Positions 1 to 64,000 of a stretch of 64,000 bases of DNA are shown here, piece by piece. The position numbers were made by a program, and so were the translations under genes. Source of the DNA: an uncultured Gemmatimonadota bacterium (GTDB lineage: Bacteria > JAAXHH01). The notes beneath the pieces are model-generated. The model saw nothing but the letters and a program-made list of their open reading frames with translations, did no database searches and was not told where the DNA came from. How positions within the stretch are numbered: the first letter of the stretch is position 1; every line of letters begins with the position of its first letter. The stretch covers positions 2,464,001 through 2,528,000 of the forward strand of contig OX638340.1 of the NCBI GenBank assembly GCA_951812955.1. The letters run 5' to 3'.

Positions 1-15
1 GCCAGCGCCCAGAAG

Positions 16-1200
16 ATGCTGATCTTCATGGACCTGGAACAGCAGGACCATCTCAAGGCCTACGGCATAGCCTTTCAGGCGCTGGAGCAGGGCTATACCG
101 TTGAATGGCTGCTGAACTACCGCGGCGGATCCTTTATCATGGACCCCACGGCGGACCGGGTGCGGGCCTGTTACCTGCGCGGCGTGAGCTTCAAGGTGAT
201 CGACGGCGCGGAACTGTTCCGGATCTACGCCCACATCGACGAGAATAATATGGACCGGGTCCTGCTCGAAAAAGCGCCCGGTATCGCCGTGTACACCCGG
301 CCGGACCAACGGCCGTGGGACGACGCCGTGACCATGGCGCTCGAGTACGCGGAGGTGCCCTACGAGACGATCTTCGACGAGGAGGTCCTGACCGGCGCCT
401 TGAAGGAATACGACTGGCTGCACCTGCACCACGAGGATTTCACCGGGCAGTACAGCAAGTTCTACAGCTATCACCGCATGCCCTGGTACCAGCAACAGCA
501 GGCGACCGACGAAACACTGGCAAGGATCCTGGGGTATCCGACGGTAGCGGAGGCCAAGAAGGCCGTGGCGCAGGGCATCAGGTCCTACGTGGGAAACGGC
601 GGGTTTATCTTCGCCATGTGCGCGGCGACGGAAACCCTGGAGATCGCGCTGGCGTCGGCACACACCGACATCGTGGCGCAGGAGTACGACCATACGCCTG
701 TCGATCCCGATGCCCAGTCCAAGCTGGACTTCGGCCAGACGTTCGCCTTCGAGAACTTCACGCTGCAACTGAACCCGCTCGTCGGTTCCTTCTCCAACAT
801 CGACGTGAACCAGGTCAACGCCGGCAAGGTGCCGACCGGCCCCTTCACCCTCTTCGATTTCTCCGCCAAGTACGACCCGGTTCCCACCATGCTTACCCAG
901 AACCACGTGAATTACATCGCCGGGTTCTACGGCCTGTCCACGTCCTTTCACCGCGACGTGCTCAAGCGTACCGTGGTCGTCCTCGCCGAGGAAGCCGGAA
1001 CCGATCACGTCAAGTATCTCCACGGCAACTACGGACAGGGGACTTTCACCTTCTACGGAGGACACGATCCGGAGGACGAAGAGCACCTGGTGGGCGATCC
1101 GCCGACCGATCTCTCCCTCCACAAGAACTCCCCGGGCTACCGGCTCATCCTGAACAACGTCCTATTCCCCGCGGCTAAGAAGAAAAAGCGTAAAACCTGA
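16..1200 (+). CDS. hypothetical protein, probably 5'-truncated by the window edge; the GGFIFAMCAA segment resembles a class-I glutamine-amidotransferase-like nucleophile elbow
   Basis: 394-aa ORF with the reading frame open back to nt 1; no family confidently recognised; Lys-rich C-terminal tail KKKKRKT. Confidence 0.4.
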   Translation: MLIFMDLEQQDHLKAYGIAFQALEQGYTVEWLLNYRGGSFIMDPTADRVRACYLRGVSFKVIDGAELFRIYAHIDENNMDRVLLEKAPGIAVYTRPDQRPWDDAVTMALEYAEVPYETIFDEEVLTGALKEYDWLHLHHEDFTGQYSKFYSYHRMPWYQQQQATDETLARILGYPTVAEAKKAVAQGIRSYVGNGGFIFAMCAATETLEIALASAHTDIVAQEYDHTPVDPDAQSKLDFGQTFAFENFTLQLNPLVGSFSNIDVNQVNAGKVPTGPFTLFDFSAKYDPVPTMLTQNHVNYIAGFYGLSTSFHRDVLKRTVVVLAEEAGTDHVKYLHGNYGQGTFTFYGGHDPEDEEHLVGDPPTDLSLHKNSPGYRLILNNVLFPAAKKKKRKT

Positions 1201-1229
1201 CGGCAGATCCCGTGAAAAATCAAAAACAC

Positions 1230-1258
1230 TTGCCGGTCTGCGCCGTGTCGAGTATAAT
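1230..1258 (+). promoter_or_regulatory. sigma70-like promoter (TTGCCG, 17-nt spacer, TATAAT) followed by a ~280-nt leader before ecfT
   Basis: near-consensus -35/-10 hexamers with 17-nt spacing, read directly in an AT-richer intergenic stretch. Confidence 0.45.
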
Positions 1259-1537
1259 GTTTGTTACCTCACACAGGTTTCCAGCAAAGTCATTTTAAAA
1301 GAACCTTTGCTATAAAATAGGGAATCCTGCTCCGGGTATCGATGGCATGCCTCACCAGATTGGAGGACGTCAGAACTGCCCGGGGGGACAACCACTGTTC
1401 CGAACAGGTTCTCCTAAAAATACTTATGCTCGCCTGTGTGGGGTATTTTATTGCCCGGACGCGAAAGCACGGTGTGACGTTCCAGTCCATGCTCACGCCA
1501 CCTTCCGGTAAGTAAGCTACGATATAAGAATCCCCCC

Positions 1538-2359
1538 ATGCTCCAGAACCTGACGCTGGGACAGTACTATCCCGGCGAGTCTTCCATACACCGCCTGGAC
1601 CCGCGCACCAAGCTTTGCGGCGCCCTGGCGCTGATGGCGGTGCTGATCTGGGTAAAGACCCTGCCGCTGTTCTTTTTCATGCTGGCCGCGATCGCGGTCC
1701 TGGTCCGGATCTCCGGCGTTCCGCTCCGCCTGCCCCTGAACAACCTGAAGGCCTTCCGGCTGATCCTGATCATCACCTTCGCCGCCCACGCCTGCTTCAC
1801 GCCGGGTGAAGCGGTAATTATCGCGGGATACACCGTGCCGGGTCCCAGCTGGGAGGGGATGTTTCAGGGCGTGGTTTTCTCCCTGCGCCTGATGGTCATC
1901 ATGCTGATCGCGGCGCTCCTGATGCTGACCACGGCGCCGCTGGACATATCGGATGGTATAGAGCGGCTGCTCAAACCCCTTGAACGATTCGGGCTGCCGG
2001 CCCATGAACTGGCCATGATGATGGTCATCGCCCTGCGGTTCATCCCCACGCTGGTGGAGGAAGCCGATCGCCTGCAGAAGGCCCAGGCCGCACGGGGCGC
2101 CGACTTCACCGGCAATCCCATCCGGCGCGTAAGGAAAATGACGGCTCTGCTGGTGCCGCTCATGCTTTCGGCCTTCCGTCGGGCCGAAGACCTGGCCGTC
2201 GCCATGGAGTCCCGATGCTACCGGGGCGGTACCGGACGCACCCAGTTCCGCGTCATGGCCCTTGCCCGAAACGATTACGTGGCCATCGCCGCCGTGACGA
2301 CCCTGCTCTTCCTCAGCGCGGCCGCCAACAGTCTCGAGCACATCGGCGGCCTGTTCTGA
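1538..2359 (+). CDS. ecfT: energy-coupling factor transporter transmembrane component EcfT (CbiQ family)
   Basis: 273-aa polytopic membrane protein; N-terminus MLQNLTLGQYYPGESSIHRLDPRTKL is typical of EcfT/CbiQ. Confidence 0.8.
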   Translation: MLQNLTLGQYYPGESSIHRLDPRTKLCGALALMAVLIWVKTLPLFFFMLAAIAVLVRISGVPLRLPLNNLKAFRLILIITFAAHACFTPGEAVIIAGYTVPGPSWEGMFQGVVFSLRLMVIMLIAALLMLTTAPLDISDGIERLLKPLERFGLPAHELAMMMVIALRFIPTLVEEADRLQKAQAARGADFTGNPIRRVRKMTALLVPLMLSAFRRAEDLAVAMESRCYRGGTGRTQFRVMALARNDYVAIAAVTTLLFLSAAANSLEHIGGLF

Positions 2360-2390
2360 TCCGCTTCCATCCCAAACACGCCTCACCGTC

Positions 2391-3137
2391 ATGCGCACCC
2401 TGGTCCTGAAGATCGAATACGACGGCACCGGCTTCCTCGGCTGGCAGCTCCAGCCCGAAGGCCGCACCGTGCAGGGCGTCCTGGAGGAGGCGATGCGCAC
2501 CATTCTGCAGGCCGACCTCCGCGTGACCGCGGCCGGGCGTACAGACGCCGGCGTGCACGCCACCGGCCAGGTCGTCCACTTCAGGACGGATTCGGTCATG
2601 ATGGTGGATCGGCTGAAGAAAGGGTTGAACGGCGTCCTGCCTCCGGACGTGCGCGTCCTGGAGGCTACGCAGGCGGCCGATGATTTCCACGCCCGGTTCA
2701 GCGCGGTGGGACGCCGGTACGCCTATCGGATCATCCGGCGCCCGAGCGCTTTGCGCCGGCACCATGCCTGGCACGTAGCCTACCCGCTGGACGTCGACAC
2801 CATGCGCCGGGCCTGTGTTCCCCTGGTAGGCCAGCACGACTTCACGTCTTTCTGCCAGGCCACTTCGACGGCCGACGGCACGGAATGCGAGGTGCGGGAA
2901 CTGGACTGGATCGAAGAGAAGGACGAAATCCGCCTGCATATCGAGGCGAACCGTTTCCTCCACCACATGGTGCGGACCATCGTGGGCACGGCCGTGGACA
3001 TCGGCCGGGGCCGCTGGACGGAAAGCGTCATGTGGGATATGCTGAAGGCGAAAGACCGCCGGGTGGCGGGGCCAAATGCACCGGCCCATGGGCTCTGCCT
3101 GGAGGCGGTGCGCTATCCTCGCGAATTCGGGATCTGA
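2391..3137 (+). CDS. truA: tRNA pseudouridine(38-40) synthase TruA
   Basis: Begins MRTLVLKIEYDGTGFLGWQLQP and contains RTDAGVHATGQVVHF, both TruA motifs. Confidence 0.9.
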   Translation: MRTLVLKIEYDGTGFLGWQLQPEGRTVQGVLEEAMRTILQADLRVTAAGRTDAGVHATGQVVHFRTDSVMMVDRLKKGLNGVLPPDVRVLEATQAADDFHARFSAVGRRYAYRIIRRPSALRRHHAWHVAYPLDVDTMRRACVPLVGQHDFTSFCQATSTADGTECEVRELDWIEEKDEIRLHIEANRFLHHMVRTIVGTAVDIGRGRWTESVMWDMLKAKDRRVAGPNAPAHGLCLEAVRYPREFGI

Positions 3138-3156
3138 GGCCGAACAAATCCGGTGA

Positions 3157-3981
3157 TCAAGCCCCGCCGCCGCGACGATCCACGTACGCGTCGATCTCGT
3201 CGCATACCTTGTGCAATACGGCGATGTCTCGCTGTTCCAGCCTCAGGCTCCGTCGGAGGACGCGGCGGATAGACCGCAGGAAGGTCTCCTCACTCGGAAG
3301 GGACGTGAAACCGAGCCGGAGCAGCGTCTCGTGGACGCGGTGGGTAACGCGTTCCACTTCACTGTTTCCGGCAAGGCTTACCTCGGAGACCGGTGGCGCC
3401 TCTCCTCCGGTACGAAAAAGCTCGTACGCGCAGACCATGACCGACTGGGCGAGGTTCAGGGACGGATAGGTCATCGCCGCGGGGATCCGGGCGATGGCGT
3501 TGCAGCGTTGCAGTTCATCGTTCAGCAGGCCGCGGTCTTCCCGCCCGAAGAGGATTCCGGCGGGCTGGTTCCGCGCCACGGCGGTAAGTTCGGCGCAGGC
3601 CTGGTCGATGGGTTGGATGGGATTCATCCAGATGCCGCGCGTGCGGTTGGTCGTGCCGACGACAAGGGCGAGGTCTTTCACCCCATCGTCCAGCGTCGGG
3701 ACTACGCGGGCGTTATCCAGGATCTCCCCGGCGCCGTGGGCCATCCAGCGGGCCTCAGCCTCCTGGCGGAATTCGACCGGGTTGATCAGGACGAGGCGGG
3801 AAAGCCCCATGGTCGTCATGGCCCGGGCGACGGCCCCTATGTTGCCGGGCACCTTCGGTTCTACGAGTACGATGTGAATGCGCGAGAAATAGTCCGGCGC
3901 GATGCTTTCCGTTCGATCAGCCATTGGTATTTCCAGGTCTGTCGGGCCTTGACTGAACAACGCAGCCGTCCTCATGAGCAT
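3157..3981 (-). CDS. trmJ: SpoU/TrmJ-family tRNA/rRNA 2'-O-methyltransferase (the real start may be the internal Met near 3924)
   Basis: IVLVEPKVPGNIGAVARAMTTMGLSRLVLINP SpoU methylase motif. Confidence 0.7.
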   Translation of the reverse strand: MLMRTAALFSQGPTDLEIPMADRTESIAPDYFSRIHIVLVEPKVPGNIGAVARAMTTMGLSRLVLINPVEFRQEAEARWMAHGAGEILDNARVVPTLDDGVKDLALVVGTTNRTRGIWMNPIQPIDQACAELTAVARNQPAGILFGREDRGLLNDELQRCNAIARIPAAMTYPSLNLAQSVMVCAYELFRTGGEAPPVSEVSLAGNSEVERVTHRVHETLLRLGFTSLPSEETFLRSIRRVLRRSLRLEQRDIAVLHKVCDEIDAYVDRRGGGA

Positions 3982-4097
3982 GGGACGGCTGGAAAATAAC
4001 GTAAATTGCTAAATGCAGGCTGGAGCGTGGCACGCGATGCAGGCCGAAACAGGGCACGCGGCACGCGATACGGAATGGACGCGGCTCACGCCCGTTC

Positions 4098-4253
4098 CTA
4101 TTCCTTCGCTTCCAGCGCTTCCACGGCGGCCTTGAGTTCAGCGATCTCGGCCTCCAGCTTCTTTTCACGGCCTGCGATTGTGAAGAGGTACACGAACAGC
4201 CCGATCCAAATCAGCGTGTATGCGGAAAACAAGTACCAGAAGTTCTGATCCAC
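4098..4253 (-). CDS. ccmD: haem exporter protein CcmD (51 aa, GTG start); absent from the ORF track
   Basis: Translation VDQNFWYLFSAYTLIWIGLFVYLFTIAGREKKLEAEIAELKAAVEALEAKE has a single TM helix plus a charged tail; AAGGAG Shine-Dalgarno 10 nt upstream; sits immediately downstream of ccmC as in ccmABCD operons. Confidence 0.6.
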   Translation of the reverse strand: MDQNFWYLFSAYTLIWIGLFVYLFTIAGREKKLEAEIAELKAAVEALEAKE

Positions 4254-4376
4254 GGTTCAAACACTCCTTTCAATGCTCAAGCCCCGGCGCATCGCCGACG
4301 GTCTCCTGAAGGCACAACTCAGCGGACTGACCGACGGGTTTCCACGCGCCCGGTCAAACCGGCGGAAAGACTTGAA

Positions 4377-5105
4377 TCAAACGCCTACGCTGCCGGGATG
4401 CCGGTGCTCCACGCGCTCCCGCAGGTCCTCGGCCTCGTCGCGCAGGCGCTCCAGCGCCATACGCCGGCCCATGAGGTAGAAGAAGAGCAGGGTGAAGACG
4501 ACCGCCGACACACCCAGCGCGATGCGCATGTCGACTTCCATGCCCGCTCCCAGGCCCTCTTCCGTCATGACCAGGGAGTCGGGGTGCAGGCCCCGCCACC
4601 ACATGGTCGCGAAATGGATGAAGGGGATATCGATCGTGCCGAGGATGCCCAGTACCGCGAGGAAGGTCTTCACCTGCGGCATGTCGTCGCCGTACACGCG
4701 CAGCATCAGGTAGGCTACGTAGATGAGCCAGAGAATCATGGAGAAGGTGAGCCGGGGGTCCCAGGTCCACCACGTTCCCCACACCGGCTTGCCCCAGATC
4801 GGACCGGTGATCATCACGAAGCAGCAGAAAACGAAACCGATCTCAGCGGCGCTGTAGGCCACGATGTCCCACTTCCGCTCCCGCAGCCACAGGTAGATGA
4901 CGCTCGAAACGCCCACCAGGACAAAGGCGAACTCCGCGATCCAGGCGGATGCTACGTGGAAATACATGATCCGCTGCACGTCGCCCATGACCCGCTCCCG
5001 GGGCGCCCAGATCAGCGAAAGGTACAGCGTGGCGACCAGTCCCAGGAGGCAGATGAGGCCGAAGGGGGTGATGCGCAGGCGGGCGGCTATTCCAGCCATT
5101 TTCAT
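4377..5105 (-). CDS. ccmC: haem exporter protein CcmC
   Basis: WWD domain GTWWTWDPRL; polytopic membrane protein. Confidence 0.9.
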   Translation of the reverse strand: MKMAGIAARLRITPFGLICLLGLVATLYLSLIWAPRERVMGDVQRIMYFHVASAWIAEFAFVLVGVSSVIYLWLRERKWDIVAYSAAEIGFVFCCFVMITGPIWGKPVWGTWWTWDPRLTFSMILWLIYVAYLMLRVYGDDMPQVKTFLAVLGILGTIDIPFIHFATMWWRGLHPDSLVMTEEGLGAGMEVDMRIALGVSAVVFTLLFFYLMGRRMALERLRDEAEDLRERVEHRHPGSVGV

Positions 5106-5782
5106 TCCTCCATAATGTACTCGAACAGCATGACGGACGCGACCAGGAATACGACCGTGAACACCGAAAGCAGCCTGATCCAGTTGGCCATGTCCTGCCA
5201 GTCGCCTCCTTCGAAGGTGGTCCGCGTCGTTTCCACCAGCGCGATCAGGACGGGCGAGGCTACGGGCAGCAGCAAGACCGGCAGCATGACGTCCCGCATG
5301 CGCGTGTTGACGGCCACGGCGGCGAAAAGGGTGGCGACGGACGAGAATCCAACCGTTCCCAGAAAGAATATCACCAACAGTTTAGACAGATGGGGCAGGA
5401 TTGTCATGTTGAAAAACAGGACGAACAGCGGAAGCATCGCCAGCTGGACCAGGCCGATGAGCGTGACGTTGCCTAGCAACTTGCCCAGGAATATGGATCC
5501 GCGGTCGATGGGCGCGAGGAGCAGTCCATCGAGTGTTCCCCGGTCTTTTTCCGGCGAGAAGGACCGGCTGGCGCTCAACATGCCTGCGAAGGCGAAGGCT
5601 ACCCAGATCATGCCGGGCACCACGCGCTGCACCACGTCCGCCCCCGCGTTGAAGGCGAAGTTGAAGATGACCACGACGATCAGCGAAAAGACGAACATGG
5701 TCACGACCCGCTCGCGGGTCCGGTATTCAACGACCATGTCCTTGCGGTAGATCTGCCATGACTGGGCGAGTAAGGATCTCAT
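5102..5782 (-). CDS. ccmB: haem exporter permease CcmB
   Basis: 226-aa six-TM ABC permease with CcmB-like sequence; 4-nt overlap with ccmC. Confidence 0.85.
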   Translation of the reverse strand: MRSLLAQSWQIYRKDMVVEYRTRERVVTMFVFSLIVVVIFNFAFNAGADVVQRVVPGMIWVAFAFAGMLSASRSFSPEKDRGTLDGLLLAPIDRGSIFLGKLLGNVTLIGLVQLAMLPLFVLFFNMTILPHLSKLLVIFFLGTVGFSSVATLFAAVAVNTRMRDVMLPVLLLPVASPVLIALVETTRTTFEGGDWQDMANWIRLLSVFTVVFLVASVMLFEYIMEE

Positions 5783-5912
5783 GGGTTGCGGCTTCTCACG
5801 TTTCGTATCATCACCGGGTGATCCGGGCCGGAGCGCGCCGGTATGGGTTCCGGGCCGTAGAGCGAGTTCCGGGCCGTAGAGCGCCGGGCCACGGACCGTT
5901 TACCGGCCGATC

Positions 5913-6623
5913 CTACACAGCGTGGTCCCGGTAAGCCTGTTCGAAATCTACCCTGGACAGGTCGCGTGTCCCGGCTTCGAAAACCAGACGACCCCGGTTC
6001 AGGATGGCGACGCGGTCGGCGGATTCCAGTCCGCGGGCCAGATCGTGGGTCACCAGGAGGATCGTCTTGTTCCGAGCGGTCAGGATCGTTTTCAGCATGA
6101 CCAGCGCGTCCTGGTCCAGCCCCGAGTAGGGTTCGTCGAGTAGCAGGACGTCCGGGTCGTGCAGCAAGGCGCGGGCCAGCGCCACCCGCTGGCGCATGCC
6201 GCGCGAAAGCGTGCGCACCGGACTCCCCGCCCTGGCATCCATGCCCACCGTGCGCAGCAGCGCTTCGATCCGCTCCTCGCCGTTTTTGATTCCGTACAGT
6301 TTTCCGTAGAACCGCATGTTCTCCCGTACGGTCAATTCGTCGTAGAGATAGGTCTGGTAGGACAGCACGCCGATCCGTTCTCCCAGGGACTCGTCGCGGT
6401 CCCCGGTGATTTCGTCTCCGTCCAGCAACACCTGGCCACGGGACGGACGCACGAGCCCGGCGATGACGCCCAGGAGGGTCGATTTGCCCGCGCCGTTGGG
6501 ACCGAACAGCGCCAGGAAGGATCCCGGCGCTACTTCCATGTCCACCCGGTGCAGTGCCCGGAAGCGGCCATAGGTCTTGGTCAACTGGCGGATGCTGATG
6601 CCGGGCGCGGATCGATCACCCAT
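5913..6623 (-). CDS. ccmA: haem ABC exporter ATP-binding protein CcmA (start moved to the internal Met; the ORF-track N-terminal extension overlaps the upstream gene)
   Basis: Walker A GPNGAGKSTLL, signature LSRGMRQRVALARAL; the internal start MGDRSAPGISIRQL gives an 8-nt overlap with the upstream stop. Confidence 0.8.
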   Translation of the reverse strand: MGDRSAPGISIRQLTKTYGRFRALHRVDMEVAPGSFLALFGPNGAGKSTLLGVIAGLVRPSRGQVLLDGDEITGDRDESLGERIGVLSYQTYLYDELTVRENMRFYGKLYGIKNGEERIEALLRTVGMDARAGSPVRTLSRGMRQRVALARALLHDPDVLLLDEPYSGLDQDALVMLKTILTARNKTILLVTHDLARGLESADRVAILNRGRLVFEAGTRDLSRVDFEQAYRDHAV

Positions 6624-7803
6624 CTCCGCTCCCGGGTTGGCGCAGGCGGAGCGCCCTGGCTTTAAGGCTGTCACGACGTGCGCGATAGGCGTCCTCGCCA
6701 AGTCCTCCAGCCTCAAACTGGTCGTCCAACGTGGCCAGGGCCTGGATGATCGCGGCATACTTGCGCTCGTCTTCCGGCGAGAGATCGGCAGTGGCCGGGG
6801 GTTCGTCCGCCTGTTCGGGCTTGACGCGGATGCCCACGACGAGCCCGGCGGCGACGATGAGCACCACGAATCCCAGCATGCTCCACTTCATGACGTCCTG
6901 CCAGGCCAGTATGCGGGGAAAGGCGACCTCCACCGACATGCCCCGCCCCACGCCCACGCGGTTCGACAGCAGCAGGTATTCGTCTTCGGCGATCTGCTGC
7001 ACGCCGTCGTTGGTCAGGTTGGTGGCCGTCACGGTCTCACTGCTGGGTGAAACCAGTACCTGGACGCGGGCTACGCCATAGTCCATCTGCCGCGTGAACC
7101 GGTGATCGATGGATGCCCTGTCCAAGTCGTAGGCGTACACGATCCGGGCGACCCCGGGGGAAATGGGCGCCGAGAAAACCAGGCCGCGGTCGGTGTGCTG
7201 AAGCCCGTCCACCATCGGCTGAAGTCCAAAGGCTTCGGCGGGGAGGGTGTAGACAAGTCCCATCCCCAAGCTGGGCGGCGGCGCGAAGGTCAGGTTTCCC
7301 CGGTTCTCCACGACGATAATTTCCGTGATGGTCAGTACATCGGGATTGGCTTCGACGACCAGGTGGACCGCGCTGTGGACCAGGGCGCTCTCATCCGTCG
7401 TGATGTCGTACACCTGGAGCGGGACTTCCTGCCGTCCGGCGCCCGGTTCAAGGGGAATATGGCCTGTCAGGTAGGGCATCTCCAGGTACCGGGTGGCGAC
7501 CACATAGTGAGAGCCGTCAGCCGCCAGTCCGGTGAATTCGTACCGGCCATCGCGATCGGTGACCACCCTTGCCAGGGTTGCGTCCGGACCCTCTTCGCTG
7601 CTGTGATTCAGCAGGACCACCTCGTGTCCGGCCATCGGCAGGCCGGTGGTACCGTTTACGACGGTGAGGCCGATGCTGCCCGTTTCCTGGGCCTGCGCGG
7701 GTCGGGCTGGCCAGAACCCGCAGACCGTCAGGGAGACAAGGGCCACCAGGGCCGCATAATAAACAAAAAGCCCCGAAGGGCTGGCGTGAAGTTGATGTTT
7801 CAT
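6616..7803 (-). CDS. hypothetical signal-peptide protein with a carboxypeptidase-regulatory-like (transthyretin-fold) domain, a C-terminal TM helix and a SHOCT-like cytoplasmic tail
   Basis: N-terminal signal sequence; GSIGLTVVNGTTGLP...DRDGRYEF CarboxypepD_reg-like segment; TM WSMLGFVVLIVAAGLVVGI; tail LDDQFEAGGLGEDAYRARRDSL. Confidence 0.5.
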   Translation of the reverse strand: MKHQLHASPSGLFVYYAALVALVSLTVCGFWPARPAQAQETGSIGLTVVNGTTGLPMAGHEVVLLNHSSEEGPDATLARVVTDRDGRYEFTGLAADGSHYVVATRYLEMPYLTGHIPLEPGAGRQEVPLQVYDITTDESALVHSAVHLVVEANPDVLTITEIIVVENRGNLTFAPPPSLGMGLVYTLPAEAFGLQPMVDGLQHTDRGLVFSAPISPGVARIVYAYDLDRASIDHRFTRQMDYGVARVQVLVSPSSETVTATNLTNDGVQQIAEDEYLLLSNRVGVGRGMSVEVAFPRILAWQDVMKWSMLGFVVLIVAAGLVVGIRVKPEQADEPPATADLSPEDERKYAAIIQALATLDDQFEAGGLGEDAYRARRDSLKARALRLRQPGSGDG

Positions 7804-7807
7804 GGGA

Positions 7808-8434
7808 TCAGTTCGAGATCAGTATAGTGCCGCACTGCGCACAGAATTTAGCTGTGGCGGGGTTTTCCGTTCCGCAGCCTTCGCACGTTATGCGCGTCAG
7901 CGAAGCGCCACACTCGATGCAGAATTTCGCGGATTCCTCGTTGACTGTACCGCAGCCACCGCATGACTGGCCACTCACGGGCTGCACGGGCTGAGCGGGC
8001 TGCACGGGCTGCACGGGCTGAGCGGGCCGCTTCTCGGAGTTCTTAGTTGCTTCAACGGGCGCTTCAACGACGGCCGCCCCGGGTTCCCTGCGGCGGCGGA
8101 TCTCCAGCACCGCCTCTTCGATCTGTTCCTCTACAGGCAGATCGCTGCCGGCGGTCCGGTCCAGTTCGTCCAGCACGTCGGAGGCTTCATTCATGTACTC
8201 CTGCCGGAGCGCTTCATGATCCTCGGCGGCCAGCTTGCCCATGCTGTAATCGATGTTCAACTCGCGGATGGACGAATAGATGAAGTCCTTCTTCTTCTGC
8301 AGGTCGTCCCGTCGGGCCAAGGCGGCCCACGCGGACCGGGCGGACCAGGGGCGGCGGTCCGATCTTTCCAGCATTGGACTTATCATGTAGGCGAGTACGC
8401 CCAGTGCGAGCAGTCCGCACGCAAGCAGTGTCAT
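7808..8434 (-). CDS. membrane-anchored double zinc-ribbon protein with PAQPVQ repeats
   Basis: N-terminal TM; four CxxC pairs in the C-terminal 55 aa (CGGCG, CIECG, CEGCG, CAQCG); 9-nt tandem DNA repeats at 7981-8029. Confidence 0.5.
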   Translation of the reverse strand: MTLLACGLLALGVLAYMISPMLERSDRRPWSARSAWAALARRDDLQKKKDFIYSSIRELNIDYSMGKLAAEDHEALRQEYMNEASDVLDELDRTAGSDLPVEEQIEEAVLEIRRRREPGAAVVEAPVEATKNSEKRPAQPVQPVQPAQPVQPVSGQSCGGCGTVNEESAKFCIECGASLTRITCEGCGTENPATAKFCAQCGTILISN

Positions 8435-8488
8435 AGTCCGGACCGGCTCCCCTCGTACGCGCGCCGGCCAGACCGGTGCGACGGCTGG

Positions 8489-8962
8489 TCAGGACCGGGG
8501 AAGCGGTTCCGGCGACTTAGGCTCGGTCTGCTCATACTGACCGTATCCCCCCTCGGCCTCGTACTTGGACGGACACTTGGCGTACAGTGTATGGGCGTTG
8601 AAGGTCCCATCCCGGGCGTATTCGCCCTCCACGACCACTTCGGAATCGTCCCTGAACGTGTCGGGGACTACGCCGGTGTATACGACGGGGGCCTCGACAC
8701 CGCCCTCGCGGGCAATGAAACGGATGCGCATGGAGCCCACGTCTCCGCGCTGGATCGATCCGTTCACGACCTTGCCGTGCAGACGCATATTCTCATCGTA
8801 ATCCACCTCGCCGGTTTCTACGGCGGCCTTCAGTTCACTCACCGTCAGGTAGTACATGGTCGCATCGGTCGCTCCGGTATAGATCAGGTAGCCGATGGCG
8901 GCGATCACCAGTCCGAAGCCCACCAGGAATTTACGTTGCTTCTTCCGCTTGCGGTTTTCCAT
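8489..8962 (-). CDS. ccmE: cytochrome c-type biogenesis haem chaperone CcmE, CxxxY variant
   Basis: N-terminal basic stretch, TM and OB-fold as in CcmE; LYAKCPSKYEAE aligns with the canonical LAKHDENYTP, with Cys replacing the haem-binding His; start taken at the internal Met MENRKRKKQRKF. Confidence 0.75.
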   Translation of the reverse strand: MENRKRKKQRKFLVGFGLVIAAIGYLIYTGATDATMYYLTVSELKAAVETGEVDYDENMRLHGKVVNGSIQRGDVGSMRIRFIAREGGVEAPVVYTGVVPDTFRDDSEVVVEGEYARDGTFNAHTLYAKCPSKYEAEGGYGQYEQTEPKSPEPLPRS

Positions 8963-9266
8963 AGCTTTTCTCCATGAATGCCCTGTCCTGCGCGACCTCC
9001 GCAATATAGGCGATACGCCCGGTTCCGGCAAGCACTATTTGACCCGAAGAAGGCGCATGCAACTGCCCGTGAGCAGGGGTATTCGGGGCGAAAACACCCG
9101 CTTCTCGCACAGGCGCGCGCGCAGGCGAATGTGCTTGACACCCACCCTGGCCACGCCTACCTTACGCCGGAGTTAACCCCGAAATGAATCTCGACCAGGG
9201 ATCGTGACGCCTGCCCCGTAAAATCCTGATATCGCGCCCCGTTTCGTCTTACTCTTCAGGAGCATC

Positions 9267-10184
9267 ATGACCGCTTTCACGTCTGCCCACGATGTCATCC
9301 AGCGCTTCGAAGCCCAGGACTATATCTGCGGTCCCGACCTGGCTACGCCCGTCTTCCTCATGGAACGGCTCGAAAAGCCGTTGCTGGTCGAGGGGCCGCC
9401 GGGCGTGGGGAAGACGGAGATCGCCAAGATGCTGGCCGACGCGCTGGGACGCCGCCTGATCCGCCTGCAGTGCTACGAGGGACTGGACGAATCCAAAGCG
9501 CTCTATGAATGGGAATACACCAAGCAGCTGCTGTATACGCAGATGCTCAAGGACCGCATCGGCGAACTGTTGAAACAGACGGAAACGCTCGGCAACGCGG
9601 TGGAAGCGCTCAACCGGGAGGACAGCGCATTCTTCTCCAGGCAATTCCTGCTCCCGCGGCCCCTGCTGGAGGCGATTCTCGCGCCGGAACCCGTCGTCCT
9701 CCTGGTCGACGAGATAGACCGGTCGGACGATGAGTTCGAAAGCTTCCTCCTCGAGGTGCTGAGCGACTTCCAGGTCAGCATCCCGGAACTCGGCACGCTG
9801 ACCGCGGCGCAGCGCCCCCTCGTGGTGCTGACGAGTAACGCCAACCGGAACCTGTCCGAGGCGCTGAGACGGCGGTGCCTGTATCTCTACATCAATTACC
9901 CCACTCTCGAGCAGGAGGTCCGGATCGTCCTATGCAAGACGCCGGGCATCGACGAGGACCTGGCGAACCAGGTCGTCCGGTTCGTCCAGAAAATCAGAAC
10001 GCTCAACATGCGCAAGCCCCCGAGCATCGCCGAAACGATCGACTGGGCGCTGGCGCTGGTGGTCCTGAACGCGCGGCACCTTTCGCGAGACACCCTTTCC
10101 AGCTCGCTGAACGTCCTGATGAAGGACCGCGAGGATATCGAACGGATCATGCGGGACGGCTACCATGATCAAGCGGCTGGTTGA
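9267..10184 (+). CDS. MoxR-family AAA+ ATPase
   Basis: Walker A GPPGVGKTE; MoxR-like length (305 aa); followed by its VWA partner. Confidence 0.85.
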   Translation: MTAFTSAHDVIQRFEAQDYICGPDLATPVFLMERLEKPLLVEGPPGVGKTEIAKMLADALGRRLIRLQCYEGLDESKALYEWEYTKQLLYTQMLKDRIGELLKQTETLGNAVEALNREDSAFFSRQFLLPRPLLEAILAPEPVVLLVDEIDRSDDEFESFLLEVLSDFQVSIPELGTLTAAQRPLVVLTSNANRNLSEALRRRCLYLYINYPTLEQEVRIVLCKTPGIDEDLANQVVRFVQKIRTLNMRKPPSIAETIDWALALVVLNARHLSRDTLSSSLNVLMKDREDIERIMRDGYHDQAAG

Positions 10185-11370
10185 GTTCGCCAGGACACTG
10201 AGACAATCCGGAGTGCGCGTTTCCATGGCCGAGACCCTGGACGCCGCCGAGGTGTTGCGGCACGCGCCGGTCACCGAACGGCCGGCCTTCAAGGCGTCCC
10301 TGCGGACCACCCTGGTAAAGTCCCACGAGGACATCCCCGCCTTCGACGAGGCCTTCGAACGGTTTTTCCTCGTCCAGGTGGGTGGGGAGACCGAGGGTCC
10401 GCCCGACGGCCATCCCGACCTCGACGACATCCACGATGACGGGGAACAGGACATCCGGCGTTTCCAGGACGAGCAGGGAGAGGCCATGGCCGGGGAAGGG
10501 GAAGGGGAGCCCGCGGACGGCGACGAACCAGATGAATTGGAAGGTGAACTGGAGCGGATGCTCGCCCGCGTGCAGGTGGGTGAACAGGCGTCCGATGCGG
10601 TCACCGAGTCCGGCGCACAGCCGAACCAGCAGGCGGAAGACGTCGATCTCTACCAGGAACTGCCGCCGGGCGACGTCGATAACCTGTACGAGGCGGTGGA
10701 GGAACTCGCCCGGAATCTCGTGACGCGCAAATCGCTGCGATTCAGGAAATCGCGCCACGGCCGGGTCGATATCAAGAAGACGATCCAGCGGAGTTTTCGC
10801 ACGGGCAACCTGCCCTTTCACATCATCTACAAGCACCGCAAGATCAAGAAGAACGAACTGGTCGTGCTGTGCGACGTATCGGGATCGGTCTGGGAGGTCG
10901 CCCGGTTCTTCATCAAGCTGGTCCACGAGATGCAAAACCAGTTCAGCCGGGCCCGCAGTTTTCTATTCGTGGACCGGATCAACGAGGTGACGGACGAGTT
11001 CGACAGCAGGCCCTTCGAAGATACAGTCGAGAACCTGAAGGACGACCATGCCCTTAATTTCTTCGGACTGAGCGATTTCGGCAGGGCCTTCTACCAGTTC
11101 CACGACGAACACCTCCTTTCCCTCTCTGGGAACACGGTGCTCGTCATCCTTGGCGACGCGCGGACGAACTGGTTCGATCCCCAGGACTGGGTACTTGGAG
11201 AATTGAACACAAGGGTGCACCAGACGATCTGGCTGAACCCGGAACCTGTGCAGTACTGGGACACCGACGACTCCGTCATGTCCAAATACAGCCCGCACTG
11301 CGATCACGTGCTGGAATGCCGGAATCTGGTCCAACTTAAGGAGATCGGCGAACTGATCCTCAGGGCCTGA
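10165..11370 (+). CDS. VWA domain protein of the MoxR-associated CoxE-like family
   Basis: VVLCDVSGSVW MIDAS-like segment; acidic linker; overlaps the MoxR stop by 20 nt. Confidence 0.75.
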   Translation: MIKRLVEFARTLRQSGVRVSMAETLDAAEVLRHAPVTERPAFKASLRTTLVKSHEDIPAFDEAFERFFLVQVGGETEGPPDGHPDLDDIHDDGEQDIRRFQDEQGEAMAGEGEGEPADGDEPDELEGELERMLARVQVGEQASDAVTESGAQPNQQAEDVDLYQELPPGDVDNLYEAVEELARNLVTRKSLRFRKSRHGRVDIKKTIQRSFRTGNLPFHIIYKHRKIKKNELVVLCDVSGSVWEVARFFIKLVHEMQNQFSRARSFLFVDRINEVTDEFDSRPFEDTVENLKDDHALNFFGLSDFGRAFYQFHDEHLLSLSGNTVLVILGDARTNWFDPQDWVLGELNTRVHQTIWLNPEPVQYWDTDDSVMSKYSPHCDHVLECRNLVQLKEIGELILRA

Positions 11371-11386
11371 CACCGATCGGACGGGT

Positions 11387-12172
11387 ATGATGACACGTTT
11401 TAAAAACATGAATTGCGTCGTCCTTGCGGCGCTTTGCTGCCTGCTCGGCGTGGCGCTGTGGACGAATCGCGGCGCCGGTGATTCGGGCCACGACCTCTTC
11501 CTGCGCAACGACTTCACCTTTGGCCGGGTAGTATACCAGAATTTCGGGGGCTTCTACCGGGGTTTCGGTTTCGGGCGGTGGTCGGTGGATTTCCCGTCTG
11601 CGGATTCCAACGTGATCCGCGCCCTGCGGGCCACCACTTCTCTCAAGATCAACGAACCGCAATCCGTGGAACTTACCGATCCCGAACTGTTCGATATTCC
11701 CTTTCTGTATATCCTGGAAGTCGGATCCCTGCAGTTCAGTCCGGAGGAAGTGGACGCCCTGCGGGAGTACCTATTGCGCGGGGGGTTCCTTCTGGTGGAC
11801 GACTTCCACGGTTCGCGGCAGTGGGCGGTCTGGGAATCGCAGATCAAGCGGGTGTTTCCCGGGCGGGACATCGAGGAGATACCGGCCGACCACCCGATCC
11901 TGCACTGTTACTATGATTTCGACACCTACCCCCTGGTGCCCGGGATCGCGGCGCTGTGGAACATGAACCACTACGAAAGGGACGGCGCCCTGTACGGCCA
12001 CAGGCTGCGGGGGATATTCGACGACGGCGGAAGGCTCATGGTGCTGATGAACTGGAACGCAGACCTGGGCGACGGCTGGGAACACGCGGCCGATCCCGGG
12101 TATCCGCGGGAGTTTTCCGTAACCGCCTACCGCCTGGCCGTCAATTACGCCATCTACGCGATGACGCATTGA
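11387..12172 (+). CDS. DUF4159 domain protein
   Basis: signal-like N-terminus and DUF4159-type segments (FGGFYRGFGFGRW, PFLYILEVGSLQFSPEEVDALREYLLRGGFLLVDD). Confidence 0.65.
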   Translation: MMTRFKNMNCVVLAALCCLLGVALWTNRGAGDSGHDLFLRNDFTFGRVVYQNFGGFYRGFGFGRWSVDFPSADSNVIRALRATTSLKINEPQSVELTDPELFDIPFLYILEVGSLQFSPEEVDALREYLLRGGFLLVDDFHGSRQWAVWESQIKRVFPGRDIEEIPADHPILHCYYDFDTYPLVPGIAALWNMNHYERDGALYGHRLRGIFDDGGRLMVLMNWNADLGDGWEHAADPGYPREFSVTAYRLAVNYAIYAMTH

Positions 12173-12236
12173 TCCAGCCGGCAGGGATCTCCCCGGACCC
12201 GTCGAGTACCCGCGGTCTCATTCTTTATTCGTTGAA

Positions 12237-13289
12237 TCAATCGGCGGAGGACAGCTGCCTGAGCGCGGAGGTCATCACTTCGACGGACCGGAGATACTCG
12301 TCCAGTACGATGTGCTCGTCCGGCGTATGGTCCAGTCTTGAGTCTCCCGGACCGTAGGCCGCGATCGGGCACCCCCATGCCGGGCCGAGGATGCACATGT
12401 CCGACGTGCCCGTCTTCTTCTTGAAGGTGGGCCGGCCCCCAGCCTGCCGGATGGCCCGCAACAGCGAACGGATCATCGGGGTGTTCTTCGGCGCGACGAT
12501 TCCTACCAGCCGCCGGTCGCATTCGATCTCCGCGGGACCCGCCTGTTCCTTCACGAAGCCGATCAGGCCGTCTATGTCGTATTCCGGCGGCACGCGCATC
12601 GAGAAATAGGCGTCCACGCCTTCGGCCAATCCATGGTCGTAGGTATTGAATCGCCGCATTTCGAGCCGGGGAGACTCGAATTCGCTTTCGGTGGCGTGGG
12701 ATGCTGCGCGGGACCGCAGAGCGTTGTAAAGATCTACGGCCCGGTCCCCCGCCCGCCGATGGTCGCCGGCGTGATGGGCGTTGGGCTGTTCGAGCCGGTA
12801 GTCGAAACCTACGAAACCCTTGTACCCGATGGTGATGCTGTCCCAGCCGCTCGGCTCGCCGATGAATACGTAGCCCGGCCGCATGCGGTCCACCAGGTGG
12901 AAGGCGCCCTTCGACGTGGGGCACTCCTCTTCCACGGCGCCGACCAGGGTGATCCGGCCGTTTTCGAGTTCCGTCAAACGGGAAAGGGCGGCGGCGAAGG
13001 CGGCCAGTGGGCCCTTGGCGTCCACGGCGCCCCGGCCGTATAGGCGGCCGCTTTCTTCGCGTATCGGAACGACGCCCGGTACGGTGTCGATATGCCCGAC
13101 CAGTGCGATATGCGGTTCGCCGCGGCCGACTTCGCCCACGGCGTTTCCCGCCTCGTCCACGTGGGCACGGATCCCCCTCCGTTCCATCCACTCGATCAGG
13201 TAGGAGACCGCCTCGCTCTCCTGCGTTGAGGGACTGAACCGCTCGATAAGGCCCCGCAGCAGCGCGACGTCGTCGCGGGCGTCGCTCAT
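12237..13289 (-). CDS. lysK: [LysW]-lysine/ornithine hydrolase LysK (M20 peptidase, ArgE-like); start at the internal Met MSDARDD
   Basis: M20 motifs HIDTVPG, GAVDAKG; the ORF-track N-terminal extension overlaps lysJ; the chosen start makes an ATGA overlap with the lysJ stop at 13286-13289. Confidence 0.75.
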   Translation of the reverse strand: MSDARDDVALLRGLIERFSPSTQESEAVSYLIEWMERRGIRAHVDEAGNAVGEVGRGEPHIALVGHIDTVPGVVPIREESGRLYGRGAVDAKGPLAAFAAALSRLTELENGRITLVGAVEEECPTSKGAFHLVDRMRPGYVFIGEPSGWDSITIGYKGFVGFDYRLEQPNAHHAGDHRRAGDRAVDLYNALRSRAASHATESEFESPRLEMRRFNTYDHGLAEGVDAYFSMRVPPEYDIDGLIGFVKEQAGPAEIECDRRLVGIVAPKNTPMIRSLLRAIRQAGGRPTFKKKTGTSDMCILGPAWGCPIAAYGPGDSRLDHTPDEHIVLDEYLRSVEVMTSALRQLSSAD

Positions 13290-14554
13290 TTCCCCTCCCG
13301 GGCCGCGGTTCGGCCGCGGCCGGCGCGACGCCGATCCCGGCTGTTTCCTTCCCCGCGTCCCGGGCCGGACCGGCCGGACGACGGGTTTTCTCCAAGGGCG
13401 TCCAGTGCTTCGTGCGTTGCCGCCACAACCTGGTCGATTTCCTCCGTGGAGATCGACAGCGGCGGCAGGAACCGCAGCACGGTATTGCCCGCGGGCAGGG
13501 CTAGTACACCCCGTTCCATGAGCCCGCGCAGTACGGGCGTGACCCGGCTCTTCAGCTCGACGCCGATGATCAGGCCCATGCCCCGTATCTCCCGTACGGC
13601 GGGGTGGGCCAACGCCGCGAGGCCTTCCCGGAAATACCCGCCGGCCTCCCTGGCGTTCTCGACAAGGCCTTCCTCGTCCAGCACACGCAGAGTCGCCAGC
13701 CCCGCCGCGCAGATCACCGGGCTGCCGCCGAAGGTGTTTCCGTGGGACATGGACGGGACGCCCTGGACCGCGTCCCCGCAGAGCGCCGCGCCGACGGGGA
13801 GCCCTCCGGCCATGGCCTTGGCCAGGCAGAGGATGTCCGGCCGTATACCGTGGTGCTCGCAGGCAAACATGGCGCCCGTTCTGCCGAACCCGGTCTGCAC
13901 CTCGTCCACGATGAACAAAGCGCCCCGTTCCCTGCAAAGGGCCTCTACCCGCTTCAGGTACCCACCGTCGGCCACACGCACGCCGCCCTCTCCCTGCACG
14001 ACCTCGAGGATGACCGCGGCGGTCTCCTCGCCGATGGCTTCTTCCATGGCGGCGGGATCATTGTATCTGACGTGGGAGAATCCGGGCACGAGGGGTTCAA
14101 AGGGGGCGCGATACTTGGGGTTCCACGTCGCGCTCAATGCGCCGAAGGTGCGTCCGTGGAATCCGCGCTGGGCCGCGATCACGCCGGTTTTTCCCGTGAC
14201 GGCCCGGGCGAATTTCAACGCCGCTTCCACCGCCTCCGTACCGGAGTTGCACAGGAACAGCCGGTCGAGCCCCGCCGGGGCCGCCTCGACCAGGGCCGCG
14301 CCCAGTTCCGCACGCACATCGTTGTAGAAGGAGTCCGGGCATATCGTGAGGCGGTTCACCTGCCGCGTGACCGCTTCGGCCACGGCCGGGTGGCTGTGGC
14401 CAATGTTGGCCGTGCCGATCCCGCCGATGCAGTCGATGTATTCCTTACCGGCGGCGTCCCATACACGCGTGCCGCGGCCGCGGACGATCACCGCGTCGCG
14501 TTTCGGCAGGATGCCCATGGAAACGCCATTTTCCATTGTCTGGTAGTCTGTCAT
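13286..14554 (-). CDS. lysJ: acetylornithine/[LysW]-aminoadipate-semialdehyde aminotransferase (class III PLP)
   Basis: GIRPDILCLAKAMAGGLPVGA PLP-lysine region; ArgD/LysJ-like throughout. Confidence 0.85.
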   Translation of the reverse strand: MTDYQTMENGVSMGILPKRDAVIVRGRGTRVWDAAGKEYIDCIGGIGTANIGHSHPAVAEAVTRQVNRLTICPDSFYNDVRAELGAALVEAAPAGLDRLFLCNSGTEAVEAALKFARAVTGKTGVIAAQRGFHGRTFGALSATWNPKYRAPFEPLVPGFSHVRYNDPAAMEEAIGEETAAVILEVVQGEGGVRVADGGYLKRVEALCRERGALFIVDEVQTGFGRTGAMFACEHHGIRPDILCLAKAMAGGLPVGAALCGDAVQGVPSMSHGNTFGGSPVICAAGLATLRVLDEEGLVENAREAGGYFREGLAALAHPAVREIRGMGLIIGVELKSRVTPVLRGLMERGVLALPAGNTVLRFLPPLSISTEEIDQVVAATHEALDALGENPSSGRSGPGRGEGNSRDRRRAGRGRTAAREGK

Positions 14555-14576
14555 GTTCCCCGTACTCCTGTTTTCG

Positions 14577-15374
14577 TTACCCGATTACCGTGCCCTGTCC
14601 ACGCAGCGCAGCCGTGACGGGTCCGGGTATCCTCCCGTCGCCCAGGATCACCTTTCCCACCCCGACTTCCAGCGCCTCTTTCGCGCCGAGCAGCTTCTTC
14701 TTCATGCGGTCCCGGGCGTGGGTCGCGATCGCCTCGTCTATGTCCTCACGGGCGAGGCGGGGGATCAGCGTGTCTTCGTCCTCGGCGTCCTCGAGGAATC
14801 CAGGCGTGTTGGAAAGGATGACCAGCCTGTCCGCCCCGAGGGCGTCGGCGATCACGGCGGCCGCCCGGTCGCCGTCCACGTTGATGATCTCCCCCTCGTA
14901 GCTGATGGCCGGCGGCGTGATGACCGGCAGGTAACCCTGGTCCAGCAATGAGGTCAGCAGCGGTACGTTCGCCTTCTCGACCCGGCCTGTGTAATCGTTT
15001 CTCAGGACCTTCTTCCGGCCGTCCTCCACGATCCGGAGGGTGGGTTTCCGCCTGCCCTCGAGGAGGCGACCGTCGACCCCGCTCAGTCCTACGGCGTTGG
15101 CGCCGAGCTGCTGCAGTTTCTCCACGATGCGCTTGTTTCGCTTGCCGCAATACACCATGTTGAAGATATCCAGCGTCTCCGGATCGGTATATCGGCTCGT
15201 GTACCCGGAGGGCGACGTGACCATGCGGGGCGGCTTGCCCAGTTGTGTCGATACGGTGTTCAATTCGTCGGAACCGCCGTGCACCAGCACCAGCGGTTCG
15301 GTCTGCCGCGCGATGTCCTCCAGTACGTAGTCCAGGTTGATGCCCCTGCTGCCTCCGGTCTTCACCACGATCAT
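14577..15374 (-). CDS. lysZ: [LysW]-aminoadipate/glutamate kinase (amino-acid kinase family)
   Basis: MIVVKTGGS N-terminus and AAK fold; ATGA overlap with the hisS stop. Confidence 0.8.
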   Translation of the reverse strand: MIVVKTGGSRGINLDYVLEDIARQTEPLVLVHGGSDELNTVSTQLGKPPRMVTSPSGYTSRYTDPETLDIFNMVYCGKRNKRIVEKLQQLGANAVGLSGVDGRLLEGRRKPTLRIVEDGRKKVLRNDYTGRVEKANVPLLTSLLDQGYLPVITPPAISYEGEIINVDGDRAAAVIADALGADRLVILSNTPGFLEDAEDEDTLIPRLAREDIDEAIATHARDRMKKKLLGAKEALEVGVGKVILGDGRIPGPVTAALRGQGTVIG

Positions 15375-16636
15375 GCCGTGCCGCCTCCCTTAACCGCGTC
15401 CAGCACCTCCCACCTGGGAAGGGCCGTCTGCGTACTGTCCGCCATGCGCCGTACCATGACGACGCCGTTTTTCACCTCTTCTTCGCCGATGATCAGGGTG
15501 TATGCGGCACCGATCCGGTCGGCCTGCTTCATCTGGGCCTTCAGGCTGCGGTCCTCCCACAGGGCCGCCGCGCCCACGCCGGCCGAGCGAAGTTCCTGTG
15601 CCAGGACCACGGCGGCGTCCTTGGCCTCGGCGCCGAGATAGGCAACGAACACGGCAGGTTTCGGCACTTCCGGGGGTTCGATCCCCTCCTGCTTCATCGT
15701 GAGGATGATGCGCTCTATGCCCGACGCGAAGCCGATAGCCGGCGTTTCGGGTCCGCCCACCATTCCGATCAGTCCGTCGTACCGCCCGCCCCCGCACACC
15801 GCGTTCTGCGCGCCGATGCCCTCTGCCCAGACCTCGAACACCGTCTTCGTATAGTAGTCGAGTCCCCGCACCATGCGGTGGTTGACCTCGTAAGGGCGGC
15901 CCAGGGCGTCCAGGTACGACCTCAGCTGGACGAAGTGGTCATTGCATGCACCGCACAGGGATTTCGCGATCCGCGGCGCCCCCTCCGCTATCTTCCCGCA
16001 GGATTCCCGCTTGCAATCCAGAAGCCGCAGCGGGTTCTCGCCATAGCGGCGCCGGCAATCATCGCAGATCCCGTCCAGGTGCTGTTCGTACCAAGCCTTC
16101 AGCGTAGCGATGTATCCAGGCCGGCAAGCGGGACACCCCGTACTGTTCACCTGGAAGGACAGCCCCTTGATGCCGACGGCTTCGTAGATCTGCCAGGCGA
16201 CCTGCATCACCTCGAGGTCGATGGCCGGGTCCTGGCTGCCCAGTACCTCCACGTCGACCTGGTAGAACTGGCGGTATCTTCCCGCCTGCGGACGTTCGTA
16301 CCGGAAAGCCGGACCGATCGTATAGAGTCTCAGGGGCTGGGGCCTGCCATGGAGCTTGCGCTCGGCGTAGGCTCGGCAGATCCCCGCCGTGAATTCGGGC
16401 CGCAGCGTCATGCGCTCGTCACTCCGGTCGCGGAAGGTGTACATCTCCTTCTCCACGATGTCCGTGGTCTCGCCGACGCCCCGCTCGAAGAGGCCGGTCT
16501 GCTCGAAGACGGGCACGTCGATCCGCTCGTAGCCGTACAGTTCGCAGACCTGCCGGGTCATCTCGGTCACGAACCGCCAGTAGGCCTGGTCCTCCGGCAG
16601 GATGTCGTAGGTGCCTCTCGGTGCCTGGAATTTCAT
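15371..16636 (-). CDS. hisS: histidine--tRNA ligase
   Basis: MKFQAPRGTYDILPED..., class II aaRS motifs; start at the internal Met with AGGAAG upstream. Confidence 0.9.
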   Translation of the reverse strand: MKFQAPRGTYDILPEDQAYWRFVTEMTRQVCELYGYERIDVPVFEQTGLFERGVGETTDIVEKEMYTFRDRSDERMTLRPEFTAGICRAYAERKLHGRPQPLRLYTIGPAFRYERPQAGRYRQFYQVDVEVLGSQDPAIDLEVMQVAWQIYEAVGIKGLSFQVNSTGCPACRPGYIATLKAWYEQHLDGICDDCRRRYGENPLRLLDCKRESCGKIAEGAPRIAKSLCGACNDHFVQLRSYLDALGRPYEVNHRMVRGLDYYTKTVFEVWAEGIGAQNAVCGGGRYDGLIGMVGGPETPAIGFASGIERIILTMKQEGIEPPEVPKPAVFVAYLGAEAKDAAVVLAQELRSAGVGAAALWEDRSLKAQMKQADRIGAAYTLIIGEEEVKNGVVMVRRMADSTQTALPRWEVLDAVKGGGTA

Positions 16637-16668
16637 TTTGGTCTTCCTATACCGGTCTATACCGGTTC

Positions 16669-17712
16669 CTATACCGGATGCAGGCCCGGAAACTCGAGGC
16701 CCGTCCGTTCGTCCCACCCGTACATGATGTTGAGCGCCTGAACGGCCTGGCCGGCCGCGCCCTTGACCAGGTTGTCCAGCGCCCCCATGACCACGACGCG
16801 GTCGCTGTGCTCGTCCCGTTCGAACCCGACGTCGCAGAAGTTGGTGCCCGACAGGAACTTCGGATCGGGATAGCGGAACACGCCCTGCCGCTCCTTGATG
16901 ATGCGGATGAAGGGCTCCCGTCCATAGGCCTCCCGGTAGATACTCCAGATTTCCCGTTCTGACAGGCCGTCGTTCACGAAGGCGTGGGTCGTCATCAGGA
17001 TGCCGCGCACCAGTTCGATGGCCGTCGCGGAGAAATGGACCTGCGGCGCCTGTCCCCCGAAAGTCAGTTCCTGCACGATCTCTGCCGTATGGCGATGACC
17101 CGTAGGCTTGAAAGAGCGCACCGCGCCGCTTCGGTCGGGGTGGTGGGTGGACCGGTCGGCCCGGTTACCGGCAGCGGAGGACCCGATCTTGCCCTCCATG
17201 TAGAGACGCGAGGGGTCCACCGCGCCAGCCCGCACCAGGGGCGCCAGCGACAGGATCGCCGTGGCGGCCAGGCAACCGGTGCACGCGACGTGCTCGGCGT
17301 CCCGTATCTCGTCACGGTACAGTTCGGCCAGGCCGTACACGAAGCGGTCCAGCATCTCCGGGTGCGCGTGCTCGTGCCCGTACCACGTGGGATAGTCCGC
17401 CGCGTTCCGCAGGCGGAAGTCCGCGCTCAGGTCGATGATGCGGCCGCCCAGGCCCGAAAAGGCGTCCCATCGTTTCATGGCCTCCCCGTGGGGCAGGCAC
17501 AGGCACAATACGTCGCAGGGCTCCAGGTCGGCCATGGCGCTGAATTTCAGGTCCGTGACTCTGCGGAGGTTGGGATGGGCGCGTCCGACGGGCTTGCCGG
17601 CCTGCGATTCCGACGTCACCTGATGGATTTCTATTTCGGGGTGGAAGAGCAGCAGCCGAAGCAGTTCGCCGCCGCCGTACCCGGACGCTCCTGCGATCGA
17701 CACCTTGATCAT
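16669..17712 (-). CDS. lysY: [LysW]-aminoadipyl/glutamyl-phosphate reductase (ArgC/LysY)
   Basis: [24 protein letters not shown]-binding N-terminus; catalytic Cys region VACTGCLA. Confidence 0.85.
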
Positions 17713-18536
17713 GATCGGGCCACCTTTACCAGGTAGTCTATGATGCGCCCGGGAATGTCCACACCCGTTGGCCGGACGCTGTTACGGAATTCCATGGTGT
17801 AGTTCACCTCGTTGACCAGGATCCCCTCGGGAGATTCAAGCAGGTCGACCGCCACCACGCCGCCGCCCACCGCTTCCGCCGCGCGGGAGGACAGCGTCCC
17901 CACGTCCCCGTCGATGGGACAGTCCGCGGTCGTTCCCCCCAGGGCTGTGTTGGTCTTCCAGTGATCCGAATAGCGGTAGACGGCGCAGATGGTTTCGCCG
18001 TCGACCACGAAGGACCGGATATCCCGCCCGGGCTTCTCCACGTACTCCTGGATATAGAACACGGAGTGGTGATAGGACCCCAGGACCTCCTTGTGCTCCA
18101 GCACCGCTTCCGCCGCGTGGCGGTCGTTGATGCGGGCGATCAGCCGTCCCCACGATCCGATGGGCGGCTTGAGTACGACGGGGTAACCCATGGTTTCCAT
18201 CACCTCCAGCGCCGCTTCCGCCGTGAAGGCCACGCGCGCCTTCGGCGTCGGTACGCCGTGATCCACCAGCGCCATGGTCGTCAGGAACTTGTTCCCGCAC
18301 ACGCGGGCCACGTCGTAGGTGTTAACCGTCCTGATACCGCTGGCGTTCAGCATCTTGAGCGAGTAGAGCGCCCTGGAGTGGTTGACGCACCGCTCCAGGA
18401 TGACGTCGTGGTCGTACCGGTGGTTCTCCAGGTCGAAGATGATGCGCCGGTCGTCCATCCGGTCGAAGGCGACGCCCCGTTTCGCAGCCGCCTCGAAGAG
18501 CATCTTCTGTTCCGTGGATACAATGGAAAGTAGCAT
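17709..18536 (-). CDS. lysX: RimK-type ATP-grasp ligase, LysX/ArgX family (start at [10 protein letters not shown]; the ORF-track 510-aa form is an artefactual extension)
   Basis: ATP-grasp RimK-like sequence; 8-nt gap to the upstream paralog stop. Confidence 0.8.
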
Positions 18537-18544
18537 GCCGATCT

Positions 18545-19399
18545 TCACGATGCCCTGCCTCCCTTCGTCACCGTATCCGCTACGTAGTCCATGATTTTGC
18601 CCGGTATATTGACCCCGGTGGCGTCCGACGCGTCGGAAAGGCCGGACGGCGGGCCCATCTCCTGCACGTACCAGGCGTCCTTCGTGCGGACCATGTCCAC
18701 CACCGCGACGCCGCCGCCAATGGCCTCGACGGCAGAGACCGCCAGGCCGTTCAACTCCTCCGTTACGGGTTCGTTCTCCATCAGGCCGCCGGCGGCGATG
18801 GTCCCGATCCAGTGATGGGTCAGCACCGACACGGCGGCCACCGTCTCGCCACCCACCACGTACGCCCGTATGTCGTGACCAGGCGCATCGATATGTTTCT
18901 GCATGAAGAAGATGGAATGGTGATAAGCGCCGAGTATGCGTTTGTGCTCCAGGACCGTCGCCGCCGTATACTTGTCTCCTATGCGGGAAACGAGCTGGTC
19001 CTCGGGGCCCTCCGCGGGTCTCAATACGACCGGGTATCCCATGTCTTCCATTGCCTTGAGCGCCGAGTCCGGCGTATAGGCCAGGCGCATGTCCGGAACC
19101 GGGACGCCCCTCTCCCGCAACGCCAGGGTCGTCAGCAGCCGGTTTCCGTAGGTCTCCACCACGGACTGCCGATTCACCGTGGGTATGCCCCAGTGGTCGA
19201 ACACGGAGAGCGCGTATACGGCCCGGTGGTGATCGACGCACCGTTCCAGGACCACGTCCAGGTCCATGTGCCGGCGGTCGAGTTCGAAGACCTGCCGGGA
19301 ATTGTCGATCGTCGTCACGTCGAAACCGCGCAGACCCGCTTCGGCGATCAGCCGCTTTTCGTCCTTTCGGATCCGAGACAGCACAATGCCCATTTCCAT
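18545..19399 (-). CDS. second RimK-type ATP-grasp ligase, LysX/ArgX-family paralog
   Basis: 284 aa, colinear with the downstream paralog and visibly similar to it (for example GYPVVL[KR]P, HHS[VI]F); amino-acid identity not counted. Confidence 0.8.
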
Positions 19400-19430
19400 G
19401 GTTCCCGCACCTTCTTCCTGGTCATGCCAT

Positions 19431-19481
19431 ACAAAAAAAGGAGCCGGCCTCTTCGCTCAATCGGAAGAGGAACCTGGCTCC
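19431..19481 (-). terminator. intrinsic terminator between lysW and the lysX paralogs
   Basis: minus-strand RNA GGAGCCAGGUUCCUCUUC-loop-GAAGAGGCCGGCUCC followed by UUUUUUUGU. Confidence 0.6.
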
Positions 19482-19641
19482 TGTCAGTTCCCTTGGTCCG
19501 GTTATGCCCCGTAGGGGATCAACACGGACCGCGATGAGCGAACGAACGCAAATCACAATCATGGTATCCATGTTTATGTTTCATTCGTTTATTCATCGCC
19601 GTTTCCTGTTCTCGTTTGAACCCGCAATGCGGGTGAGGGGC

Positions 19642-19806
19642 CTATTCTCCCCAGTCTTCTTCTTCTTCCGGCGCCAACTCCAATTCCAGCGGACTGACGC
19701 TGATTACCTCGAGCTCCGCGCCGCATTCTTCACACTCCAGGATTTCGCCTTCAACGACATCATCGTCCACGTTGACAGCGGCGCCACACTCCGGGCAGGT
19801 TCCCAT
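19642..19806 (-). CDS. lysW: amino-group carrier protein LysW (54 aa; start at MGTCPECG)
   Basis: MGTCPECGAAVNV...ECEECGAELEVISVSPLELELAPEEEEDWGE, a zinc-ribbon with the characteristic C-terminal EDWGE. Confidence 0.85.
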   Translation of the reverse strand: MGTCPECGAAVNVDDDVVEGEILECEECGAELEVISVSPLELELAPEEEEDWGE

Positions 19807-19906
19807 GATATCCCCCGAATTACCTGGACATAGCCCAGTACTGAAACCCATTCCAGGGTCCTTTTACCCCATCGGGAAGGGCCCCGGTCCATGCTGGAAC
19901 GGTCGA

Positions 19907-19934
19907 AATATATGGCGCGGTTAAACCGTGTCAA
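19907..19934 (-). promoter_or_regulatory. candidate sigma70 promoter for lysW (TTGACA, 16 nt, TATATT)
   Basis: hexamers read on the minus strand about 95 nt upstream of the lysW start. Confidence 0.4.
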
Positions 19935-19940
19935 GCGCTT

Positions 19941-22439
19941 TTATGAAGGATTTTCGTCCGTCTCCCCGGTGGATTCGTCCGCTGCGGCCGACGCCGATTC
20001 GTCATCTTCCTCGCCGGGCGTAATCCTGGACACGTCGATCACCCGGTCCCCCTCGTCGAGGTTGATGAGCCGGACACCCTGGGTATTCCGGCCGATGGGT
20101 CGCAGGTCGCGGACAGGCAGGCGTATGATGAGGCCTTTCGTGGTGATAATCATCAGTTCGTCTTCGTCGGAGACGGCGTGAATCGACACGACGGGACCGT
20201 TGCGTTCGCTGGTGCGTATGTTGCTCACGCCCTTGCTGTGCCGGCGGGTCAGCCGGTAGCTCGCGATGTCCGTCCGCTTACCGTAGCCGTTTTCCGTCAC
20301 GGAAAGCAGCGTGGTGTCCCGTCCGGACGCCAGCATGCCCACGACCCGGTCGTCTTCGCCGAGGCGAATGCCACGCACTCCCTGTGCGCCGCGGCCCATC
20401 GTCCGGACATCGCTCTCGTGAAAACGGACGGCCTGGCCATTCCGGCTGGCGATGACGATGTCGTTGCCTCCATCGGTAAGCAGGGCCTCGATGAGGGCGT
20501 CGCCCTCGAGGATGTTCAGTGCAACGATGCCGTTCCGGCGGGGATTCCCATAAGCGGAAAGAACGGTCTTCTTCACGAGACCACCCCGCGTAACCATCAT
20601 GATGTAGTGGTCGTCGTCGAACGTCCTGATCGGCAGGAAGGCCGCAATACTCTCGCCCTGGCCGAGCTGCAGCAGGTTGACCACGGCCTTGCCACGGGCC
20701 GTGCGTCCGGCTTCGGGGATCTCCCACACCTTGAGCCAGTAACACTTACCTCGGTTCGTGAAGAACAGGATATAGGAATGGGTCGAGGCGGAGAAGAGGT
20801 GCTCCACGAAGTCCTCTTCACGGGTCTTCATGCCGGTGATCCCCTTGCCGCCGCGGTTCTGGCTGCGATAGGTGTCCATGGGCAGGCGCTTGACGTAGCC
20901 GGCGTGGGAGATGGTGATGACCATTTCCTCGTCGGCGATCAGGTCCTCGATGCTGAGATCGCCTTCGATGTCGATCAACTCGGTCCGTCTTTCATCGCCG
21001 TAGCGTTCCTTCAGGTCGAGCATCTCTTCCTTGATGATCTGCATCCGGCGATCCAGGCGTGAGAGGATATCCCGGAAATCGGCGATCCGGGCGACCAGTT
21101 CGTTGTATTCTTCCTCGAGCTTGTCCCTTTCCAGTCCGGTCAGGCGCTGCAGGCGCATGTCCAGGATGGCCTCGACCTGGGCACGGGACAGTCCGAACTC
21201 GTCCACCAGGATCTCCATGGCCTCCTCGCCGGTACGCGACCCGCGGAGGATTTCGATCACGCGGTCCACGTTGTCCAGCGCGATGCGCAGACCTTCCACG
21301 ATGTGGGCCCGTTGCTCGGCCTTCTCGAGGTCGAAGGTGGTCCGGCGCACCAGCACCTCGTGACGGTGGTCGATGAAGTGCTGAATGCATTCCTTGATGT
21401 TCAGGACGCGGGGACGTCCGTCCACGAGCGCCAGCATGGTGACGCCGATGGTGGTCTCGAGCGACGTCATCTTGAAGAGGTGGTTCAGTACGATTGTGCC
21501 CGGGATATCCCGCCGCACGTCGATGGCGATGCGCAGACCCGACCGGTCGGACTCGTCCCGTATATCGGTAATGCCCAGTATCTGCTTTTCACGGACGAGG
21601 TCGGCGATCTTCTCGATCAGGCTGGCCTTGTTGACCTTGTACGGGATTTCCGTGATGACGATGGTTTCCTTCTCGCTTTGCTCATGAAGCTCGATCTCCG
21701 TGCGGGCGCGCACCTTGATCTTGCCGCGGCCGGTGTGGAAATACTCTTTAATCGCGTTGCGGCCGTATATGATCGCGCCGGTGGCAAGATCGGGACCCTG
21801 GATGTGTCCGGCGATCTCATCGATCGTGATTTCCGGGTTCTCGATCACCGCCACCATCCCATCCACCACCTCGCTGAGGTTATGGGAAGGCAGGTTGGAT
21901 GCCATGCCCACGCCAATACCGAGCGACCCGTTGCAAAGCAGGTTGGGGAACTTGCCCGGAAGCACCGTCGGCTCGTCTTTCGACTCGTCGTAGTTGGGCA
22001 TGAAATCGACGGTGTTCTTGTCGATATCCTCCATCATCTCGATGGCCAGGCGGGACATCCTCGATTCGGTGTACCGCATGGCGCCCGGGGGATCGCCGTC
22101 TATGGAACCGAAATTCCCCTGTCCGAAGACCATGGGGTAACGCATGCTGAACGGCTGGGCCATCCGCGCGAGGGTGTCGTATACGGCCAGGTCTCCGTGG
22201 GGATGGTAATCACCGATCGTCTGGCCGACGATCTTGGCGCATTTCCGCGTGGGCCGTCCCGGTGTGAGGTTCAGGTCGCGCATCGCCACGAGTATGCGTC
22301 GCTGGGACGGTTTGAACCCGTCGCGGACGTCCGGAATCGCCCGTGACAGATTCACACTCATGGAGAAGTCGAGATAGGAACTCTTCATCTCGTCTTCGAT
22401 GAAGATGGGCTGAATATTGTCGTGTTGTTCTACCGCCAT
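19941..22439 (-). CDS. gyrA: DNA gyrase subunit A
   Basis: 832 aa; active-site region AMRYTE; GyrA box. Confidence 0.95.
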   Translation of the reverse strand: MAVEQHDNIQPIFIEDEMKSSYLDFSMSVNLSRAIPDVRDGFKPSQRRILVAMRDLNLTPGRPTRKCAKIVGQTIGDYHPHGDLAVYDTLARMAQPFSMRYPMVFGQGNFGSIDGDPPGAMRYTESRMSRLAIEMMEDIDKNTVDFMPNYDESKDEPTVLPGKFPNLLCNGSLGIGVGMASNLPSHNLSEVVDGMVAVIENPEITIDEIAGHIQGPDLATGAIIYGRNAIKEYFHTGRGKIKVRARTEIELHEQSEKETIVITEIPYKVNKASLIEKIADLVREKQILGITDIRDESDRSGLRIAIDVRRDIPGTIVLNHLFKMTSLETTIGVTMLALVDGRPRVLNIKECIQHFIDHRHEVLVRRTTFDLEKAEQRAHIVEGLRIALDNVDRVIEILRGSRTGEEAMEILVDEFGLSRAQVEAILDMRLQRLTGLERDKLEEEYNELVARIADFRDILSRLDRRMQIIKEEMLDLKERYGDERRTELIDIEGDLSIEDLIADEEMVITISHAGYVKRLPMDTYRSQNRGGKGITGMKTREEDFVEHLFSASTHSYILFFTNRGKCYWLKVWEIPEAGRTARGKAVVNLLQLGQGESIAAFLPIRTFDDDHYIMMVTRGGLVKKTVLSAYGNPRRNGIVALNILEGDALIEALLTDGGNDIVIASRNGQAVRFHESDVRTMGRGAQGVRGIRLGEDDRVVGMLASGRDTTLLSVTENGYGKRTDIASYRLTRRHSKGVSNIRTSERNGPVVSIHAVSDEDELMIITTKGLIIRLPVRDLRPIGRNTQGVRLINLDEGDRVIDVSRITPGEEDDESASAAADESTGETDENPS

Positions 22440-22495
22440 GCTTTCCCCTTGAACTTGTTATCCCGCGTTCCGGGCGTGCCAGGCAAGCGCCGGTA

Positions 22496-25185
<2,690 letters not shown>

Positions 25186-25194
25186 GCCCGAGTC

Positions 25195-26304
25195 TCAGTC
25201 ATAAGGCGTCACCGCGCCTTCGTGGACGCGGAAACGGGTAATCCCGCGCCGGTAGTCCCCGATATCGCTTTCTTTGGCCGTCGTAATGAAGGTCTGGCCG
25301 TACGTGGGAACCATTTCCATCAGGCGGCCCGTCCTGGCAGCGTCGATCTCCGCGAAGATGTCATCGAGAAGCAGCAGCGGGGGGGCCTGCAACTGGCGCC
25401 AGAGAAAGCGGGCTTCCGCCAGCTTCAGGGCCGTCGCCGCCGTCTTGTGCTGCCCCTGCGATCCAAATGTCTGCAGCGACACCCCGTTCATCCGGATGGA
25501 CAGGTCGTCCCGGTGCGGCCCCACCTCCGTCATGCCCCGCGCCCGTTCCCGGGACGCGGCACGGTCCAGCGCCTCCTCGAAGGCGGCCTCGATATCGGCC
25601 AGGGCCTCGAAATCGAAGGATGGCGCATAGCCGATCTCCAGTCGCTCCGCGTCTTCACTGACGGAGGCGTGAATACCCGACGCTTCATCCTTCAGGTCCG
25701 CGATCACTTCCACCCGTTTCCTCATGATGCGGCTGCCAAGCTCGACAAGCGGCACGTTCCATACTTCGAGGTCTCCCATCCTTCCCGGGTTCTCCTGTAA
25801 CGCACGCAAGGCCTCGTTGCGTTGGCGGACCACCCGTCTGTACTCCTGCAGGGCGGAAAGATACGCCGCGTTGGACTGCGAGATCGCAATGTCCAGAAAA
25901 CGCCGGCGTGAACTCGGCGAGCCCTGGACGAGCCTCCGGTCGTCCGGTGAAATCACCACGGCTGCCAGGATGCCGTACAGATCCGACAGGTTCCGCCGGG
26001 GAGACTCGTTTACGAATACCTTCTTTCCCGCCTGGCGGGCGTACCTGATCTGCACCTCGACCTCCCTGCCCTCCGCCGACCGCCCCGTTCCCTGTATCAG
26101 GAAATGGTCCGATCCCATGCGCACGAGATCCCGGTCCTGTGACTCGCGGCAGGAACGGGCCACGCATAGGTAGTAAATCGCCTCCAGGAGGTTGGTCTTG
26201 CCCTGGCCGTTCGTTCCGATAAAAACATTTGTCTGTAAATCACAGGCCAGCGACAGGTCCGTGTAATTCCTGAAATGGCGGAGGTCCAGCCCTTGCAGGT
26301 GCAC
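25195..26304 (-). CDS. recF: DNA replication and repair protein RecF
   Basis: Walker A GTNGQGKTNLLEA; SMC-like. Confidence 0.9.
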   Translation of the reverse strand: MHLQGLDLRHFRNYTDLSLACDLQTNVFIGTNGQGKTNLLEAIYYLCVARSCRESQDRDLVRMGSDHFLIQGTGRSAEGREVEVQIRYARQAGKKVFVNESPRRNLSDLYGILAAVVISPDDRRLVQGSPSSRRRFLDIAISQSNAAYLSALQEYRRVVRQRNEALRALQENPGRMGDLEVWNVPLVELGSRIMRKRVEVIADLKDEASGIHASVSEDAERLEIGYAPSFDFEALADIEAAFEEALDRAASRERARGMTEVGPHRDDLSIRMNGVSLQTFGSQGQHKTAATALKLAEARFLWRQLQAPPLLLLDDIFAEIDAARTGRLMEMVPTYGQTFITTAKESDIGDYRRGITRFRVHEGAVTPYD

Positions 26305-26306
26305 CT

Positions 26307-27437
26307 TTAACTTTCCGGTTCGGTCGTTCTAAAGGGCATGATCAGGCACTGGTAGTCCTCGCCCTCCGCTTCTTCTTTGGAAGGGGTGATGATCCCCGCG
26401 CTGACGGGTGAATCGAGTTTGAAAACCACTTCGTCGCTCTCGATCCGTTCCACGACATCGAGCAGATACCGGAAGTCGTAGGTCGTATCCATGGCTTCAC
26501 CTTCGTATTCGGCCGGCACTTCCTCCCGGGCTTCTCCGCCGATGTCATGGCTGGACGAACTCAATTCGACGAACCCCGGCCGGAACGAATACCGAATCTG
26601 CCGGGTGGAGGGGTTGGACAGGACGGACACCCGACGGACGGCGCTTTCCAGTTCTTCGCGGTTCACCTTGACCACCTTGTCGTTCCCCGTGGGAATAACC
26701 CGTTCGTAATCCGGATAGGTCGCTTCGATCAGCCTGGCGAACAGCTGGGCGTTCTCGAGTTCGAAATGGACGTGGTTCTGGCCGATCGTGATGCGGGACG
26801 GCGTATCCGATTCTCCGATGAGGCGCGAGAGGTTGTTCAGCGCTTTTGGCGGCACGATGATCCCCTCCGTGCCCTCATCGGAAACATCACAGGGGAGGGT
26901 CGTCTTGGCCAGGCGGTGCCCATCGGTTGCCACCATCCGGACGGCGCCTCTGCCTATGCGCAGGAAAGCGCCCCACAGACTCGGGTGTATCTCGTCCTTC
27001 GATACCGCATACACTGTCTTGCGGATCAACCGCTGCAACGAAGACGCCGGCAGGGAAATGGTCTGATCCGAAGGCAGATCGGGCATCGCCGGGTACTCTT
27101 CCTTGCTGATGCCCACCAGGCGGAACACCCCCCTGTCGCACCTGACCGTCACCTTGACCCCGTCCACCTCGATATCCACGGGCGCATCTGGTAACTCGCG
27201 CACCATCTCCGCGAATTTCCTTCCGGGCACCGTGATAGAGCCTCCCTCCGTTATCTGGGCGGGTATCTTCGTCACGATGAATATATCCAGATCGGTGGCC
27301 CCTATCGTCAGGTGGCCATCTTCGGTCTCGAGCAGCAAGTTGGACAGGATGGGCAGGGTGGACTTCGGTGGGACGACATTCAGGACGGTCTGTATACCGC
27401 TCATCAGCGTGGAACTGGCCGGTATGGTGATCTTCAC
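26307..27437 (-). CDS. dnaN: DNA polymerase III beta sliding clamp (GTG start with AAGGAG SD; the upstream ATG of the ORF track is rejected)
   Basis: VKITIPASS...TLPILSNLLLE is typical of DnaN; AAGGAG 7 nt upstream of the GTG. Confidence 0.9.
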   Translation of the reverse strand: MKITIPASSTLMSGIQTVLNVVPPKSTLPILSNLLLETEDGHLTIGATDLDIFIVTKIPAQITEGGSITVPGRKFAEMVRELPDAPVDIEVDGVKVTVRCDRGVFRLVGISKEEYPAMPDLPSDQTISLPASSLQRLIRKTVYAVSKDEIHPSLWGAFLRIGRGAVRMVATDGHRLAKTTLPCDVSDEGTEGIIVPPKALNNLSRLIGESDTPSRITIGQNHVHFELENAQLFARLIEATYPDYERVIPTGNDKVVKVNREELESAVRRVSVLSNPSTRQIRYSFRPGFVELSSSSHDIGGEAREEVPAEYEGEAMDTTYDFRYLLDVVERIESDEVVFKLDSPVSAGIITPSKEEAEGEDYQCLIMPFRTTEPES

Positions 27438-27599
27438 AGAGGTACTCCTTTGGGCAATCGTCGCCGGTTGCCTTGTTCGATGCACTCGGCATGGAATGAA
27501 CAAAGGCCGCAATTTGTACAGTAACCTTTTACCACTATTGAATATTATAAAGAAAACAGGAGGCAGTACGCAAGGGATTTGTGAGGCAAATCCTACTTC

Positions 27600-28140
27600 A
27601 TGTTGTATAACGGCGTGGGTAGTCCACTGAAAAAGTACAATATATTGTGTATATGTATTAATATAGTATGAGTATATAAGAAAGACATAATACTAATAAA
27701 GGATGTGGATATGTGCATAAGTGCGTCATATGGATGATAACCACCAATTAAATCAGTTAATTACGTAAAAAACACCATGTGGAAAAAGTAGCACCTAAAC
27801 AGATGTTTATCCACACTTATCCACACACTAAAGACCAGGTACGGCAAAAACACCCGTTTATACACATTGCATCGACAATTCCTATACCCTTATCCCCCGG
27901 GTTATCCACATTAAATACAGCCCCGAATGGGCCTGTTGCGTACATGAACTGACCCGCACCGCTACGTGGCCGTTCCGTCCGGATCGGAAGCCTATCCACA
28001 TCGAGGTCGGATTCCCGTAGTGGATAGGTGTGGAAACTTCGGAAACACAGCGAGTAAACTCTTGTCGGAGAGGAGGTTATGATAGTCTTATATTGTCAAC
28101 AAAATGTGGATAACCACCAACTTATCCACATCGTGGTGGG
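27600..28140. promoter_or_regulatory. oriC: oriC: DnaA-box cluster plus AT-rich DNA unwinding element between dnaA and dnaN
   Basis: perfect TTATCCACA at 27807-15, 27817-25, 27902-10 and 28122-30; TGTGGATAA at 28105-13; one-mismatch boxes at 27704-12, 27982-90 and 28019-27; about 70 bp of near-pure A/T at 27636-27700. Confidence 0.7.
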
Positions 28141-28180
28141 GGAATTGCCTGGTTGGAGAGGGTGTTGAACGGCAGGCGGG

Positions 28181-29542
<1,362 letters not shown>

Positions 29543-29796
29543 TGCGTATTACCTTGTGGACCGAAGGAAATGGAATGCCCGTGAACGGACCGGTGGAATC
29601 CCGGTCCGAAAACATACTCGTACGCTCGCATGTTACATGCTAAATTGTTGTAATTACTACATTTAAGGTGGTGTTTGGTACTACAACAAATCCACGGCAG
29701 GCGGAAACGTTGCGGGTAGTATCTGAACAATAGTATGTAACGCGAAGCGGGTGCTGTCAAGATTAATATCGAAAAGATTTGCGCCTTCTCGATTAC

Positions 29797-29825
29797 CAAA
29801 AACAACTTGACAAAATCGCGATCGC
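29797..29825 (+). promoter_or_regulatory. sigma70 promoter for rpmH (TTGACA, 17 nt, TATTAT)
   Basis: hexamers read directly about 60 nt upstream of the rpmH start. Confidence 0.5.
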
Positions 29826-29884
29826 CCGGTATTATCGAGGGCTGTTATTTTTAAGAAAAAAGCAGGAAATACCGGGAGTAAACG

Positions 29885-30019
29885 ATGAAGCGGACCTTTC
29901 AACCGAGCAATCTCAAGCGGCACCGCAGGCACGGCTTTCGTCGAAGGATGAGCACCAAGGCGGGACGGCTGATTCTGAATCGCCGCCGCGCCAAGGGAAG
30001 GACCCGCGTTGCCGTTTAG
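29885..30019 (+). CDS. rpmH: 50S ribosomal protein L34 (44 aa); absent from the ORF track
   Basis: [44 protein letters not shown]. Confidence 0.85.
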
Positions 30020-30090
30020 GCGCCGCCCGAGTGCGGCAGGACCGATGTGCCATGGCCGCCGGTTCCCGACGTTTCCCCCAAGACGAACGC

Positions 30091-30423
30091 ATGAGACACC
30101 GGTGGGAGTTCGAACGAGTCAGGAAGAGCGGGCAGACCGTCCGGGGACGTTCAATGATCCTGTCCCTGGCCCCCTGCCCGGACCGGCTTGAACGCCGGGT
30201 CGGATTCGTCGTGACCAGGCGCTACCGCGGAGCGGTCAAGCGTAATCTGGTCCGCCGGAGAATGCGAGAGATCTACCGGCTGAACAGAAGCCGTCTGAAG
30301 AGGGGGATGCATCTGGTGCTCATCGCCCGAAGTCCCGGGCAGGAAGCAACGTACCGCCAGATGAACGAAGAGTTCCTGTCCCTCTACCGTACCGCGGTGA
30401 CACGCATATGTGGAAAAGGCTGA
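30091..30423 (+). CDS. rnpA: ribonuclease P protein component (start [10 protein letters not shown]; the ORF-track 214-aa form is an upstream artefact)
   Basis: RnpA-like basic protein in the conserved rpmH-rnpA-yidD-yidC position. Confidence 0.8.
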
Positions 30424-30662
30424 CCACGGCAATCACGACCACGCTCGTCTGGGGTGTCCGCGGATACCAACTCGCCGTATCCCCGCTCCTTCCGCCAAGT
30501 TGCAGGTTTACCCCCACCTGTTCAAAGTACGCCATCGAAGCGCTGGAACGAAAGGGCCCGTTCAACGGAACCTGGCTGGCCGTGCGAAGACTGCTGCGTT
30601 GCCATCCCTTTCACCCGGGCGGTTTCGATCCGGTTGATCGACCGGGTGAACCAGGTGGTTGA
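30408..30662 (+). CDS. yidD: membrane protein insertion efficiency factor YidD
   Basis: [29 protein letters not shown] is the YidD signature. Confidence 0.8.
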
Positions 30663-30773
30663 GGTGGTAGAATCGAACCGGACGGCTGAAGCGGTTGAAG
30701 CGGCCCAGGCGGCTTAGGCGGACCACTCGATTAGCCGCAGGCCACGGCTTGAAACCCTGGAATCACATCGACA

Positions 30774-32540
30774 ATGGAAAAACGGGTACTCGGCGCATTC
30801 GGGCTCATCATACTGACCTGGATCGGTTATTACTACATTATATATCCCATGTACGCGCCCGATCTTCCTCCTCCGGTCGACCGGACGATTACGCAGGAGC
30901 AGCCGGGAGACTTTGCGACTGGGGATGGACCGGTGGGAGACTTTCCCGCTGGAGAGACCGAGGTACCGGCATTTGACGCCCCGGCGGACGCCGCAAGGCA
31001 GGAGCCGGTGCGGACGCCGTCCGCCCGTAACACATCCACCCCTCGACCCGAACAGGCCGCGGAAAGCTGGGACCGTTCGGAGCGCGTGCTGTATCTCCCC
31101 TCTGCCGAAAACGCCGCCGAACCCCGTGAAATTGTCGTAGAGAACCAGTACTACCGCGGTGTGATCAGCACGGTGGGAGGCGTCATAACCAGTTGGAAAC
31201 TAAAGGGATATAGAGGAATCGGCGGGGACGACGTGGAACTCATCCCACCCGATCGCGAAACCGGCCCCGATATCGTGCTCACCACGGAGCGGGGACCTCG
31301 CAGCACCCGCGCCCTTCGCTTCACCGCGGACCGCGACGCGGTCGTGCTGGGTCCCGGGCAGGCCTCGGGATCGCTCACGCTCACGGCCGATACGCCTGGA
31401 GGGCTCTCCGTTACCAAGGTATTCGTGATCAACCGGGACGACTACGCCGTGGACCTCCAGGTGAAGCTAAGCGGCGGGGAGAACCTGCTCCTGGGCAGCA
31501 AGTACTATCTCCGGTGGGGCGGCGGAATCAGCGTGACGGAGAAGGACTGGGACCAGGACCTTTACGCCTTTCGGGGTTTCGCTTCGCTCAACGACACGGT
31601 GATCGATGAAGACCTCGGTAGCGAGCTGGAAGACCCCAGGCCCGAGACCACGGGCGAGACCCACTGGGTCGGCGTCCGTAGCAAGTATTTCTTCACCGCC
31701 ATGGTGCCCGTGGACCGGAAGGCCAGGGGCTACCGGCTGAACGGCCGGCCCGTGCAGCGCCCGCAATACGACGACCGGCAGATCGCCGCGGAGCTGTCCA
31801 TGGGGCTTGCGTCTCCGCTTGTGGACAACTTCCTCCTCTACCTCGGACCGGTTCACTACGATACCCTGGAACAGTACGGATACGGCCTCGAGGGCGCCGT
31901 CGACCTCGGATGGGCGATCATTCAGCCCATCAGCCGGATCACGCTCATTTCGCTGGTCTGGCTGCACCAGTTCATTACCAATTACGGCGTCGTCATCATG
32001 GTGCTGTCCTTCATCGTGAAGCTCCTGCTCTTCCCGCTGACCCACAAGAGCATGAAGGCCACCCAGGGCATGGCCGCGCTTCAACCGAAAATGGAATCCC
32101 TCAAGGAGAAGTTCAAGAACGATTCGACCAAGCTGAACCAGGAGATGATGAAGCTGTACCGGGAAGCGGGGGTGAACCCCCTGGGCGGCTGCCTGCCCCT
32201 GCTGCTGCAGATGCCGATCCTCATTGCGCTCTATACCATCTTCAACAGCACGATAGAACTGAGGGACGCGCCTTTCGTGGGGTGGATCCAGGATCTGTCC
32301 CTGATGGATCCGTACTACGTGCTGCCTGTCCTCATGGCGGCCACGATGCTGCTGCAGTCCAAGATGACGATGAAGGACCCCCGGCAGGCCATGTTCGTCT
32401 ACATCATGCCCGCGGTGCTGTTTTTCATCATGATGAACCTGCCTTCCGGCCTGATCCTGTACTGGACCATGATCAACGTGCTGACCATCGCGCAGCAGGC
32501 GATACAGAACCGGTTCTTCCCGGTTCAACCCGCGAAATGA
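30774..32540 (+). CDS. yidC: membrane protein insertase YidC
   Basis: 588 aa; periplasmic domain plus a 60-kDa inner membrane insertase C-terminal core. Confidence 0.9.
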   Translation: MEKRVLGAFGLIILTWIGYYYIIYPMYAPDLPPPVDRTITQEQPGDFATGDGPVGDFPAGETEVPAFDAPADAARQEPVRTPSARNTSTPRPEQAAESWDRSERVLYLPSAENAAEPREIVVENQYYRGVISTVGGVITSWKLKGYRGIGGDDVELIPPDRETGPDIVLTTERGPRSTRALRFTADRDAVVLGPGQASGSLTLTADTPGGLSVTKVFVINRDDYAVDLQVKLSGGENLLLGSKYYLRWGGGISVTEKDWDQDLYAFRGFASLNDTVIDEDLGSELEDPRPETTGETHWVGVRSKYFFTAMVPVDRKARGYRLNGRPVQRPQYDDRQIAAELSMGLASPLVDNFLLYLGPVHYDTLEQYGYGLEGAVDLGWAIIQPISRITLISLVWLHQFITNYGVVIMVLSFIVKLLLFPLTHKSMKATQGMAALQPKMESLKEKFKNDSTKLNQEMMKLYREAGVNPLGGCLPLLLQMPILIALYTIFNSTIELRDAPFVGWIQDLSLMDPYYVLPVLMAATMLLQSKMTMKDPRQAMFVYIMPAVLFFIMMNLPSGLILYWTMINVLTIAQQAIQNRFFPVQPAK

Positions 32541-32590
32541 CGCGCCCGCAATGCACTGGGCGCCTGGGTGCGGCACGCCCCGATAATCCC

Positions 32591-33973
32591 ATGGACTCGC
32601 AGGCCCCGAACGATACGATTGCCGCGATAGGCACGCCGCCCGGCGAGGGCGGTCTGTGCGTGGTGCGCATGAGCGGCCCCGACGCTTTCTCCATTGCCGA
32701 CAGGGTGTTCGGCGGTGCCACCCGGCCTTCCGCGTGCGTGACGCACACCATACATCACGGACACGTCGTCGACCCCGGTACCCGCGAATGGGTCGATGAA
32801 GTGCTTATGTCCGTGTTCAGGGCGCCTCGCACCTACACGCGGGAGGACCTGGTAGAATTCAGCGGTCACGGCGGCATGGTGCCAGGAAGTATGATCCTGG
32901 ATGTGCTGATCCGCTCGGGCGCCAGGCTGGCGGAACCTGGCGAGTTTACAAAACGCGCCTTTCTCAACGGGAGGATCGACCTGCTGCAGGCGGAAGCGGT
33001 GGGCGAGTTAATCAGGGCGCGGACCGATGCCTGTGCGCGGGCGGCACTCAGGCAGTTGAACGGGACCTGCTCGCAACAGATCGACGGATTCAGGATAGAA
33101 CTGATTCAAATAATTGCAAATATTGAAGTAACACTTGATTTCACCGAAGAGGGACTCCCCGAAATGTCGCCGCGGACCTTCGTGGAACAGCTGCGACCCG
33201 TCAAGGTAGCGCTGGACCGCCTCATCAGGTCATCCCGCGAGACGCGCGTACTGCGCGACGGGATCCGGATCGCGTTACTCGGCAGACCCAACGTGGGCAA
33301 GTCCAGCCTGCTCAACATGCTGACGTCGCGGGACCGGGCGATCGTACATCCCGAATCCGGGACGACGCGGGATACCATCGAGGAAAACGTCGATATCCAA
33401 GGTGTGCCCGTCGTTTTCGTGGATACGGCAGGCATCCGGATTACGTCTGATATGGTAGAACAGCAGGGCGTTACACGGTCGCAAAGGGAACTGGAGCAGG
33501 CCGACATTCCCGTTTTGGTCTTCGACGCTTCGTTTCCACCGGATGACGATGACCGGCGACTGGCAGCGCAGTTGTCCGGGCGGACGGGTGTGTTTATATT
33601 GAATAAGTGCGATCTGGATTCTTACGATCCGGACGCCTATGCAGGATTACTGTCGGGTGGCCGATCGGTCCGGACCTCAGCGTTAAACGGAGCAGGCCTG
33701 GAAGACCTGTTGGAGGCGATATTCGAGATTGCGCAATTCGATCCCTCCAGCTTCGAGTCGGGACTCGTAGTCAATGCCCGTCAGGGTGAGTTGCTTGACC
33801 GGGCAAAAGCCAGCCTCGAACGAGGTATCGAAGTCCTGGAAGAAGGATCAGGTGCTGAAATGGCCGCCGTCGATTTGCGAGAATGCGTGCATCAGCTTGG
33901 TGTGCTCGTGGGCAAAGAAATCGGCGATGCGGTTTTGGACCATGTATTCTCCAGGTTCTGCATCGGTAAATAA
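32591..33973 (+). CDS. mnmE: tRNA modification GTPase MnmE (start MDSQAPNDTIAAIGTPPGEG)
   Basis: G-domain motifs; C-terminal CIGK. Confidence 0.9.
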   Translation: MDSQAPNDTIAAIGTPPGEGGLCVVRMSGPDAFSIADRVFGGATRPSACVTHTIHHGHVVDPGTREWVDEVLMSVFRAPRTYTREDLVEFSGHGGMVPGSMILDVLIRSGARLAEPGEFTKRAFLNGRIDLLQAEAVGELIRARTDACARAALRQLNGTCSQQIDGFRIELIQIIANIEVTLDFTEEGLPEMSPRTFVEQLRPVKVALDRLIRSSRETRVLRDGIRIALLGRPNVGKSSLLNMLTSRDRAIVHPESGTTRDTIEENVDIQGVPVVFVDTAGIRITSDMVEQQGVTRSQRELEQADIPVLVFDASFPPDDDDRRLAAQLSGRTGVFILNKCDLDSYDPDAYAGLLSGGRSVRTSALNGAGLEDLLEAIFEIAQFDPSSFESGLVVNARQGELLDRAKASLERGIEVLEEGSGAEMAAVDLRECVHQLGVLVGKEIGDAVLDHVFSRFCIGK

Positions 33974-34000
33974 TGTTCCACGTGAAACAGGGGCCATGCA

Positions 34001-35923
34001 GTGGGTGGAATTGATCAGCTGACAAAGGTCGAAGTCCTCGTCATCGGCGGCGGTCACGCGGGATGTGAAGCCGCGCTGGCGTCGGCCAGAATGGGCGTGG
34101 AAACTGCGCTCGTTACGCTCGACGCCTCGAAGATCGGACAGATGTCCTGCAATCCCTCCATCGGCGGCCTGGGCAAGGGCCAACTGGTGCGGGAGGTGGA
34201 CGCGCTCGGAGGGGAGATGGGCAAGGCCGCGGACGCGACGGCCGTTCAGGTCAAGATGCTGAACACGCGCAAGGGACCGGCCGTCCAATCCCTGAGATCA
34301 CAGAATGACCGGGTCGCTTACAGGGATTACATGCAGCGGGTCATTGGGGAGACGCAAAACCTGACGGTAGTGGAAGGTGAGGTATCGCAGCTGGAAGTCA
34401 ACCGAAGCCGCATTGCGGGAGTCTGGACTAGCGACGGCCGTAGCATCTCATGCCGGGCCGTAATCGTCGCTTCCGGCACATTTCTGAACGGGGTCATGCA
34501 TCGGGGTGCGAGCAACGCGCCCGGAGGACGCCTGGGTGAAAAAGCGGCAACCGAACTGTCGGATTCCCTGCGCGACCTCGGGTTCAATATCGGCAGGCTG
34601 AAGACCGGAACACCACCTAGAATTGATGGTAACACCATAGATTACAGCAAGTTGGATATAATACCAGGCGACGAGTTCCCCGAACATTTCTCCCAGGAAA
34701 GACTTTCACCTGCCGATGAACAACTGCCGTGTTACCAGACGTTTACGAACGTCCGAACCCACGAAATAATCCGGTCCGCCCTGGATCAGTCTCCCATGTT
34801 CTCTGGACGGATAACTGGCCGCGGTCCCAGGTACTGTCCGTCGGTAGAGGACAAGATCGTGCGCTTCCCGGACAGGGATAGTCACCAGATCATACTGGAA
34901 CCTGAGGGATGGAACACCGACGAGGTATATGTAAACGGATTCTCCACCAGCCTGCCGGAACCGATCCAGGATCTCGCGCTGCACACGGTAAAAGGCCTGG
35001 AAAAGGCGGAGATCGTCCAGTTCGGATACGCCGTAGAATACGATTTCATTCCACCGGAAAACCTGACCCGGACTCTTGAAACGCGCCAGGTCGCCGGCCT
35101 GTTCCTTGCGGGACAGATCAATGGAACAACGGGATATGAAGAAGCCGCGGCACAAGGGATTTTCGCTGGCATTAACGCCGCATTGGCGGTACGGAAACGT
35201 CCCGGGTTTACCCTTGACAGGGGTGAGGCTTATATCGGTGTGATGATAGACGATCTCATCACAAAAGGTGCGGACGAACCCTACCGGATGTTCACTTCAC
35301 GTGCCGAATACCGGTTGCTGCTGAGGCATGACAACGCGGACATGCGATTATCGGATCGTGCTTTCGAAGTCGGAGTGATCTCAAAAGAACGTCACGAAAC
35401 CACGGTCCGCCGGAGACGGTTGGTGGAAGGGGAAACAGAACGGCTGAAACGGATATTTGTAGCCCCGGACGCCATAAACGGCATACTGAAGGCCAGGTCC
35501 TCGATGCCGGTCACGGAACCGATGTCGTTGCACAAGCTATTGTCCCGCCCCGAGATACAATACACGGATCTGTATCCCGTGGACCCTGCACCAATGGACC
35601 ACGAGCCATCGGTCATCGGGCAGATACAGACTGCGGTCAAATACGCGGGGTACCTGGACCGCCAGAAAAAAGAGATTGAACGCATGCGGACCTGGGAATC
35701 CCGTGGGATCCCTTCTGACTTTGATTACGCATCGATCCGGGCCATGTCACACGAGGCGCGAGAAAAACTGACTGAAATCAGACCAGCAAACGTGGGACAG
35801 GCGTCTAGAATACCTGGCGTGACGCCGGCTGATCTGTCCATTCTTGTTGTGCATCTGGAACGCCGAAATTCAGTTCGCCGCAATGAAAAACAGGTGTTCC
35901 ACGTGGAACAATCGAAAACATGA
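34001..35923 (+). CDS. mnmG: tRNA uridine 5-carboxymethylaminomethyl modification enzyme MnmG (GidA)
   Basis: FAD motif [17 protein letters not shown]; 640 aa. Confidence 0.9.
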
Positions 35924-35924
35924 A

Positions 35925-36581
35925 ATGGAAACACTCGAGCCATTTGCGCTGCGCATCGAAGAGTTGGGACATCGCCTGGACGCCCGTCAAATAGAGGCAT
36001 TCGAACGGTACCTGGCAGAGATTCGGCGCGTAAACAGTCAGCTCAATCTCGTATCCCATAACGATCTGCAACGGATTCCGACAAGACACTTCCTCGATTC
36101 GGTCATACCCTCCCTGAAGGGCATCTTGCCCCTGGATGATACGATCATCGACATAGGTAGCGGAGGTGGTTTTCCAGGGATTCCTCTTGGCATCCTACTT
36201 CCGGACACATCCTTCTTGCTGGTCGAATCGAATCAGAAAAAGAGTACTTTTCTTCGACAGGTGAGGCGCGTTCTCTCGCTGAATAATGTCAACGTGTGCA
36301 ACGCCCGCATAGAAAATCTGCCGGAATTCGTTAAAGATAGATTGTATGACGGCGCGGTAGCGAGGGCCGTTGGTTCAATAGGTCAACTGGCAGGATGGTG
36401 CGGAGGCGTGCTGAAACCGGGTGGAAAGCTGATTTGTTACAAGGGTCCAGATCCGGAAGTAGAGATCGAGTCAGCCGGGAACGTCTTGGAAGCGGAGGGT
36501 ATGGTCTGGGAAGGAACACATTCATACGACGAAAGTCGCCGTGATTCGCCTACCCTCGTCGTGTTGAGAAAAACAGAATAA
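35925..36581 (+). CDS. rsmG: 16S rRNA (guanine527-N7)-methyltransferase RsmG (GidB)
   Basis: SAM motif IIDIGSGGGFPGIPL; start ATG 1 nt after the mnmG stop. Confidence 0.85.
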   Translation: METLEPFALRIEELGHRLDARQIEAFERYLAEIRRVNSQLNLVSHNDLQRIPTRHFLDSVIPSLKGILPLDDTIIDIGSGGGFPGIPLGILLPDTSFLLVESNQKKSTFLRQVRRVLSLNNVNVCNARIENLPEFVKDRLYDGAVARAVGSIGQLAGWCGGVLKPGGKLICYKGPDPEVEIESAGNVLEAEGMVWEGTHSYDESRRDSPTLVVLRKTE

Positions 36582-36762
36582 AGGTTGATCGTTAGTCAGG
36601 GCAACATCTGGTGAAGTCAAAAACCAGCCGTAAGGTGATAATTACCACCGATTAAACAGCCTACCTCACTGCCGATTGGGCAGCGGTGACAAAAAACGCG
36701 TATACATAATAATATACGGGCTTTCGGCAGTGTTTCATACAACAATATAACTAAGTGTAATA

Positions 36763-38004
36763 TCAGTAGTTACGATCAGTAAACAACCCGCTGTAACCAC
36801 CGAGCAACATGACCTCTATTTCCTGGCCTGTCTTCATGTATTCCTGGTCTTCATGGCTGACGGCCAATCCATCCGCAATGGACATGGACCTTAGAATGCC
36901 TGAGCCCTGCGCACCGGTACGCGAAGCGAAATAAATGTCGCCTCGCTTACGGAGGGTAACGCGTATGAACTGCTTTCGTCCAAGCGATTTAGTGATGTCT
37001 TCCAACAATCGGGCCTTGATTGTGGGACGATAGATGTGGGTGTAGCCTTGCATCTTGAGCAGGGCGGGTCGCATGAACAGTTCGAAAGTGACCATGGAAG
37101 CTACGGGGTTGCCCGGCAGGCCGAATACTATGGTATCTTCGATCGCGCCGAAGGCGAGTGGTCGCCCCGGCGTCATGGATACCTTCCAGAATGCCATGGA
37201 GGTGCCGACGGCCTCGAGGGCGGCCTTGACGTAGTCGTATTCTCCCACGGAAACCCCGCCCGAAGTAATGATCGCGTCCGCCACGAGTCCGTCGCGCAGT
37301 ACCCGTTCAAGCTCTTCCTGTGTATCCGGACAGATACCCAAACGCAAGGGGATGCCGCCGGCATCCGCCACCAGTGCGGAAAGGGCGTATCCGTTGCTGT
37401 CCACGATCTTGCCGTCTTCGAGCGGTTCATCCACGTCGACGATCTCATCGCCGGTGGATAGCACGGCGACCCTGGGGCGGCGGTAGACCGACACGTGGGA
37501 GCGATTGGTAGAGGCGAACAGACCGACCTCGGCCGGCCGGATCAGCATCCCGGAAGGGATGATGAGGTCTCCTTCGCGGATGTCTTCGCCTATCCTGCGG
37601 AGATCCGTTCCGGATTCCACGGGCTGGAGAATGCGCACGCGCCGCTCATCGATCCGTAATGTGCGCTCGGCGCGAACGATGGTATCCGCGCCATCGGGCA
37701 CCGGCGCGCCGGTCATGATATGTATGGCCTGTCCCGGTCCGACGGTGTGTTTCGCCACGTATCCGGCGGGCAGATCCTCAACGATCTCCAGTTCCGCCGG
37801 GGAATCCGGCGACGCGGGCACCGTATCCGCGGCCCGGACCGCGTAGCCGTCCATGGCCGAATTGTCCCAGGGTGGCTGGTTCCTCGTGGCGTGGACGTCT
37901 TCGGCAAGCACCCGGCCGAGGCCCGACGCGATATCGACTCTCTCCGCGCCGAGGGGCCGGATCCGGTTCAGTATGGCATCGCGGGCTTCGATCACTGAGA
38001 TCAT
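36763..38004 (-). CDS. moeA: molybdopterin molybdotransferase MoeA
   Basis: MoeA N, MoCF-biosynthesis and C-terminal domains. Confidence 0.85.
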   Translation of the reverse strand: MISVIEARDAILNRIRPLGAERVDIASGLGRVLAEDVHATRNQPPWDNSAMDGYAVRAADTVPASPDSPAELEIVEDLPAGYVAKHTVGPGQAIHIMTGAPVPDGADTIVRAERTLRIDERRVRILQPVESGTDLRRIGEDIREGDLIIPSGMLIRPAEVGLFASTNRSHVSVYRRPRVAVLSTGDEIVDVDEPLEDGKIVDSNGYALSALVADAGGIPLRLGICPDTQEELERVLRDGLVADAIITSGGVSVGEYDYVKAALEAVGTSMAFWKVSMTPGRPLAFGAIEDTIVFGLPGNPVASMVTFELFMRPALLKMQGYTHIYRPTIKARLLEDITKSLGRKQFIRVTLRKRGDIYFASRTGAQGSGILRSMSIADGLAVSHEDQEYMKTGQEIEVMLLGGYSGLFTDRNY

Positions 38005-38014
38005 CGCGGATTCC

Positions 38015-39277
38015 TCACGATACGGCCTGGTCAGCCGCGCCCATCAGCAGCACGGAAACCTCGGCTCCTCGTGAAATGGACGTCACGCCCGTTTCCACGA
38101 TGACGAGCCCGTTGGTCCCGGTCATGGAACTGAGCATGCCCGAGCCCTGGCCCGCGACTGTCGAGGCGTGAAACCGGCCGCCGGTACAGGAGATCCTGGC
38201 GCGGAGATAGTGCCGCCGGTCCCCGCCTGCCGTCAGGTCGTTCTCGAGTTCCGCCTGAACCGTAGGCAAGCGCCAGTCATGGGGGCCATAGCCCATCATC
38301 TTGCGCATGGCAGGCCGTGCGAAAAGGAGGAAAGAGACCATGCACGAAACGGGATTTCCCGGCAGGCCGAAAAACGGTTTCCCTTGAAGCAGCCCATAGG
38401 CCAGGGGCTTCCCTGGCTTCATCTTCACCCGCCAGAACCTCATATCCGCGCCGAGGTCTTCCAGTACTTTCTTCACGTAATCGTAGTCACCTACGGATAC
38501 GCCGCCGGTCGAAAGGACCACATCCGCGCTCAGGGCAGACCGTATGGCCGCTGCGATCTCTGACTCGCTGTCCCCGGCGATGCCCAGGTTGACGGGCATG
38601 CCGTTGCATTCCCGCACGAGCGCGGACAGGGAATAGCTGTTGCTGTTGACGATCTTTCCCGGTTCGAGCCGTTCGTCGATTTCGACCACCTCGTCGCCCG
38701 TGGAAAGCACGGCCACGACCGGGCGCCTGCGAACCGAGACCTGGGACCTTTGGAAGGCCGCCAGGAGACCGATCTCGCCGGGGCCGATTTCAGCGCCGTC
38801 GAACAGGACTCGCTGCCCCTGCCTTACGTCTTCACCCCGGTAGCGTACGTTCTGGCCCGGCCTGACCGCCTTGAGCACCTCGACACCTTCCTCGTTCTGC
38901 CTGGTGTTCTCCACCATGACGACGGCGTCTGCGCCTTCGGGGAGGAAGGCGCCGGTCATGATGCGCGAAGCTTTGCCGGGACCTATCCGTACGGCGGGTA
39001 CGGTTCCGGCCGGAATCTCTTCGAGGACCTCGAGATGGCAGGGGGTATCCGCTGATGACCCGGTCGTGTCCGCGGCCCATACGGCATAGCCGTCGACGGA
39101 AGAATTGTCGTGGGGCGGCACGTCGAACCTCGGCGCAACGTCCTCGGCGAGCACACGGCCCTGACTCTCGGACAGTGGTACGCGTTCGATTCCCGAGACG
39201 GAGACCGAGTCCAGCACGATCTCCTGGGCTTCCTCCACCGTAAGCATCCGATCCGCAGTCATGAATCCATCCTTCAA
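38015..39277 (-). CDS. molybdopterin molybdotransferase MoeA paralog
   Basis: second full-length MoeA-family protein 10 nt upstream of the first. Confidence 0.85.
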   Translation of the reverse strand: MKDGFMTADRMLTVEEAQEIVLDSVSVSGIERVPLSESQGRVLAEDVAPRFDVPPHDNSSVDGYAVWAADTTGSSADTPCHLEVLEEIPAGTVPAVRIGPGKASRIMTGAFLPEGADAVVMVENTRQNEEGVEVLKAVRPGQNVRYRGEDVRQGQRVLFDGAEIGPGEIGLLAAFQRSQVSVRRRPVVAVLSTGDEVVEIDERLEPGKIVNSNSYSLSALVRECNGMPVNLGIAGDSESEIAAAIRSALSADVVLSTGGVSVGDYDYVKKVLEDLGADMRFWRVKMKPGKPLAYGLLQGKPFFGLPGNPVSCMVSFLLFARPAMRKMMGYGPHDWRLPTVQAELENDLTAGGDRRHYLRARISCTGGRFHASTVAGQGSGMLSSMTGTNGLVIVETGVTSISRGAEVSVLLMGAADQAVS

Positions 39278-39292
39278 GGTCTGCAGTACGAC

Positions 39293-41002
39293 TTACCTGC
39301 CGCTGGTTCTCGCCATGAACGCTTCGATGTCTTCGATCGACCTGGGTACGCCGTCCGACAGTACCCGGTGTCCGTCTTCGGTCACCAGCACGTCGTCTTC
39401 GATGCGCACGCCGATATTCCTGTATCGCTCGAAAGCGGGGCGGATCGCCTCGATCAGCGCGTTATTCCGGGGGGTGTCTTCAAGGTTTTCGAGCGTGTCC
39501 TCCCGGATGTAGATGCCGGGTTCCACCGTGATAACCATGCCTGGCCTGAAGGGCATGTCCCTTCCGCCGACGTCATGGACGTCCAGGCCCAGCCAGTGGC
39601 TGGTGCCGTGCATGAACCACATGCGATACTGGTTTCCCGACGCATCTTTAATCAGGCCCAGCTTCAGGAGCCCGTCCGCGACCGCCTTCCGCGCCGTTTC
39701 ATGCACCCTTCGTATGGTCATGCCGGGCCGGACCGCGGCCATGGCGCGGGCATGGGCATCGAGAACGACATCGTACACTTCACGCTGCGCTTCCGTGAAG
39801 ACCCCGCCGACCGGAAACGTCCGGGTGACGTCGGCCGTGTAGTTTCCAACGGCCGCGCCGATATCGGCCAGGACGAGCTCGCCCTTCGTGATTTCACGGT
39901 TGTTCTCTTCGTAGTGTAACGTCGTCGCGTTGGGACCCGAGGCCACGATGGATGGAAATCCCCAGCGCGCGCCGTGACCGCGATAGGTTGCAAGAATGAT
40001 GCCGTCGAGTACGGATTCGTTCAGCGGTTCCGCGGTGCTGGCCGCCTTGCGCATGATGGCCCGTTGCGCCAGGCAGGTAATGTCGATGGCCCGTTGCAGC
40101 CGCCGGAGTTCCCAGGGCGACTTGACGACGCGCTGGTCCCGGAAGAGGCCGGACGCCAACCGCACCTGTACGGCGGGAAATCGAGCGGCTTCCGAGGCGA
40201 ATTGCACGGCCTGGGGATACCGGGTCCCGAACCTGGACTGCGCGTCGGCCAGCAACCAGACTTGCACGGGTTTACCGCGCTCGATGGATTCGGACGTGAC
40301 CTGGTAATCACGCGCGTCGCCGGAGGGACGTTTTTCATACGTGGATCCGCCGAGGATGGCCTCGACAAAGGCTTCGAATTCTTCAATCGGCCATACATGC
40401 TCGATCCCGGTCATGCGCCGGGCTTCATCTACGCCGATCATGTGGCCGGTCCAGATTTCCCGCGCGGGGTCGCGCCTGGGGAGAAAGAGGATTTCCTTCT
40501 GGCTTCTATTATCGGGCAGCAGTACGAGCGCGGCGCCGGGCTGGCTGATGCCGGTCAGGTAGAACAGGTTGCTTTCCTGGCGGTAGGGATAGTTGACGTC
40601 GTTGCTGAATACCTTGGGTTCCGTCCCGAACAGGATCATGATCCCGCTGCCCATACCCTTGAGTATCCGGGCCCGCCGTTCCGCCAGTTCCTCCGCCGGC
40701 GCCGGTCCGGCGTCCTCCGTGATCGACACGGTCTCCAGCTGGGCTGCGGCCGGGGAAGCCGGCGCTGCTCCATAGAGGACCGCGATCCAGAGTGCGGCGG
40801 AAAAGGCCGCGCGAAAAGCGGTGGAAAAGGCCATCCGCATGGAAAAGACCGCGCGAAAAGCGGCAGAAGAGGCCATCCAGGTCGTAGCGGAAAAGTCCGC
40901 GCACCACGCGGTGGCGGCCGTGAAATAACCCGTCGCACTTCGTCGCTTCATGGGTCGTCGTCCTGTGGAATCGTTTGTGTCGTACGCGTCGTATGTGTTC
41001 AA
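39293..41002 (-). CDS. pepP: Xaa-Pro aminopeptidase (M24B, PepP-like) with a long repeat-containing N-terminal leader (alternative start MKRRSATGY at 40951)
   Basis: M24 metal ligands (HGTSHWLGLDVHD...); AMP_N domain; ATGA overlap with the argJ stop if the start is at 41002. Confidence 0.75.
   Translation of the reverse strand: MNTYDAYDTNDSTGRRPMKRRSATGYFTAATAWCADFSATTWMASSAAFRAVFSMRMAFSTAFRAAFSAALWIAVLYGAAPASPAAAQLETVSITEDAGPAPAEELAERRARILKGMGSGIMILFGTEPKVFSNDVNYPYRQESNLFYLTGISQPGAALVLLPDNRSQKEILFLPRRDPAREIWTGHMIGVDEARRMTGIEHVWPIEEFEAFVEAILGGSTYEKRPSGDARDYQVTSESIERGKPVQVWLLADAQSRFGTRYPQAVQFASEAARFPAVQVRLASGLFRDQRVVKSPWELRRLQRAIDITCLAQRAIMRKAASTAEPLNESVLDGIILATYRGHGARWGFPSIVASGPNATTLHYEENNREITKGELVLADIGAAVGNYTADVTRTFPVGGVFTEAQREVYDVVLDAHARAMAAVRPGMTIRRVHETARKAVADGLLKLGLIKDASGNQYRMWFMHGTSHWLGLDVHDVGGRDMPFRPGMVITVEPGIYIREDTLENLEDTPRNNALIEAIRPAFERYRNIGVRIEDDVLVTEDGHRVLSDGVPRSIEDIEAFMARTSGR
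40799..40919. repeat. 42-nt (2x21-nt) tandem repeat, about 2.9 copies, encoding AFRAAFS-type heptads in the pepP N-terminus
   Basis: ggaaaaggccgcgcgaaaagcggtggaaaaggccatccgcat followed by ggaaaagaccgcgcgaaaagcggcagaagaggccatccaggt and a partial third unit. Confidence 0.55.
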
Positions 41003-42216
41003 GTGGTGTATTCCGCGTTCACGGTCACGTATTCATGGGACATGTCGCAGGTCCATACCGTGGCCGCGCCGTCTCCCAGTTTGAGATCGATTTCGACCGG
41101 AATTTCCCCGGCGGAGAGCGCTTCCCGCATGGCCGGTTCGTCGAGGGTGAGCCCCCGGCCATCCTGCGTCAGCTGGTGACCGCACAGGAACAGGTCGATG
41201 GCGTCGGGGTCCGTTTCGGCGTCCGCGTAGCCGACGGCGCAGAGGATCCTGCCCCAGTTCGGATCGTGGCCGTAAATGGCTGTCTTCACGAGCGCGGAGT
41301 TCGCCACGCTCATGCCGATCGTCCGGGCGTCCTCGTCCGTCCGGGCTCCCTGCACGCGTATCTCCACGAGTTTCGTCGCCCCTTCGCCGTCCCGCGCGAT
41401 CTTCTTGGCCAGGTCGGTGCAGACGTGCTCCAGCGCTTCGGCGAACCGCTCGTAGGCGTCCCCGTCGGGCCGCGTGATTACCGGGTTTTCCGCGGCGCCG
41501 TTGGCCAGGATGAACACGGTGTCGTTCGTGCTCATGTCGCCGTCGACGGTGATGCAGTTGAAGGACTTCCCGGCGGCCCGGCGCAGGGCCGACTGGAGGG
41601 CCCCCGGCGCGATGGCGGCGTCCGTCGTGATCAACCCGATCATCGTGGCCATGTTCGGGCAGATCATGCCCGCGCCCTTGGCGATTCCGCCGACCACCAC
41701 GGCCGACCCTTCGAGATCGCACCACACCGCGCAGGATTTGGGGACCGTGTCAGTCGTCATGATTGAATCGGCGGCGTCCCGGTCCGAACCCAGCCGTTGC
41801 CGGTCCAGCGCTTCCCGGATGCCGTCGCGGATTATGTCCATGGGCAGGGGACGTCCGATCACCCCGGTGGAGGCGACGAGGATCTCGCTTGCGGGCACGG
41901 ACAGACCGCCGGCGACCAGGCCGGCCATCTCCCGGGCGTCCGCCATGCCGGCCTCCCCGTTGCACGCGTTCGCGTTGCCGCTGTTTGCCACTACGGCCCG
42001 CGCCATGCCGGTCTGCAGATGGTCCCTGGACAGGATCACCGGCGCGGCCTGCACCCGGTTCGTGGTAAATACGCCCGCCGCGGAGGCGGTACCGCCCGCG
42101 TCGATCAAAACCAGGTCCTTGCGGCTGCCCTTCGGACTGTTGATGCCGCAACTCGCTGTGTTGGCCAGGAATCCCTTCGGCGCCAGCACGCCCCCGTCTA
42201 CCGTTTGCATAGTCAA
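40999..42216 (-). CDS. argJ: bifunctional glutamate N-acetyltransferase / amino-acid acetyltransferase ArgJ
   Basis: ArgJ family throughout; autoprocessing region present; C-terminus VNAEYTT. Confidence 0.9.
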
Positions 42217-45200
42217 GCCCTCGCTTCTCTCAATATCTCATGCCATTCCTGCAGGCTCTTCACGGAAATCTCGCTGCCCTCGTTCTTGAGCGCCTGGATG
42301 GCCTTGACCGCGGACCAGGCCCCCGATAGTGTGGTGATGCACGGGATGTTCTGCTCGATGGCGGCGCGTCGGATCATGTAGTCGTCGTCCCGCGCGCTTT
42401 TGCCCAGGGGCGTGTTGATGATGAGCTGGATGTCATTGCGGCGGATGTGGTCCACGATGTGCGGTTCGCCCTCCCAGACCTTGTTGACCTGGATGACTGT
42501 CAGGCCGGCGTCTTCCAGTGTCTGTCCGGTCCCGCTCGTCGCCATGATCGTGAAACCCAGGCCGGCGAGTTCGCGGGCGATATCGATAACGTTCTCATGA
42601 TCGAAGGCGTTGACGCTGACCAGGACGGTGCCGGACAGGGGCAGGGAGCCGCCCGCCGCGCTCTGTCCCTTTGCGAAGGCGATGCCCGGTTCCTCGTAGA
42701 TGCCCATTACCTCGCCGGTGGACTTCATCTCGGGCCCGAGCAGGCTGTCCGATCCCGCGAATTTGACGAAGGGCAGCACGACCTCCTTCACCGAGGCGTA
42801 GGGCGGGATGATCTCGTCGGTGAAGCCGAGTTCGCGCAATGTCTTCCCGGCCATGACCCGCGCCGCGAGCTGGGCCAGCGGGACGCCGATGGCCTTGGAC
42901 ACGAAAGGAATCGTCCGCGATGCGCGCGGATTGACTTCCAGCACGTAGACTACGTCGTTCTTGATGGCGTATTGCACGTTTATCAGGCCGACGACCTTGA
43001 GGCTTCGGGCCAGTGCGTGGGTGTAGGATCTCATCGTGTCGATGTGCATCGGCTTGACCATGTAGGGCGGAAGCACGCAGGCGCTGTCCCCGGAATGGAT
43101 GCCCGCTTCTTCGATGTGTTCCATGATCCCGCCCAGGACGACGTCCGTACCGTCGGAGATGGCGTCCACGTCGTATTCGAAGGCGTCCTCGAGGAACTTG
43201 TCGATGAGGATGGGATGTTCGGGGGACACGTGAACGGCGGTCCGCATGTAGTTCTTCAGGGAGTCGTCGTCGTAGACCAGGGCCATGTTGCGGCCACCGA
43301 GGACGTAGGAAGGCCGCACCAGCACCGGGTATCCGATCTCGCTCGCCACCCCGAGGGCCTCTTCGAATGAAAAGACCGTGCCGTGGGGCGGATGGGGGAT
43401 GCCCAGCTCCGTCGTCAGGGCGCCGAACCGCTTGCGGTCCTCGGCCAGGTCGATGCTGTCCGGCGAGGTGCCGATGACCGGGACGCCCGCGCGCTCCAGC
43501 GGCAGGGCCAGCTTGAGGGGCGTTTGTCCGCCGAACTGGACGATCACGCCGTCCGGTTTTTCGGTTTCGATTACGTTCATCACGTCTTCGAAGGTCAGGG
43601 GCTCGAAGAACAGCCGGTCCGAGATGTCGTAATCGGTGCTCACAGTCTCCGGATTGCTGTTGACCATGATCGTTTCGTACCCGTCCTCCTTCAGCGCCAT
43701 GACCGCCTGCACGCAACAGTAGTCGAACTCGATCCCCTGGCCGATGCGGTTTGGCCCGCCGCCCAGGATCATGATCGTCTTCCGCGTCTTAGGCCGGGTC
43801 TCGTTCTCGGTCTCGTAGGTCGAATAGTAGTAGGGCGTCATGGCCTCGAACTCGGCCGCGCAGGTGTCCACGGTCTTGAACACCGCGTCCACGCGCGCCT
43901 CCATGCGAAGGTTCCGTACCGCCCGTTCGTCGCTGCCGGTCAGGTAAGCGATCTGCACGTCGGAGAACCCGGCCTGCTTGGCCTTGTACAGCAGGTTCCG
44001 CGGCATGGATCCGTTCCGGTGCGCGCCGATTTCGCCCTCGAGTTCGACGATGTCCAGCAGGTTGTGGAGAAACCAGGGATCGACCCCCGTCAACCCATAG
44101 ATCTCTTCGATGGGCATGCCGAGCTGGAGGGCGGTCCTGATCTGGAAGATGCGCTCCGCCGTGGGCCGGGACATCTGTTCCCTGAGGTCGTTCAGCATGC
44201 CGTCCGCACGCCCCGCGGCCAGGCCGCCGGCGTCAACCTCGTCCTTCCCGTCCGCGCCGAGGCCGTGGCGGTCTATCTCCAGGCCACGGAGACCTTTCTG
44301 GACCGCTTCCTTGAACGTCCTGCCGATGGCCATGGTCTCGCCCACCGACTTCATCTGCGTACCGAGCTGTGTATCGGCGTTGGGGAATTTCTCGAAGGCC
44401 CAGCGCGGGATCTTCACCACCACGTAGTCGATCGTGGGTTCGAACGAAGCCGGCGTCTCCCGGGTGATGTCGTTGGGTATTTCGTCCAACGTGTACCCGA
44501 CGGCAAGCTTAGCGGCGATCTTGGCGATTGGGAAGCCCGTGGCCTTGGAAGCCAGGGCCGAACTGCGGGACACGCGGGGGTTCATTTCGATGGCCAGGAT
44601 GCGGCCGTTTTCGGGGCTGACGGCGAACTGGATGTTCGATCCGCCCGTCTCCACGCCGATTTCCCGGATCACCTTGATCGAGGCGTCCCGGAGCTCCTGG
44701 TATTCCTTGTCCGTGAGCGTCTGCGCGGGCGCGACCGTGATGCTGTCGCCGGTGTGTACGCCCATGGGGTCGAAGTTCTCGATGGAGCAGATGATCACCA
44801 CGTTGTCGGCTAGGTCCCGCATGACCTCGAGTTCGTATTCCTTCCAGCCGATGACCGATTCCTCGATCAGCACCTCGGTGATGGGGCTGGTGGACAGTCC
44901 CCATTCGACGGCCTCGGCGTATTCCGACTCGCTGCGGGCGATGCTTCCGCCCGCGCCGCCCAGGGTGAAGGCCGGACGGATGATGGCGGGGAACCCCGTG
45001 TCCTTCACCAGTTCCCACGCCTCGTCGACGGTCCGCGCGAAGCCTCCCCGGGGAACCTCCAGGCCGATGCGCCCCATGGCCTCCTGGAACAGCTCCCGGT
45101 CCTCCGCCATCTTGATGGCCTCGAGCTTGGCGCCGATTAGTTCGACTCCGTGGCGTTCCAGGACGCCCGATTCGGCGAGTTCGACGGCGACGTTAAGCGC

Positions 45201-45482
45201 CGTCTGCCCACCCAGCGTAGGCAACAGTACGTCGGGCCGCTCGCGCCGGATGATCTTTTCTACGTATTCCGCGGTGATGGGCTCGACGTAGGTCCGGTCC
45301 GCCATGTCCGGGTCCGTCATGATCGTGGCCGGATTGCTGTTGATCAGCACGACCCGGTAGCCCTCTTCCCGGAGCGCCCGGCAGGCCTGGGTGCCGGAAT
45401 AGTCGAATTCGCAGGCCTGTCCGATTACGATCGGACCGGAGCCGATGATCAGGATGGATTCGATGTCGGTGCGTTTAGGCAA
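42213..45482 (-). CDS. carB: carbamoyl-phosphate synthase large subunit
   Basis: 1089 aa; duplicated ATP-grasp halves plus an MGS-like domain. Confidence 0.95.
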
Positions 45483-45628
45483 GATGGCCCTCGCGGGCGG
45501 CCGCGTCGCGGCTCGGGGATTTCATGTTTAAACAGTCAATGCAAATCGTTAGAATATATACGCGGGGAGCCGGCCCTGCAACGTTAAAACGGGAATGGGG
45601 CGCGCGTTTCAAGACGCCCCGCGGCATC

Positions 45629-48337
45629 TCATTCCAGCGACCGGAGCAGGACGTCCTGGGCGGCTTCGAAACCGGGCGCGATCTCCAGGGCTTTCAGCGC
45701 GGCCTTCCTGGCGTCGTCCTTCCTTCCCGCCGCCAGGTACGCACGAGCCAGGTCGTATTGCGCCTGAACCCTGTCGGTGGTTTCAACCGCCAGTACCGCT
45801 TCGTAATCCGGAACGGCGAGATGAGGCCTCCCGTCCCCTTCGAACAAGCTGCCGCGCAGTTTCCGGACCTCCCCGTCAAAGGGATCGATCATGACGGCGC
45901 GTTCCAGAATTCGGAGTGCGTCCCCGCGCCTGCCTTGACGGGCATACAGCCGGGCCAGCGTCTTGCAGGACGCGATATCGTCCTCATCCACGGCCGTAAT
46001 CGCCTCGAGTACCTCCATCGCCGCTTCGGTGTTGTCCAGCTCGAGGTAGATTTCCGCCAGCAGTTCGTGAGGATTGCCGGGGTGCGTGTAATGCCCGTAG
46101 AGGGCCCGGGCGCGTTCGAGCGGCGACACGGCTTCTTCGAAACGCGCCTGTGCGTGCAATGCCTGGCCCAGCATAAGGTGGGCGTAGAAACTCTCCGGGT
46201 GGCCGTCGGCCATCTCCTCCAGTGCAGCCAGGGACAGCTTCTCGTTCCCCGGCGGCTTGAATCGAAGTACGCGCCGGAGTCCGGCGCTCCGCTTCCCGGC
46301 ATAGTCCGCGAAAGCCCGGTCGAGGTCGCCCATGGACACTCCCAGCACCTCGCGAACGATTTCAGCGGTGGTTCGATTCTCGTTGTACAGGTTCAGCATG
46401 CCCCGGACCGCGTCGAATCCAAAGGCGTCCACGATGTATTCCACGACGATCGAGGCCTGGTAGTAGGAAAGGACGACCTGGCCACGGGATTTAGGCCGGG
46501 TGAAACCCCGGTTCAGCTCGCTGACGGCGAGCAATTCGCCCTGGACCGCCGCCTCCGCAAATTCCGCCTCCAGGTCCATGTCCCACTCAGGTCGGGCGAG
46601 ACGGGTCTCGTAGACGGCGATGCCCTCCGCCAGCCAGCGGGGGATGCGGTTGCGCGTCTGCTGCAGATGGATGACGTGGACGTACTCGTGCCAGAGCGTC
46701 TGGCCCCAGTTGAACGTCCCCTTTTCCCGGGCGCGGGGTGAATTCGCTACCACTACCTCCCCGAAACAGACCCCGAGCAGGCCGCCGGTCCCCGGCACGC
46801 CGGCGATACGCACCATGAAGTCGTCGTTGTCCGGCAGGATCTCGACGAGCACGGGTTCATCCGGCACGAAGCCGTATCGCGGCGCGATCGTCCGGTGGGC
46901 TTCTTCGAGCAGGCCAAGGGCCATTTTACCGTAAACGGCATCTTCGTCGCGATGAAGCTTCAGCGTGAAACGGTCGCTGGTCCGGGTCTCGAAATCTTCG
47001 AAGGAATCGAGTAGCTCCAGCGTATTGTACGTGCGGGTATTGAAGGAGTCTTTGTCGAACGCCTGTTCAAGCATTCGCCGGCCTTCCGCCATCTCGCCGA
47101 CACGGGTCAGGTTGATCCCCAGCCCGGCATAGGCCGACCAGAGAGCGGGGTCGGTTTCGATCGCCCTGCGGCCCATTTCCACGGCCTCCCGGAACCGGTA
47201 GCGCCGCGTAAGTAGGTCGGCGATGACCTCATAGAGCCGGCCATAGGAAGGATTGATCCCGAGAACGCGCCTGCGCGCCGCTTCGTATTCGGCCTCGCGG
47301 CCCTGGCCATGATAGGCGGCGGCCAGCAGGGCATGGGTCTCCGGTGATTCCGGGTTGACAACCAGGGTTTGATTCAACTGGCCGATCGCATCGTCATAGG
47401 CTTCGTCCGTCAGGTGGAGTTCCGCGAGGAAATGGCGTCCCTCCATTAACGCTGGGTTGATCGCGAGCGCCTTCCGCACCGCGGCCTCCGCCTGTACCGC
47501 CTGTTTCTCCGCAAGCGCTTCGGCGAGTCCGATCAGGGCCGGTGGATAGTCGGGGTCGATTTTCAGTGCGTCTTCGAAGACGGAAACCGCCTCCGCCCGG
47601 TTGTGCTTGTCGAGGAAGAGGCGGCCCCACGCTACGTAGGCATCGATTAATTCGCTGTCGACACGGGTCGCCGCCGTCAGAAAGGTGTTGGCCTCGTGAA
47701 CCAGCTCAAGGTACTTCGCGGCGAGTCCCGCGGCCATCAGGTCCGGTGCGTTCGGCAGCCCATCCGTTCTGCTGCCTTTCAGTATGTCGCGGCACAGCTC
47801 GAGGGCTTCCGCCGTCCTGCCCGTCGTGAAATACACCTCCGCGAACCGGAGGGTGGCCAGGGAAGGCCTCCCCCGGGTAAACCGCCTGGCGTCCAGCGCA
47901 GACTCCGCTTCGTCGTACCTCCCCAGGCGCAGGTACAGGCTACCCAGCAACTCGCGCATCTCGTTCGTTGCGCCCGCGACCCCCGCCTCGCTCGAGGCAT
48001 CCGCCTTCCCCACCTCGCCCGTCAGAAGTTCGACGGCCTGCCCATACTGGCCGACAGACGCGTGAAGCCGGGCCAGCGCCAGGGTCATTTCAATACGGCG
48101 CGTCTCCTCCCCGCGGTCACGGGCTTCGGCGGTGAACAAGCGGGCATTCCGCCTCGAAATCTCCGATCGGAGTCCATCGATCCGGTCCACGTAGCGCTGG
48201 CGCGCCGCGCGTCCTTCTTCAAACGCTTCTTCGAAGGCGGCGCCGTCCTGGGCGGATGCTCGGGGACCGATTCCCGCCACGGTGAGCAGGAGTAAAACCG
48301 GGAGCAAATGGACGGATCGTATCATGACGGAACGCAC
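45629..48337 (-). CDS. secreted TPR-repeat protein with an embedded HExxH (HEYVH) metallopeptidase-like segment
   Basis: signal peptide; multiple TPR-like repeats; WHEYVHVIHL motif. Confidence 0.6.
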   Translation of the reverse strand: MRSVMIRSVHLLPVLLLLTVAGIGPRASAQDGAAFEEAFEEGRAARQRYVDRIDGLRSEISRRNARLFTAEARDRGEETRRIEMTLALARLHASVGQYGQAVELLTGEVGKADASSEAGVAGATNEMRELLGSLYLRLGRYDEAESALDARRFTRGRPSLATLRFAEVYFTTGRTAEALELCRDILKGSRTDGLPNAPDLMAAGLAAKYLELVHEANTFLTAATRVDSELIDAYVAWGRLFLDKHNRAEAVSVFEDALKIDPDYPPALIGLAEALAEKQAVQAEAAVRKALAINPALMEGRHFLAELHLTDEAYDDAIGQLNQTLVVNPESPETHALLAAAYHGQGREAEYEAARRRVLGINPSYGRLYEVIADLLTRRYRFREAVEMGRRAIETDPALWSAYAGLGINLTRVGEMAEGRRMLEQAFDKDSFNTRTYNTLELLDSFEDFETRTSDRFTLKLHRDEDAVYGKMALGLLEEAHRTIAPRYGFVPDEPVLVEILPDNDDFMVRIAGVPGTGGLLGVCFGEVVVANSPRAREKGTFNWGQTLWHEYVHVIHLQQTRNRIPRWLAEGIAVYETRLARPEWDMDLEAEFAEAAVQGELLAVSELNRGFTRPKSRGQVVLSYYQASIVVEYIVDAFGFDAVRGMLNLYNENRTTAEIVREVLGVSMGDLDRAFADYAGKRSAGLRRVLRFKPPGNEKLSLAALEEMADGHPESFYAHLMLGQALHAQARFEEAVSPLERARALYGHYTHPGNPHELLAEIYLELDNTEAAMEVLEAITAVDEDDIASCKTLARLYARQGRRGDALRILERAVMIDPFDGEVRKLRGSLFEGDGRPHLAVPDYEAVLAVETTDRVQAQYDLARAYLAAGRKDDARKAALKALEIAPGFEAAQDVLLRSLE

Positions 48338-48383
48338 AGTTAGTATGGAGTTAAATATATTATTGATAACGACTTATGGCGTA

Positions 48384-50951
48384 TTATCGAAATATAGACA
48401 GACGGGAATTTCCTGTCAAGAGAAAGCCATCCAGCACTTGCCTGGGTGAAGGACCGAGGGGTTCCGGCGGAGCGAAGTTATAAAGATCCCAGGACCGGCC
48501 GTTGGTGCGAATGACGACCGCGCCGCCCAGGTCCGTTCTGTACACTTCCGCTCCCCGCCGCCTGTATCGCTCGATGATCTGGGGCGAGGGGTGTCGGAAG
48601 CGGTTGTACATGCCGGCGGAAACGGCCACGGCCTCCGGGTCGACGGCGTTCAGGAAGGCGAAGCTGCTCGACGTGTTGCTCCCGTGATGGGGCGATTTGA
48701 GCACCGTACTTTTCAGTGTGGACGGCCAACGGCCGGTCGCGGCCTCCGCCCTTTCCTCGATGTCACCGGTCAGCAGCATGCTGAATTTACCGTAGAACAG
48801 GCGCAGGACCACAGACACCTCGTTGGCATGGTTTTTCGCGGCACCGGTCAGGAATAGGGGGTCGGGATGGAGAAATAGGCCGCGCACGTCGCCCAGAGCC
48901 GCCAGGGTGTCTCCCTTTACAACTGTACGGTACGGAATGCCGTGCAGGTCGACGGTCTCCCGCCATGCCCGGTAGGATCCGGACTCCGACGGCACGCCGC
49001 TCGAGACGACCTCGCCCACTTCCACGGACTCCACCACGGCCGAAAGTCCACCGTAGTGGTCCAGGTGTGGGTGGGTTACGATCATCGTATCCACGCGCCG
49101 GTAGCCCCCGGCGCGCAGGAAAGGCACGATGACGCGGGCGCCTGCGTCCCAGGTGGGCGACCTGGGACCGCCGTCGACCAGCAGGGTGCGCCCGTTGGGA
49201 CAGGCAATGAAGATGGCGTCGCCCTGTCCGACGTCGAGGACGGTGATCTCAAGCGACCGTTCGGGCAGCAGGCTGTAGCAGAAGAGCAGGATGGAAAGGG
49301 CCACCAGTCCCAGCCGTGCCCGGCGCTCCCGGGGAGCGCCGGGGTTCCAGAGCAGCAGCAGGCCGGCGGCATAAAACGACGCGAAAAAAAGGCCGGAAGG
49401 CGCCGGTACTTTTACCAGTGCGGTTGGCACGCTGGACAAGAACTTCGAGAGATGGATCATGACAAACAGGACCAGGGCGTTTGCGGCGCTGAACAGACGG
49501 GCTATTTCGAAGAAAAGGGGACCGGTCAGGGCGGTGAGAACGCCGAAGGTCGTATTCAGAAAGACCAGCGGCCCGATAAAGAGATTTGCGACCGCCGACA
49601 TCCAGGAAACCTGGTAGAACGTGCCCGCCACCACGGGCAGCGTGCCCAGCTGCGCCGCGATCGAGACCAGCAACCCGTCCCGCAGCCATCGGGACCACCA
49701 CTTCTCCGACCGGGAAAGCCGTTCGGGCAGCAGCTCTTTCATCCTGGGATAACCCGAGATGATGGCGTAGGTCGCGAGAAAAGAAAGCTGGAAGCTCAGG
49801 TCGAAAAGCGCCGAGGGCCAGATCAGGAGTATGACGACGGCCGCCACGGCCAGGATGTTGACGGTGTCGGTCTGCCGATCCAGCTGACGGCCTGCCAGAA
49901 AGAGCGCCGCCATGATCGTGGCCCGGATGACCGAAGGCGTCAGGTTGGTGATGAAGGCGTACAGCACCAGGACGCCCAGCGTGCCGGCTACGACGATGTG
50001 CCGCGGGAGTCTGAGGACGAAAAGCAGCGTATGGATCACCAGGGTGATCAGGCCGACGTGCAGTCCGGAAACGGCCAGGATATGGGCCAGGCCGATCGTC
50101 TTGAAGGTGTCGAGCAGCTCTTCGGGCAGCTGGCGCCGCGCGCCGAGGAGAATGCCTTTCAGCAGGGCGGCGGAATCACCCCGCATGGTCCGGTCGATTG
50201 ATCGCTCGATGCTGTTTCGGAGCGGGTCTATGACGCCGGTCTGCCAGGTGAACGACCGGTTGCGCCGCGTCACGCGATAGCTTGCGGGATCGCGCACGCT
50301 CACGAGCGCGTGGATTCCCCGGCTCTCGTAGTAGGTGCGCGCGTCGAAGCCGCCGGGATTCCGGGCAGGTTGCGGACGGCGCAGGCGGCCCGAAACGAGG
50401 ACCCGGTCGCCGTACCGGCCGGGGTCGATACCGTTGGTCAGGCGAACCTGAAGGCGTCCCGCTACCGGCGAATTACGGCCAGCCGCGGATTCCGACCCGG
50501 CCCGATCAGCCGGAAACCGTCCGGCGGCCGAAAATCGCCCGGTGGCCGGCGACATGCCACGGGATACCTCTGGAGTCCGCCCGGCAACACCAAGGGAGAT
50601 GGAATCAGCGTCCAGGGTGACGACCGTGAATCGGGATCTGACCTCGGGCGTGCGGACGATCGTGCCCGTCAGGGTGTGGCGCTCCCGCTGGTCGCTGAGT
50701 CGCCGGATGTCGTTAGACGGCACGACCCGCATCTGCGCCGCGTACCAGAAAGCGCCCGCGAACACGAGGCACAGGGCCATGCAGATCCGTGGGGATATAG
50801 CGGCGGGACCACGGGTGCGGTAGAGCACGTAACCGGACGCGATAGCCGCCATAGAACACAGCGCGAAAAGCATCGGAGATACGGCGACGCGATGACCCAG
50901 CAGGATACCGAGTACGTAGCAGACCGCGATGAACAGGGCCGGGCGCCGCAT
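48384..50951 (-). CDS. comEC: DNA internalization competence protein ComEC/Rec2
   Basis: polytopic competence domain plus a C-terminal metallo-beta-lactamase segment (VTHPHLDHYGG). Confidence 0.85.
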   Translation of the reverse strand: MRRPALFIAVCYVLGILLGHRVAVSPMLFALCSMAAIASGYVLYRTRGPAAISPRICMALCLVFAGAFWYAAQMRVVPSNDIRRLSDQRERHTLTGTIVRTPEVRSRFTVVTLDADSISLGVAGRTPEVSRGMSPATGRFSAAGRFPADRAGSESAAGRNSPVAGRLQVRLTNGIDPGRYGDRVLVSGRLRRPQPARNPGGFDARTYYESRGIHALVSVRDPASYRVTRRNRSFTWQTGVIDPLRNSIERSIDRTMRGDSAALLKGILLGARRQLPEELLDTFKTIGLAHILAVSGLHVGLITLVIHTLLFVLRLPRHIVVAGTLGVLVLYAFITNLTPSVIRATIMAALFLAGRQLDRQTDTVNILAVAAVVILLIWPSALFDLSFQLSFLATYAIISGYPRMKELLPERLSRSEKWWSRWLRDGLLVSIAAQLGTLPVVAGTFYQVSWMSAVANLFIGPLVFLNTTFGVLTALTGPLFFEIARLFSAANALVLFVMIHLSKFLSSVPTALVKVPAPSGLFFASFYAAGLLLLWNPGAPRERRARLGLVALSILLFCYSLLPERSLEITVLDVGQGDAIFIACPNGRTLLVDGGPRSPTWDAGARVIVPFLRAGGYRRVDTMIVTHPHLDHYGGLSAVVESVEVGEVVSSGVPSESGSYRAWRETVDLHGIPYRTVVKGDTLAALGDVRGLFLHPDPLFLTGAAKNHANEVSVVLRLFYGKFSMLLTGDIEERAEAATGRWPSTLKSTVLKSPHHGSNTSSSFAFLNAVDPEAVAVSAGMYNRFRHPSPQIIERYRRRGAEVYRTDLGGAVVIRTNGRSWDLYNFAPPEPLGPSPRQVLDGFLLTGNSRLSIFR

Positions 50952-51076
50952 GAGCTGCTGTTTCTCTCCATAAAGTGAAGGCGGTCGACAGGATGAGAGG
51001 CTGAATCCGGTGATATGGGTTTTCCACCAGGATTACCTGCTTACTAAGCCATTTCGCTCACCGGTTGCGATATCCT

Positions 51077-51769
51077 TTAGTCCCCCACGATCTTCCCGTC
51101 ACGCAGTCGCAGGATCCGGTCGCAGTGCCTGGCGACGTGCTCTTCATGGGTCACCAGCACGATCGTATGTCCGTCCCCGTTCAGGCGATCGAATATCGCC
51201 ATGACCTCCTCCCCGGTCCCGCTGTCCAGGTTTCCGGTGGGTTCGTCCGCCAGAATGATGGACGGTTCGTTGACCAGCGCACGGGCGATGGCCACACGCT
51301 GGCGTTGTCCGCCGGACATCTCGTTGGGCCGGTGGCGGGCCCGGTCGGCGACACCCACCGCGTCCAGGGCCTCCATGGATCGTCGACTCCTTTCCATTCT
51401 GTTCATCCCACGGTAGAGGAGCGGCAATTCCACATTGCGCAGGGCGTCCATTCTCGGAAGCAAGTTGAAAGCCTGGAACACGAACCCGATCTTGCGGTTC
51501 CGGATGAAAGCCTGTTCATCGTCCGAAAGGTCTCCAACCGGTCTGCCGTCAAGTTCGTAGCTGCCCGCCGTCGGCGTATCCAGGCAACCCAGGATGTTCA
51601 TCAGGGTGGATTTCCCGGAACCCGACTGCCCCATCACAGCTACGTACTCACCCCGGTCTATGGTGGCGGAGACGCCCCGGAGCGCGGTAATGCGGTCGCC
51701 TCCCATGGGGAAGGACTTATGCAGGTTTACGATGGAGATAAGGGACGAGGAACGGATGGATCGATGCAC
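51077..51769 (-). CDS. ABC transporter ATP-binding protein (MacB/LolD type), GTG start
   Basis: Walker [10 protein letters not shown], signature [15 protein letters not shown]; AGGAAG SD before the GTG. Confidence 0.85.
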
Positions 51770-51812
51770 GACGGCTTCCTGTGACCGGGTGTGTGATTCG
51801 GTTCTATACAGG

Positions 51813-51843
51813 TATAGTCGTGGTTAAATGGGAAATCTCGTAC
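51813..51843. repeat. copy 1 of a conserved ~30-nt element (TATAGTCGTGGTTAAATGGGAAATCTCGTAC), 44 nt upstream of the ABC ATPase start
   Basis: three near-identical copies in the window (see also 53613-53644 and 58476-58506). Confidence 0.6.
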
Positions 51844-51913
51844 GGGTTGCTGAATTGACAGGGTGTTCTCAATACCTGGAGTATGTTGTCAATACAAATG
51901 GTAACCAGTTGGG

Positions 51914-52597
51914 TTGACGGGACGTTTGCATCTCTATACCATAGTCGTTGCCCCTAATCATGAAATTGCCCCTGACCAAGGAACCAGTGACATGTCCGCT
52001 CCCGCCTCACGCATGAATGCCCGGCTATTTCTTTACGCAGCTGTCGCAGCCCTCGTCGCATTTAGCATCACCCTCTTCTGGCGCAATTATCAACAAAATC
52101 AAGACCTTCAGATTCTGCAGCATGGGCTATACAACGCCCAGGTAGAAATCCGCGTGCTGCAGGCGACCAATATGTTCGGGGCGCCCTTTATCACCCCCTT
52201 CCCCATGGTCGACCAGCACGGCCAACCTGCTGCATTACCGAATTTCGGTAATGGTCACCTGCTCCTCCTGTTTTTTAATGCGACGCATAGTCCATTTCGC
52301 CTCGACCTGATGTCTACATTTGGGTCGGTGATCGGAGACAATGTCCCGGTTATCGGCATTCTCCAGGCAGAATCGGCCGAGGAGATCTCGCCGATCGTGG
52401 ATCAATTCAGGTACAGCTTTCCGGTGTATCTGGCCGTCGATTCGCCCTTTGATCTGCCGTTTACACCCTACTGCGTGCTGATCGATGGATCCGGCAACGT
52501 GGTACACCTGTCACCCATCGCACCCGTCGGGTCCGCCGATACCCGATCGGTGGAGGCACTTATTTCGGAATTTGCGCAGTTGCTAGAGGGCGGGTAA
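51914..52597 (+). CDS. membrane-anchored TlpA-like thioredoxin-fold protein lacking the CxxC motif (probable start at the internal Met about 51992)
   Basis: TM helix then a redoxin-like fold with LLLLFFNATHSPF in the position of the WCxxC active site. Confidence 0.45.
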   Translation: MTGRLHLYTIVVAPNHEIAPDQGTSDMSAPASRMNARLFLYAAVAALVAFSITLFWRNYQQNQDLQILQHGLYNAQVEIRVLQATNMFGAPFITPFPMVDQHGQPAALPNFGNGHLLLLFFNATHSPFRLDLMSTFGSVIGDNVPVIGILQAESAEEISPIVDQFRYSFPVYLAVDSPFDLPFTPYCVLIDGSGNVVHLSPIAPVGSADTRSVEALISEFAQLLEGG

Positions 52598-52681
52598 GCC
52601 TTTTGCGCAACCTGGTGTGAAGTATCACCGGGCACCCGAAATGACGAATATGTACAATGTAAAACAAGGAGTAGCCTGATC

Positions 52682-53176
52682 ATGATCACTATTCACAAGG
52701 TGTTAATGGTATTATTGGTCCTGTCTGTAACCGCTTGTGGCGATGATGGTCAACCGAAGCAGGCAGGTCAATCGCAAATGGCTGGCCAACCGGACCAGGT
52801 TGGTCAAACGCCAACGGCAAGCCGACCGGACCCTGTGGCCGACCAGAAAGCTGGTATTTATCGGCCCACTACGGTGGACACGAAAGCTGAGATTGTTTAT
52901 TTTCCCCCTGTTCCCACCGACGTCGTCGATCTCGAATTCGATGGCCTCACAGTGATACAACTCGTTGTTGGTACTAATGGCAATGTAGACACGGCATTCG
53001 TCGAAAGATCGTCAGATCGCGTTTCTGTGGACTCTCTGATGCTGGACGTGGCTAAAAAAATGGTCTGGACGCCGGCAGTACATGACGGTGCCCGGGTAAA
53101 GATGCGAACCTCGATCCCGTTTATGTTCAAGATACCCACTCCAACCCCTGGCGAGGAGACCGTCACCGAGGAATAA
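52682..53176 (+). CDS. lipoprotein with a TonB C-terminal-like domain
   Basis: lipobox LSVTAC; Pro/Gln-rich linker; C-terminal about 90 aa TonB_C-like. Confidence 0.5.
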   Translation: MITIHKVLMVLLVLSVTACGDDGQPKQAGQSQMAGQPDQVGQTPTASRPDPVADQKAGIYRPTTVDTKAEIVYFPPVPTDVVDLEFDGLTVIQLVVGTNGNVDTAFVERSSDRVSVDSLMLDVAKKMVWTPAVHDGARVKMRTSIPFMFKIPTPTPGEETVTEE

Positions 53177-53534
53177 GGATCAACGTGAGATACCCCGCAG
53201 ATCGACCGTGAATGCCCTCGTCTTATCAAACCTGCTGTTTCGTTTCGAAGGAGTTACATATCCGGGCGAAGGCCCAAGCAGGCCTTCTATCCGGGAATTA
53301 CGCACGCCCAGGTGCGCAATCCGTTTTTCAATCTACGAAACCCGCTCATCAAGGTGGGCGATACGGTCGCCCAGGCGTATATCGAGTTGAGATATGCGGG
53401 TATCGAGGCTGCGCCAGACAAAGAGCAGGATCCCGATTGCGACGACATTGCTTATGACGTTTGTGGCGTCCACGATCATCTCTTGACTATGTTATTTAAA
53501 AAGTTCCAGCTTCGACATCCTTCGATCTACCTGG

Positions 53535-53612
53535 TTCTGCCAGAACCGGATTGGCCCGAAACGGCCACGTATTCGCCCCGGTTAATGGTGGCGTATACAC
53601 CCCGCAACGCGG
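53535..53612 (-). pseudogene. 5'-deleted fragment of an ABC ATPase gene paralogous to 51077-51769
   Basis: about 75% nt identity to 51640-51700 (codons 26-58 of the intact ATPase) with frame-breaking indels; joined directly to element copy 2, implying a ~115-nt deletion that removed the start codon. Confidence 0.5.
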
Positions 53613-53644
53613 TATAGTCGTGGTTTGGTGGGAAATCTCGTAAC
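53613..53644. repeat. copy 2 of the conserved ~30-nt element
   Basis: TATAGTCGTGGTTTGGTGGGAAATCTCGTAAC. Confidence 0.6.
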
Positions 53645-53793
53645 AAAAGGCTTTGACAAGGAAAGTGTAAGTGTCGTTCGAATGAAAGAGCATTGTACTG
53701 TGGTCAGGAGGTAATTACTTACCATAGACCCGAACGGCTGAAGCAAATGGTGCTAAGAAACAACCACAATCAGAAGTGTTACTTGCTACTGCC

Positions 53794-56193
53794 TTATTCT
53801 GCTTTGAGTGCATCAGCAGGATTCGCCGTCGCGGCTTTCAGCGCATGGTATCCGACCGTAAACCAAGTGATCGTAAGCGCGGCGAGCCCCGTGAGAATGA
53901 ACATCCACAAACCTATTTCGATACGGTACGGAAAACCTTCCAGCCACCCCTGCATGATGTAGTAACTGATAGGTACGCCAAGAACGAGAGCGATCAGGAT
54001 CAGCCAGGTAAAGTCCTTCGACAACAGCAGGATGACGTTCGAAACCGTCGCACCGACTGCCTTGCGAACGCCGATCTCCCTGGTCCGCTGTTCGGCCATG
54101 TAGGACGCCAGTCCCAACAAGCCCAGACAGGCGATCAGAATGGAAAGCGTCGCTCCGGCGATGAAGACGGACCCCAGCCGTTGTTCGGCGGCGTACTTTT
54201 GCTCGAGATCCTGGTCGAGGAAGTAGAATTCCATGGCGGGATGGTTCGGATAGGTTTCGCGCCACTGGTCCTGCAGTATTTCAAGTCCCTGGGTAAGGCT
54301 CTGGCTGCGCAGCCTGGCTACCATCGTATTGCCACCTTCCCAAAACAGAATCAAAAGCGGTTCAATGCGTTGGTGTAGCGTATGGTAGTGGAAATCCGCC
54401 ATGACGCCGACAACGTGCATTGGAGGATAGTCGGGTGTATGGGTATAGGTAAACGTCTTACCAATCGGGTCTTCCCATCCAAAAGACCTGGCAGCCGTTT
54501 CGTTGATAAGAACTGAGTAGTTGTCCGAAGCGACTGCGCGAGAAAACGTACGTCCCGATATTATCTCGATGCCCATTGTTTCTACGAAGTCGAAACCGGT
54601 CCAGATTGTGGGGATGAGCGGGGTATCCTCCACGATATATCCTTCCGGCTGAATGAAACTGGTAGCAGTTAGTCTGCCGGGCACGCTGGTTGTTGTGCTC
54701 AGGTTTACGATTTCAGGATACTGCATCACCTTGTTCCGGAAGGCCGGGAAACCCTGGACGGTCTCATAATCAGGCAGTCGTATAACTACCACGTGCTCTT
54801 TATCGAATCCCAGTTTCTTGTTTCCGATGTACTCCAGTTGCTCCAGTATAACCAACATTCCGACGATCATGATGATCGAGACGACGAACTGGAAGGTGAT
54901 CAGCGCTTTTCTGATAAGCGACGGTGAAACTCCCGTCTTCAACGCTCCGCTAAGTACGACAGCCGGCCTGAAAGAGGAAAGTACGAGGGCTGGGTATCCT
55001 CCGGCGATAATCCCGGTACAAAGTGCGATGGCCGCCAGGGCCGGCATCAGCCACGTGGATTGATAATCCATCTCCAGTGCCTTTCCCGAAAACCGGCTGA
55101 ACTCGGGCAGGAGCAGGTGTACCAGTGCCAGCGCCACGGCCAGGGCGATGAAGGCGAAGAAAACCGACTCGCCGATGAATTGCCCGATCAACTGGACCCG
55201 CTGGGCGCCCAGCACTTTCCGAATACCGACCTCCTGCGCCCGTCGTGCCGAACGGGCCGTGGATAGGTTCATGAAGTTCACGCAGGCGATCAGCAACATG
55301 AATATAGCCACCGAGGTGAAGATGTAGACATATCGAATGTCGCTGTTCGCTTTTATCTCAAGTTTGAAATTGGAGTGCAGATGGATATCGGTGAGCGGCT
55401 GCAGATAGGGTCTGAATTCCATGCCCAGCGTCTCCAGTCGTTCACCGAGGTGCCTTACCGGAAACTGGGGAAGTTTGTCTTCCAGGTCTTCCGGCGCGTA
55501 TCCCTCTTGAATCAGGAGATAGGTATACAGGGTTCTGTCCATGTTCTGGATCGTGGTCGGCTCGTTGTATATCCCGCTCGCCGAGAGAGTGGAAAACGAA
55601 GCAAGAAAGTCGGCGCGAAAATGCGAGTTCTTTGGCATATCGCGCATGATGCCCGTGACGGTAAACATGTAGATTTCGTCTGCGGAAATCACTTTCCCAA
55701 TCGGGTTCTCATTCCCGAAAATCATCTCCGCCATGGTTTCGGAAACGACAACGGTATGGGGTTTAGTCAGGGCCGTCTGGGGATTGCCCTGAACCAGAGG
55801 GAAGGTGAAAATGTCAAATACGGTTGAATCCGCAAAAATGAAGTATTTCTCCTCATAACTTTTTTCTTCGTAACCAATGAGCCAACTGGAATCCGGCGGC
55901 TTCCACCGGGTGAACTGCTCAATTTCTGGATACTCCTCCTTCAGGACCGGACCCCACGCTGATGGCGTCCTCGCCCATTCGTCCGTTCTGCCTTCCGCGG
56001 TACCAGATACCACTATTCGGTAAATCCGGTCTTTGCGCTCGTGGTGCTGATCGTAACTGAGCTCGTCCTCCACGTAGAGCAGGATCAGAATGCAGGAAGT
56101 CAGACCGATGGCCAGACCCAGGACATTAATCGTGGAATAGCCCCTGTGCCTGAACAGGTGCCTCAAAATGACGGTAACGTAGTTTCTGAACAT
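53794..56193 (-). CDS. ABC transporter permease with two FtsX domains (MacB-like, about 800 aa)
   Basis: MacB_PCD-like N-terminus and two four-TM FtsX modules. Confidence 0.85.
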   Translation of the reverse strand: MFRNYVTVILRHLFRHRGYSTINVLGLAIGLTSCILILLYVEDELSYDQHHERKDRIYRIVVSGTAEGRTDEWARTPSAWGPVLKEEYPEIEQFTRWKPPDSSWLIGYEEKSYEEKYFIFADSTVFDIFTFPLVQGNPQTALTKPHTVVVSETMAEMIFGNENPIGKVISADEIYMFTVTGIMRDMPKNSHFRADFLASFSTLSASGIYNEPTTIQNMDRTLYTYLLIQEGYAPEDLEDKLPQFPVRHLGERLETLGMEFRPYLQPLTDIHLHSNFKLEIKANSDIRYVYIFTSVAIFMLLIACVNFMNLSTARSARRAQEVGIRKVLGAQRVQLIGQFIGESVFFAFIALAVALALVHLLLPEFSRFSGKALEMDYQSTWLMPALAAIALCTGIIAGGYPALVLSSFRPAVVLSGALKTGVSPSLIRKALITFQFVVSIIMIVGMLVILEQLEYIGNKKLGFDKEHVVVIRLPDYETVQGFPAFRNKVMQYPEIVNLSTTTSVPGRLTATSFIQPEGYIVEDTPLIPTIWTGFDFVETMGIEIISGRTFSRAVASDNYSVLINETAARSFGWEDPIGKTFTYTHTPDYPPMHVVGVMADFHYHTLHQRIEPLLILFWEGGNTMVARLRSQSLTQGLEILQDQWRETYPNHPAMEFYFLDQDLEQKYAAEQRLGSVFIAGATLSILIACLGLLGLASYMAEQRTREIGVRKAVGATVSNVILLLSKDFTWLILIALVLGVPISYYIMQGWLEGFPYRIEIGLWMFILTGLAALTITWFTVGYHALKAATANPADALKAE

Positions 56194-56323
56194 GACGTAT
56201 TATCAGTGCCGATTTATGGACGATCGTAGAGATCGCTTAATAGCGTGCTCGACTATGTTCAGAGTGCTTTCCACGTGCAAAGTGCTTCGGTTTTCGTAAT
56301 CTGGATGCCCCGTCCATCGTCGG

Positions 56324-58198
56324 TCAACCATGTTCAGAGTCCTTCAGCACTTCAATTTTGGTCTGTCCGCTTTCCGTAGCGATTACGACATCGGTATTCC
56401 CATATTCATAGGTTGTCCCTAACGACATTCTAATGTTATTACTCGACCATGCATTGAGAGGCATCAATTCCTTTACCTCTTCATACTTCAGTACACCGCA
56501 ACGGGTATGCATAACCAAGCTGGTAGTTTTCGCTGCTTTTTCGCTTAACGCCAGTATCAGGTTGCCGGAAACGGTACGGAGGTTGCACCTGCCCCTTCGA
56601 ATACCGTCAGTGTAGCACAGCCGAGTGGTGCCATAGCGGTTGAAAATGGAAACATCTCCATTTAGATCACGTGCATCCAACACAGTACGACCGACTTCCA
56701 TATCCACACCGCCACTGATTGACTCGATCTTTCCTTCCCACTGATCTGGGCGTGCTAACATGTCGTGATCCAAGCTGCTTCCCCCACAGCCGTACATACG
56801 CTGATATACCAATCCGCTTACCTGTCGTATTTTGGAGAACTCGCTGTTGAAAAGATAGACATCTCCTGTGATTCCCTGTATATGGCAGGAATAGCAGGAA
56901 TACATTAAAAGTGAACCTTTCAAACCATCCACATTGACCTTATTGGATCTGAAAACCGACATTCTCATCCCGGCGGGAACCGAAATCGACATATGGCAAT
57001 ACGTGGCATGGCCGAATAGATTCGTTTCGTCGGTACAAACAGCTTCGAAAATATCCTCGACATTGCCTGACACGGTCGCTCTCGGCAATTCTATGGGTCG
57101 TACATTCGAAGTGTGAACAGTGATACGTAGTGATTTCCCCAGACTGTTTCCCACAGGTTTCGGCAGGGGCAGAAATCCGTCGACTTCATGCTTCAAATCT
57201 GGAAACATGTCGACCGTTCTTACACCGCCGACATTATCCTCCAGCACGCGGTCATTAATCAGATCACTTCTCCAGAATTTACTGATTGGCGACGTAGCGG
57301 CTACGTAATCAGATCCATAAGGGTTGCTGGTACCAAGAAACAACGCCCCTTCGTGGGGGCCTGTTTCCAGGTAGTTGGCGACCTGGTCATGAGATATATG
57401 AAAGCCGCTGAGGTTGCTTCGCGATTCTTCTTCCGTCAGACCCAACGCGATCTTCGAACCTTCAACAATAACCTGTTTTCCCTGTGCCTGCTTAATATCG
57501 ACCTCCGTATTCACGCCGCAGTAGAGGACAATGTTTTTCGTGTCTCCCATGTCTATGGTTTCACTGAAATCTTCTCTGGCGATCTTGCAGACCACATCCT
57601 GTACTTCATCGGTCACATCGATCTGGCTCATGGCGATGGTCTCCTTTTCCTGAGGCGACAGTGCTGCTCTCAGCCGGATCCGGGACTGGAATAGCCGTCC
57701 TTTCACCGTCGATTCGGGAATGTCCAGAAACGAGGCGATTTCCTTCAGTGAAAAACCGGTGTAGTAGTACAAATTGACGATCTGGCGATAGTGTTCGGGC
57801 AGTCTCTCGACTTCATCCCAAAGCTCGAGACACTCGAGGTATTCCCGATGGATCTGGTCCGCCAGGGGGAATTCGTCGCGCATATGTTCAGCATCCGGAT
57901 CGACTCGGACCAGACGATCAACCTTCTTCCGACGGCGCGATTCCTTGCATCGGTTGACGACGATTCTGTGAAACCAACTACCGAAAACGGCCGGGTCCTT
58001 CAATTGCGACAACTTGCAGTAAGCGGCAACGAATGCATCCTGTACCACGTCCTCCGCGTCTGTTCGATCCCGAAGGAATCCCAGCGCTACGGCGAAAGCG
58101 GCGTTCTGGTACCGCCGGACCAGCGGCTCGAAGGCGTCGGCGTTTCCCTGCAGGCACTGCAGGATGCTGTAAGTGTCGTCGTGTGTTGTTTTCGCCAT
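56324..58198 (-). CDS. ECF sigma factor (about 185 aa, regions 2 and 4) fused to a ~430-aa C-terminal extension of unknown function
   Basis: sigma-2 DAEDVVQDAFVAAY...FGSWFHRIVVNRC and sigma-4 LYYYTGFSLKEIASFLDIPESTVKGRL; no TM; conserved Cys cluster YCHMSI...CYSCH. Confidence 0.75.
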   Translation of the reverse strand: MAKTTHDDTYSILQCLQGNADAFEPLVRRYQNAAFAVALGFLRDRTDAEDVVQDAFVAAYCKLSQLKDPAVFGSWFHRIVVNRCKESRRRKKVDRLVRVDPDAEHMRDEFPLADQIHREYLECLELWDEVERLPEHYRQIVNLYYYTGFSLKEIASFLDIPESTVKGRLFQSRIRLRAALSPQEKETIAMSQIDVTDEVQDVVCKIAREDFSETIDMGDTKNIVLYCGVNTEVDIKQAQGKQVIVEGSKIALGLTEEESRSNLSGFHISHDQVANYLETGPHEGALFLGTSNPYGSDYVAATSPISKFWRSDLINDRVLEDNVGGVRTVDMFPDLKHEVDGFLPLPKPVGNSLGKSLRITVHTSNVRPIELPRATVSGNVEDIFEAVCTDETNLFGHATYCHMSISVPAGMRMSVFRSNKVNVDGLKGSLLMYSCYSCHIQGITGDVYLFNSEFSKIRQVSGLVYQRMYGCGGSSLDHDMLARPDQWEGKIESISGGVDMEVGRTVLDARDLNGDVSIFNRYGTTRLCYTDGIRRGRCNLRTVSGNLILALSEKAAKTTSLVMHTRCGVLKYEEVKELMPLNAWSSNNIRMSLGTTYEYGNTDVVIATESGQTKIEVLKDSEHG

Positions 58199-58475
58199 AG
58201 GGTAGTTGTCGTCTTAAGGGTTTCGTACAAAATCAGATAATAAGGAAGCGTTACATAGAATAAGATGACCTTGCGGCCTCAACGGTTAAAAACAAAATCG
58301 TGTATATGGTGGCGGTCAGGTCTCGAAGAGTTGAAATACGGCCTATCCCCTCATGGAATGACCTTTCGAGACCGACAACGCAGATTTTGGGGTCGATTCG
58401 TATCGGTAGGTTCAGATTCAAAAGGATGCACGACTCATGACCGGTATCGGAAGCGTATTCAACTTCCTATCACGC

Positions 58476-58506
58476 ATAGTCGTGGTTTGGTGGGCAATTT
58501 CGAACG
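58476..58506. repeat. copy 3 of the conserved ~30-nt element, between the two sigma-fusion paralogs
   Basis: ATAGTCGTGGTTTGGTGGGCAATTTCGAAC. Confidence 0.6.
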
Positions 58507-58537
58507 TACAGTTACCTGCGGGGTTCGAGACTTAAAC

Positions 58538-60412
58538 TCACTTCATCGCGTCGGGGCCATCTGACAACTCGACTTCGGCGGTGCCACTTTCTGTAAGGAG
58601 CAGATAGTCCGCGTGCGTTGTATCATACGTAGTTCCGGCCGTGATGCGATGCCCGTCGTTATATGTCGAATAGAGCCGCATCACGTCCTTTGCCTGACCC
58701 AATTTCAAGACGCCACAACGCGTATACATCACAACGCTGACCGTCTTTGCGAGTCTTTCATCCAGAACCAGCTTTGCCTCGCCAGAGACGGTCCTGAGGT
58801 TACAACGAGTTCCGGATTCCCGGGATGACTGGTACAAGCGGGTTGTACCGAATCGGTTGTAAATGGATACGTCACCCTCCAGGTCCTGCGCGTCCAGCAC
58901 GAAACGGCCGACATCGATATCCACACTGCCCTTTATATTGGATAGTTTTCCTTCCCACACATCCGTGTTGCGTATCATTCCGTCAAGGTAGCTCGCGGCG
59001 CCGTATTCATACATTCGCTGACAGAACACACCGCCTACTTCATGTATATCCGAAAACATGCTGTTGAACAGGTACACATCCTTCGAGATACCGGTTATCT
59101 GGCAGGAATGGCAGGCATACACCATCAAGGAACCGTTCAATCCCTCCGCGTTGATCCGCTTCGCCTTGAACACCGAAATGTTCTTTCCGGCCGGGACCTC
59201 AATAGAAACATGACAGTACGAGGCCGGTCCGAAAACCTTGGAATCATCGGACCAGTAAACCTGGAAAACATCCTTGATGCTTTCCGTCATGGCGGAGTTC
59301 GGTACATGAATCGGCCGTACTTCCATCGTGTGAACCGAAATCCGTATTGATTTGCTCAAGCTCGCACGCGCCGGTTTTGGCAGCGGAGGAAACGTATCGA
59401 TATCGTCTTTAAGATCCGGGTACAGATCGACCAATCTCACCCCGTTACAAACTTCGTCCAGCATCCAGTCGTTCATCAGATCCCGTCTCCAGTGGTCGCT
59501 GATCCGTTTGGTCATAGCTGCGTTTTCGCCACTGGTTGAATCTACACCGACAAAAAGCTCACCTTCATGGGGACCGGCTTTATAGAAATCATCGACCGTA
59601 TCGTGGGAAACGGCAAATCCGCCAAGGTTGAGGGTTGCCTCTTCTTCGCTAAAACCAAGCGCGATCTTCGAACCTCTCACAACAACCTGTTCTCCTTGCG
59701 CCTGCTTAATCTCAACCTCCGTACTCACGCCGCAATAGAGGACGATGTTCTCTACGTCGCCCATGTCGATCGTTTCTACAAAATCCTCCTTGGCGATCCG
59801 GCAGACAACATCCTGGACCTCTTCGGTTACGTCGATCTGGCTCATGGCAATGGTCTCCTTTTCCTGTGGGGACAACGCCTCTCTCAGCCGGATTCTGGAC
59901 TGATAGAGGCGTCCCCGCGCCGTGGATTGCGGAATGTCCAGAAAGGCAGCGATTTCTTTCAGTGAGAAGCCGGTGTAGTAGTACAACGTGACGACCTGGC
60001 GATAAAGTTCCGGGAGCTGCTCGACTTCATCCCAGATTTCGAGACGCTCGATGTATTTTTGATGGATACGATCCGACATAGCGAATTCATCGCGAGATTC
60101 TCCAGAAACCGTATCGACGCGGACTTGACGACCGATTCTGCTTCGTCGGACCAGCTCCTTGCAACGGTTGACAACGATTCGGTGAAACCAACTGCCGAAA
60201 ACGGCCGGGTCCTTCAACTGCGACAGCTTGCAGTAGGCGGCCACAAAAGCATCCTGTACCACGTCCTCCGCGTCTGTTCGATCCCGAAGGTAACCCAGAG
60301 CCACGGCGAAAGCGGCATTCTGGTACCGCCGGACCAGCGGCTCGAAGGCGTTGGCGTTTCCCTGCAGGCACTGGCGGATGTTATAGGTATCGTCGTGTAT
60401 GAGAGTGGTCAT
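58538..60412 (-). CDS. paralogous ECF sigma factor fused to a ~430-aa C-terminal extension
   Basis: same architecture and length (624 aa) as 56324-58198; N-terminal 185 aa nearly identical. Confidence 0.75.
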   Translation of the reverse strand: MTTLIHDDTYNIRQCLQGNANAFEPLVRRYQNAAFAVALGYLRDRTDAEDVVQDAFVAAYCKLSQLKDPAVFGSWFHRIVVNRCKELVRRSRIGRQVRVDTVSGESRDEFAMSDRIHQKYIERLEIWDEVEQLPELYRQVVTLYYYTGFSLKEIAAFLDIPQSTARGRLYQSRIRLREALSPQEKETIAMSQIDVTEEVQDVVCRIAKEDFVETIDMGDVENIVLYCGVSTEVEIKQAQGEQVVVRGSKIALGFSEEEATLNLGGFAVSHDTVDDFYKAGPHEGELFVGVDSTSGENAAMTKRISDHWRRDLMNDWMLDEVCNGVRLVDLYPDLKDDIDTFPPLPKPARASLSKSIRISVHTMEVRPIHVPNSAMTESIKDVFQVYWSDDSKVFGPASYCHVSIEVPAGKNISVFKAKRINAEGLNGSLMVYACHSCQITGISKDVYLFNSMFSDIHEVGGVFCQRMYEYGAASYLDGMIRNTDVWEGKLSNIKGSVDIDVGRFVLDAQDLEGDVSIYNRFGTTRLYQSSRESGTRCNLRTVSGEAKLVLDERLAKTVSVVMYTRCGVLKLGQAKDVMRLYSTYNDGHRITAGTTYDTTHADYLLLTESGTAEVELSDGPDAMK

Positions 60413-60442
60413 GTTGAATCAAATCGAAGTCTGAATGCAGTT

Positions 60443-61441
60443 TTAGTCGAGATATGCATCAAAAGCCGCCAGCAGTGAAGGATAGTAATCTTCGAAGGTC
60501 ATATCTTGAATATGATGCTGCTCGAAATCCTCAAGTGCTCGAATAAGGGCGGGGAGGTAGTGAAACCCCTTTTCTATATCTCGCACGAGTAAACGATCAC
60601 CGTGTTTTGGACCCGTTTCTCTATGAAACAATCGAGACGTAATGGCGCGTATCAAATGTTCGTTCAAGCATATCTCCCAAGCCCCATAGCCACCCGCCTT
60701 AGCCATTTTATCTAGTATCGGGTCCAACAATGAGGCGTACTTCCCGATGTCAGGGCGATGTCGTTCAGTAACGGGATTAACGAACGAATGGCCGAACTCA
60801 TGCCAGATGAGTTCCAGCAATTCGTCTCTTGTTCCATACACCGGAATACCTTCAACCGATCCGACAGGCCCTATCACGCTGAATATGGACAGCCTGTTAT
60901 CAGGATGTCGGACTCGAGGTCCGATCCCACCGTGTTGAAACAAGGGGCTCAAAACCAGGTTGTAGTCACGATGTCGCATTCCATAGTATTGTTCCAAGAC
61001 GTCGATCAAATTCTCACTGCCCAGTGTTTGAAAAACTGTGTCAATTAAGGATTTGTAGTACGTGGTTTGGCTTTCAAAAAAAGTACCAAAGTCCGATTGG
61101 ATCGCAAAATCACTCAGTAGTTTGTAGAATGTTCGAAACCGGGTTTCGCCTTGAAATGCTCGAATGTAGTATTCGTAGTTTTCGTACGGGAATATAGGTG
61201 TGAGTCCCGGCAGTTCCGACAGCGACAACACCGGACCCAGGTAGGCGTCCGAGTAAGTACCATTCTCTGTGATTTTCCTAAACAGCTTGACTGCCTCATG
61301 CGTTTTGAATGGCGAAAAGTAATCCCGCATGTACTGGGAATACGCCACATCGTACCTGGTTAGTCCTTCATAGTCGCACAGCAACTTTATAGTGATGACA
61401 AGTTCAATTCTGGGATCTACGTCGATGCTCAGCCTGGTCAT
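60443..61441 (-). CDS. HExxH-motif (WHEFGH) putative zinc metallopeptidase-like protein, cytoplasmic
   Basis: 332 aa; no signal peptide; ELLELIWHEFGHSF. Confidence 0.5.
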   Translation of the reverse strand: MTRLSIDVDPRIELVITIKLLCDYEGLTRYDVAYSQYMRDYFSPFKTHEAVKLFRKITENGTYSDAYLGPVLSLSELPGLTPIFPYENYEYYIRAFQGETRFRTFYKLLSDFAIQSDFGTFFESQTTYYKSLIDTVFQTLGSENLIDVLEQYYGMRHRDYNLVLSPLFQHGGIGPRVRHPDNRLSIFSVIGPVGSVEGIPVYGTRDELLELIWHEFGHSFVNPVTERHRPDIGKYASLLDPILDKMAKAGGYGAWEICLNEHLIRAITSRLFHRETGPKHGDRLLVRDIEKGFHYLPALIRALEDFEQHHIQDMTFEDYYPSLLAAFDAYLD

Positions 61442-61503
61442 CTCTATTTCTCCGTGCTCGGCGAAAGGAGTCGGTATATCTCGACCGAGGATACCGAATG
61501 CAC

Positions 61504-62394
61504 TTACCGTCCGTACCCGCTTTCTTTAAAAAAACGTAGCGCATCGGGGCCGTCCTTTATGGCCAGAATGTCCTCAATAGCCGCCTTTTTATCAGCCCTC
61601 TTCTCGTAGTATGCTTCACATATCTTGTACCCTACGTAGTATCCAAGGTCAGCAGGCCTTGCTCCCGTGCCGCTGCCGCCGTTGTAGAGCCATTTGCTCA
61701 TATCGGTTTGTAACATTTCATTCGAGAACGATTCCCACAATTCAGTTTCGTGCGCCTCTCCATACACGTGCAAATGAGGGTTGATGTGTTTTCCAGTTGC
61801 TAACTCTCCAAGGAAATCGGCAGCACCTTCGAGTATGGAGTGACCCAGTAGTGTGTTTTCTCCAAAATCATAGGCCTGTTGAGTGTGTATAAGTTCGTGG
61901 ATAACGATAAATGGAATCTCTTCTACCGGTTTGAGGACTTCAAGATACCATTCGTTCAGTTCGTCCGAAGGAAGATCGTCCGTCCGGCACCAAATTTCGG
62001 TCCCGATCAGCAGCCCATTGCTCGACGTTGTTCCGCCGGAGGTCATTTTGCCAATCATAAAGTACACATCTGGAAAATCTGCCTTACTGTATAGTTGCTT
62101 CCAGTTGTGCATATACCCACGGATCTGATCGGTCAAATCCAACACACGGTTTGAACTCTCTCTTATAGAAGCGTAATACCTCGGTCGGGCTTCGATTACC
62201 TTGACCAACTCATCCGCACTCTCGATTCTGGATTCGATGAAATCTTTTAAACCGATACTGCCCTTTGCGAAGTACTCCGATTCGAAGATGTTTATCATTT
62301 CTTCTGTAGTCTTGCCTTCTGACAGGTCGTACGCCAGCCAGAAACGATCGATATCGGAAGTAACCAACCGGACGTCGTCGGGATCGTTACTCAT
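61504..62394 (-). CDS. HExxH-motif (IHELIH) putative zinc-dependent protease-like protein (DUF2268-like)
   Basis: 296 aa; no signal peptide; FIVIHELIHTQQ...GENTLL; GGGAGG SD. Confidence 0.5.
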   Translation of the reverse strand: MSNDPDDVRLVTSDIDRFWLAYDLSEGKTTEEMINIFESEYFAKGSIGLKDFIESRIESADELVKVIEARPRYYASIRESSNRVLDLTDQIRGYMHNWKQLYSKADFPDVYFMIGKMTSGGTTSSNGLLIGTEIWCRTDDLPSDELNEWYLEVLKPVEEIPFIVIHELIHTQQAYDFGENTLLGHSILEGAADFLGELATGKHINPHLHVYGEAHETELWESFSNEMLQTDMSKWLYNGGSGTGARPADLGYYVGYKICEAYYEKRADKKAAIEDILAIKDGPDALRFFKESGYGR

Positions 62395-62796
62395 TGAGGA
62401 AAACCTCCCTGTTTGCTGAGCATAGGCTATTGCGAAACTCGTACCAGCAGAAATACCAACAAAGGACCATGCACGTCTCGAATCTCGTTGAGTTCATAAC
62501 AGACATGATCATGGGTCTAGTTTTCCTTTGCCAGTCTGCACCCTGTGAAGAAGTCTGAATCGGTCGACCGTATGTTGACCGTACATGGTTTACAGGTGTT
62601 GATTGCCCGATGAGGGACATAACCCTCTGATAGTTTAGACGCTTCAGTACTCCAATTGATCAAAATCGAATTTGTTGGTTCTGTGAATTTGCAAATGAGA
62701 AGTCCACACACGATCATAAGAGGGACATTTACACATCGTACGTTTTGTCCTCAATTTCGTGGTCTGGTTGTTCACTGTATACACCCCACCGCATCA

Positions 62797-62824
62797 TTGA
62801 CACCGGCACCGATTCCCTTATATT
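62797..62824 (+). promoter_or_regulatory. sigma70-like promoter (TTGACA, 16 nt, TATATT) for the redoxin gene
   Basis: read directly in the AT-rich intergenic region. Confidence 0.4.
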
Positions 62825-62908
62825 CTATATATAGGTATTACTACATATAAAAAGGATCACGAGAGCAGGCTGAATACCATTAGCATTTCAAACTGAACAG
62901 GAGTAGTC

Positions 62909-63403
62909 ATGGCGTTCCTGGAAGCCGGGGTCGCGGCCCCGGAAGTCACCCTGGAAGACGCGGACGGACAATCGACGTCGCTGGCCGACCTGACTAACGG
63001 CGGCTGGTTGCTGGCCGTCTTTTACAAGGTGGGCTGCGGGACCTGCAAGTTCAGCGCCCCCTATTTCGAGAAGATCCACCAGGCTTACGGCGGCAAGCAG
63101 GGATTCCGGGTGCTCGGTGTCTCGCAGGACACGCCGGAGGACACCCGCGCTTTCATGGACGAACACGGCGCTTCCTTCGAGAACGTGTACGACGCCACCC
63201 ACTGGGCCTCCGCGGATTTCGGCCTGACGAACGTGCCGACGTGGTTTCTCATGGACGAAAACGGCGGCATACTGGACAGCAACACGGGCTTCTGCCGGAC
63301 CGACCTCAACGAGTTGTCGGTGACCGTCGCGGCCCATCTCGGCGAAGAGGCCGTTGTCATTTCGCCGGGGGACGACGGCGCGCCCGAACTGAAGCCTGGA
63401 TGA
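62909..63403 (+). CDS. thioredoxin-fold thiol-disulfide oxidoreductase (TlpA/redoxin family) with a CxxC motif
   Basis: WLLAVFYKVGCGTCKF. Confidence 0.65.
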   Translation: MAFLEAGVAAPEVTLEDADGQSTSLADLTNGGWLLAVFYKVGCGTCKFSAPYFEKIHQAYGGKQGFRVLGVSQDTPEDTRAFMDEHGASFENVYDATHWASADFGLTNVPTWFLMDENGGILDSNTGFCRTDLNELSVTVAAHLGEEAVVISPGDDGAPELKPG

Positions 63404-63644
63404 GGCTCCAAACAACCGGTCGGGCCTCGACCGTAACCCGGACATAAGAAAACGAAACCTGGAAGGCGGCCGCTTCGGCCCGGATCGAATGTTCCCGGCG
63501 CCGGAGGGTCGCTTTTTGTTCCTGTAGAGCGCAAATGATGCCGGTAAATCTGACGTCATGCCGGCCACGGTAGCGCTGAACCATACGAATCTTCACGCGT
63601 CGACCTCAGGATCACGTGCATCACAGCGGGAACATCAAGGAACC

Positions 63645-64000
63645 ATGAGCGAATCGACTACATCCCACGTCCCCAAGCCCCCGTGGCTCAAGGTACGCCT
63701 GAAGCAGGGGCCGAACTTTCGGGAACTGAAGCGCCTGGTCGGAGACAACCGGCTTCACACCATCTGCGAGAGTGCCCAGTGCCCGAATATCTGGGAATGC
63801 TGGGAGCAGCGGACCGCCACCTTCATGATTCTGGGAGATATTTGCACGCGAAGCTGCGGGTTCTGTGCGGTGAAGACGGGCCGGCCGGACAAGGGGCTGG
63901 ACTGGGACGAGCCCGAGCGCGTGGCCGGGGCCGTGGAGAAGCTGGGCCTGCGGTTCGCCGTGATCACCTCGGTCAACCGGGACGAGCGGACCGACGGCGG
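63645..64000 (+). CDS. lipA: lipoyl synthase, 3'-truncated by the window end
   Basis: PKPPWLKVRL...CESAQCPNIWECW...CTRSCGFCAV radical-SAM and auxiliary cluster motifs. Confidence 0.85.
   Translation, partial: MSESTTSHVPKPPWLKVRLKQGPNFRELKRLVGDNRLHTICESAQCPNIWECWEQRTATFMILGDICTRSCGFCAVKTGRPDKGLDWDEPERVAGAVEKLGLRFAVITSVNRDERTDG

Follow-up and report, generated by a model that had tools for sequence, protein, structure and literature searches.

The 64-kb window (the whole stretch of DNA that was analysed) contains an origin region with dnaA, dnaN, recF, dciA, and 10 DnaA boxes at 27704-28130, and the island described here lies about 24 kb from oriC, close to the origin as the initial annotation had placed it. 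It is framed by a LolD/MacB-type ABC ATPase gene on the left and by the conserved region upstream of the redoxin gene on the right (Table 1). Homology to nearly every relative ends at 51841/51842 and restarts at 62778-62785; a strong sigma-70-like promoter candidate follows at 62797-62824 (TTGACA-16-TATATT, 11/12 positions matched). The ORFs of the island encode two ECF sigma fusions, a MacB/FtsX permease, putative peptidases of the DUF4932 and DUF2268 types, a TonB_C lipoprotein, and a membrane-anchored protein. None of them is a housekeeping gene, in agreement with the regulator, peptidase, and transporter modules first proposed. The reported absence of integrase and tRNA is likewise borne out: the whole window carries no tRNA, the island no integrase or transposase, and no mobility gene figures among the Pfam matches of the island ORFs.

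Table 1. Coordinates of the island, its genes, relics, candidate promoters, and flanking anchors within the window.
Feature	Position	Strand	Evidence or remark
LolD/MacB-type ABC ATPase gene, left anchor	51077..51769	-	PF00005 1.7e-33; MacB and LolD NCBIfam matches
Motif copy 1, ATPase-upstream, TATAGTCGTGGTT...GGGAAATCTCG	51813..51840	+	left-boundary mark
Island proper, variable low-GC interval	51842..62781	.	homology breakpoints and GC
ECF-type promoter candidate for orf227-TonB_C, GGTAACC-N16-CGTT	51900..51926	+	
orf227, 201 aa from ATG at 51992, membrane-anchored	51992..52597	+	one N-terminal hydrophobic segment
Lipoprotein with TonB C-terminal domain	52682..53176	+	PF03544 1.2e-6, TIGR01352
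Pseudogene, small TM and coiled-coil protein	53231..53532	-	in-frame stop
ATPase pseudogene fragment, Walker-A region	53532..53614	-	about aa 27-55; 75% nt identity to L001 ATPase gene
Motif copy 2	53613..53640	+	pairs with copy 1 as 31-nt direct repeats around 51842-53610
Duplicated MacB/FtsX permease, ADOP-like, 799 aa	53794..56193	-	MacB_PCD 5e-33, FtsX 1.6e-25, two stretches each
sigA, ECF sigma factor (aa 1-185) fused to 435-aa C-terminal extension	56324..58198	-	
P2, ECF-type promoter candidate, TGTTTTTAACC-N16-CATC	58262..58294	-	heads sigA-FtsX
Motif copy 3 (58475-58502), ATPase 5'UTR, and first two ATPase codons (GTG CAT, minus strand)	58426..58502	+	relic junction between sigB and sigA
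sigB, ECF sigma fusion and paralog of sigA	58538..60412	-	61% identical to sigA overall
DUF4932 protein, putative peptidase	60443..61441	-	PF16286 3e-52
DUF2268/GldB-like predicted Zn-dependent protease	61504..62394	-	PF10026 1.7e-11, PF25594 5.4e-11
P1, ECF-type promoter candidate, TTTTGATC-N16-CGTC	62638..62665	-	heads DUF2268-DUF4932-sigB
Conserved redoxin upstream region, right anchor	62782..62908	+	homology to relatives restarts here

The computed GC content, which might have matched that of the flanks, is 0.508 across the 10,940 bp of the island versus 0.616 in the rest of the window. An island of about 11 kb thus stands out far beyond the window's own variation: none of 410 same-size windows outside the interval falls below 0.565, and 1-kb windows average 0.511 inside (maximum 0.543) and 0.616 outside. 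The drop to about 50% had been correctly described, but the flanks are at about 62–64% and not 65%. The AT-rich non-coding DNA reported at 62395-62908 is present, with a GC content of 0.41-0.48. GC3 ranges from 0.51 to 0.66 in island genes versus 0.75-0.86 in core genes, and GC1 and GC2 are lower as well. The suggested tetranucleotide scan gave a deviating signature too: the usage of the island correlates at 0.838 with that of the remaining window, versus 0.90-0.94 for core segments.

SigA and SigB are soluble proteins whose sigma part is composed of sigma2 and sigma4 only, with no separate anti-sigma gene. The two share 81-85% identity in sigma2/sigma4 and 49-62% in the extension; among paralogs, the sigma domains are 82-87% identical and the extension 52-64%. 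At the sequence level, the near-identical sigma regions suggest one promoter specificity, and the divergence of the extensions points to different input signals. Among 1.84 billion representative proteins, nearly every occurrence of the extension follows a sigma-sized N-terminal region in the same protein, and the full-length fusion was not found on any plasmid or phage searched. Known ECF sigma factors with a fused C-terminal extension also carry sigma2 and sigma4 only, lack an accompanying anti-sigma gene, and have an ECF-type (AAC/CGT-like) promoter upstream of their own gene. By contrast, the extension of the island fusions is much longer (435 aa), has no Pfam match, and folds as an alpha/beta domain followed at the end by a DUF2807/DUF4097-type beta-helix, and their conserved neighbour is a MacB/ADOP permease. 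The beta-helix shares 7-12% sequence identity with the DUF4097/DUF2807 'putative adhesin' proteins (PDB 3lyc, 3jx8, 3ljy, 3pet, 4qrk; 7muc_AM), whose Pfam models do not match the sigma extension, and it differs from them in being cytoplasmic and joined to a sigma factor. The island probably carries an undescribed ECF group. In two distant loci, L024 and L025, which encode 37%-identical homologs, the sigma-permease adjacency is kept with a 17-bp gap, and both genes have the GC content of their own flanks; low GC is thus not intrinsic to the family.

The permease matches the ADOP model TIGR03434 (3.8e-85, 287 bits, under the family cutoff of 622) and has nine hydrophobic segments. It resembles ADOP and MacB-type (type VII) ABC transporters in carrying MacB_PCD and FtsX twice each, and in the adjoining LolD/MacB-like ATPase gene, but the island encodes no membrane-fusion or outer-membrane partner. 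The ATPase gene is kept in all relatives (81-98% aa identity; GC 0.61), and its product is the likely energiser of the permease. The DUF4932 protein has neither a signal peptide nor a hydrophobic segment; its close homologs are restricted to this clade, the next best being 43% identical, and the homolog search found no outside donor. The lipoprotein has an N-terminal hydrophobic signal with the end ...VTAC. The orf227 product, which has no Pfam or NCBIfam match even at E<=10, may, judged by its sequence, be thioredoxin-fold/TlpA-like.

Twelve relatives (L003, L005, L006, L007, L013, L014, L016, L018, L019, L021, L023, and L026) share a conserved motif, TGTTTTGATC-N16-CGTC, ahead of their sigma-containing units. 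The -35 element of P1, TTTTGATC, differs from the classic GGAAC, and the P1 counterpart in L026 also lies upstream of DUF2268. A similar motif, with a spacer shorter by 2 nt, is found in L024 and L025. The orf227 (TlpA-like)/TonB_C pair stands apart, with an ECF-type promoter candidate of its own that overlaps a sigma-70-like match. GGGAACC-N16-CGTT is found exactly upstream of orf227 in 8 of the 10 relatives carrying this gene and as a near-match, GGGAACA-N16-CGTT, in L013; it is absent in L011, where orf227 sits outside the interval.

Contrary to the initial annotation, which had seen no direct repeats, a 27-31-nt motif occurs three times, with none expected by chance. Copy 1 lies exactly at the left boundary, whereas the right boundary has no copy, and L001, L013, L018, L020, L023, and others carry the same motif ahead of their ATPase gene. 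In L023, precisely 51843-53610 is missing and one motif copy is present there; this relative shares the relic junction at copy 3. Copies 2 and 3 adjoin ATPase remnants, the fragment next to copy 2 translating to TALRGVYATINRGEYVAVSGQSGSG. The neighbouring pseudogene, whose translation MIVDATNVISNVV...DERVS*IEKR holds a stop, matches the ATPase-comEC spacers of L003-L021 at 72-84% nt identity, and it is between these two genes that relatives carry the intact counterpart. A partial ATPase duplicate of comparable kind is present in L013. The three motif copies and the ATPase remnants thus argue for accretion and duplication in successive steps, with the ATPase flank as the anchor, so that the acquisition mechanism, first called unclear, is not wholly so.

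The initial reading, a recent horizontal insertion of foreign DNA into this genome alone, would account for the atypical GC, GC3, and tetranucleotide usage and for a close relative without the island, yet it is highly improbable. The relatives compared, mostly MAGs, belong to a sponge-associated clade of Latescibacterota, and in about 20 of them homologous low-GC genes occupy the same site, a pattern that had itself been named as evidence for a lineage-wide feature: the ATPase-redoxin interval has a GC content of 0.47-0.54 versus 0.59-0.64 in the flanks, and ranges from 0.13 kb to >8.5 kb between sharp breakpoints common to relatives. The compositional island therefore stands, as does its position at a genuine hot spot of variable DNA, but its recency does not. 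By simple Nei-Gojobori estimates on genes differing in base composition, which may bias the comparison, island orthologs have a dS of 0.07-0.13 versus L023, the flanking core genes one of 0.08-0.13; versus L021 and L008, the values are 0.42-0.68 for the island and 0.41-0.55 for the flanks. The island genes thus predate the split of these lineages. The redoxin gene directly follows the ATPase gene only in one close relative, L001 (~94-95% nt identity), and the 132-bp spacer there keeps a 42-bp sigma-fusion relic, encoding ...ANADAFEPLVRR, so that the island-less state is a deletion and not an empty ancestral site. The lack of an integrase, a tRNA, a donor, or a known plasmid or phage with the fusion also argues against recent insertion. 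As for a foreign contig piece joined to the chromosome during assembly or binning, the sharp compositional break would fit, but the probability is negligible: the same junctions recur in >20 assemblies made independently, among them complete chromosomes of 3.5-4 Mb, with breakpoints that agree within a few bases.

A single ancient acquisition by the clade ancestor from a lower-GC donor, followed by vertical inheritance, differential loss, local rearrangement, and slow amelioration, is a more serious candidate, although an unlikely one. It is consistent with the depression of all three codon positions, the deviating tetranucleotide signature, the co-divergence of island and flanks, the many presence patterns that fit differential loss, and the flank-like GC of the sigma and permease genes in L024 and L025. 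However, no donor is detectable, and polarised substitutions in the island (W>S 73 vs S>W 108, with a single outgroup at dS ~0.5) indicate no amelioration toward GC. Moreover, unrelated cargo at the same site, a NERD-UvrD helicase cassette in L020 and large genes in L011, is likewise low in GC; this speaks for a feature of the site itself, or of the flexible gene pool, and not for one single event. The AT-biased recent spectrum could also reflect relaxed selection and decay of genes turning into pseudogenes, as could the relics within the island, the sigma genes of L006, L013, and L018, which seem to be frameshifted or to carry internal deletions, and the truncated orf227/TonB_C of L003 and L014. 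The sigma lesions indicate that the module is dispensable and sometimes decaying, but decay as the cause of the low GC is highly improbable, since all eight island genes of the window are intact, their orthologs have dN/dS values of 0.10-0.28, no higher than the flanks, and the candidate promoters are conserved.

The favoured explanation, to which we give a probability of roughly 0.7, is that 51842-62781 is this genome's version of an old clade-wide flexible genomic island combined with a local ECF regulon. The equal dS of island and flanks and the low dN/dS point to old residents under purifying selection, about 11 GC points lower than their surroundings with no drift to the host value. Flexible genomic islands, additive and replacement, are described at conserved chromosomal positions in marine and freshwater bacteria (PMC10872708), and the region reads as an ordinary member of this class: it is fixed between conserved core genes, varies in size (0.13 kb to >10 kb) and content among close relatives, repeats its insertion-site sequence internally as additive islands do, has an atypical composition, and at times exchanges its usual content for unrelated cargo. 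It differs in its anchor, which is a protein-coding gene's 5' junction and not a tRNA 3' end, in lacking integrase, transposase, and integron, in the age of most of its cassettes, which have diverged together with the flanks instead of being recent imports, and in having the sigma fusions as a near-constant core family.

Under this favoured explanation, the content differences among relatives would have arisen by deletion, down to the sigma relic of L001, by paralog turnover, by occasional substitution of unrelated cargo, as in L020, and by stepwise accretion or duplication at the ATPase 5' junction, which would have left the three motif copies and the pseudogene fragments; this last step fits either one-sided homologous recombination or tandem duplication, with later erosion. 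The island may at the same time function as a local, self-regulating ECF regulon that includes an exporter. The extension of each sigma factor would be its own sensor or regulatory domain, replacing a separate anti-sigma factor, and SigA and SigB would drive their own transcription units from the common TTTTGA(T/A/C)C-N16-CGTC candidate promoter. The same units also encode the duplicated permease of the MacB/ADOP type, which the adjoining conserved ATPase would power, and two putative metallopeptidases.

Between the ABC ATPase gene and the redoxin gene, GC content falls from about 0.62–0.64 to about 0.51 at around 51.8–62.9 kb. The island in the strict sense (51842–62781), whose edges were set by comparison with relatives, has a GC content of 0.508, against 0.616 for the remaining window. 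All 410 windows of equal size elsewhere stay at 0.565 or above, so that the GC drop claimed in the initial annotation is borne out. Tetranucleotide usage is likewise atypical, the correlation with the rest of the window being 0.838 for the island and 0.90–0.94 for core segments. GC3 is 0.51–0.66 in island genes and 0.75–0.86 in core genes, and GC1 is likewise lower in the island. The reported proximity to the origin region also stands: the window carries dnaA, dnaN, recF, dciA, rnpA, mnmE, and mnmG, and 10 DnaA boxes (matches to TTATCCACA with at most one mismatch, 5 of them exact) cluster at 27704–28130 in the low-GC dnaN–dnaA spacer; this is probably oriC and lies about 24 kb away from the island. 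A second low-GC patch at 35–37 kb (35844–36581, GC about 0.50) overlaps a 245-aa ORF downstream of mnmG, which looks like rsmG/gidB judging by its GGGFPGIPL motif.

Features of the island and its flanks (window coordinates)
Feature	Position	Strand	Remarks
comEC	48384–50951	minus	high-GC, conserved
LolD/MacB-type ABC ATPase gene	51077–51769	minus	high-GC, conserved
Motif copy 1	51813–51840		28 nt; left island boundary
orf227	51992–52597	plus	membrane-anchored; matches no family
TonB_C lipoprotein gene	52682–53176	plus	
Relic block	53231–53640		
Motif copy 2	53613–53640		inside island
Duplicated MacB/FtsX permease gene	53794–56193	minus	799 aa, ADOP-like
sigA	56324–58198	minus	
P2, candidate ECF-type promoter	58294–58262	minus	heads sigA-FtsX
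Second relic	58426–58502		
Motif copy 3	58475–58502		inside island
sigB	58538–60412	minus	
DUF4932 gene	60443–61441	minus	
DUF2268/GldB-like gene	61504–62394	minus	
AT-rich leader	between DUF2268 gene and 62782		
P1, candidate ECF-type promoter	62665–62638	minus	heads DUF2268-DUF4932-sigB
Conserved redoxin promoter region	from 62782		
Redoxin gene	62909–63403	plus	

A ComEC-based scan yielded 21 orthologous loci from MAGs labelled Candidatus Latescibacterota, "Gemmatimonadetes", or "bacterium", several of them complete chromosomes of 3.5–4 Mb; isolate and sample names suggest that many come from sponge metagenomes. Look-ups of sigma-fusion homologs added two orthologous loci (L023 and L026) and three loci with distant homologs (L024, L025, and L027). 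In every relative whose contig covers both genes, the ATPase and redoxin genes flank the interval, and in every relative the interval is low in GC (0.47–0.54 versus 0.59–0.64), a pattern that the initial annotation had itself taken to point to a lineage-wide feature rather than an acquisition. Nucleotide homology ends at 51841/51842 and restarts at 62778–62785 in almost every relative, with breakpoints that coincide within a few bases; throughout the clade, therefore, the edges of the variable interval are fixed. Across relatives it is as short as 0.13 kb (0.33 kb from one coding sequence to the other) and exceeds 8.5 kb at its longest, and its content varies, with orf227/TonB_C, DUF2268, DUF4932, and permease genes present or absent and one or two sigma fusions at about 18 of 21 informative loci. 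Flank nucleotide identity is about 94–97% among the window, L023, and L001 (a close relative without the island), and their intervals measure 10.9 kb, about 9.4 kb with other cassettes, and 0.13 kb, respectively.

The hot spot also takes up unrelated cargo, which is likewise low in GC. In L020 (7270–9033), it holds a single gene for a 587-aa NERD and UvrD-like helicase without a sigma module, whose best PADLOC match is the defence-associated family RTasNERD-Hel (1e-44). In L011 (1775–8118), it holds two large ORFs of 904 and 1080 aa with no Pfam or PADLOC match, and orf227, TonB_C, and one permease lie on the far side of comEC. A second small variable spot extends from the ATPase stop to the comEC start (L003–L021 and L026; for example L006 9298–10000 and L026 15096–16037). 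Many relatives carry there one to three small low-GC genes encoding TM and coiled-coil repeat proteins (MDATNVISNVV...; MENVQLW...KVDARF repeats), and the window has a 125-bp spacer alone, plus a pseudogene copy within the island.

As to age, the initial annotation was right about a compositional island, which lies in a genuine hot spot, but not about a recent acquisition by this genome. With L023, dS is 0.07–0.13 for FtsX, sigA, and sigB and 0.08–0.13 for the flanking genes (comEC, ATPase, and redoxin); with the relatives L021 and L008, it is 0.42–0.68 for the island and 0.41–0.55 for the flanks. Since island dS equals flank dS and dN/dS is 0.10–0.28 throughout, the island genes have long been resident and evolve under purifying selection. 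A comparison of synteny had been proposed to reveal acquisition, and the ATPase gene does directly precede the redoxin gene in L001, but through deletion. There, flanks about 94–95% identical to the window enclose 132 bp in place of 10.9 kb, and 42 bp of this spacer match the 5′ ends of sigA and sigB at 93% and 90%, respectively, encoding on the minus strand ...ANADAFEPLVRR, the conserved sigma N-terminus. The relic indicates that L001 lost the island; its state is a deletion, not an empty site. The search for a donor outside the clade came up empty: DUF4932 and the sigma fusions have close homologs only within this clade, and plasmid and phage collections matched the generic sigma domain alone. 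Other sigma-fusion genes appear damaged, by an internal deletion in L006 (2836–4116, without residues of about 224–400) and by frameshifts in L013 (4531–6410) and L018 (7285–9154), which may reflect true decay or mistakes in assembly.

The low GC of these ancient residents may be owed to an ancient foreign source, or may be a feature of the site or of the flexible gene pool. Parsimony-based polarisation with L021 as reference counted, on the window and L023 branches, 73 AT-to-GC and 108 GC-to-AT substitutions in the island, which suggests that it is not ameliorating toward host GC; the flanks gave 33 and 147. The recent changes in the high-GC core genes (45629–51769, compared with L023 and L021; GC3 about 0.8) are thus strongly GC-to-AT, implying that the high GC of this lineage is kept up by selection or by biased gene conversion and not by mutation.

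A trace of how the island was built is found in the motif TATAGTCGTGGTT...GGGAAATCTCG, located 46–70 nt upstream of the ATPase start codon in the window and relatives. The window has 3 copies, one at the left end and two inside the island, and L013 and L023 have 2 each; none lies at the right end. The earlier statement that direct repeats are absent thus does not hold. Going in the ATPase direction, copy 2 leads into a remnant of 83 bp from the ATPase Walker-A region and then into a pseudogene, with an in-frame stop, for a small TM/coiled-coil protein; relatives have an intact version of this gene between their ATPase and comEC genes. Copy 3 is followed by the ATPase 5′UTR and the first two ATPase codons, and L013 carries a comparable partial ATPase duplicate. 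Every island block therefore terminates in a remnant of the motif–ATPase junction. Repeats of 31 nt bracket 51843–53610, and L023 lacks exactly that segment. Because the repeats bring along ATPase-gene sequence, they are duplicated junctions, and their interpretation as att cores was rejected. The motif gave no convincing fit, in either direction, to a sigma-70, Bacteroidetes-type, or ECF promoter; an operator, a leader element, or a recombination site are candidates. The island would have grown by repeated accretion anchored on the ATPase flank, through one-sided homologous recombination with DNA of related strains or through tandem duplication, and would have been eroded afterwards.

Atypical base composition is what the locus shares with a classical horizontally acquired genomic island. 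It differs in having no mobility genes, no tRNA or tmRNA insertion site, and no att-type direct repeats at both ends, and in being neither younger than its flanks nor sporadic through gain, as dS and the L001 relic attest. The initial annotation had seen no integrase or tRNA, and this was confirmed: every island ORF is accounted for without a match to an integrase, transposase, or other mobility family, and ARAGORN detected no tRNA or tmRNA in the entire 64 kb. No integron features were found in the island, nor any Rfam family at a permissive threshold in 50000–64000. A known defence system was rejected as the identity of the island, no island protein having a PADLOC match. An extra stretch of 181 bp in the DUF2268 leader (62412–62592) was considered as a small mobile element and rejected; it is homologous to the L004 leader and appears to be simply a variable 5′ region of DUF2268. 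The closer likeness is to flexible genomic islands, which share the same position between conserved core genes in related genomes and a content that differs between close relatives (here the window, L023, and L001). Additive flexible islands moreover carry recurring copies of the insertion site (PMC10872708), as found here, but mobile-element-mediated insertion is a feature of theirs, and this island has no tRNA, recombinase, or integron. The locus is thus a flexible island that keeps one position throughout the clade, and the genes it now carries are residents of long standing. Islands of this kind are known and ordinary; this one is unusual in its protein-gene anchor and in having no recombinase.

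The part of the locus deserving follow-up is the sigma-fusion family. Residues 1–185 of the paralogs sigA and sigB hold sigma2 and sigma4, the only two domains of the ECF (group 4) sigma-70 family; Sigma70_r2 and Sigma70_r4_2 are the sole sigma regions matched, TIGR02937 scores 82–83.5 bits (cutoff 42.9), and structural matches include SigW, AlgU, and SigH. The 435-aa C-terminal extension has no hydrophobic segment and no Pfam match at E ≤ 10, DUF4097 and DUF2807 models included, although its DUF2807-like fold is the right-handed beta-helix shared by these two families. Among 1.84 billion representative proteins, it matches 86 clusters (50% identity), nearly all of them proteins of 600–630 aa in which the match begins at residue 185–200 or so, which indicates that the extension exists essentially only as a sigma fusion. 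Apparent stand-alone homologs (P0076, P0079, and P0081) were rejected as gene-call artefacts; in L026, the sigma part lies in frame immediately upstream. Identity among clade paralogs is 82–87% in the sigma domains and 52–64% in the extension. A co-encoded anti-sigma factor, typical of ECF factors, is absent from the island, and the fused extension is present instead. In other ECF groups with extensions, the fused extension stands in for the anti-sigma factor (PMC8999054), but the SnoaL-like, TPR, or Cys-rich extensions of ECF41, ECF42, and ECF238 have no counterpart in sigA and sigB, which probably belong to an undescribed ECF group.

A conserved promoter-like element, TGTTTTGATC-N16-CGTC, lies upstream of the sigma-containing transcription units in 12 relatives and, in two copies (P1 and P2), in the window. 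A comparable element with 2 nt fewer in its spacer stands ahead of the homologs of 37% identity in L024 and L025; a different one, GGGAACC-N16-CGTT, is strongly conserved upstream of orf227. No ECF-type promoter is evident immediately upstream of the permease gene, which is most simply co-transcribed with sigA. The permease (PF12704 twice, PF02687 twice) shares with MacB-type ABC transporters the FtsX-type TM domain, the MacB periplasmic core domain, and a probable cognate ATPase, encoded by the LolD/MacB-like gene at the island edge; no adaptor (MFP) or outer-membrane partner is encoded within the island. The permease gene immediately precedes the ATPase gene in L021 and L023. In distant homologs, the sigma gene is followed after a 17-bp gap by a gene for an 813-aa MacB/FtsX permease, with more such permeases around, and the sigma–permease link is thus older than the island. 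The homologs in L024 (1–12315) and L025 (2153–12312) sit inside arrays of 3–4 genes for duplicated 800-aa MacB/FtsX permeases, interspersed with low-GC toxin–antitoxin pairs (HicB/PIN, Gp49/HTH). No relevant publication on a link between ADOP permeases and sigma factors turned up in a literature search.

From this arrangement, the sigma fusions would be autoregulated via P1/P2-type promoters and would turn on the MacB-type exporter, to which the conserved ATPase encoded next to it would supply energy, as well as accessory envelope or peptidase genes. By analogy with other ECF groups, the extension would substitute for an anti-sigma factor, and the paralogs would combine a common promoter specificity with different inputs. 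A more ambitious joint reading, tentative and on balance doubtful, is that these 624-aa proteins form an undescribed ECF group of self-contained one-component transducers. Their cytoplasmic DUF2807-like beta-helix may replace the anti-sigma factor and may sense flux by reading the state of the neighbouring MacB/ADOP exporter; the paralogs may keep one promoter specificity with diversified sensor domains. In sponge symbionts, their cassettes may pile up at a single chromosomal hot spot, whose low GC may have been stable throughout the existence of the clade.

For genome scans, the locus is a caution, as a sharp 11-point GC drop without housekeeping genes mimics fresh horizontal transfer. It would also be a clean natural case of integrase-free island growth at the 5′ junction of one gene, by duplication or recombination. 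Finally, it exposes a rare family that joins an ECF sigma factor to a large Pfam-less domain, with a recognisable candidate promoter and a conserved exporter partner, and thereby offers a regulatory module of uncultured sponge symbionts that lends itself to testing.

Follow-up and report, generated by a model that had tools for sequence, protein, structure and literature searches.

Tandem ECF sigma factor genes with a long, predicted Toastrack-type extension in an uncultured Gemmatimonadota bacterium

ECF sigma factors are among the largest bacterial signalling families, and those regulated by an extension are their least understood subgroup. The 64,000-nucleotide stretch of DNA analysed here, hereafter the window, carries two neighbouring genes in which an ECF sigma factor is followed by a very long C-terminal region. 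The locus raises the question of what this region is, and of how it could act on the sigma factor to which it is fused.

The fusion genes and their sigma module

The features of the locus are listed in Table 1. The original prediction described two tandem paralogs of 624 aa, each a complete ECF sigma factor with a long extension free of transmembrane (TM) helices, and this was borne out. Coordinates were exact, the two proteins are 62% identical over their full length, the genes are separated by a spacer of 339 bp, and no TM helix was found in the fusion proteins, with a maximum Kyte-Doolittle 19-residue mean of 1.03. Both proteins matched the Pfam families Sigma70_r2 (residues 26-92), Sigma70_r4_2 (125-176) and Sigma70_ECF, all above cutoffs. 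In NCBIfam, TIGR02937 scored 82-83.5 bits on the sigma part (cutoff 42.9) and every equivalog model scored far under its cutoff. The sigma part consists of sigma2 and sigma4 only, lacking regions 1.1 and 3, which places it among the ECF (group 4) sigma factors; its nearest solved relatives in the PDB are SigH, SigW, RpoE and CnrH. Within the close clade, the mean pairwise identity of the sigma module was 83-87%.

Table 1. Position of the fusion genes, their parts and their neighbours in the window
Feature	Position	Strand	Evidence or detail
ABC ATPase, conserved flank of the variable slot	51077..51769	-	in all close-clade loci reaching that far
MacB/FtsX-type ABC permease, variable cassette member downstream of copy 1	53794..56193	-	Pfam
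Fusion gene copy 1 (ECF sigma + Toastrack-like extension)	56324..58198	-	624 aa; ORF, Pfam r2/r4_2/ECF, orthologs
Extension of copy 1 (residues 190-624), predicted soluble Toastrack-superfamily domain	56327..57631	-
Predicted right-handed beta-helix of copy 1 (roughly residues 389-619)	56342-57034	-
Junction element (codons 181-192) of copy 1, where translation may start internally	57623..57658	-	SD AAGGAG 57641-57646; ATG (Met190) 57629-57631
Sigma module of copy 1 (sigma2, linker, sigma4; residues 1-182)	57653..58198	-	Pfam
ECF-type promoter motif of copy 1, TTTTAACC-N16-CATC; its end lies 65 nt before the ATG	58264..58291	-
Fusion gene copy 2 (paralog of copy 1)	58538..60412	-	624 aa; ORF, Pfam, orthologs
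Junction element of copy 2	59837..59872	-	SD AAGGAG 59855-59860; ATG (Met190) 59843-59845
DUF4932 protein (HEFGH)	60443..61441	-	Pfam E 3e-52; synteny
DUF2268/GldB-like predicted Zn protease (HELIH), candidate regulon member	61504..62394	-	Pfam
ECF-type promoter motif TTTTGATC-N16-CGTC, in front of the gene string DUF2268-DUF4932-copy 2	62638..62665	-
Redoxin/AhpC-TSA gene, conserved divergent flank of the slot	62909..63403	+	synteny

Orthologs of copy 1 in other MAGs were 80-97% identical, and copy 2 has orthologs in five loci (L003, L007, L009, L010 and L016) with an extension identity of 85-88%. The fusion ORF was unbroken in every complete homolog examined; therefore, the fusion is genuine, and a frameshift or two-gene artefact was rejected. 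In all full-length family members the region after sigma4 exceeds 50 aa (~435 aa). Some database entries of ~435 aa appear to be stand-alone extensions. P0071, P0073 and probably P0020 and P0062 result from a gene caller choosing an internal start within intact 624/625-aa ORFs, and P0110, P0123 and P0128 are truncated at contig ends; a genuinely separate two-gene version of sigma and extension was not present among the entries checked.

The family is rare, with ~115 clusters at 50% identity, in which the extension is always fused to sigma, and a metagenome scan yielded only 7 more loci. Its carriers are Latescibacterota/Gemmatimonadota- and Planctomycetota-labelled MAGs (Phycisphaeraceae). Given that all of them are uncultured, the fusion family offers a way into gene regulation in little-known phyla.

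The extension and its relation to known systems

Residues ~190-624 had no match in Pfam or NCBIfam at default thresholds, and neither a single-sequence nor a profile search of the PDB with the extension gave any match. The AlphaFold model of the extension, which is confident, matches the Toastrack (DUF4097/DUF2807) beta-helix fold, and in copy 1 the helix is accompanied by an alpha/beta elaboration of ~180 residues (roughly residues 205-388). DUF4097 did not match the window proteins in Pfam even at E <= 10 (copy 1 scanned), so Toastrack membership rests on the fold together with transitive, weak DUF4097 matches in relatives, which were obtained for 4 of 7 close and 9 of 37 wide-family members (best E 1.3e-5, Pfam). 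The modelled fold and these weak matches indicate that the extension is a divergent Toastrack (DUF4097/DUF2807-type) beta-helix domain. That it is an enzyme, namely a hydrolase or lyase with a pectin-lyase-like beta-helix that was joined to sigma for non-signalling reasons, is very improbable.

Toastrack domains (DUF4097/DUF2154/DUF2807; PDB 4qrk, 4opw) are found in LiaG, YvlB, VraT and the C-terminal domain of LiaF. They are intracellular and recurrently linked to transcriptional signalling and ABC transporters (PMC11237479). In known members the domain usually follows TM modules (PspC, LiaI-LiaF-TM) on their C-terminal side, and signalling runs through two-component systems or HTH partners that are separate proteins, whereas the domain described here is soluble, is fused directly to sigma, bears the alpha/beta elaboration and falls below Pfam thresholds. 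The fusion lacks the TM segment and the PspC or LiaF-type modules that are typical of Toastrack proteins, and its intracellular location is consistent with the family. In addition, no PspC, LiaF or PspA gene was found in the neighbourhoods examined (the window, L001, L002 and L025-L028).

The 'one-component-like' groups ECF41, ECF42, ECF56, ECF294/295 and ECF238 share with the fusion the sigma2-sigma4 core with a soluble domain fused directly after it, the absence of a nearby cognate anti-sigma gene and presumed autoregulation from an ECF-type promoter. In contrast to them, the extension here is a ~435-aa predicted Toastrack beta-helix rather than a SnoaL-like domain, a TPR or a short Cys-rich tail, is 2-4 times longer, has a conserved internal SD sequence and ATG at its boundary, and is exchanged between genomes next to an unchanging sigma part. 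Extensions of comparable length do exist in ECF57, whose WD40-like extensions are thought to work through protein-protein interaction, and in ECF48/52/53, which carry a fused ZAS and TM anti-sigma of up to ~400 aa, with ECF52/53 thought to act by proteolytic release (PMC8999054). However, the fusion has no WD40, zinc finger, TM helix or extracytoplasmic part, and it occurs in Latescibacterota/Gemmatimonadota-labelled MAGs and Phycisphaeraceae, while those groups occur in Planctomycetes and Actinobacteria. Scans for the SnoaL, TPR, Cys-rich, DUF1835, multi-TM, WD40 and ZAS-TM extension types detected none of them.

In this regard, the original prediction was right in calling the extension DUF4097/beta-helix-like, and the HMM searches of Pfam and NCBIfam found no already described ECF extension family in the C-terminal region. 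Its statement that no domain could be named holds for database matches but not for the fold, which can be named as Toastrack, and the view that known ECF extensions are much shorter is correct for SnoaL-like, TPR and short Cys-rich ones but not for ECF57 and ECF48/52/53. The proposal of a new class of regulators was partly supported: the type of extension would be new, but the kind, extension-regulated ECF sigma factors, was already known. With this family, a large soluble Toastrack beta-helix would join the ECF extension types, and a domain known from the Lia/Psp envelope-stress systems would be tied directly to RNA polymerase.

A conserved Cys/His cluster had also been proposed. The YCH motif is indeed invariant in the close clade (7-sequence alignment), but the C-x-x-C motif varies even there and neither is kept family-wide; therefore, a conserved Cys/His metal site was rejected at family level. 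A metal or redox sensor, in which Cys and His residues of the extension, and perhaps of sigma, would bind metal or form disulfides and thereby switch sigma on, as in CorE/ECF238 or ZAS-type control, is nevertheless compatible with several close-clade residues besides YCH, namely C15, C61 and C84 in sigma and C204, C227 and C567 in the extension, all invariant, and C401, conserved at 90% or more. Likewise, the conservation of H282 in a GPH(E)G motif is 90% or more across the family, and the redoxin/AhpC-TSA gene is a conserved divergent neighbour. This sensor is quite unlikely, considering that no extension Cys is conserved in the wide family, where YCH is replaced by GYVN, GRVA and similar, that no conserved HxxxCxxC or Cys cluster of the ZAS type is present, the Cys motifs not being kept outside the close clade, that no zf-HC2 or other metal-binding Pfam family matched the fusion proteins, and that the promoter motif is oriented away from the redoxin gene.

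Promoter motif, neighbouring genes and the variable slot

The motif TTTT[G/A]A[T/C]C-N16-C[G/A]TC precedes the fusion genes both in the window and in 17 loci, and the 64-kb window holds only 2 exact matches (0.07 expected). Its predicted -35 element is GATC or AACC, as opposed to the canonical GGAAC. The same motif stands in front of the DUF2268 gene (5 loci), the DUF4932 gene and the MacB gene (L010 and L017). The DUF4932 gene lies 30 bp upstream of copy 2 and is probably co-transcribed with it. The occurrence of one ECF-type motif ahead of both the fusion genes and these neighbours suggests that the sigma factors regulate their own genes and a small set of local ones. The expected two HExxH proteins and MacB-type permease were found nearby, as DUF4932 (HEFGH), DUF2268 (HELIH) and MacB/FtsX. 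Rfam and tRNA scans of the window gave no matches, and a generic scan for sigma-70 promoters and terminators gave nothing above the shuffled expectation in the operon. Anti-sigma Pfam families were absent from those window neighbours that were scanned and from the genes called in L001, L002 and L025-L028.

Between genomes, the sigma part is constant and the extension has diversified within one chromosomal slot, whose conserved flanks are the ABC ATPase and the redoxin genes. Such constant-sigma/variable-extension cassettes provide a natural experiment in which the input is exchanged and the output kept, and this exchange could help the design of orthogonal synthetic regulators. FtsX-type permeases also adjoin the distant member in L022, while the other distant members have unrelated neighbours; an association with MacB/ABC genes as a family-wide trait was accordingly rejected, as it is confined to the close clade and L022.

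The sigma/extension junction and the proposed regulation

An SD sequence followed by an ATG is kept at the boundary between sigma and extension in 23/23 close and 9/9 distant members, in the latter despite differing local peptides. At the copy 1 junction AGGAG-N9-ATG is invariant. The junction has the lowest synonymous diversity in the gene, i.e. the strongest synonymous-site constraint, and the codons at +2 and +3 are constrained as well (AGC in 21/21 and CAG in 19/19). Conservation of these elements under synonymous constraint suggests internal translation initiation at Met190, which would yield a free Toastrack protein. It must be considered that in GC-rich genomes a Glu-rich linker will contain GAG-GAG as a matter of course, so that the SD evidence from the distant members counts for less, and that shared ancestry of the sequences makes naive probabilities overstate the significance. 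A crude count gave an SD for about 10/36 genes of this genome, a patchy use, and the 64-kb window contains no 16S rRNA gene with which the anti-SD could be confirmed.

CheA-L/CheA-S and ClpB are nested in-frame genes whose short isoform modulates the long one. As in them, an in-frame internal SD and AUG would give an N-terminally truncated product beside the full-length protein, although here the nested start is deduced from sequence conservation only. No precedent for a sigma-Toastrack fusion or for an internal start in a sigma gene was found in the literature searchable, where a regulator nested in frame inside a sigma gene would thus be unreported. We tentatively advance a more specific reading of the ORF as two nested genes with starts at codon 1 and at the SD-preceded Met190, in which free Toastrack would inhibit the fusion in trans like an anti-sigma factor or compete with it for a docking partner at the membrane, its ratio to the full-length protein would be fixed by the two initiation sites, and interchangeable cassettes would give different inputs to one promoter-recognition module.

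The SD-like motif and ATG may also not be a start site at all, and could represent a translational pause that helps the protein fold as it is made, a relic of an ancestral operon with sigma and anti-sigma as two genes, or a recombination junction for swaps of extension cassettes. Slowing of ribosomes by SD-like sequences within ORFs has been reported for some bacteria, and the junction coincides exactly with the point where the constant module gives way to the variable one. Moreover, action of the extension in trans has no example among the entries checked, none of which has sigma and extension as truly separate genes. A relic would not remain invariant at synonymous sites while the flanking codons are near the expected diversity. 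Similarly, a pause site does not require that an ATG be conserved at a distance of 6-9 nt or that the codons at +2 and +3 be constrained, and gene conversion should reduce diversity across the whole sigma module and not in 12 codons. Since the motif is also retained in all the distant members over different peptides, we regard the absence of a start as doubtful, and internal initiation is the reading followed below.

On balance, we consider it probable that these proteins are cytoplasmic ECF sigma factors in which a Toastrack extension, instead of a separate anti-sigma factor, serves as input or regulatory module, with an autoregulated local regulon and two products from one mRNA. Sigma would be positively autoregulated and would drive a small local regulon comprising the two HExxH proteins and the MacB-type exporter, and the paralogs would read the same promoters and answer different inputs via their extensions. 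The extension may govern sigma availability by protein-protein contacts on the faces of the beta-helix, possibly at the ABC transporter; a sub-membrane scaffold role was previously proposed for Toastrack domains. The full-length AF2 model gave pLDDT of 40-66 for sigma and below 50 for the linker, with no confident docking of sigma on the extension, and inhibition in cis is thus without structural support. Free Toastrack made from Met190 beside the full-length sigma-Toastrack protein could act in trans as inhibitor, competitor or oligomerisation partner, setting the activation threshold.

Finally, the junction is the best-conserved segment of the protein (0.86) yet it is modelled with low AF2 confidence and predicted to be disordered, as might be expected if the extension were an inhibitory pro-domain and the junction were cleaved by co-encoded proteases (DUF2268, DUF4932 or the S41 peptidase of a distant member), freeing sigma. 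Other fused ECFs are known to be activated by proteolysis (PMC8999054), two predicted metalloprotease-like genes carry the same promoter motif as the fusion, and in L025 the S41 peptidase gene overlaps the stop codon of the fusion gene. We hold this activation to be unlikely, because the protease genes are missing from many fusion-bearing loci and most distant members and resemble outputs of sigma rather than inputs, and a cleavage site in the peptide alone would leave the constraint on synonymous sites unexplained.

The tandem fusion genes and their family

The two 624-aa ORFs, separated by 339 bp and 62% identical over their full length, were found on the minus strand, exactly on the coordinates of the original prediction. 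The complete ECF sigma factor (regions 2 and 4) placed at their N-terminus was recognized by Pfam as Sigma70_r2 (residues 26-92), Sigma70_r4_2 (residues 125-176) and Sigma70_ECF. The NCBIfam ECF superfamily model TIGR02937 gave 82-83.5 bits (cutoff 42.9), and all NCBIfam equivalog models were far under their cutoffs. In agreement with the prediction of an extension with neither a nameable domain nor a transmembrane (TM) helix, residues ~190-624, assigned to the Toastrack (DUF4097/DUF2807) fold, had no Pfam or NCBIfam match in either protein and no TM-compatible hydrophobic segment (top 19-residue Kyte-Doolittle mean of 1.03). The expected neighbours, two HExxH proteins and a MacB-type permease, were all present.

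Features of the window (window positions)
Feature	Position	Strand	Remarks
MacB/LolD-like ABC ATPase	51077-51769	-	
TonB_C gene, first ORF	51914-52597	+	227 aa
TonB_C gene, second ORF	52682-53176	+	164 aa
MacB/FtsX permease	53794-56193		neighbour gene; Pfam
Fusion gene copy 1	56324-58198	-	ORF, 624 aa
5' leader, copy 1	58220-58263		between promoter motif and N-terminal ATG; conserved block
Promoter motif, copy 1	58264-58291		ends 65 nt before copy 1 ATG
Fusion gene copy 2	58538-60412	-	ORF, 624 aa
DUF4932 protein (HEFGH)	60443-61441		neighbour of copy 2; Pfam
DUF2268/GldB-like protein (HELIH)	61504-62394		neighbour gene; Pfam
Promoter motif, DUF2268-DUF4932-copy 2 string	62638-62665		heads string
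Sigma-70 promoter	62797-62824	+	TTGACA-16-TATATT, 11/12 matches

The extension alone retrieved 91 clusters at 90% identity, nearly all of 619-628 aa including the sigma domains, with named members from Gemmatimonadetes-labelled MAGs. A few ~435-aa matches resembled free-standing extension domains. In their contigs the same frame stays open further upstream and takes in a complete sigma domain, for totals of 624 and 625 aa, these entries arising because the gene caller picked an internal Met; the fear of two genes hidden by a frameshift was thus dispelled where short entries were examined. Three distant short proteins were also rejected as separate domains, since they start <170 nt from a contig edge. 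A profile search that covered 1.84 billion representatives exhaustively gave a family of 115 clusters, most of them 590-675 aa long and with residue ~185-198 as the start of the domain; members with names were proteins from MAGs of Latescibacterota, Gemmatimonadetes or Phycisphaeraceae, whose annotation went no further than "sigma-70 family". Regions 2 and 4 were present in 10/10 tested relatives, and the extension lacked a Pfam match in all ten. Contig frames, cluster architecture and tested relatives together establish that the fusion is universal within a small family. In loci of other genomes, the gene was broken into three ORFs (L004, 9434-11210) or shortened to 483 aa (L011, 9434-10885) and 428 aa (L016, 6890-8176), which suggests frequent copy decay and turnover, although long-read indel errors could also produce such fragments.

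The proposed Cys/His cluster stood only in part. YCH is invariant in the close clade, but the C-x-x-C varies already there (YSSANVCRL, FSSPDVSRL) and no extension Cys is conserved across the wide alignment of 37 sequences, in which D271, the GPH(E)G and (R)NRFGxTR motifs and structural glycines are. A family-wide metal site is therefore unsupported; at most, a redox role could exist within the close clade.

A hypervariable slot with exchanged extensions

In 20 close-clade loci the fusion occupies one chromosomal slot, ordered as divergent redoxin gene, variable cassette, TonB_C-like gene, ABC ATPase and ComEC. One or two fusion genes, in some cases truncated or fragmented, make up the cassette together with a variable complement of DUF2268, DUF4932 and MacB permeases (zero to two). 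Because gene content differs between otherwise syntenic genomes, the slot is a hypervariable island, with the redoxin gene at one border and the ABC-ATPase/ComEC genes at the other. The G+C content of the window cassette stretch is about 0.50 vs about 0.62; over window ~52000-64000 it falls from about 0.60-0.65 to about 0.49-0.55.

Flank identity across genomes was uniform (redoxin 85-91%, ABC ATPase 81-88%, ComEC 77-82%). The sigma part was 73-92% identical, and same-slot extensions shared between 44% and 91% identity with either window copy. An ortholog of copy 1 was present in some genomes, one of copy 2 in others, and neither in many. Mean pairwise identity in the close clade was 0.83 for sigma2, 0.87 for sigma4, 0.86 for the junction, and 0.57 and 0.54 for the extension halves. 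These values show a constant promoter-recognition module and an extension that has been diversified and exchanged.

The distant members (L022-L028) lie in unrelated contexts, one adjoining FtsX-type permeases, one overlapping an S41 peptidase gene and the others solitary, and no anti-sigma gene was found near them. In the overlapping case (L025, 8821-10119, a distant Latescibacterota) a Tricorn_C1/Peptidase_S41 gene starts within the fusion stop codon, a hint that the system has some connection with proteolysis in this lineage.

Most related genomes carry at the TonB_C position a single 347-381-aa gene, with an N-terminal part without Pfam match followed by TonB_C. Its window counterpart consists of two same-frame ORFs with a stop codon plus 84 nt between them, and L011 is split in a similar way; the window gene may be a pseudogene created by a nonsense mutation, or a true variant with two genes. 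The ABC ATPase lies beside ComEC in all related genomes, even without a MacB-type permease in the slot, and its partner may be a permease from another locus. NCBI labels of near-syntenic genomes (L003, L005, L008, L017) conflict between Candidatus Latescibacterota and Gemmatimonadetes; by name alone, isolates SB0665, IRC1 and Plut would seem to be bins from sponge or coral holobionts.

Putative translation signals at the sigma/extension boundary

At the boundary the sequence of both window copies is cagGAAAAGGAGaccatYgccATGagccag, with a perfect AAGGAG 9 nt before Met190. The pattern [A/C]AGGAG-N9-ATG was invariant in 23 close-clade genes, K-to-Q replacements included. The E186 codon was GAG in 23/23 members (35% gene-wide) and that of K185 was AAG in 19/19 (54% gene-wide), while neighbouring E184 showed normal usage (17 GAA : 6 GAG) and KE dicodons elsewhere in these genes were AAGGAG in 11/64. 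Spacer codons (ACC 19/19, GCC 18/18) and the +2/+3 codons (AGC 21/21, CAG 19/19) were likewise fixed. In a sliding synonymous-diversity scan of 21 genes (470 windows; gene mean obs/exp 0.69, sd 0.16), the six lowest windows fell at codons 181-187 (0.15-0.27), and codons 179, 180, 188, 194 and 195 varied nearly as expected. Six independent distant loci with different junction peptides (SEETEELTM, TSGEVNAM, QQEEIDM, EKERFAM, SEETTM, KEPAM) had a strong Shine-Dalgarno (SD)-like motif 6-9 nt before the conserved Met, vs 1/47 other internal Mets (Fisher p = 3e-7), as had three contig-edge distant members. Conservation of Met190 across the wide family reaches at least 90%. Neither window fusion gene has an SD at its annotated N-terminal start; several other window genes have one (DUF2268 GGGAGG, TonB_C AAGGAG, redoxin AGGAG).

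The most economical reading is that the junction (codons 181-192) serves as an internal translation-initiation region, from which a free ~435-aa Toastrack protein would be made besides the full-length fusion. Other readings are that the motif pauses ribosomes, is left over from an ancestor with two genes, or marks a recombination junction; they account less well for the conservation of the ATG, for its spacing and for the sharp trough of 12 codons.

Extension-regulated ECFs are already known in 19 groups (Casas-Pastor et al., 2021; PMC7826278). The argument that known extensions are much shorter is weak, because long ones occur in ECF57 (WD40-like repeats) and in ECF48/52/53 (TM helices; PMC8999054); the present family differs from the former in its Toastrack-type soluble extension and from the latter in lacking a TM segment. 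Such an extension, these lineages, the putative in-frame internal start and cassette-like exchange were undescribed in the literature searched. The putative nested start is one unusual feature within an already known kind.

Candidate promoter and proposed mechanism

A conserved block, TGTTTT-T[G/A]A[T/C]C-N16-C[G/A]TC-nnAnACTA, precedes the fusion genes, and it is laid out like an ECF promoter. In the 64-kb window this candidate promoter has only two exact matches, where chance would give 0.07. All 22 exact matches in the window and loci were on the fusion strand, upstream of the fusion gene (15), DUF2268 (5) or MacB (2), a distribution that suggests a sigma factor activating its own gene and a small regulon nearby.

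In the proposed mechanism, a cytoplasmic ECF sigma would carry the Toastrack extension as input module in place of a separate anti-sigma factor, the paralogs sharing promoter specificity and differing in inputs. Active sigma would transcribe its own gene and those of the two HExxH proteins and the MacB-type exporter. The extension probably acts via protein-protein contacts on beta-helix faces, as proposed for Toastrack (PMC11237479), and a free form started at Met190 might act in trans, as an inhibitor or a competitor. The extension might act in cis or in trans; the full-length AF2 model gave no confident sigma-extension interface.

The 5' leader and its equivalents in the loci contain a conserved block, CTACGTAACGATTC (CTATGTAACGCTTCC in the window), without SD or Rfam match. 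The near-consensus sigma-70 promoter is followed, after ~85 nt, by the divergent redoxin gene, which is therefore probably housekeeping-transcribed and outside the ECF regulon.

What the first reader, a model, noticed from the sequence alone, without database searches (positions are those of the whole stretch)
56324..60412. Mosaic composition and probable gene conversion within the sigma-fusion paralogs
The N-terminal sigma-domain coding regions of the two paralogs are about 92-95% identical at the nucleotide level and have near-host GC (about 57-60%). The C-terminal extension regions are only about 55% identical at the protein level and are markedly lower in GC (about 47%). The sharp change at the domain boundary suggests a chimeric origin. 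One option is a host-like sigma fused to a foreign domain. The other is concerted evolution of the sigma part only, while the sensor domains diverge.
Basis: seen in the sequence. Interest (0 to 1): 0.55.

Follow-up and report, generated by a model that had tools for sequence, protein, structure and literature searches.

The report
Sigma-factor genes with swappable sensor halves
Two neighbouring genes for a sigma factor fused to a beta-helix domain are real mosaics: recombination keeps mixing the front 40% among copies and strains, while the back 60% exists as a few old, distinct versions that are exchanged whole.

Summary
The two tandem 624-aa genes (A 56324-58198, B 58538-60412, minus strand) are 81% identical in nucleotides over codons 1-251 and 59% after that. 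Only codons 14-85 reach 93%. The switch lies about 65 codons past sigma region 4, after a small conserved beta domain.

Comparison with 26 related copies from other genomes shows recombination, not unequal constraint. Five C-terminal types are each monophyletic at 100% bootstrap in the C-part tree and at 0% in the N-part tree. Close relatives (L027, L026) match the window at 93-97% up to codon about 280 of gene A. Beyond that they carry a different C-terminal type at about 65%.

Short reciprocal A<->B conversion tracts also occur in sigma region 2. The GC step is modest (GC3 0.66 vs 0.51 in A, 0.66 vs 0.61 in B). Both halves are below host GC3 (about 0.8).

The fusion is ancient and fixed. Every detectable relative of the extension is a sigma fusion, so a recent "host sigma plus foreign domain" chimera is not supported. 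The C-terminal end is a Toastrack-like beta-helix (DUF4097/DUF2807).

Interest is moderate: a new variant of known kinds.

The parts
58538..60412 (-). Gene B: ECF sigma factor fused to a 440-aa extension (624 aa), C-terminal 'type 7'
   Evidence: ORF. Pfam Sigma70_r2 (26-92) and r4_2 (124-176). C-type clustering.
56324..58198 (-). Gene A: tandem paralogue (624 aa), C-terminal 'type 2'
   Evidence: ORF. Pfam. AF2 model, mean pLDDT 79. C-type clustering.
57443..58198 (-). Gene A N-module (codons 1-252): sigma2, variable linker, sigma4 and a conserved small beta domain (about 190-252)
   Evidence: Change point at codon 251. Secondary structure. 93-97% identical to L026a and L027a, which carry other C types.
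56324..57442 (-). Gene A C-module (codons 253-624): alpha/beta region plus Toastrack-like right-handed beta-helix (about residues 392-616, window 56351-57025)
59657..60412 (-). Gene B N-module (codons 1-252)
58538..59656 (-). Gene B C-module (codons 253-624)
   Evidence: Same-type orthologues 84-98% identical, other types 44-56%.
57944..58159 (-). Gene A codons 14-85 (sigma region 2): block 93% identical in nucleotides to gene B 60158-60373. Holds the longest identical runs (42 and 34 nt).
   Evidence: Rank 1 of 132 A-clade x B-clade pairs.
60158..60373 (-). Gene B codons 14-85, partner of the block above
57971..57988 (-). Gene A codons 71-76: run of 5 diagnostic sites carrying B-type states (B-to-A conversion tract, shared with L026a)
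   Evidence: No permutation of 2000 reached the observed run length.
60362..60373 (-). Gene B codons 14-17: run of 4 diagnostic sites carrying A-type states (A-to-B conversion tract), with further scattered A-like sites nearby in codons about 8-30
   Evidence: permutation p=0.005.
57335..57520 (-). Junction zone in gene A (codons 227-288), where N/C change points of 60 discordant family pairs cluster. The breakpoints of window gene A against L026a and L027a fall at window 57365 and 57351.
59549..59734 (-). Junction zone in gene B (codons 227-288)
58249..58297 (-). Conserved promoter-like element 51-99 nt upstream of gene A (TTTTGTTTTTAACC-N16-CATCTTA...TATGTAACG). Conserved upstream of fusion genes in 13 other loci and unique in the window.
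   Evidence: Function is inferred, not tested.
51842..62782 (.). Low-GC hypervariable island between AhpC (62909-63403, +) and ABC ATPase (51077-51769, -) with ComEC (48384-50951, -). Contains DUF2268 (61504-62394), DUF4932 (60443-61441), B, A, a MacB-type permease (53794-56193), a TonB_C-like ORF (52682-53176) and orf227 (51914-52597).
   Evidence: Composition. Gene content differs among close relatives in the same slot.

Best explanation
Genes A and B are tandem members of a small family of cytoplasmic ECF sigma factors fused to a C-terminal extension. The extension has a conserved ~60-residue beta domain, an alpha/beta region and a Toastrack-like beta-helix. The two halves of these genes have separate evolutionary histories because of homologous recombination.

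The N-module is codons 1 to about 252-283: sigma2, linker, sigma4 and the small beta domain. It is similar enough between copies (identical runs up to 42 nt) to recombine, and it does so in two ways. (a) Short gene-conversion tracts pass between the tandem paralogues within sigma2 and the linker. (b) Crossovers occur at the end of the conserved part, in a junction zone at residues about 227-288. These crossovers exchange the whole C-module, often together with downstream DNA, between alleles or copies of related genomes.

The C-modules are too diverged (59% nt, identical runs under 17 nt) to recombine with one another. They persist as at least eight discrete, individually conserved types.

Shown: the step in identity and in synonymous divergence, the tree incongruence, sharp breakpoints between near-identical genomes, and the conversion tracts.

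Inferred: that the N-module is the transcription unit and the C-module is a partner-binding or signal-input surface. Its type may be matched to variable neighbouring membrane proteins (MacB-type permease, TonB_C-like protein). The modest GC3 excess of the N-module may reflect its recombination history or codon selection rather than a different origin. Unequal crossing-over between tandem N-modules may also create and remove copies.
For: Step in the window pair: change point at codon 251, nucleotide identity 0.81 vs 0.59, third-position identity 0.68 vs 0.41, 0 of 500 permutations. pS is 0.27 (codons 14-85), 0.46 (codons 1-252) and 0.71 (codons 253-620).

Family-wide discordance: C-parts are 84% identical within types and 48.5% between types. 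N-parts are 83% within and 79% between. For 37 of 72 proteins the nearest N-part neighbour has another C type, for example P0015/P0029 at 98% vs 58% and P0028/P0059 at 96% vs 43%.

NJ bootstrap: five C types are 100% monophyletic in the C-part tree and 0% in the N-part tree. winA groups with L026a, L021a and L027a, which carry three different C types.

N-part distances track the flanking ComEC gene (Mantel r=0.51, p=0.0005). C-part distances do not (r=0.10, p=0.14).

Sharp breakpoints between close relatives in the same chromosomal slot: L022 vs L025 are 97-100% identical up to nt 837, then 55-70%. The window vs L027 is 95-97% from AhpC through all of B and A codons 1 to about 260, then 60-70%. 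winA vs L026a is 96.5% up to nt 834, then 63.9%.

Change points of 60 discordant pairs cluster at residues 227-288.

Same-type orthologues: C-part pS of 0.28-0.43 is close to core genes (0.26-0.36), but N-part pS is 0.42-0.65.

Conversion tracts: winA codons 71-76 are B-like (0 of 2000 permutations). winB codons 14-17 are A-like (p=0.005). L021b codons 96-136 are A-like (p=0.0015). L001a codons 21-65 are B-like (p=0.003).

winA-winB sigma2 identity ranks 1 of 132. All identical runs of 16 nt or more lie in the N-part.

Fold. PF13349 Toastrack passes its cutoff in relative P0159.
Against: All comparison sequences are metagenome-assembled, so strain mixing in the consensus could create some short 'tracts'. 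I could not check reads.

Identity between the window and its closest relative L021 is also patchy in flanking genes. The short tracts are therefore not unique to this gene.

The diagnostic-site tests rest on 3-4 reference sequences per paralogue.

Trees are NJ on JC distances, and the C-part is saturated between types.

A and B N-parts are not sisters in the N tree, so within-genome homogenisation is limited to short stretches.

The functional reading (partner binding, matching to neighbouring genes) rests only on domain identity and on a weak linkage: type 2 is followed by MacB in 3 of 3 loci, two of them close relatives.
Confidence: 0.82

Rival explanations
1. Ongoing concerted evolution between the two tandem copies alone is the main cause of the step. 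Gene conversion homogenises the sigma part of A and B within each genome while their C-parts drift apart.
For: Reciprocal A<->B tracts in sigma2 and the linker. The window pair has the highest sigma2 identity of 132 pairs. Identical runs long enough for RecA-type recombination occur only in the N-part.
Against: In the N-part tree A-slot and B-slot copies form separate clades across genomes, and within-genome pairs are not sisters. Whole-N-part identity of tandem pairs (75-81%) is close to the between-type mean in the wider family (79% at protein level). In L001 the tandem pair is saturated even in sigma2 (pS 0.76-0.78). Single-copy genomes show the same N/C discordance. This rival does not explain the allelic C-module replacements.
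Confidence: 0.1
2. There is no recombination. The sigma part is simply under stronger purifying selection than the extension, so it looks more similar.
For: dN is lower in the N-part (0.05-0.13) than in the C-part (0.32). Sigma regions 2 and 4 are conserved in all ECF sigma factors.
Against: Synonymous divergence also steps, from 0.27-0.46 to 0.71. Among same-type orthologues the N-part is more diverged than the C-part and than core genes. Tree incongruence is 100% vs 0%. Breakpoints between genomes that are otherwise 95-97% identical are very sharp.
Confidence: 0.03
3. Recent chimeric origin: a resident, host-like sigma gene was fused to a horizontally acquired low-GC domain.
For: The C-part of gene A has lower GC3 (0.51) than its N-part (0.66). 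The genes sit in a low-GC variable island. Planctomycete ECF duplicates are reported to gain unrelated extensions by insertion (PMC7671368).
Against: The extension-only searches found only sigma fusions or fragments. In full-length hits the match starts at residue about 180-195 of 600-630-aa proteins, down to 24% identity. Eight of eight distant full-length relatives have sigma2 plus sigma4. The N-part GC3 (0.66) is well below host core genes (0.77-0.86). The GC3 step is weak in B (0.66 vs 0.61). The switch lies inside the extension, not at the fusion point. The C-parts of A and B are homologous, at 48% identity with one single-residue gap in each sequence.
Confidence: 0.03
4. Assembly or binning artefact: metagenome assemblers joined N-parts and C-parts of different copies or strains across the conserved repeat.
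For: All sequences are MAG or metagenome contigs. The N-part is a repeat within genomes that carry two copies.
Against: The same gene (P0029) with the same neighbours was recovered in three independent assemblies, L022, L023 and L024. Discordant combinations occur in single-copy loci on long contigs and on records titled complete chromosomes. Identical runs between A and B are at most 42 nt, which from general knowledge is shorter than the largest k-mers usual in metagenome assembly. C-types are consistent across many samples.
Confidence: 0.02

Closest known systems
ECF sigma factors with fused C-terminal regulatory extensions (ECF41, ECF42, ECF56/SigG1, ECF238/CorE and others; Casas-Pastor et al. 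2021, PMC7826278)
   Same: A sigma2-sigma4 core is followed by a long extension. No recognisable anti-sigma gene lies next door (neighbours scanned). The extension is probably the regulatory input. The part of the extension closest to the core is as conserved as the core, which fits the idea of a type-specific contact with the core quoted in that paper.
   Different: The extension here is about 440 aa: a small beta domain, an alpha/beta region and a Toastrack-like beta-helix. It is not SnoaL-like, TPR, Cys-rich, DUF1835 or transmembrane. No such group is mentioned in the main text of the re-classification. Modular exchange of extension types within one family has not been described in the papers I could search.
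Planctomycete ECF duplicates that acquire distinct C-terminal extensions by fortuitous insertion (Pinto et al. 2020, PMC7671368)
   Same: Duplicated ECF cores carry different C-terminal parts.
   Different: In that case the extensions are unrelated sequences created by insertion into other genes. Here all C-modules are homologous and have the same length. They are exchanged by homologous recombination at a conserved junction in one fixed chromosomal slot.
Toastrack-domain signalling proteins (DUF4097/DUF2807/DUF2154; LiaF, LiaG, YvlB, VraT; Ravi et al. 2024, PMC11237479)
   Same: [quoted passage not shown] My structure hits include 4QRK and 4OPW, the exemplars named in that paper. The domain is predicted to be intracellular and is linked there to transcription regulators and to ABC ATPase/permease operons. 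Here ABC permeases and an ATPase flank the genes.
   Different: In that paper Toastrack usually follows transmembrane domains (PspC, LiaI-LiaF-TM), or is only linked by operon to a sigma factor. Here it is fused directly to an ECF sigma in a protein with no Pfam-recognised membrane domain. The window proteins themselves do not reach any Pfam Toastrack model.
Mosaic genes with a conserved N-part and exchangeable C-terminal modules (CdiA-CT and Rhs polymorphic toxins, HsdS target-recognition domains, pilin cassettes). Comparison from general knowledge.
   Same: A sharp demarcation separates a conserved, recombining part from discrete, deeply diverged variants. The variants are exchanged with crossovers in the conserved part, and adjacent DNA may travel with the variable part.
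   Different: There is no toxin or immunity pair, no silent or orphan cassettes (the 435-aa 'stand-alone' calls are start-codon artefacts), no inverted repeats or recombinase, and no evidence of programmed switching. The exchange is seen between genomes, not within a clone.

Membership tests
ECF (group 4) sigma-70 family | Sigma region 2 and region 4 present, with no region 1.1 or 3 | tested here: met
ECF (group 4) sigma-70 family | Assignment to a numbered ECF group (ECF Hub / ECFfinder HMMs) | not testable with these tools
   No ECF-group HMM library is available. No NCBIfam equivalog model reaches its cutoff.
ECF sigma factors regulated by a fused C-terminal extension | Extension longer than 50 aa after sigma4, and no anti-sigma gene adjacent | tested here: met
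   The extension is 440 aa. The neighbours are DUF4932, DUF2268, a MacB-type permease, a TonB_C-like ORF and an ORF with no match. None shows an anti-sigma domain.
ECF sigma factors regulated by a fused C-terminal extension | The extension modulates sigma activity by contacting the core | not testable with these tools
   Indirect support only: residues 190-252 of the extension are as conserved as the core.
Toastrack (DUF4097/DUF2807/DUF2154) beta-helix | [quoted passage not shown] | tested here: met
Toastrack (DUF4097/DUF2807/DUF2154) beta-helix | Sequence match to a Pfam Toastrack model | tested here: inconclusive
   The window proteins give no hit even at E<=5. The distant family member P0159 passes PF13349 (24.2 bits against a cutoff of 22.9).
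Interparalogue gene conversion (concerted evolution) | Tracts in which one copy carries the paralogue's states against the consensus of its own orthologues, clustered beyond chance | tested here: met
   winA codons 71-76, winB 14-17, L021b 96-136 and L001a 21-65. Permutation p ranges from 0 of 2000 to 0.005. Site patterns are shown.
Interparalogue gene conversion (concerted evolution) | Paralogues of one genome group together, rather than with their orthologues, in the converted region | tested here: not met
   In the N-part NJ tree, A-slot and B-slot copies form separate clades. Only the sigma2 block shows excess within-genome identity (rank 1 of 132).
Intragenic allelic recombination / module exchange | Significant phylogenetic incongruence on the two sides of a breakpoint, and sharp breakpoints between otherwise near-identical genomes | tested here: met
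   Bootstrap 100% vs 0%. Breakpoints. Clustering of change points. Mantel tests.
Cassette systems with silent donors or programmed switching (pilE/pilS, shufflons, hsdS inversion) | Promoterless partial copies, inverted repeats or a site-specific recombinase at the locus | tested here: not met
   There are no inverted repeats in 56324-60412. The 435-aa 'stand-alone' C-parts are mis-called starts of intact genes. No recombinase lies in the island. The only mobile element seen is an IS that splits one copy in L026.

The most novel reading that the evidence does not exclude
The locus encodes a polymorphic sigma factor. One transcription module is combined, by recombination at a fixed junction, with any of at least eight ancient Toastrack-containing input modules. 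These modules are kept as a long-lived polymorphism spanning several species of host-associated Latescibacterota/Gemmatimonadota-labelled bacteria. Each would be matched to co-transferred membrane partners such as a MacB-type permease or a TonB_C-like protein. That would be a mode of diversifying the signal input of a sigma factor comparable to the swapping of specificity domains in restriction enzymes or polymorphic toxins. It would also imply balancing or diversifying selection on what the sigma factor senses.
Probability: 0.3. Interest if true: 0.65.

Novelty: new variant of a known kind. Interest (0 to 1): 0.5.

Why it matters
[quoted passage not shown] This family offers a natural experiment. 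The same promoter-recognition module is found on at least eight alternative, individually conserved C-terminal modules, with mapped crossover points. That indicates where the functional boundary of the protein lies: after the small beta domain, not after sigma4. It also suggests chimeras that should be viable. In addition, it provides a direct sigma-Toastrack fusion, linking a domain proposed to assemble sub-membrane stress-sensing complexes to transcription in a single polypeptide. For genome annotation, it warns that trees built on whole-length alignments of such genes are meaningless.

Tried and rejected
(1) An ungapped comparison of A and B misleads after residue about 297, because each gene has one single-residue indel there. 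I replaced it with a codon alignment.

(2) In the first four-sequence site-pattern analysis against L021, I read codons 86-150 of B as coming from a 'third source'. Adding L027, L026 and L001 showed instead that L021b was converted by an A-like sequence there. That idea is withdrawn.

(3) Low-identity patches between the window and L021 are not specific to the sigma part. Flanking genes are patchy too, so this comparison alone is only suggestive.

(4) Stand-alone C-modules as silent cassettes: rejected. L028 holds an intact full-length ORF, and the gene caller started at the invariant Met189. In L026 the split is caused by an IS.

(5) Recent horizontal spread of C-modules between species: not supported. 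Same-type C-parts are about as diverged at synonymous sites as the core genes.

(6) Defence-system membership: no PADLOC hits for any island protein.

(7) The afdb50 fold library was not available.

(8) The exact-sequence look-up of window gene B found nothing.

(9) Literature searches for gene conversion in sigma-factor paralogues, and for Latescibacteria sponge sigma factors, returned nothing.

Full report
WHAT IS THERE. The interval holds two tandem ORFs on the minus strand, A (56324-58198) and B (58538-60412), each 624 aa. Both have Pfam Sigma70_r2 (residues 26-92) and Sigma70_r4_2 (about 125-176). Residues 186-624 match no Pfam family, even at E<=5. Only the generic NCBIfam ECF superfamily model passes its cutoff. 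An AlphaFold2 model built on an 81-sequence alignment (mean pLDDT 79, about 90 in the C-terminal part) shows four pieces:
- the helical sigma core, with a disordered sigma2-sigma4 linker (92-124);
- a flexible hinge (184-189);
- a small four-stranded beta domain (about 204-252) and an alpha/beta region;
- a long run of short strands (392-616).

CHECKING THE OBSERVATION. A codon alignment needs only one single-residue gap in each sequence.
- Codons 1-185: nucleotide identity 80.7% (78% aa).
- Codons 14-85: 93%.
- Sigma2-sigma4 linker (codons 86-130): 69% nt and 51% aa.
- Codons 186-260: 79% nt and 80% aa.
- Codons 261-624: 58.5% nt and 48.5% aa.

The best single change point is codon 251, with identity 0.81 to the left and 0.59 to the right. 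At third positions it is 0.68 vs 0.41, and no permutation of 500 reached the observed statistic. So a sharp step exists. It lies about 65 codons beyond the sigma domain, at the end of the small beta domain. The '92-95%' figure holds only for sigma region 2.

GC of the sigma part is 56%, and the C-part is 48% in A and 52% in B. GC3 is 0.66 vs 0.51 in A and 0.66 vs 0.61 in B. Host core genes in the window have GC3 of 0.77-0.86. The whole stretch from about 51,800 to 62,800 is a low-GC island. Across 28 copies from many genomes the mean GC3 is 0.67 (N) vs 0.585 (C), with N above C in 25 of 28. Neither value tracks flank GC. The composition step is therefore real but modest, and the sigma part is not host-like.

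IS IT MORE THAN UNEQUAL CONSTRAINT? Synonymous differences also step: pS is 0.27 for codons 14-85, 0.46 for 1-252 and 0.71 (saturated) for 253-620. Homologues settle the question. A search found about 87 full-length relatives, mostly in MAGs labelled Gemmatimonadetes. The genome-contig scan added loci labelled Latescibacterota or Gemmatimonadetes, and some isolate names suggest sponge or coral hosts. C-parts fall into at least eight discrete types, 84% identical within types and 48.5% between. N-parts show almost no type structure, at 83% within and 79% between. For 37 of 72 proteins the nearest N-part neighbour carries a different C type. Examples are P0015/P0029 (98% vs 58%) and P0028/P0059 (96% vs 43%).

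On a codon alignment of 24 copies, five C types are each monophyletic at 100% bootstrap in the C-part tree and at 0% in the N-part tree. winA groups there with L026a, L021a and L027a, which carry three different C types. N-part distances follow the flanking ComEC gene (Mantel r=0.51, p=0.0005). C-part distances do not (r=0.10, p=0.14). Among same-type orthologues the C-part is about as diverged at synonymous sites as the core genes (0.28-0.43 vs 0.26-0.36). The N-part is more diverged (0.42-0.65). That is the reverse of what stronger constraint alone would give. It is what recombination with other N-parts would give.

DIRECT BREAKPOINTS, INCLUDING IN THE WINDOW'S OWN GENE. Every ingroup locus that extends far enough lies in one chromosomal slot, with AhpC upstream and ABC ATPase plus ComEC downstream. 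L022 and L025 are about 97% identical in the far-downstream genes. They share the first 837 nt of the fusion gene at 97-100% identity, then drop to 55-70%.

The window and L027 are collinear at 95-97% from AhpC through DUF2268, DUF4932, all of gene B, the intergenic region and gene A codons 1 to about 260. Identity then falls to 60-70% for the rest of A. Downstream of A the loci differ: the window has a MacB-type permease there, which L027 lacks, and the TonB_C-like genes that both carry are only 71-77% identical. The ML change point of winA vs L027a is after nt 848 (92.7% then 66.4%). That of winA vs L026a is after nt 834 (96.5% then 63.9%). For 60 pairs with at least 90% N-part identity but different C types, change points cluster at residues 227-288. 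This region holds the last conserved motifs (NIVLYCGV, GSKIALG, GPHEG) before the variable part.

GENE CONVERSION BETWEEN A AND B. I used sites where the A and B orthologue consensuses differ.
- winA carries B-type states at five consecutive diagnostic sites in codons 71-76 (0 of 2000 permutations), shared with L026a.
- winB carries A-type states in codons 14-17 (p=0.005), with more nearby.
- L021b carries A-type states through codons 96-136 (p=0.0015). This is visible in the protein as an A-like linker in P0043.
- L001a carries B-type states in codons 21-65 (p=0.003).

The window pair has the highest sigma2 identity (92.6%) of 132 A-clade x B-clade pairs, whose median is 82.9%. All identical runs of 16 nt or more between A and B (42, 34, 23, 21 nt and shorter) lie in the N-part. 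From general knowledge of homology requirements for RecA-type recombination, this would confine exchange to the N-part.

Homogenisation is local, however. A-slot and B-slot N-parts form separate clades. In L001 the tandem pair is saturated even in sigma2.

THE CHIMERA HYPOTHESIS. Searching with the extension alone found only the same family. An exhaustive HMMER scan of 1.84 billion representatives found just 86 clusters. In essentially all full-length hits the match begins at residue about 180-195 of a 600-630-aa protein. Eight of eight distant full-length relatives tested have sigma2 plus sigma4. The fusion is therefore ancient and fixed. The apparently 'stand-alone' 435-439-aa proteins do not show a separate architecture: the one examined (L028) is a mis-called start at the invariant Met189, and in L026 an IS splits the gene.

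HOW IT PROBABLY WORKS (inference). The N-module, made of the sigma core plus the small beta domain, is the unit that must stay together. The C-module, ending in a Toastrack beta-helix, is the variable input. Toastrack domains are proposed to be intracellular docking surfaces of sub-membrane signalling complexes, and are linked to transcription factors and ABC transporter operons (PMC11237479). Here the genes are flanked by MacB-type permeases, an ABC ATPase and a TonB_C-like protein. The distant outgroup loci are flanked by MacB-like permeases. Type 2 C-modules are followed by a MacB-type permease in 3 of 3 loci, a weak hint that module and partner travel together. A conserved promoter-like element lies upstream of gene A (58249-58297). 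It is unique in the window and conserved in 13 other loci, which suggests autoregulation.

COMPARISON WITH WHAT IS KNOWN. [quoted passage not shown] None of those named in the main text of the re-classification is a beta-helix or Toastrack (PMC7826278). Pinto et al. describe unrelated extensions created by insertion of duplicated cores in Planctomycetes (PMC7671368), which is a different process. I found no report of recombinational exchange of extension types, or of gene conversion among sigma paralogues. The evolutionary pattern resembles other conserved-N/variable-C mosaic genes. However, it lacks silent cassettes, inverted repeats and recombinases.

CAVEATS. All comparators are metagenome assemblies, so reads could not be checked. 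Trees are NJ. The short tracts rest on few references. Window-vs-L021 identity is patchy in flanking genes as well. All function is inferred.

VERDICT. The dominant process is module exchange at a junction inside the extension, with short A<->B conversion tracts on top. This is a new variant of known kinds and of moderate interest.

Noticed in passing
window 58249-58297 (minus strand): A conserved promoter-like element lies 51-99 nt upstream of gene A (TTTTGTTTTTAACC-N16-CATCTTA...TATGTAACG). It is also present upstream of fusion genes in 13 other loci, but absent before B-type copies that directly follow DUF4932, DUF2268 or MacB. It occurs only once in the 64 kb window. It may be an autoregulated ECF-type promoter.
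   Followed up: partly
window 60414-62782 vs L021 3215-5980: DUF2268 (61504-62394) and DUF4932 (60443-61441) upstream of gene B are replaced by a second MacB-type permease in the otherwise about 96% identical relative L021. L027, L028 and L001 have the window's arrangement.
   Followed up: partly
window 51842-53611: This stretch is extra relative to L021. It holds orf227 (51914-52597, no Pfam match) and a TonB_C-like ORF (52682-53176, PF03544 E=1e-6). Diverged TonB_C-like genes occupy this position in most other loci.
   Followed up: partly
residue 189 of both proteins (window 57632-57634 in A; 59846-59848 in B): Met189 (AMSQIDVT) is invariant at the hinge between sigma4 and the extension. In the one locus checked (L028), the gene caller started there and produced a 435-aa 'stand-alone' product. 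Three similar 435-439-aa products (P0076, P0079, P0113) probably have the same origin. Whether an internal start is used in vivo is unknown.
   Followed up: partly
L026 6467-9588: The first fusion gene of this close relative is split by an IS (DDE_Tnp_1 transposase, 7095-8012, opposite strand).
   Followed up: no
L012 7445-8731; L007 9992-11871; L014 9992-11861: These copies are degraded or frameshifted: an internal deletion in L012x, and frameshifts in L007 and L014. They are either pseudogenes or sequencing or assembly errors.
   Followed up: no
window 54883-55182 (MacB-type permease): There is a local drop to 83-89% identity against L021 inside an otherwise 95-99% identical gene. L021 carries a second, diverged permease paralogue, so conversion between permease paralogues is possible.
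   Followed up: no
window about 26000-30000 and about 34000-37000: Two further patches of lower GC (52-57%) lie in a 60-67% GC background. They were not examined.
   Followed up: no
P0120 residues 209-259 (equivalent to the small beta domain, A residues about 204-252): A weak, sub-threshold Pfam TOBE_2 match (E=6e-4, 20.3 bits against a cutoff of 21) hints that the conserved small beta domain may be TOBE/OB-like.
   Followed up: no
L022 1-9481: In this genome the AhpC side of the slot is replaced by helicase, NERD and MZB-domain genes typical of defence islands. No PADLOC hits were found for the window's own island proteins.
   Followed up: partly

Follow-up and report, generated by a model that had tools for sequence, protein, structure and literature searches.

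Genes A and B of the window (the whole 64,000-nucleotide stretch of DNA analysed here) encode, as judged from their sequences, two unrelated zinc-peptidase-like proteins of the gluzincin type (HExxH plus Glu), and on balance they are probably an optional, lineage-specific cassette of cargo genes that opens an autoregulated ECF sigma operon. Both would then be outputs of the sigma factor, members of its regulon and not its activators. Shuffling of modules within a low-GC, hypervariable locus, which lies between a redoxin and a TonB-like gene, would have brought them next to the sigma fusion gene that follows.

Gene families and lost export leaders

The features of the two genes are as follows.

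61504..62394, minus strand: gene A, 296 aa, single HExxH motif IHELIH at residues 165–170
61899..61885, minus strand: HELIH of gene A, aa 166–170
61830..61828, minus strand: predicted third-ligand Glu189 of gene A, in EGAADF
60443..61441, minus strand: gene B, 332 aa, single HExxH motif WHEFGH at residues 213–218
60802..60788, minus strand: HEFGH of gene B, aa 214–218
60661..60659, minus strand: predicted third-ligand Glu261 of gene B, in LNEHLIRA
62395..62512, minus strand: frameshifted remnant of the ancestral Sec signal peptide of gene A (MIMSVMNSTRFETCMVLCWYFCWY / SFAIAYAQQTGRFSS)

The initial annotation had placed two HExxH ORFs on the minus strand immediately 5′ of sigma fusion 1, with the motifs IHELIH and WHEFGH. 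This description holds, with one HExxH in each protein and both ORFs intact; because the ORF listing begins at the first start codon past a stop, both are also maximal. The 30 nt given between B and sigma fusion 1 (60413–60442) was right, whereas the A–B gap measures 62 nt (61442–61503) and not 61.

Gene A scores 44.4 bits against Pfam PF10026 (DUF2268; cut-off 23.6), the family that had been guessed for it, and 43.1 bits against PF25594 (GldB_lipo; cut-off 27), aligning over its full length with more than 1200 homologues. His166, Glu167, His170 and Glu189 are invariant across 22 diverse homologues and are arranged as HExxH-x18-E. The longer signature HExxH-x18-E(G)xADF is common to gene A, to the YjaZ-like DUF2268 family (a 'predicted Zn-dependent protease' in PF10026) and to GldB_lipo. 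Typical members of these families carry a signal or lipoprotein leader, whereas gene A of the window has lost its own. Gene A is not GldB itself, with 15.8 bits against TIGR03514 and a cut-off of 190. No demonstrated activity for any DUF2268/GldB_lipo member was found in the literature searched.

Gene B scores 178.5 bits against PF16286 (DUF4932; cut-off 28.7), its residues 5–325 covering profile positions 2–331 of 332. His214, Glu215, His218 and Glu261 (HExxH-x42-E) are invariant in the comparison, as are the surrounding motifs HEFGHSF...NE(H)LIRA, and HExxH is found in 140 of 147 DUF4932 representatives. Members of this family often have extra C-terminal domains, whereas gene B is a minimal, leaderless form. 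The titles and abstracts that name DUF2268 or DUF4932 concern other topics. A and B are not paralogues, their profile–profile comparison showing no kinship beyond the HExxH turn (probability 0.2).

The thermolysin-like catalytic domain with HExxH-x18-E that characterizes MEROPS M1 is found here, and the predicted structure of gene B is that of an M1-like catalytic domain. However, the GxMEN exopeptidase motif of the M1 gluzincins (leukotriene A4 hydrolase, aminopeptidase N, ERAP1) is absent from A and B, as are the M1 N-terminal β-domain and C-terminal ARM domain; the two proteins are single-domain (296 and 332 aa) and share 10–21% sequence identity with M1. Both lie outside the M1 family. Neither single-sequence nor profile searches of the PDB sequences gave a significant match to A, to B or to the sigma C-terminal domain, and the PADLOC defence models matched none of A, B, sigma fusion 1 and the FtsX permease.

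As encoded, neither A nor B has an N-terminal signal peptide, in line with the initial annotation, and hydrophobic 19-residue windows are missing from both (maximum KD 1.08 and 1.33); no TM-like 19-residue window of at least 1.6 occurs in A, B or the two sigma fusions. The annotated 'cytoplasmic' state is nevertheless a derived one. Both families, judged by the leaders of their members, are overwhelmingly extracytoplasmic. In the window the leader remnant of gene A spans 118 nt and is thus out of frame with the gene. It is broken by a 1-nt insertion near 62440, and deleting one base restores a colinear leader, alignable with the signal peptides that acidobacterial homologues carry. L013, L014, P0109, P0111 and P0113 have this leader unbroken and in frame; orthologues at 86–88% identity retain an intact signal peptide, and homologues beyond the clade have classic ones. 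An assembly error behind the frameshift is ruled out, because the same non-homopolymer 1-nt insertion is present in L034, an independent metagenome assembly. L001, L007 and L010 have a deletion in common in the leader region. The leader of gene A was lost recently, through the 1-nt insertion in this lineage and a ~180-nt deletion in sister lineages; where orthologues keep it, A would be periplasmic or secreted. The GGGAGG at 62409..62404, 9 nt 5′ of the gene A ATG, had been read as a strong SD. The hexamer is there, but it corresponds to codons (Thr-Gly-Arg) of the ancestral leader and was formerly coding.

Gene B starts exactly at the mature-domain boundary of DUF4932 (VDPRIEL) and is leaderless in every orthologue found. 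Among the 120 DUF4932 representatives in which this boundary could be located, to which the count is restricted, a hydrophobic N-terminal leader is present in 104 (~87%) and absent in 10.

Sigma fusions, permease and promoter-like motifs

The cluster continues on the same strand with two sigma fusion genes and a permease gene, and contains two promoter-like elements.

58538..60412, minus strand: sigma fusion 1, with an ECF sigma domain (aa 1–185), a conserved linker and a ~420-aa all-β C-terminal domain
56324..58198, minus strand: sigma fusion 2, paralogous to sigma fusion 1 (62% identity)
53794..56193, minus strand: duplicated (ADOP-like) permease of the FtsX/MacB type, Pfam MacB_PCD plus two FtsX domains
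62637..62665, minus strand: P1, ECF-type promoter-like motif TTTTGATC-N16-CGTCT, 243 nt 5′ of the gene A ATG
58263..58291, minus strand: P2, second promoter-like copy TTTTAACC-N16-CATCT, 65 nt 5′ of sigma fusion 2

The C-terminal domain of sigma fusion 1 is, by modelling, a β-helix of the Toastrack/DUF4097-DUF2807 type, although the Pfam Toastrack models did not match the sigma fusions. The linker between sigma domain and β-helix, ALSPQEKETIAMSQIDVT, is strongly conserved throughout the family, with or without A and B nearby. The likeness to Toastrack modules (DUF4097/DUF2154/DUF2807) concerns the sigma fusions and not A or B. In the excerpted text of its description, Toastrack is an intracellular fold class linked to ABC transporters as well as transcription factors, and none of the architectures given there joins it directly to an ECF sigma domain (Ravi et al. 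2024, PMC11237479). Homologues consisting of the C-terminal domain only (P0041 and others, 435 aa) were considered as split genes; this was refuted for P0041, where the L007 ORF is continuous and the shorter protein therefore reflects a start-codon call at an internal Met.

The widely conserved neighbour of the sigma-fusion family is the FtsX/MacB permease, found beside the fusion in 10 of the 13 distant loci at a distance of ~30–70 nt; FtsX permeases are so abundant in these phyla that some of this adjacency is expected by chance. The permease of the window scores 286 bits against TIGR03434, under the cut-off of that model. The literature on ECF groups yielded nothing specific on an FtsX context. 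Control of the sigma factor would more likely run through the fused Toastrack-type β-helix and the conserved MacB-type permease than through A or B.

The pattern TTTTRAYC-N16-CRTCT has exactly two matches in the 64-kb window, before A and before sigma fusion 2, where 0 are expected, and none directly 5′ of B or sigma fusion 1. With an AAC-like −35, a CGTC-like −10 and a spacer of 16–17 nt, the element 5′ of the sigma-containing unit has the features of an ECF-type site and is a putative promoter. P1 overlaps a 31-nt element (62646..62616) conserved 5′ of A in seven loci. Across 17 related loci, which are non-independent samples, the motif, defined partly post hoc, gave 24 matches with at most one mismatch, against ~1 in shuffles. 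All lie on the gene strand, and 21 of the 24 precede the gene that opens a module, be it A, FtsX or sigma; no match stands directly before a sigma gene that is preceded by A or B. An nhmmer profile of the promoter block of the sigma fusion 2 type found one site per locus but, owing to their different spacers, none of those linked to A; a box-spacer-box pattern is required to find them.

No terminator-like site was found between the genes on the minus strand, and scans for sigma-70 promoter and terminator consensus sequences stayed at or below shuffle expectation. Rfam detected no RNA family over 53000–64000, and hence no riboswitch or leader RNA in the long 5′ region of gene A. The co-transcription proposed by the initial annotation is plausible for A, B and sigma fusion 1, given the short gaps, the missing terminator and the motif before A only; it does not extend to sigma fusion 2, because a 339-nt gap separates the two fusions and the second has a promoter-like element of its own, so that co-orientation does not imply one unit of four genes. 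P1 would thus drive A, B and sigma fusion 1, and the second copy of this promoter type would drive sigma fusion 2, probably together with the FtsX/MacB permease.

If A and B are cargo of such an operon, the arrangement is ordinary biology with unusual details, in MAGs of uncultured Gemmatimonadota and Latescibacterota. It provides a first genomic context for the uncharacterised Pfam families DUF2268 and DUF4932, and it offers a promoter motif that can be tested for the sigma-Toastrack fusions, a family in which the true conserved partner is a permease of the MacB type.

Gene neighbourhoods and alternative readings

The pairing of A and B with sigma fusions is restricted to a narrow Gemmatimonadota/Latescibacterota clade and, within it, to a single hypervariable locus that is syntenic among its members. 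In the close clade, A is present in 10 of 18 loci and B in 6 of 18; A or B lies directly 5′ of 9 of the 24 scored sigma-fusion genes, and neither is nearby for 14. In a distant clade (31–36% identity, 13 loci), the ±10 kb around the scored sigma-fusion genes contain neither A nor B in any of 14 cases. The order of the modules varies among loci.

A-B-sigma: the window, L034, L001, L010 and L014
A-sigma: L007 and L013
sigma-A-sigma: L009 and L011
FtsX-sigma: L005/L006 and L020
sigma only: L012, L015, L016, L017 and L019

Co-occurrence across genomes had been proposed as a check on the pairing. The neighbourhood is kept only in the single syntenic locus of close relatives, which largely refutes its conservation in other genomes. 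One regularity was found within the clade: in the subclade of sigma fusion 1, A lies directly upstream or one gene away in seven of seven genes, while the position of the module relative to sigma fusion 2 varies. Dependence of the sigma gene on the promoter of A and a functional interaction between A and sigma fusion 1 can both explain this.

The conserved permease raises another reading, in which A and B work with MacB/FtsX-type ABC machinery, for example processing or degrading exported or extracted peptides, and the sigma factor only regulates the set. We consider this fairly unlikely. Beyond the FtsX/MacB permeases that neighbour the sigma fusions, a permease of this type lies within 5 kb in 6 of 80 unrelated DUF4932 loci, directly downstream in L044 and L046, and a 70%-identical DUF2268 paralogue (L035) is found in a MacAB-like cluster: the gene just upstream encodes an MFP, and genes for a response regulator, FtsX, an MFP and an ABC ATPase follow 0.8–6 kb downstream. 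However, the strong expansion of ADOP/FtsX permeases in these phyla makes chance adjacency likely, L001 has an A-B-sigma-sigma block from which the FtsX gene is absent, and leaderless A and B would not share a compartment with the MacB domain that lies in the periplasm.

A hitch-hiking accident, with horizontally acquired A and B landing in a recombination-prone locus and being unconnected with the sigma fusions in regulation or function, appears unlikely. The region from 51.6 to 62.8 kb has 45–55% GC and its flanks 60–67%, close relatives differ in which genes lie between the redoxin and TonB-like genes, and the closest relatives that lack a leader, P0008 for B (43%) and P0145 for A (54%), are flanked by transposases, all as expected of such an accident. 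Against it, every locus that has A also has, upstream of it, the promoter-like motif of the sigma fusions, with spacers that differ by module type, and A has remained directly 5′ of a sigma fusion across several rearrangements.

The initial annotation had suggested a third possibility, proteolytic release of the sigma domain; in this model A and/or B would be cytoplasmic metalloproteases that cut the linker of sigma fusion 1 (and 2) and free the ECF sigma domain from an inhibitory β-helix. Regulated proteolysis of ECF sigma/anti-sigma pairs is carried out by site-1 and site-2 proteases such as DegS/RseP and PrsW/RasP; the site-2 proteases are HExxH zinc enzymes that are embedded in the membrane and cleave a separate transmembrane anti-sigma factor. 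The proposal resembles these systems in that a protease sets the availability of an ECF sigma factor. It differs in that A and B are soluble, with TM segments missing from both and from the sigma fusions as well, and in that the A/B–sigma pairing is not conserved. No counterexample to the claim of the initial annotation that described systems do not pair these families emerged from the titles and abstracts in the literature searched.

Release of the sigma domain by dedicated proteases is improbable in our judgement. The co-oriented and tightly spaced genes, which probably share a promoter with sigma fusion 1, the intact catalytic motifs of two proteins without leaders in the window, the seven-of-seven association in the sigma fusion 1 subclade and a conserved linker that could serve as a recognition site all speak for it. 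Yet the same linker is retained in the 14 of 24 close and 14 of 14 distant sigma-fusion genes that have neither A nor B nearby, and B is absent from L007, L009, L011 and L013. From the side of the peptidases, none of 80 distant DUF4932 loci has a sigma fusion or a DUF2268 gene nearby, and three sampled DUF2268 relatives outside the clade (P0145, P0149 and P0195) and the in-clade paralogue P0130 do not adjoin a sigma factor. Both families are, moreover, extracytoplasmic in the main, and in L013 and L014 an A with an intact signal peptide occupies the same place 5′ of a sigma fusion, so the adjacency is independent of a cytoplasmic location. The proposed mechanism is left unsupported, with the pairing not conserved, A ancestrally secreted and the linker present where A and B are missing. 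Tight spacing and an attractive motif suggested a protease–sigma system that comparative genomics did not uphold, which calls for caution.

A narrower version, confined to the sigma fusion 1 subclade, would have the leaderless gluzincins (B, and A after leader loss) act as a newly recruited switch that cleaves the sigma-Toastrack linker, and we hold it to be just as improbable. Were it true, the repeated, selected loss of the leader of A would be the footprint of an exported peptidase gaining a cytoplasmic regulatory job.

Selection on the leaderless genes

A is intact and of equal length in 8 loci, B likewise in 4, and no copy has internal stops. For A, dN/dS has a median of 0.13 (0.13–0.18 among leaderless copies), and for B it is 0.23; the redoxin gene has a value of 0.15 and sigma fusion 1 one of 0.125. 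A and B are under purifying selection. Because this selection persists despite the missing leaders, the two proteins are most likely active, soluble intracellular peptidases in this lineage. The cluster thus documents a secreted enzyme that repeatedly loses its export signal while under purifying selection. That an exported peptidase should repeatedly shed its leader and still be maintained in this way was counted against the cargo reading.

Decaying pseudogenes left behind after loss of the export signal would account for the frameshifted leader of A in the window and for the absence of A and B from many sister loci, but this is very improbable and was rejected on the intact ORFs, the invariant catalytic residues and dN/dS values close to those of the neighbouring housekeeping-like genes, leaderless copies included. 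To judge by their names, several of the source records may come from sponges or corals.

Gene layout and putative zinc sites of the two HExxH proteins

Gene A (DUF2268/GldB-like) and gene B (DUF4932) form, with two paralogous sigma fusions and a permease gene, one co-oriented minus-strand string in the final 10 kb of the window.

Genes of the string and its divergent neighbours
62394..61504, minus: gene A, 296 aa
61441..60443, minus: gene B, 332 aa
60412..58538, minus: sigma fusion 1 (sigma1), 624 aa
58198..56324, minus: sigma fusion 2 (sigma2), 624 aa, 62% identical to fusion 1
56193..53794, minus: FtsX/MacB-type permease
62909..63403, plus: redoxin gene, divergent from the A-to-permease string
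plus strand, divergent: partial ORF, placed by synteny as counterpart of the radical-SAM/LIAS_N (lipoyl-synthase-like) gene in the comparison loci L001 and L034

The observation made in the initial annotation stands. A has IHELIH, and B has WHEFGH, as its sole HExxH motif, and both proteins lack a signal peptide and, as we found in addition, any hydrophobic segment; neither ORF can be extended upstream. The gap between B and sigma1 is 30 nt as reported, and that between A and B is 62 nt, not 61. GGGAGG is present 9 nt 5' of the A ATG, but the supposed strong SD consists of former coding sequence, the old Thr-Gly-Arg codons at the leader/mature-protein junction. No terminator-like hairpin was found between the genes. 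The sigma fusions, A, B, a TonB-like gene and the FtsX gene occupy a low-GC island (~51600-62800; 45–55% GC versus 60–67% in the flanks), and gene content in the interval between redoxin and the TonB_C/ABC ATPase/ComEC genes differs among close relatives. Outside this variable block, a TPR protein of 902 aa that carries a Peptidase_MA_2 domain (45629-48337, minus) and is syntenic in L001 and L005 represents a third MA-clan HExxH-type family nearby.

A scores above the Pfam cut-offs for GldB_lipo and for DUF2268 ('predicted Zn-dependent protease'), the family guessed initially; GldB proper is excluded, since the TIGR03514 equivalog (cut-off 190) yields 15.8 bits. B matches DUF4932 over its whole length (178.5 bits, Pfam). 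Across 22 aligned A homologues, H166, E167, H170 and E189 are invariant and form an HExxH-x18-E pattern, in an EGxADF context, with the spacing of M1-type gluzincins. Invariant residues of the B family are H214, E215, H218, E261 (in LNEHLIRA), Y252 and W255. Because the GxMEN motif and flanking domains of M1 enzymes are missing from both proteins, they are M1-like but not M1 members. Relatedness between A and B was undetectable beyond the HExxH turn, and sequence searches gave no PDB relatives of either. Judged by their titles and abstracts, the few retrieved papers that mention DUF2268 or DUF4932 deal with other subjects. A and B belong to existing, uncharacterised Pfam families; the variant specific to this lineage is that both lack a leader and sit within an ECF operon.

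Loss of the signal peptides

Among 1211 A-family matches in a word-indexed search, homologues outside the clade (50–56% identity, 320–345 aa, annotated Acidobacteriota or Pyrinomonadaceae) carry classic signal peptides ending ...A-x-A-QQ just before the position of Met1 in the window. The leader is likewise intact and in frame in the database proteins P0109, P0111 and P0113 and at loci L013 and L014 (85–89% identity to A), with the orthologue consensus MIRSVM..RFK.R..C.F.CM.SV.TASAQQ(S/T)GS(F)SSM-NTNPNEV.

62512..62395, minus: remnant of A's leader, 118 nt

At 118 nt, this segment is out of frame with A; removal of one base near 62440 yields MIMSVMNSTRFETCMVLCWYFCWYSFAIAYAQQTGRFSS running into MSND, colinear with L014. 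The extra base lies outside any homopolymer and recurs in L034, which was assembled independently from a metagenome and encodes proteins 96–98% identical, so it is a real mutation and an assembly error is excluded as the cause of the frameshift. In the window, the leader n-region has also lost three of its four positive charges to substitutions. A ~180-nt deletion took out the entire leader segment in L001, L007 and L010, and the sequence upstream of A differs again in L009 and L011; with such distinct mutations among close relatives, the A leader was lost at least twice.

B starts at the exact mature-domain boundary of its family (…VDPRIEL), and only the 62 nt of the intergenic gap lie upstream of it. 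The family comprises 2312 cluster representatives at E ≤ 1e-3. Within the 120 top representatives with a locatable boundary, 110 have a leader of at least 15 residues, with a hydrophobic peak in 104 of these, and 10 start at the boundary without one. A and B are thus leaderless forms of mostly exported families, and their cytoplasmic state is derived; lacking leaders in this lineage, they are probably intracellular.

A 77-codon ORF (62387-62620, minus, +1 frame) includes the beginning of A's old signal peptide, stops 4 nt past the A ATG (ATGAGTAA overlap) and may be an upstream ORF coupled to A translation. The nearest leaderless relatives outside the clade, P0008 in L004 for B (43%) and P0145 in L120 for A (54%), each have transposase or integrase genes on their flanks, which hints that leaderless forms moved horizontally.

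Neighbourhood of the sigma fusions

Searched from B, the context is common only to close relatives (84–96% identity; MAGs labelled Gemmatimonadetes or Ca. Latescibacterota), and B homologues at 43% and 37% lie beside transposases or in unrelated context. A metagenome scan of 80 loci with DUF4932 genes 33–41% identical (492 kb in total) found no sigma C-terminal domain or DUF2268 at any of them and an ECF-like sigma within 5 kb at three. A 70% DUF2268 paralogue (L035) sits inside a MacAB-like cluster, acidobacterial A homologues adjoin Peptidase_S51 and Nramp genes, and the leaderless 54% homologue has transposases on its flanks; no sigma factor lies near these sampled A homologues.

The sigma-fusion C-terminal domain as query returned 91 protein clusters and 25 species-level genome loci. 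By tblastn of the window proteins against all sigma-fusion loci and a neighbour-annotated C-terminal-domain tree, these fall into two groups. Loci of the close clade are anchored by a redoxin gene (85–91% identical) and vary in content.

Gene order at close-clade loci
A-B-sigma1(-sigma2): window, L034, L001, L010, L014
A-sigma: L007, L013
sigma2-A-sigma1: L009, L011
FtsX-sigma(-sigma): L005/L006, L020
sigma alone: L012, L015, L016, L017, L019

The distant clade (31–36% identity) comes from larger genomes labelled Latescibacterota. Neither A nor B occurs within ±10 kb of the fusion at any of its 13 loci, and FtsX/MacB permease genes abut the fusion at 10 of them, typically ~30–70 nt downstream. 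Across the whole family, then, it is the permease that is conserved as a neighbour and not the HExxH proteins, whose association with the fusions is confined to close relatives. An FtsX/MacB (ADOP-like) permease is conserved beside the fusion across 31–88% identity, often on both sides (L005-L033). Such permeases also lie within 5 kb of six of the 80 metagenome DUF4932 genes (L044, L046, L053, L054, L057, L058), directly 3' in two. That A and B are functional partners of a MacB-type transporter seems unlikely to us, and pure hitch-hiking with no regulatory link improbable.

Each fusion runs from an ECF sigma domain through the linker ALSPQEKETIAMSQIDVT to a ~420-aa Toastrack/DUF4097-DUF2807-type beta-helix; no Pfam model detects this C-terminal domain, and the fusions have no TM segment. 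The initial annotation suggested that A and B could act by proteolytic release of the sigma domain. A lies just upstream of all seven sigma1-subclade genes, with the module position varying relative to sigma2, which favours an A-sigma1 link. However, a protease–sigma system is at odds with the narrow conservation of the neighbourhood, the proposer's own test, and the linker is kept in fusions without A/B; proteolytic activation is thus decidedly improbable. Since the linker is highly conserved family-wide whether or not A/B are present, sigma control plausibly runs through the fused domain and a MacB-type permease, with a dedicated protease unneeded. Four proteins of 435–438 aa (P0041, P0045, P0048, P0069) resemble stand-alone sigma C-terminal domains. 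P0041, the one examined, was rejected as such: the L007 ORF (3093-4967) extends unbroken into a sigma domain upstream, and the P0041 start is a gene call at an internal Met of the linker.

Promoter-like motif, operon structure and selection

Upstream alignment revealed a conserved block ~47–75 nt before the ATG of sigma2-type and redoxin-following sigma genes, of the pattern TTTT(A/G)A(C/T)C, 16 nt, C(G/A)TCT (TTTTRAYC-N16-CRTCT), which has the shape of an ECF promoter. Both strands of the 64-kb window hold exactly two matches, versus none expected from shuffles.

58291..58263, minus: promoter-like motif, 65 nt upstream of sigma2
62665..62637, minus: promoter-like motif, 243 nt upstream of A's ATG

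The second lies ~125 nt upstream of A's ancestral leader ATG and overlaps an element of 31 nt that is conserved 5' of A at seven loci. Besides the window, the motif occurs at L001, L005, L007, L009-L020 and L034. Seventeen related loci gave 24 matches with at most one mismatch versus ~1 in shuffles, all on the gene strand and 21 preceding the gene that opens a module, be it A, FtsX or a sigma fusion, statistics that are indicative only, given the kinship of the loci and a pattern refined post hoc. Spacers vary by module type, so the sites are not one inherited copy. No match falls in the B-sigma1 gap, the A-sigma gaps or upstream of the FtsX gene following sigma2 at the related loci. The motif is a candidate autoregulatory promoter (P) of the sigma fusions, and its positions suggest three kinds of unit: P-A-(B)-sigma1, P-sigma2(-FtsX) and P-FtsX-sigma. 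The co-transcription with both fusions suggested initially would hold for A-B-sigma1 and not for sigma2, and A and B would belong to an operon that is driven by an ECF sigma and probably autoregulated. Another conserved match with one mismatch, TTTTAACCTGTTTYCCATCGCCTACGCCT (L009:642, L011:906, L015:2620), lies several kb upstream of the locus, past the lipoyl-synthase-like gene, and is either another regulon member or coincidence.

On balance, we favour reading A and B as functional gluzincin-type peptidase-like proteins that an ECF sigma operon carries at its 5' end as optional cargo, the locus being low in GC and hypervariable. On this reading, the leaderless, probably intracellular proteins of this lineage would be under the control of the sigma factor instead of activating it. 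The more interesting object of the region lies outside the coordinates of A and B: the sigma-Toastrack fusion, together with the MacB partner and the promoter motif that is shared.

Each of the eight A and four B orthologues compared is intact, and length does not vary within either set.

Median dN/dS over pairs (Nei-Gojobori)
A: 0.13 (28 pairs)
B: 0.23 (6 pairs)
redoxin: 0.15 (28 pairs)
sigma1: 0.125 (15 pairs)

Pairwise values among leaderless A copies are 0.13–0.18. These ratios indicate that A and B encode functional proteins with or without leader and are not decaying; against them and the equal-length orthologues, pseudogene status is exceedingly improbable. At sister loci, an FtsX gene split into two calls (L034 9613-12094), an in-frame stop in one sigma fusion (L020 ~5470) and a truncated sigma2-type gene (L011 6890-8155) point to decaying genes or to errors of assembly. 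Nearly 6 kb of L016 (1615-7400), adjoining a 70% DUF2268 paralogue, holds just three ORFs of at least 120 aa, each below 200 aa, and may be degraded sequence.
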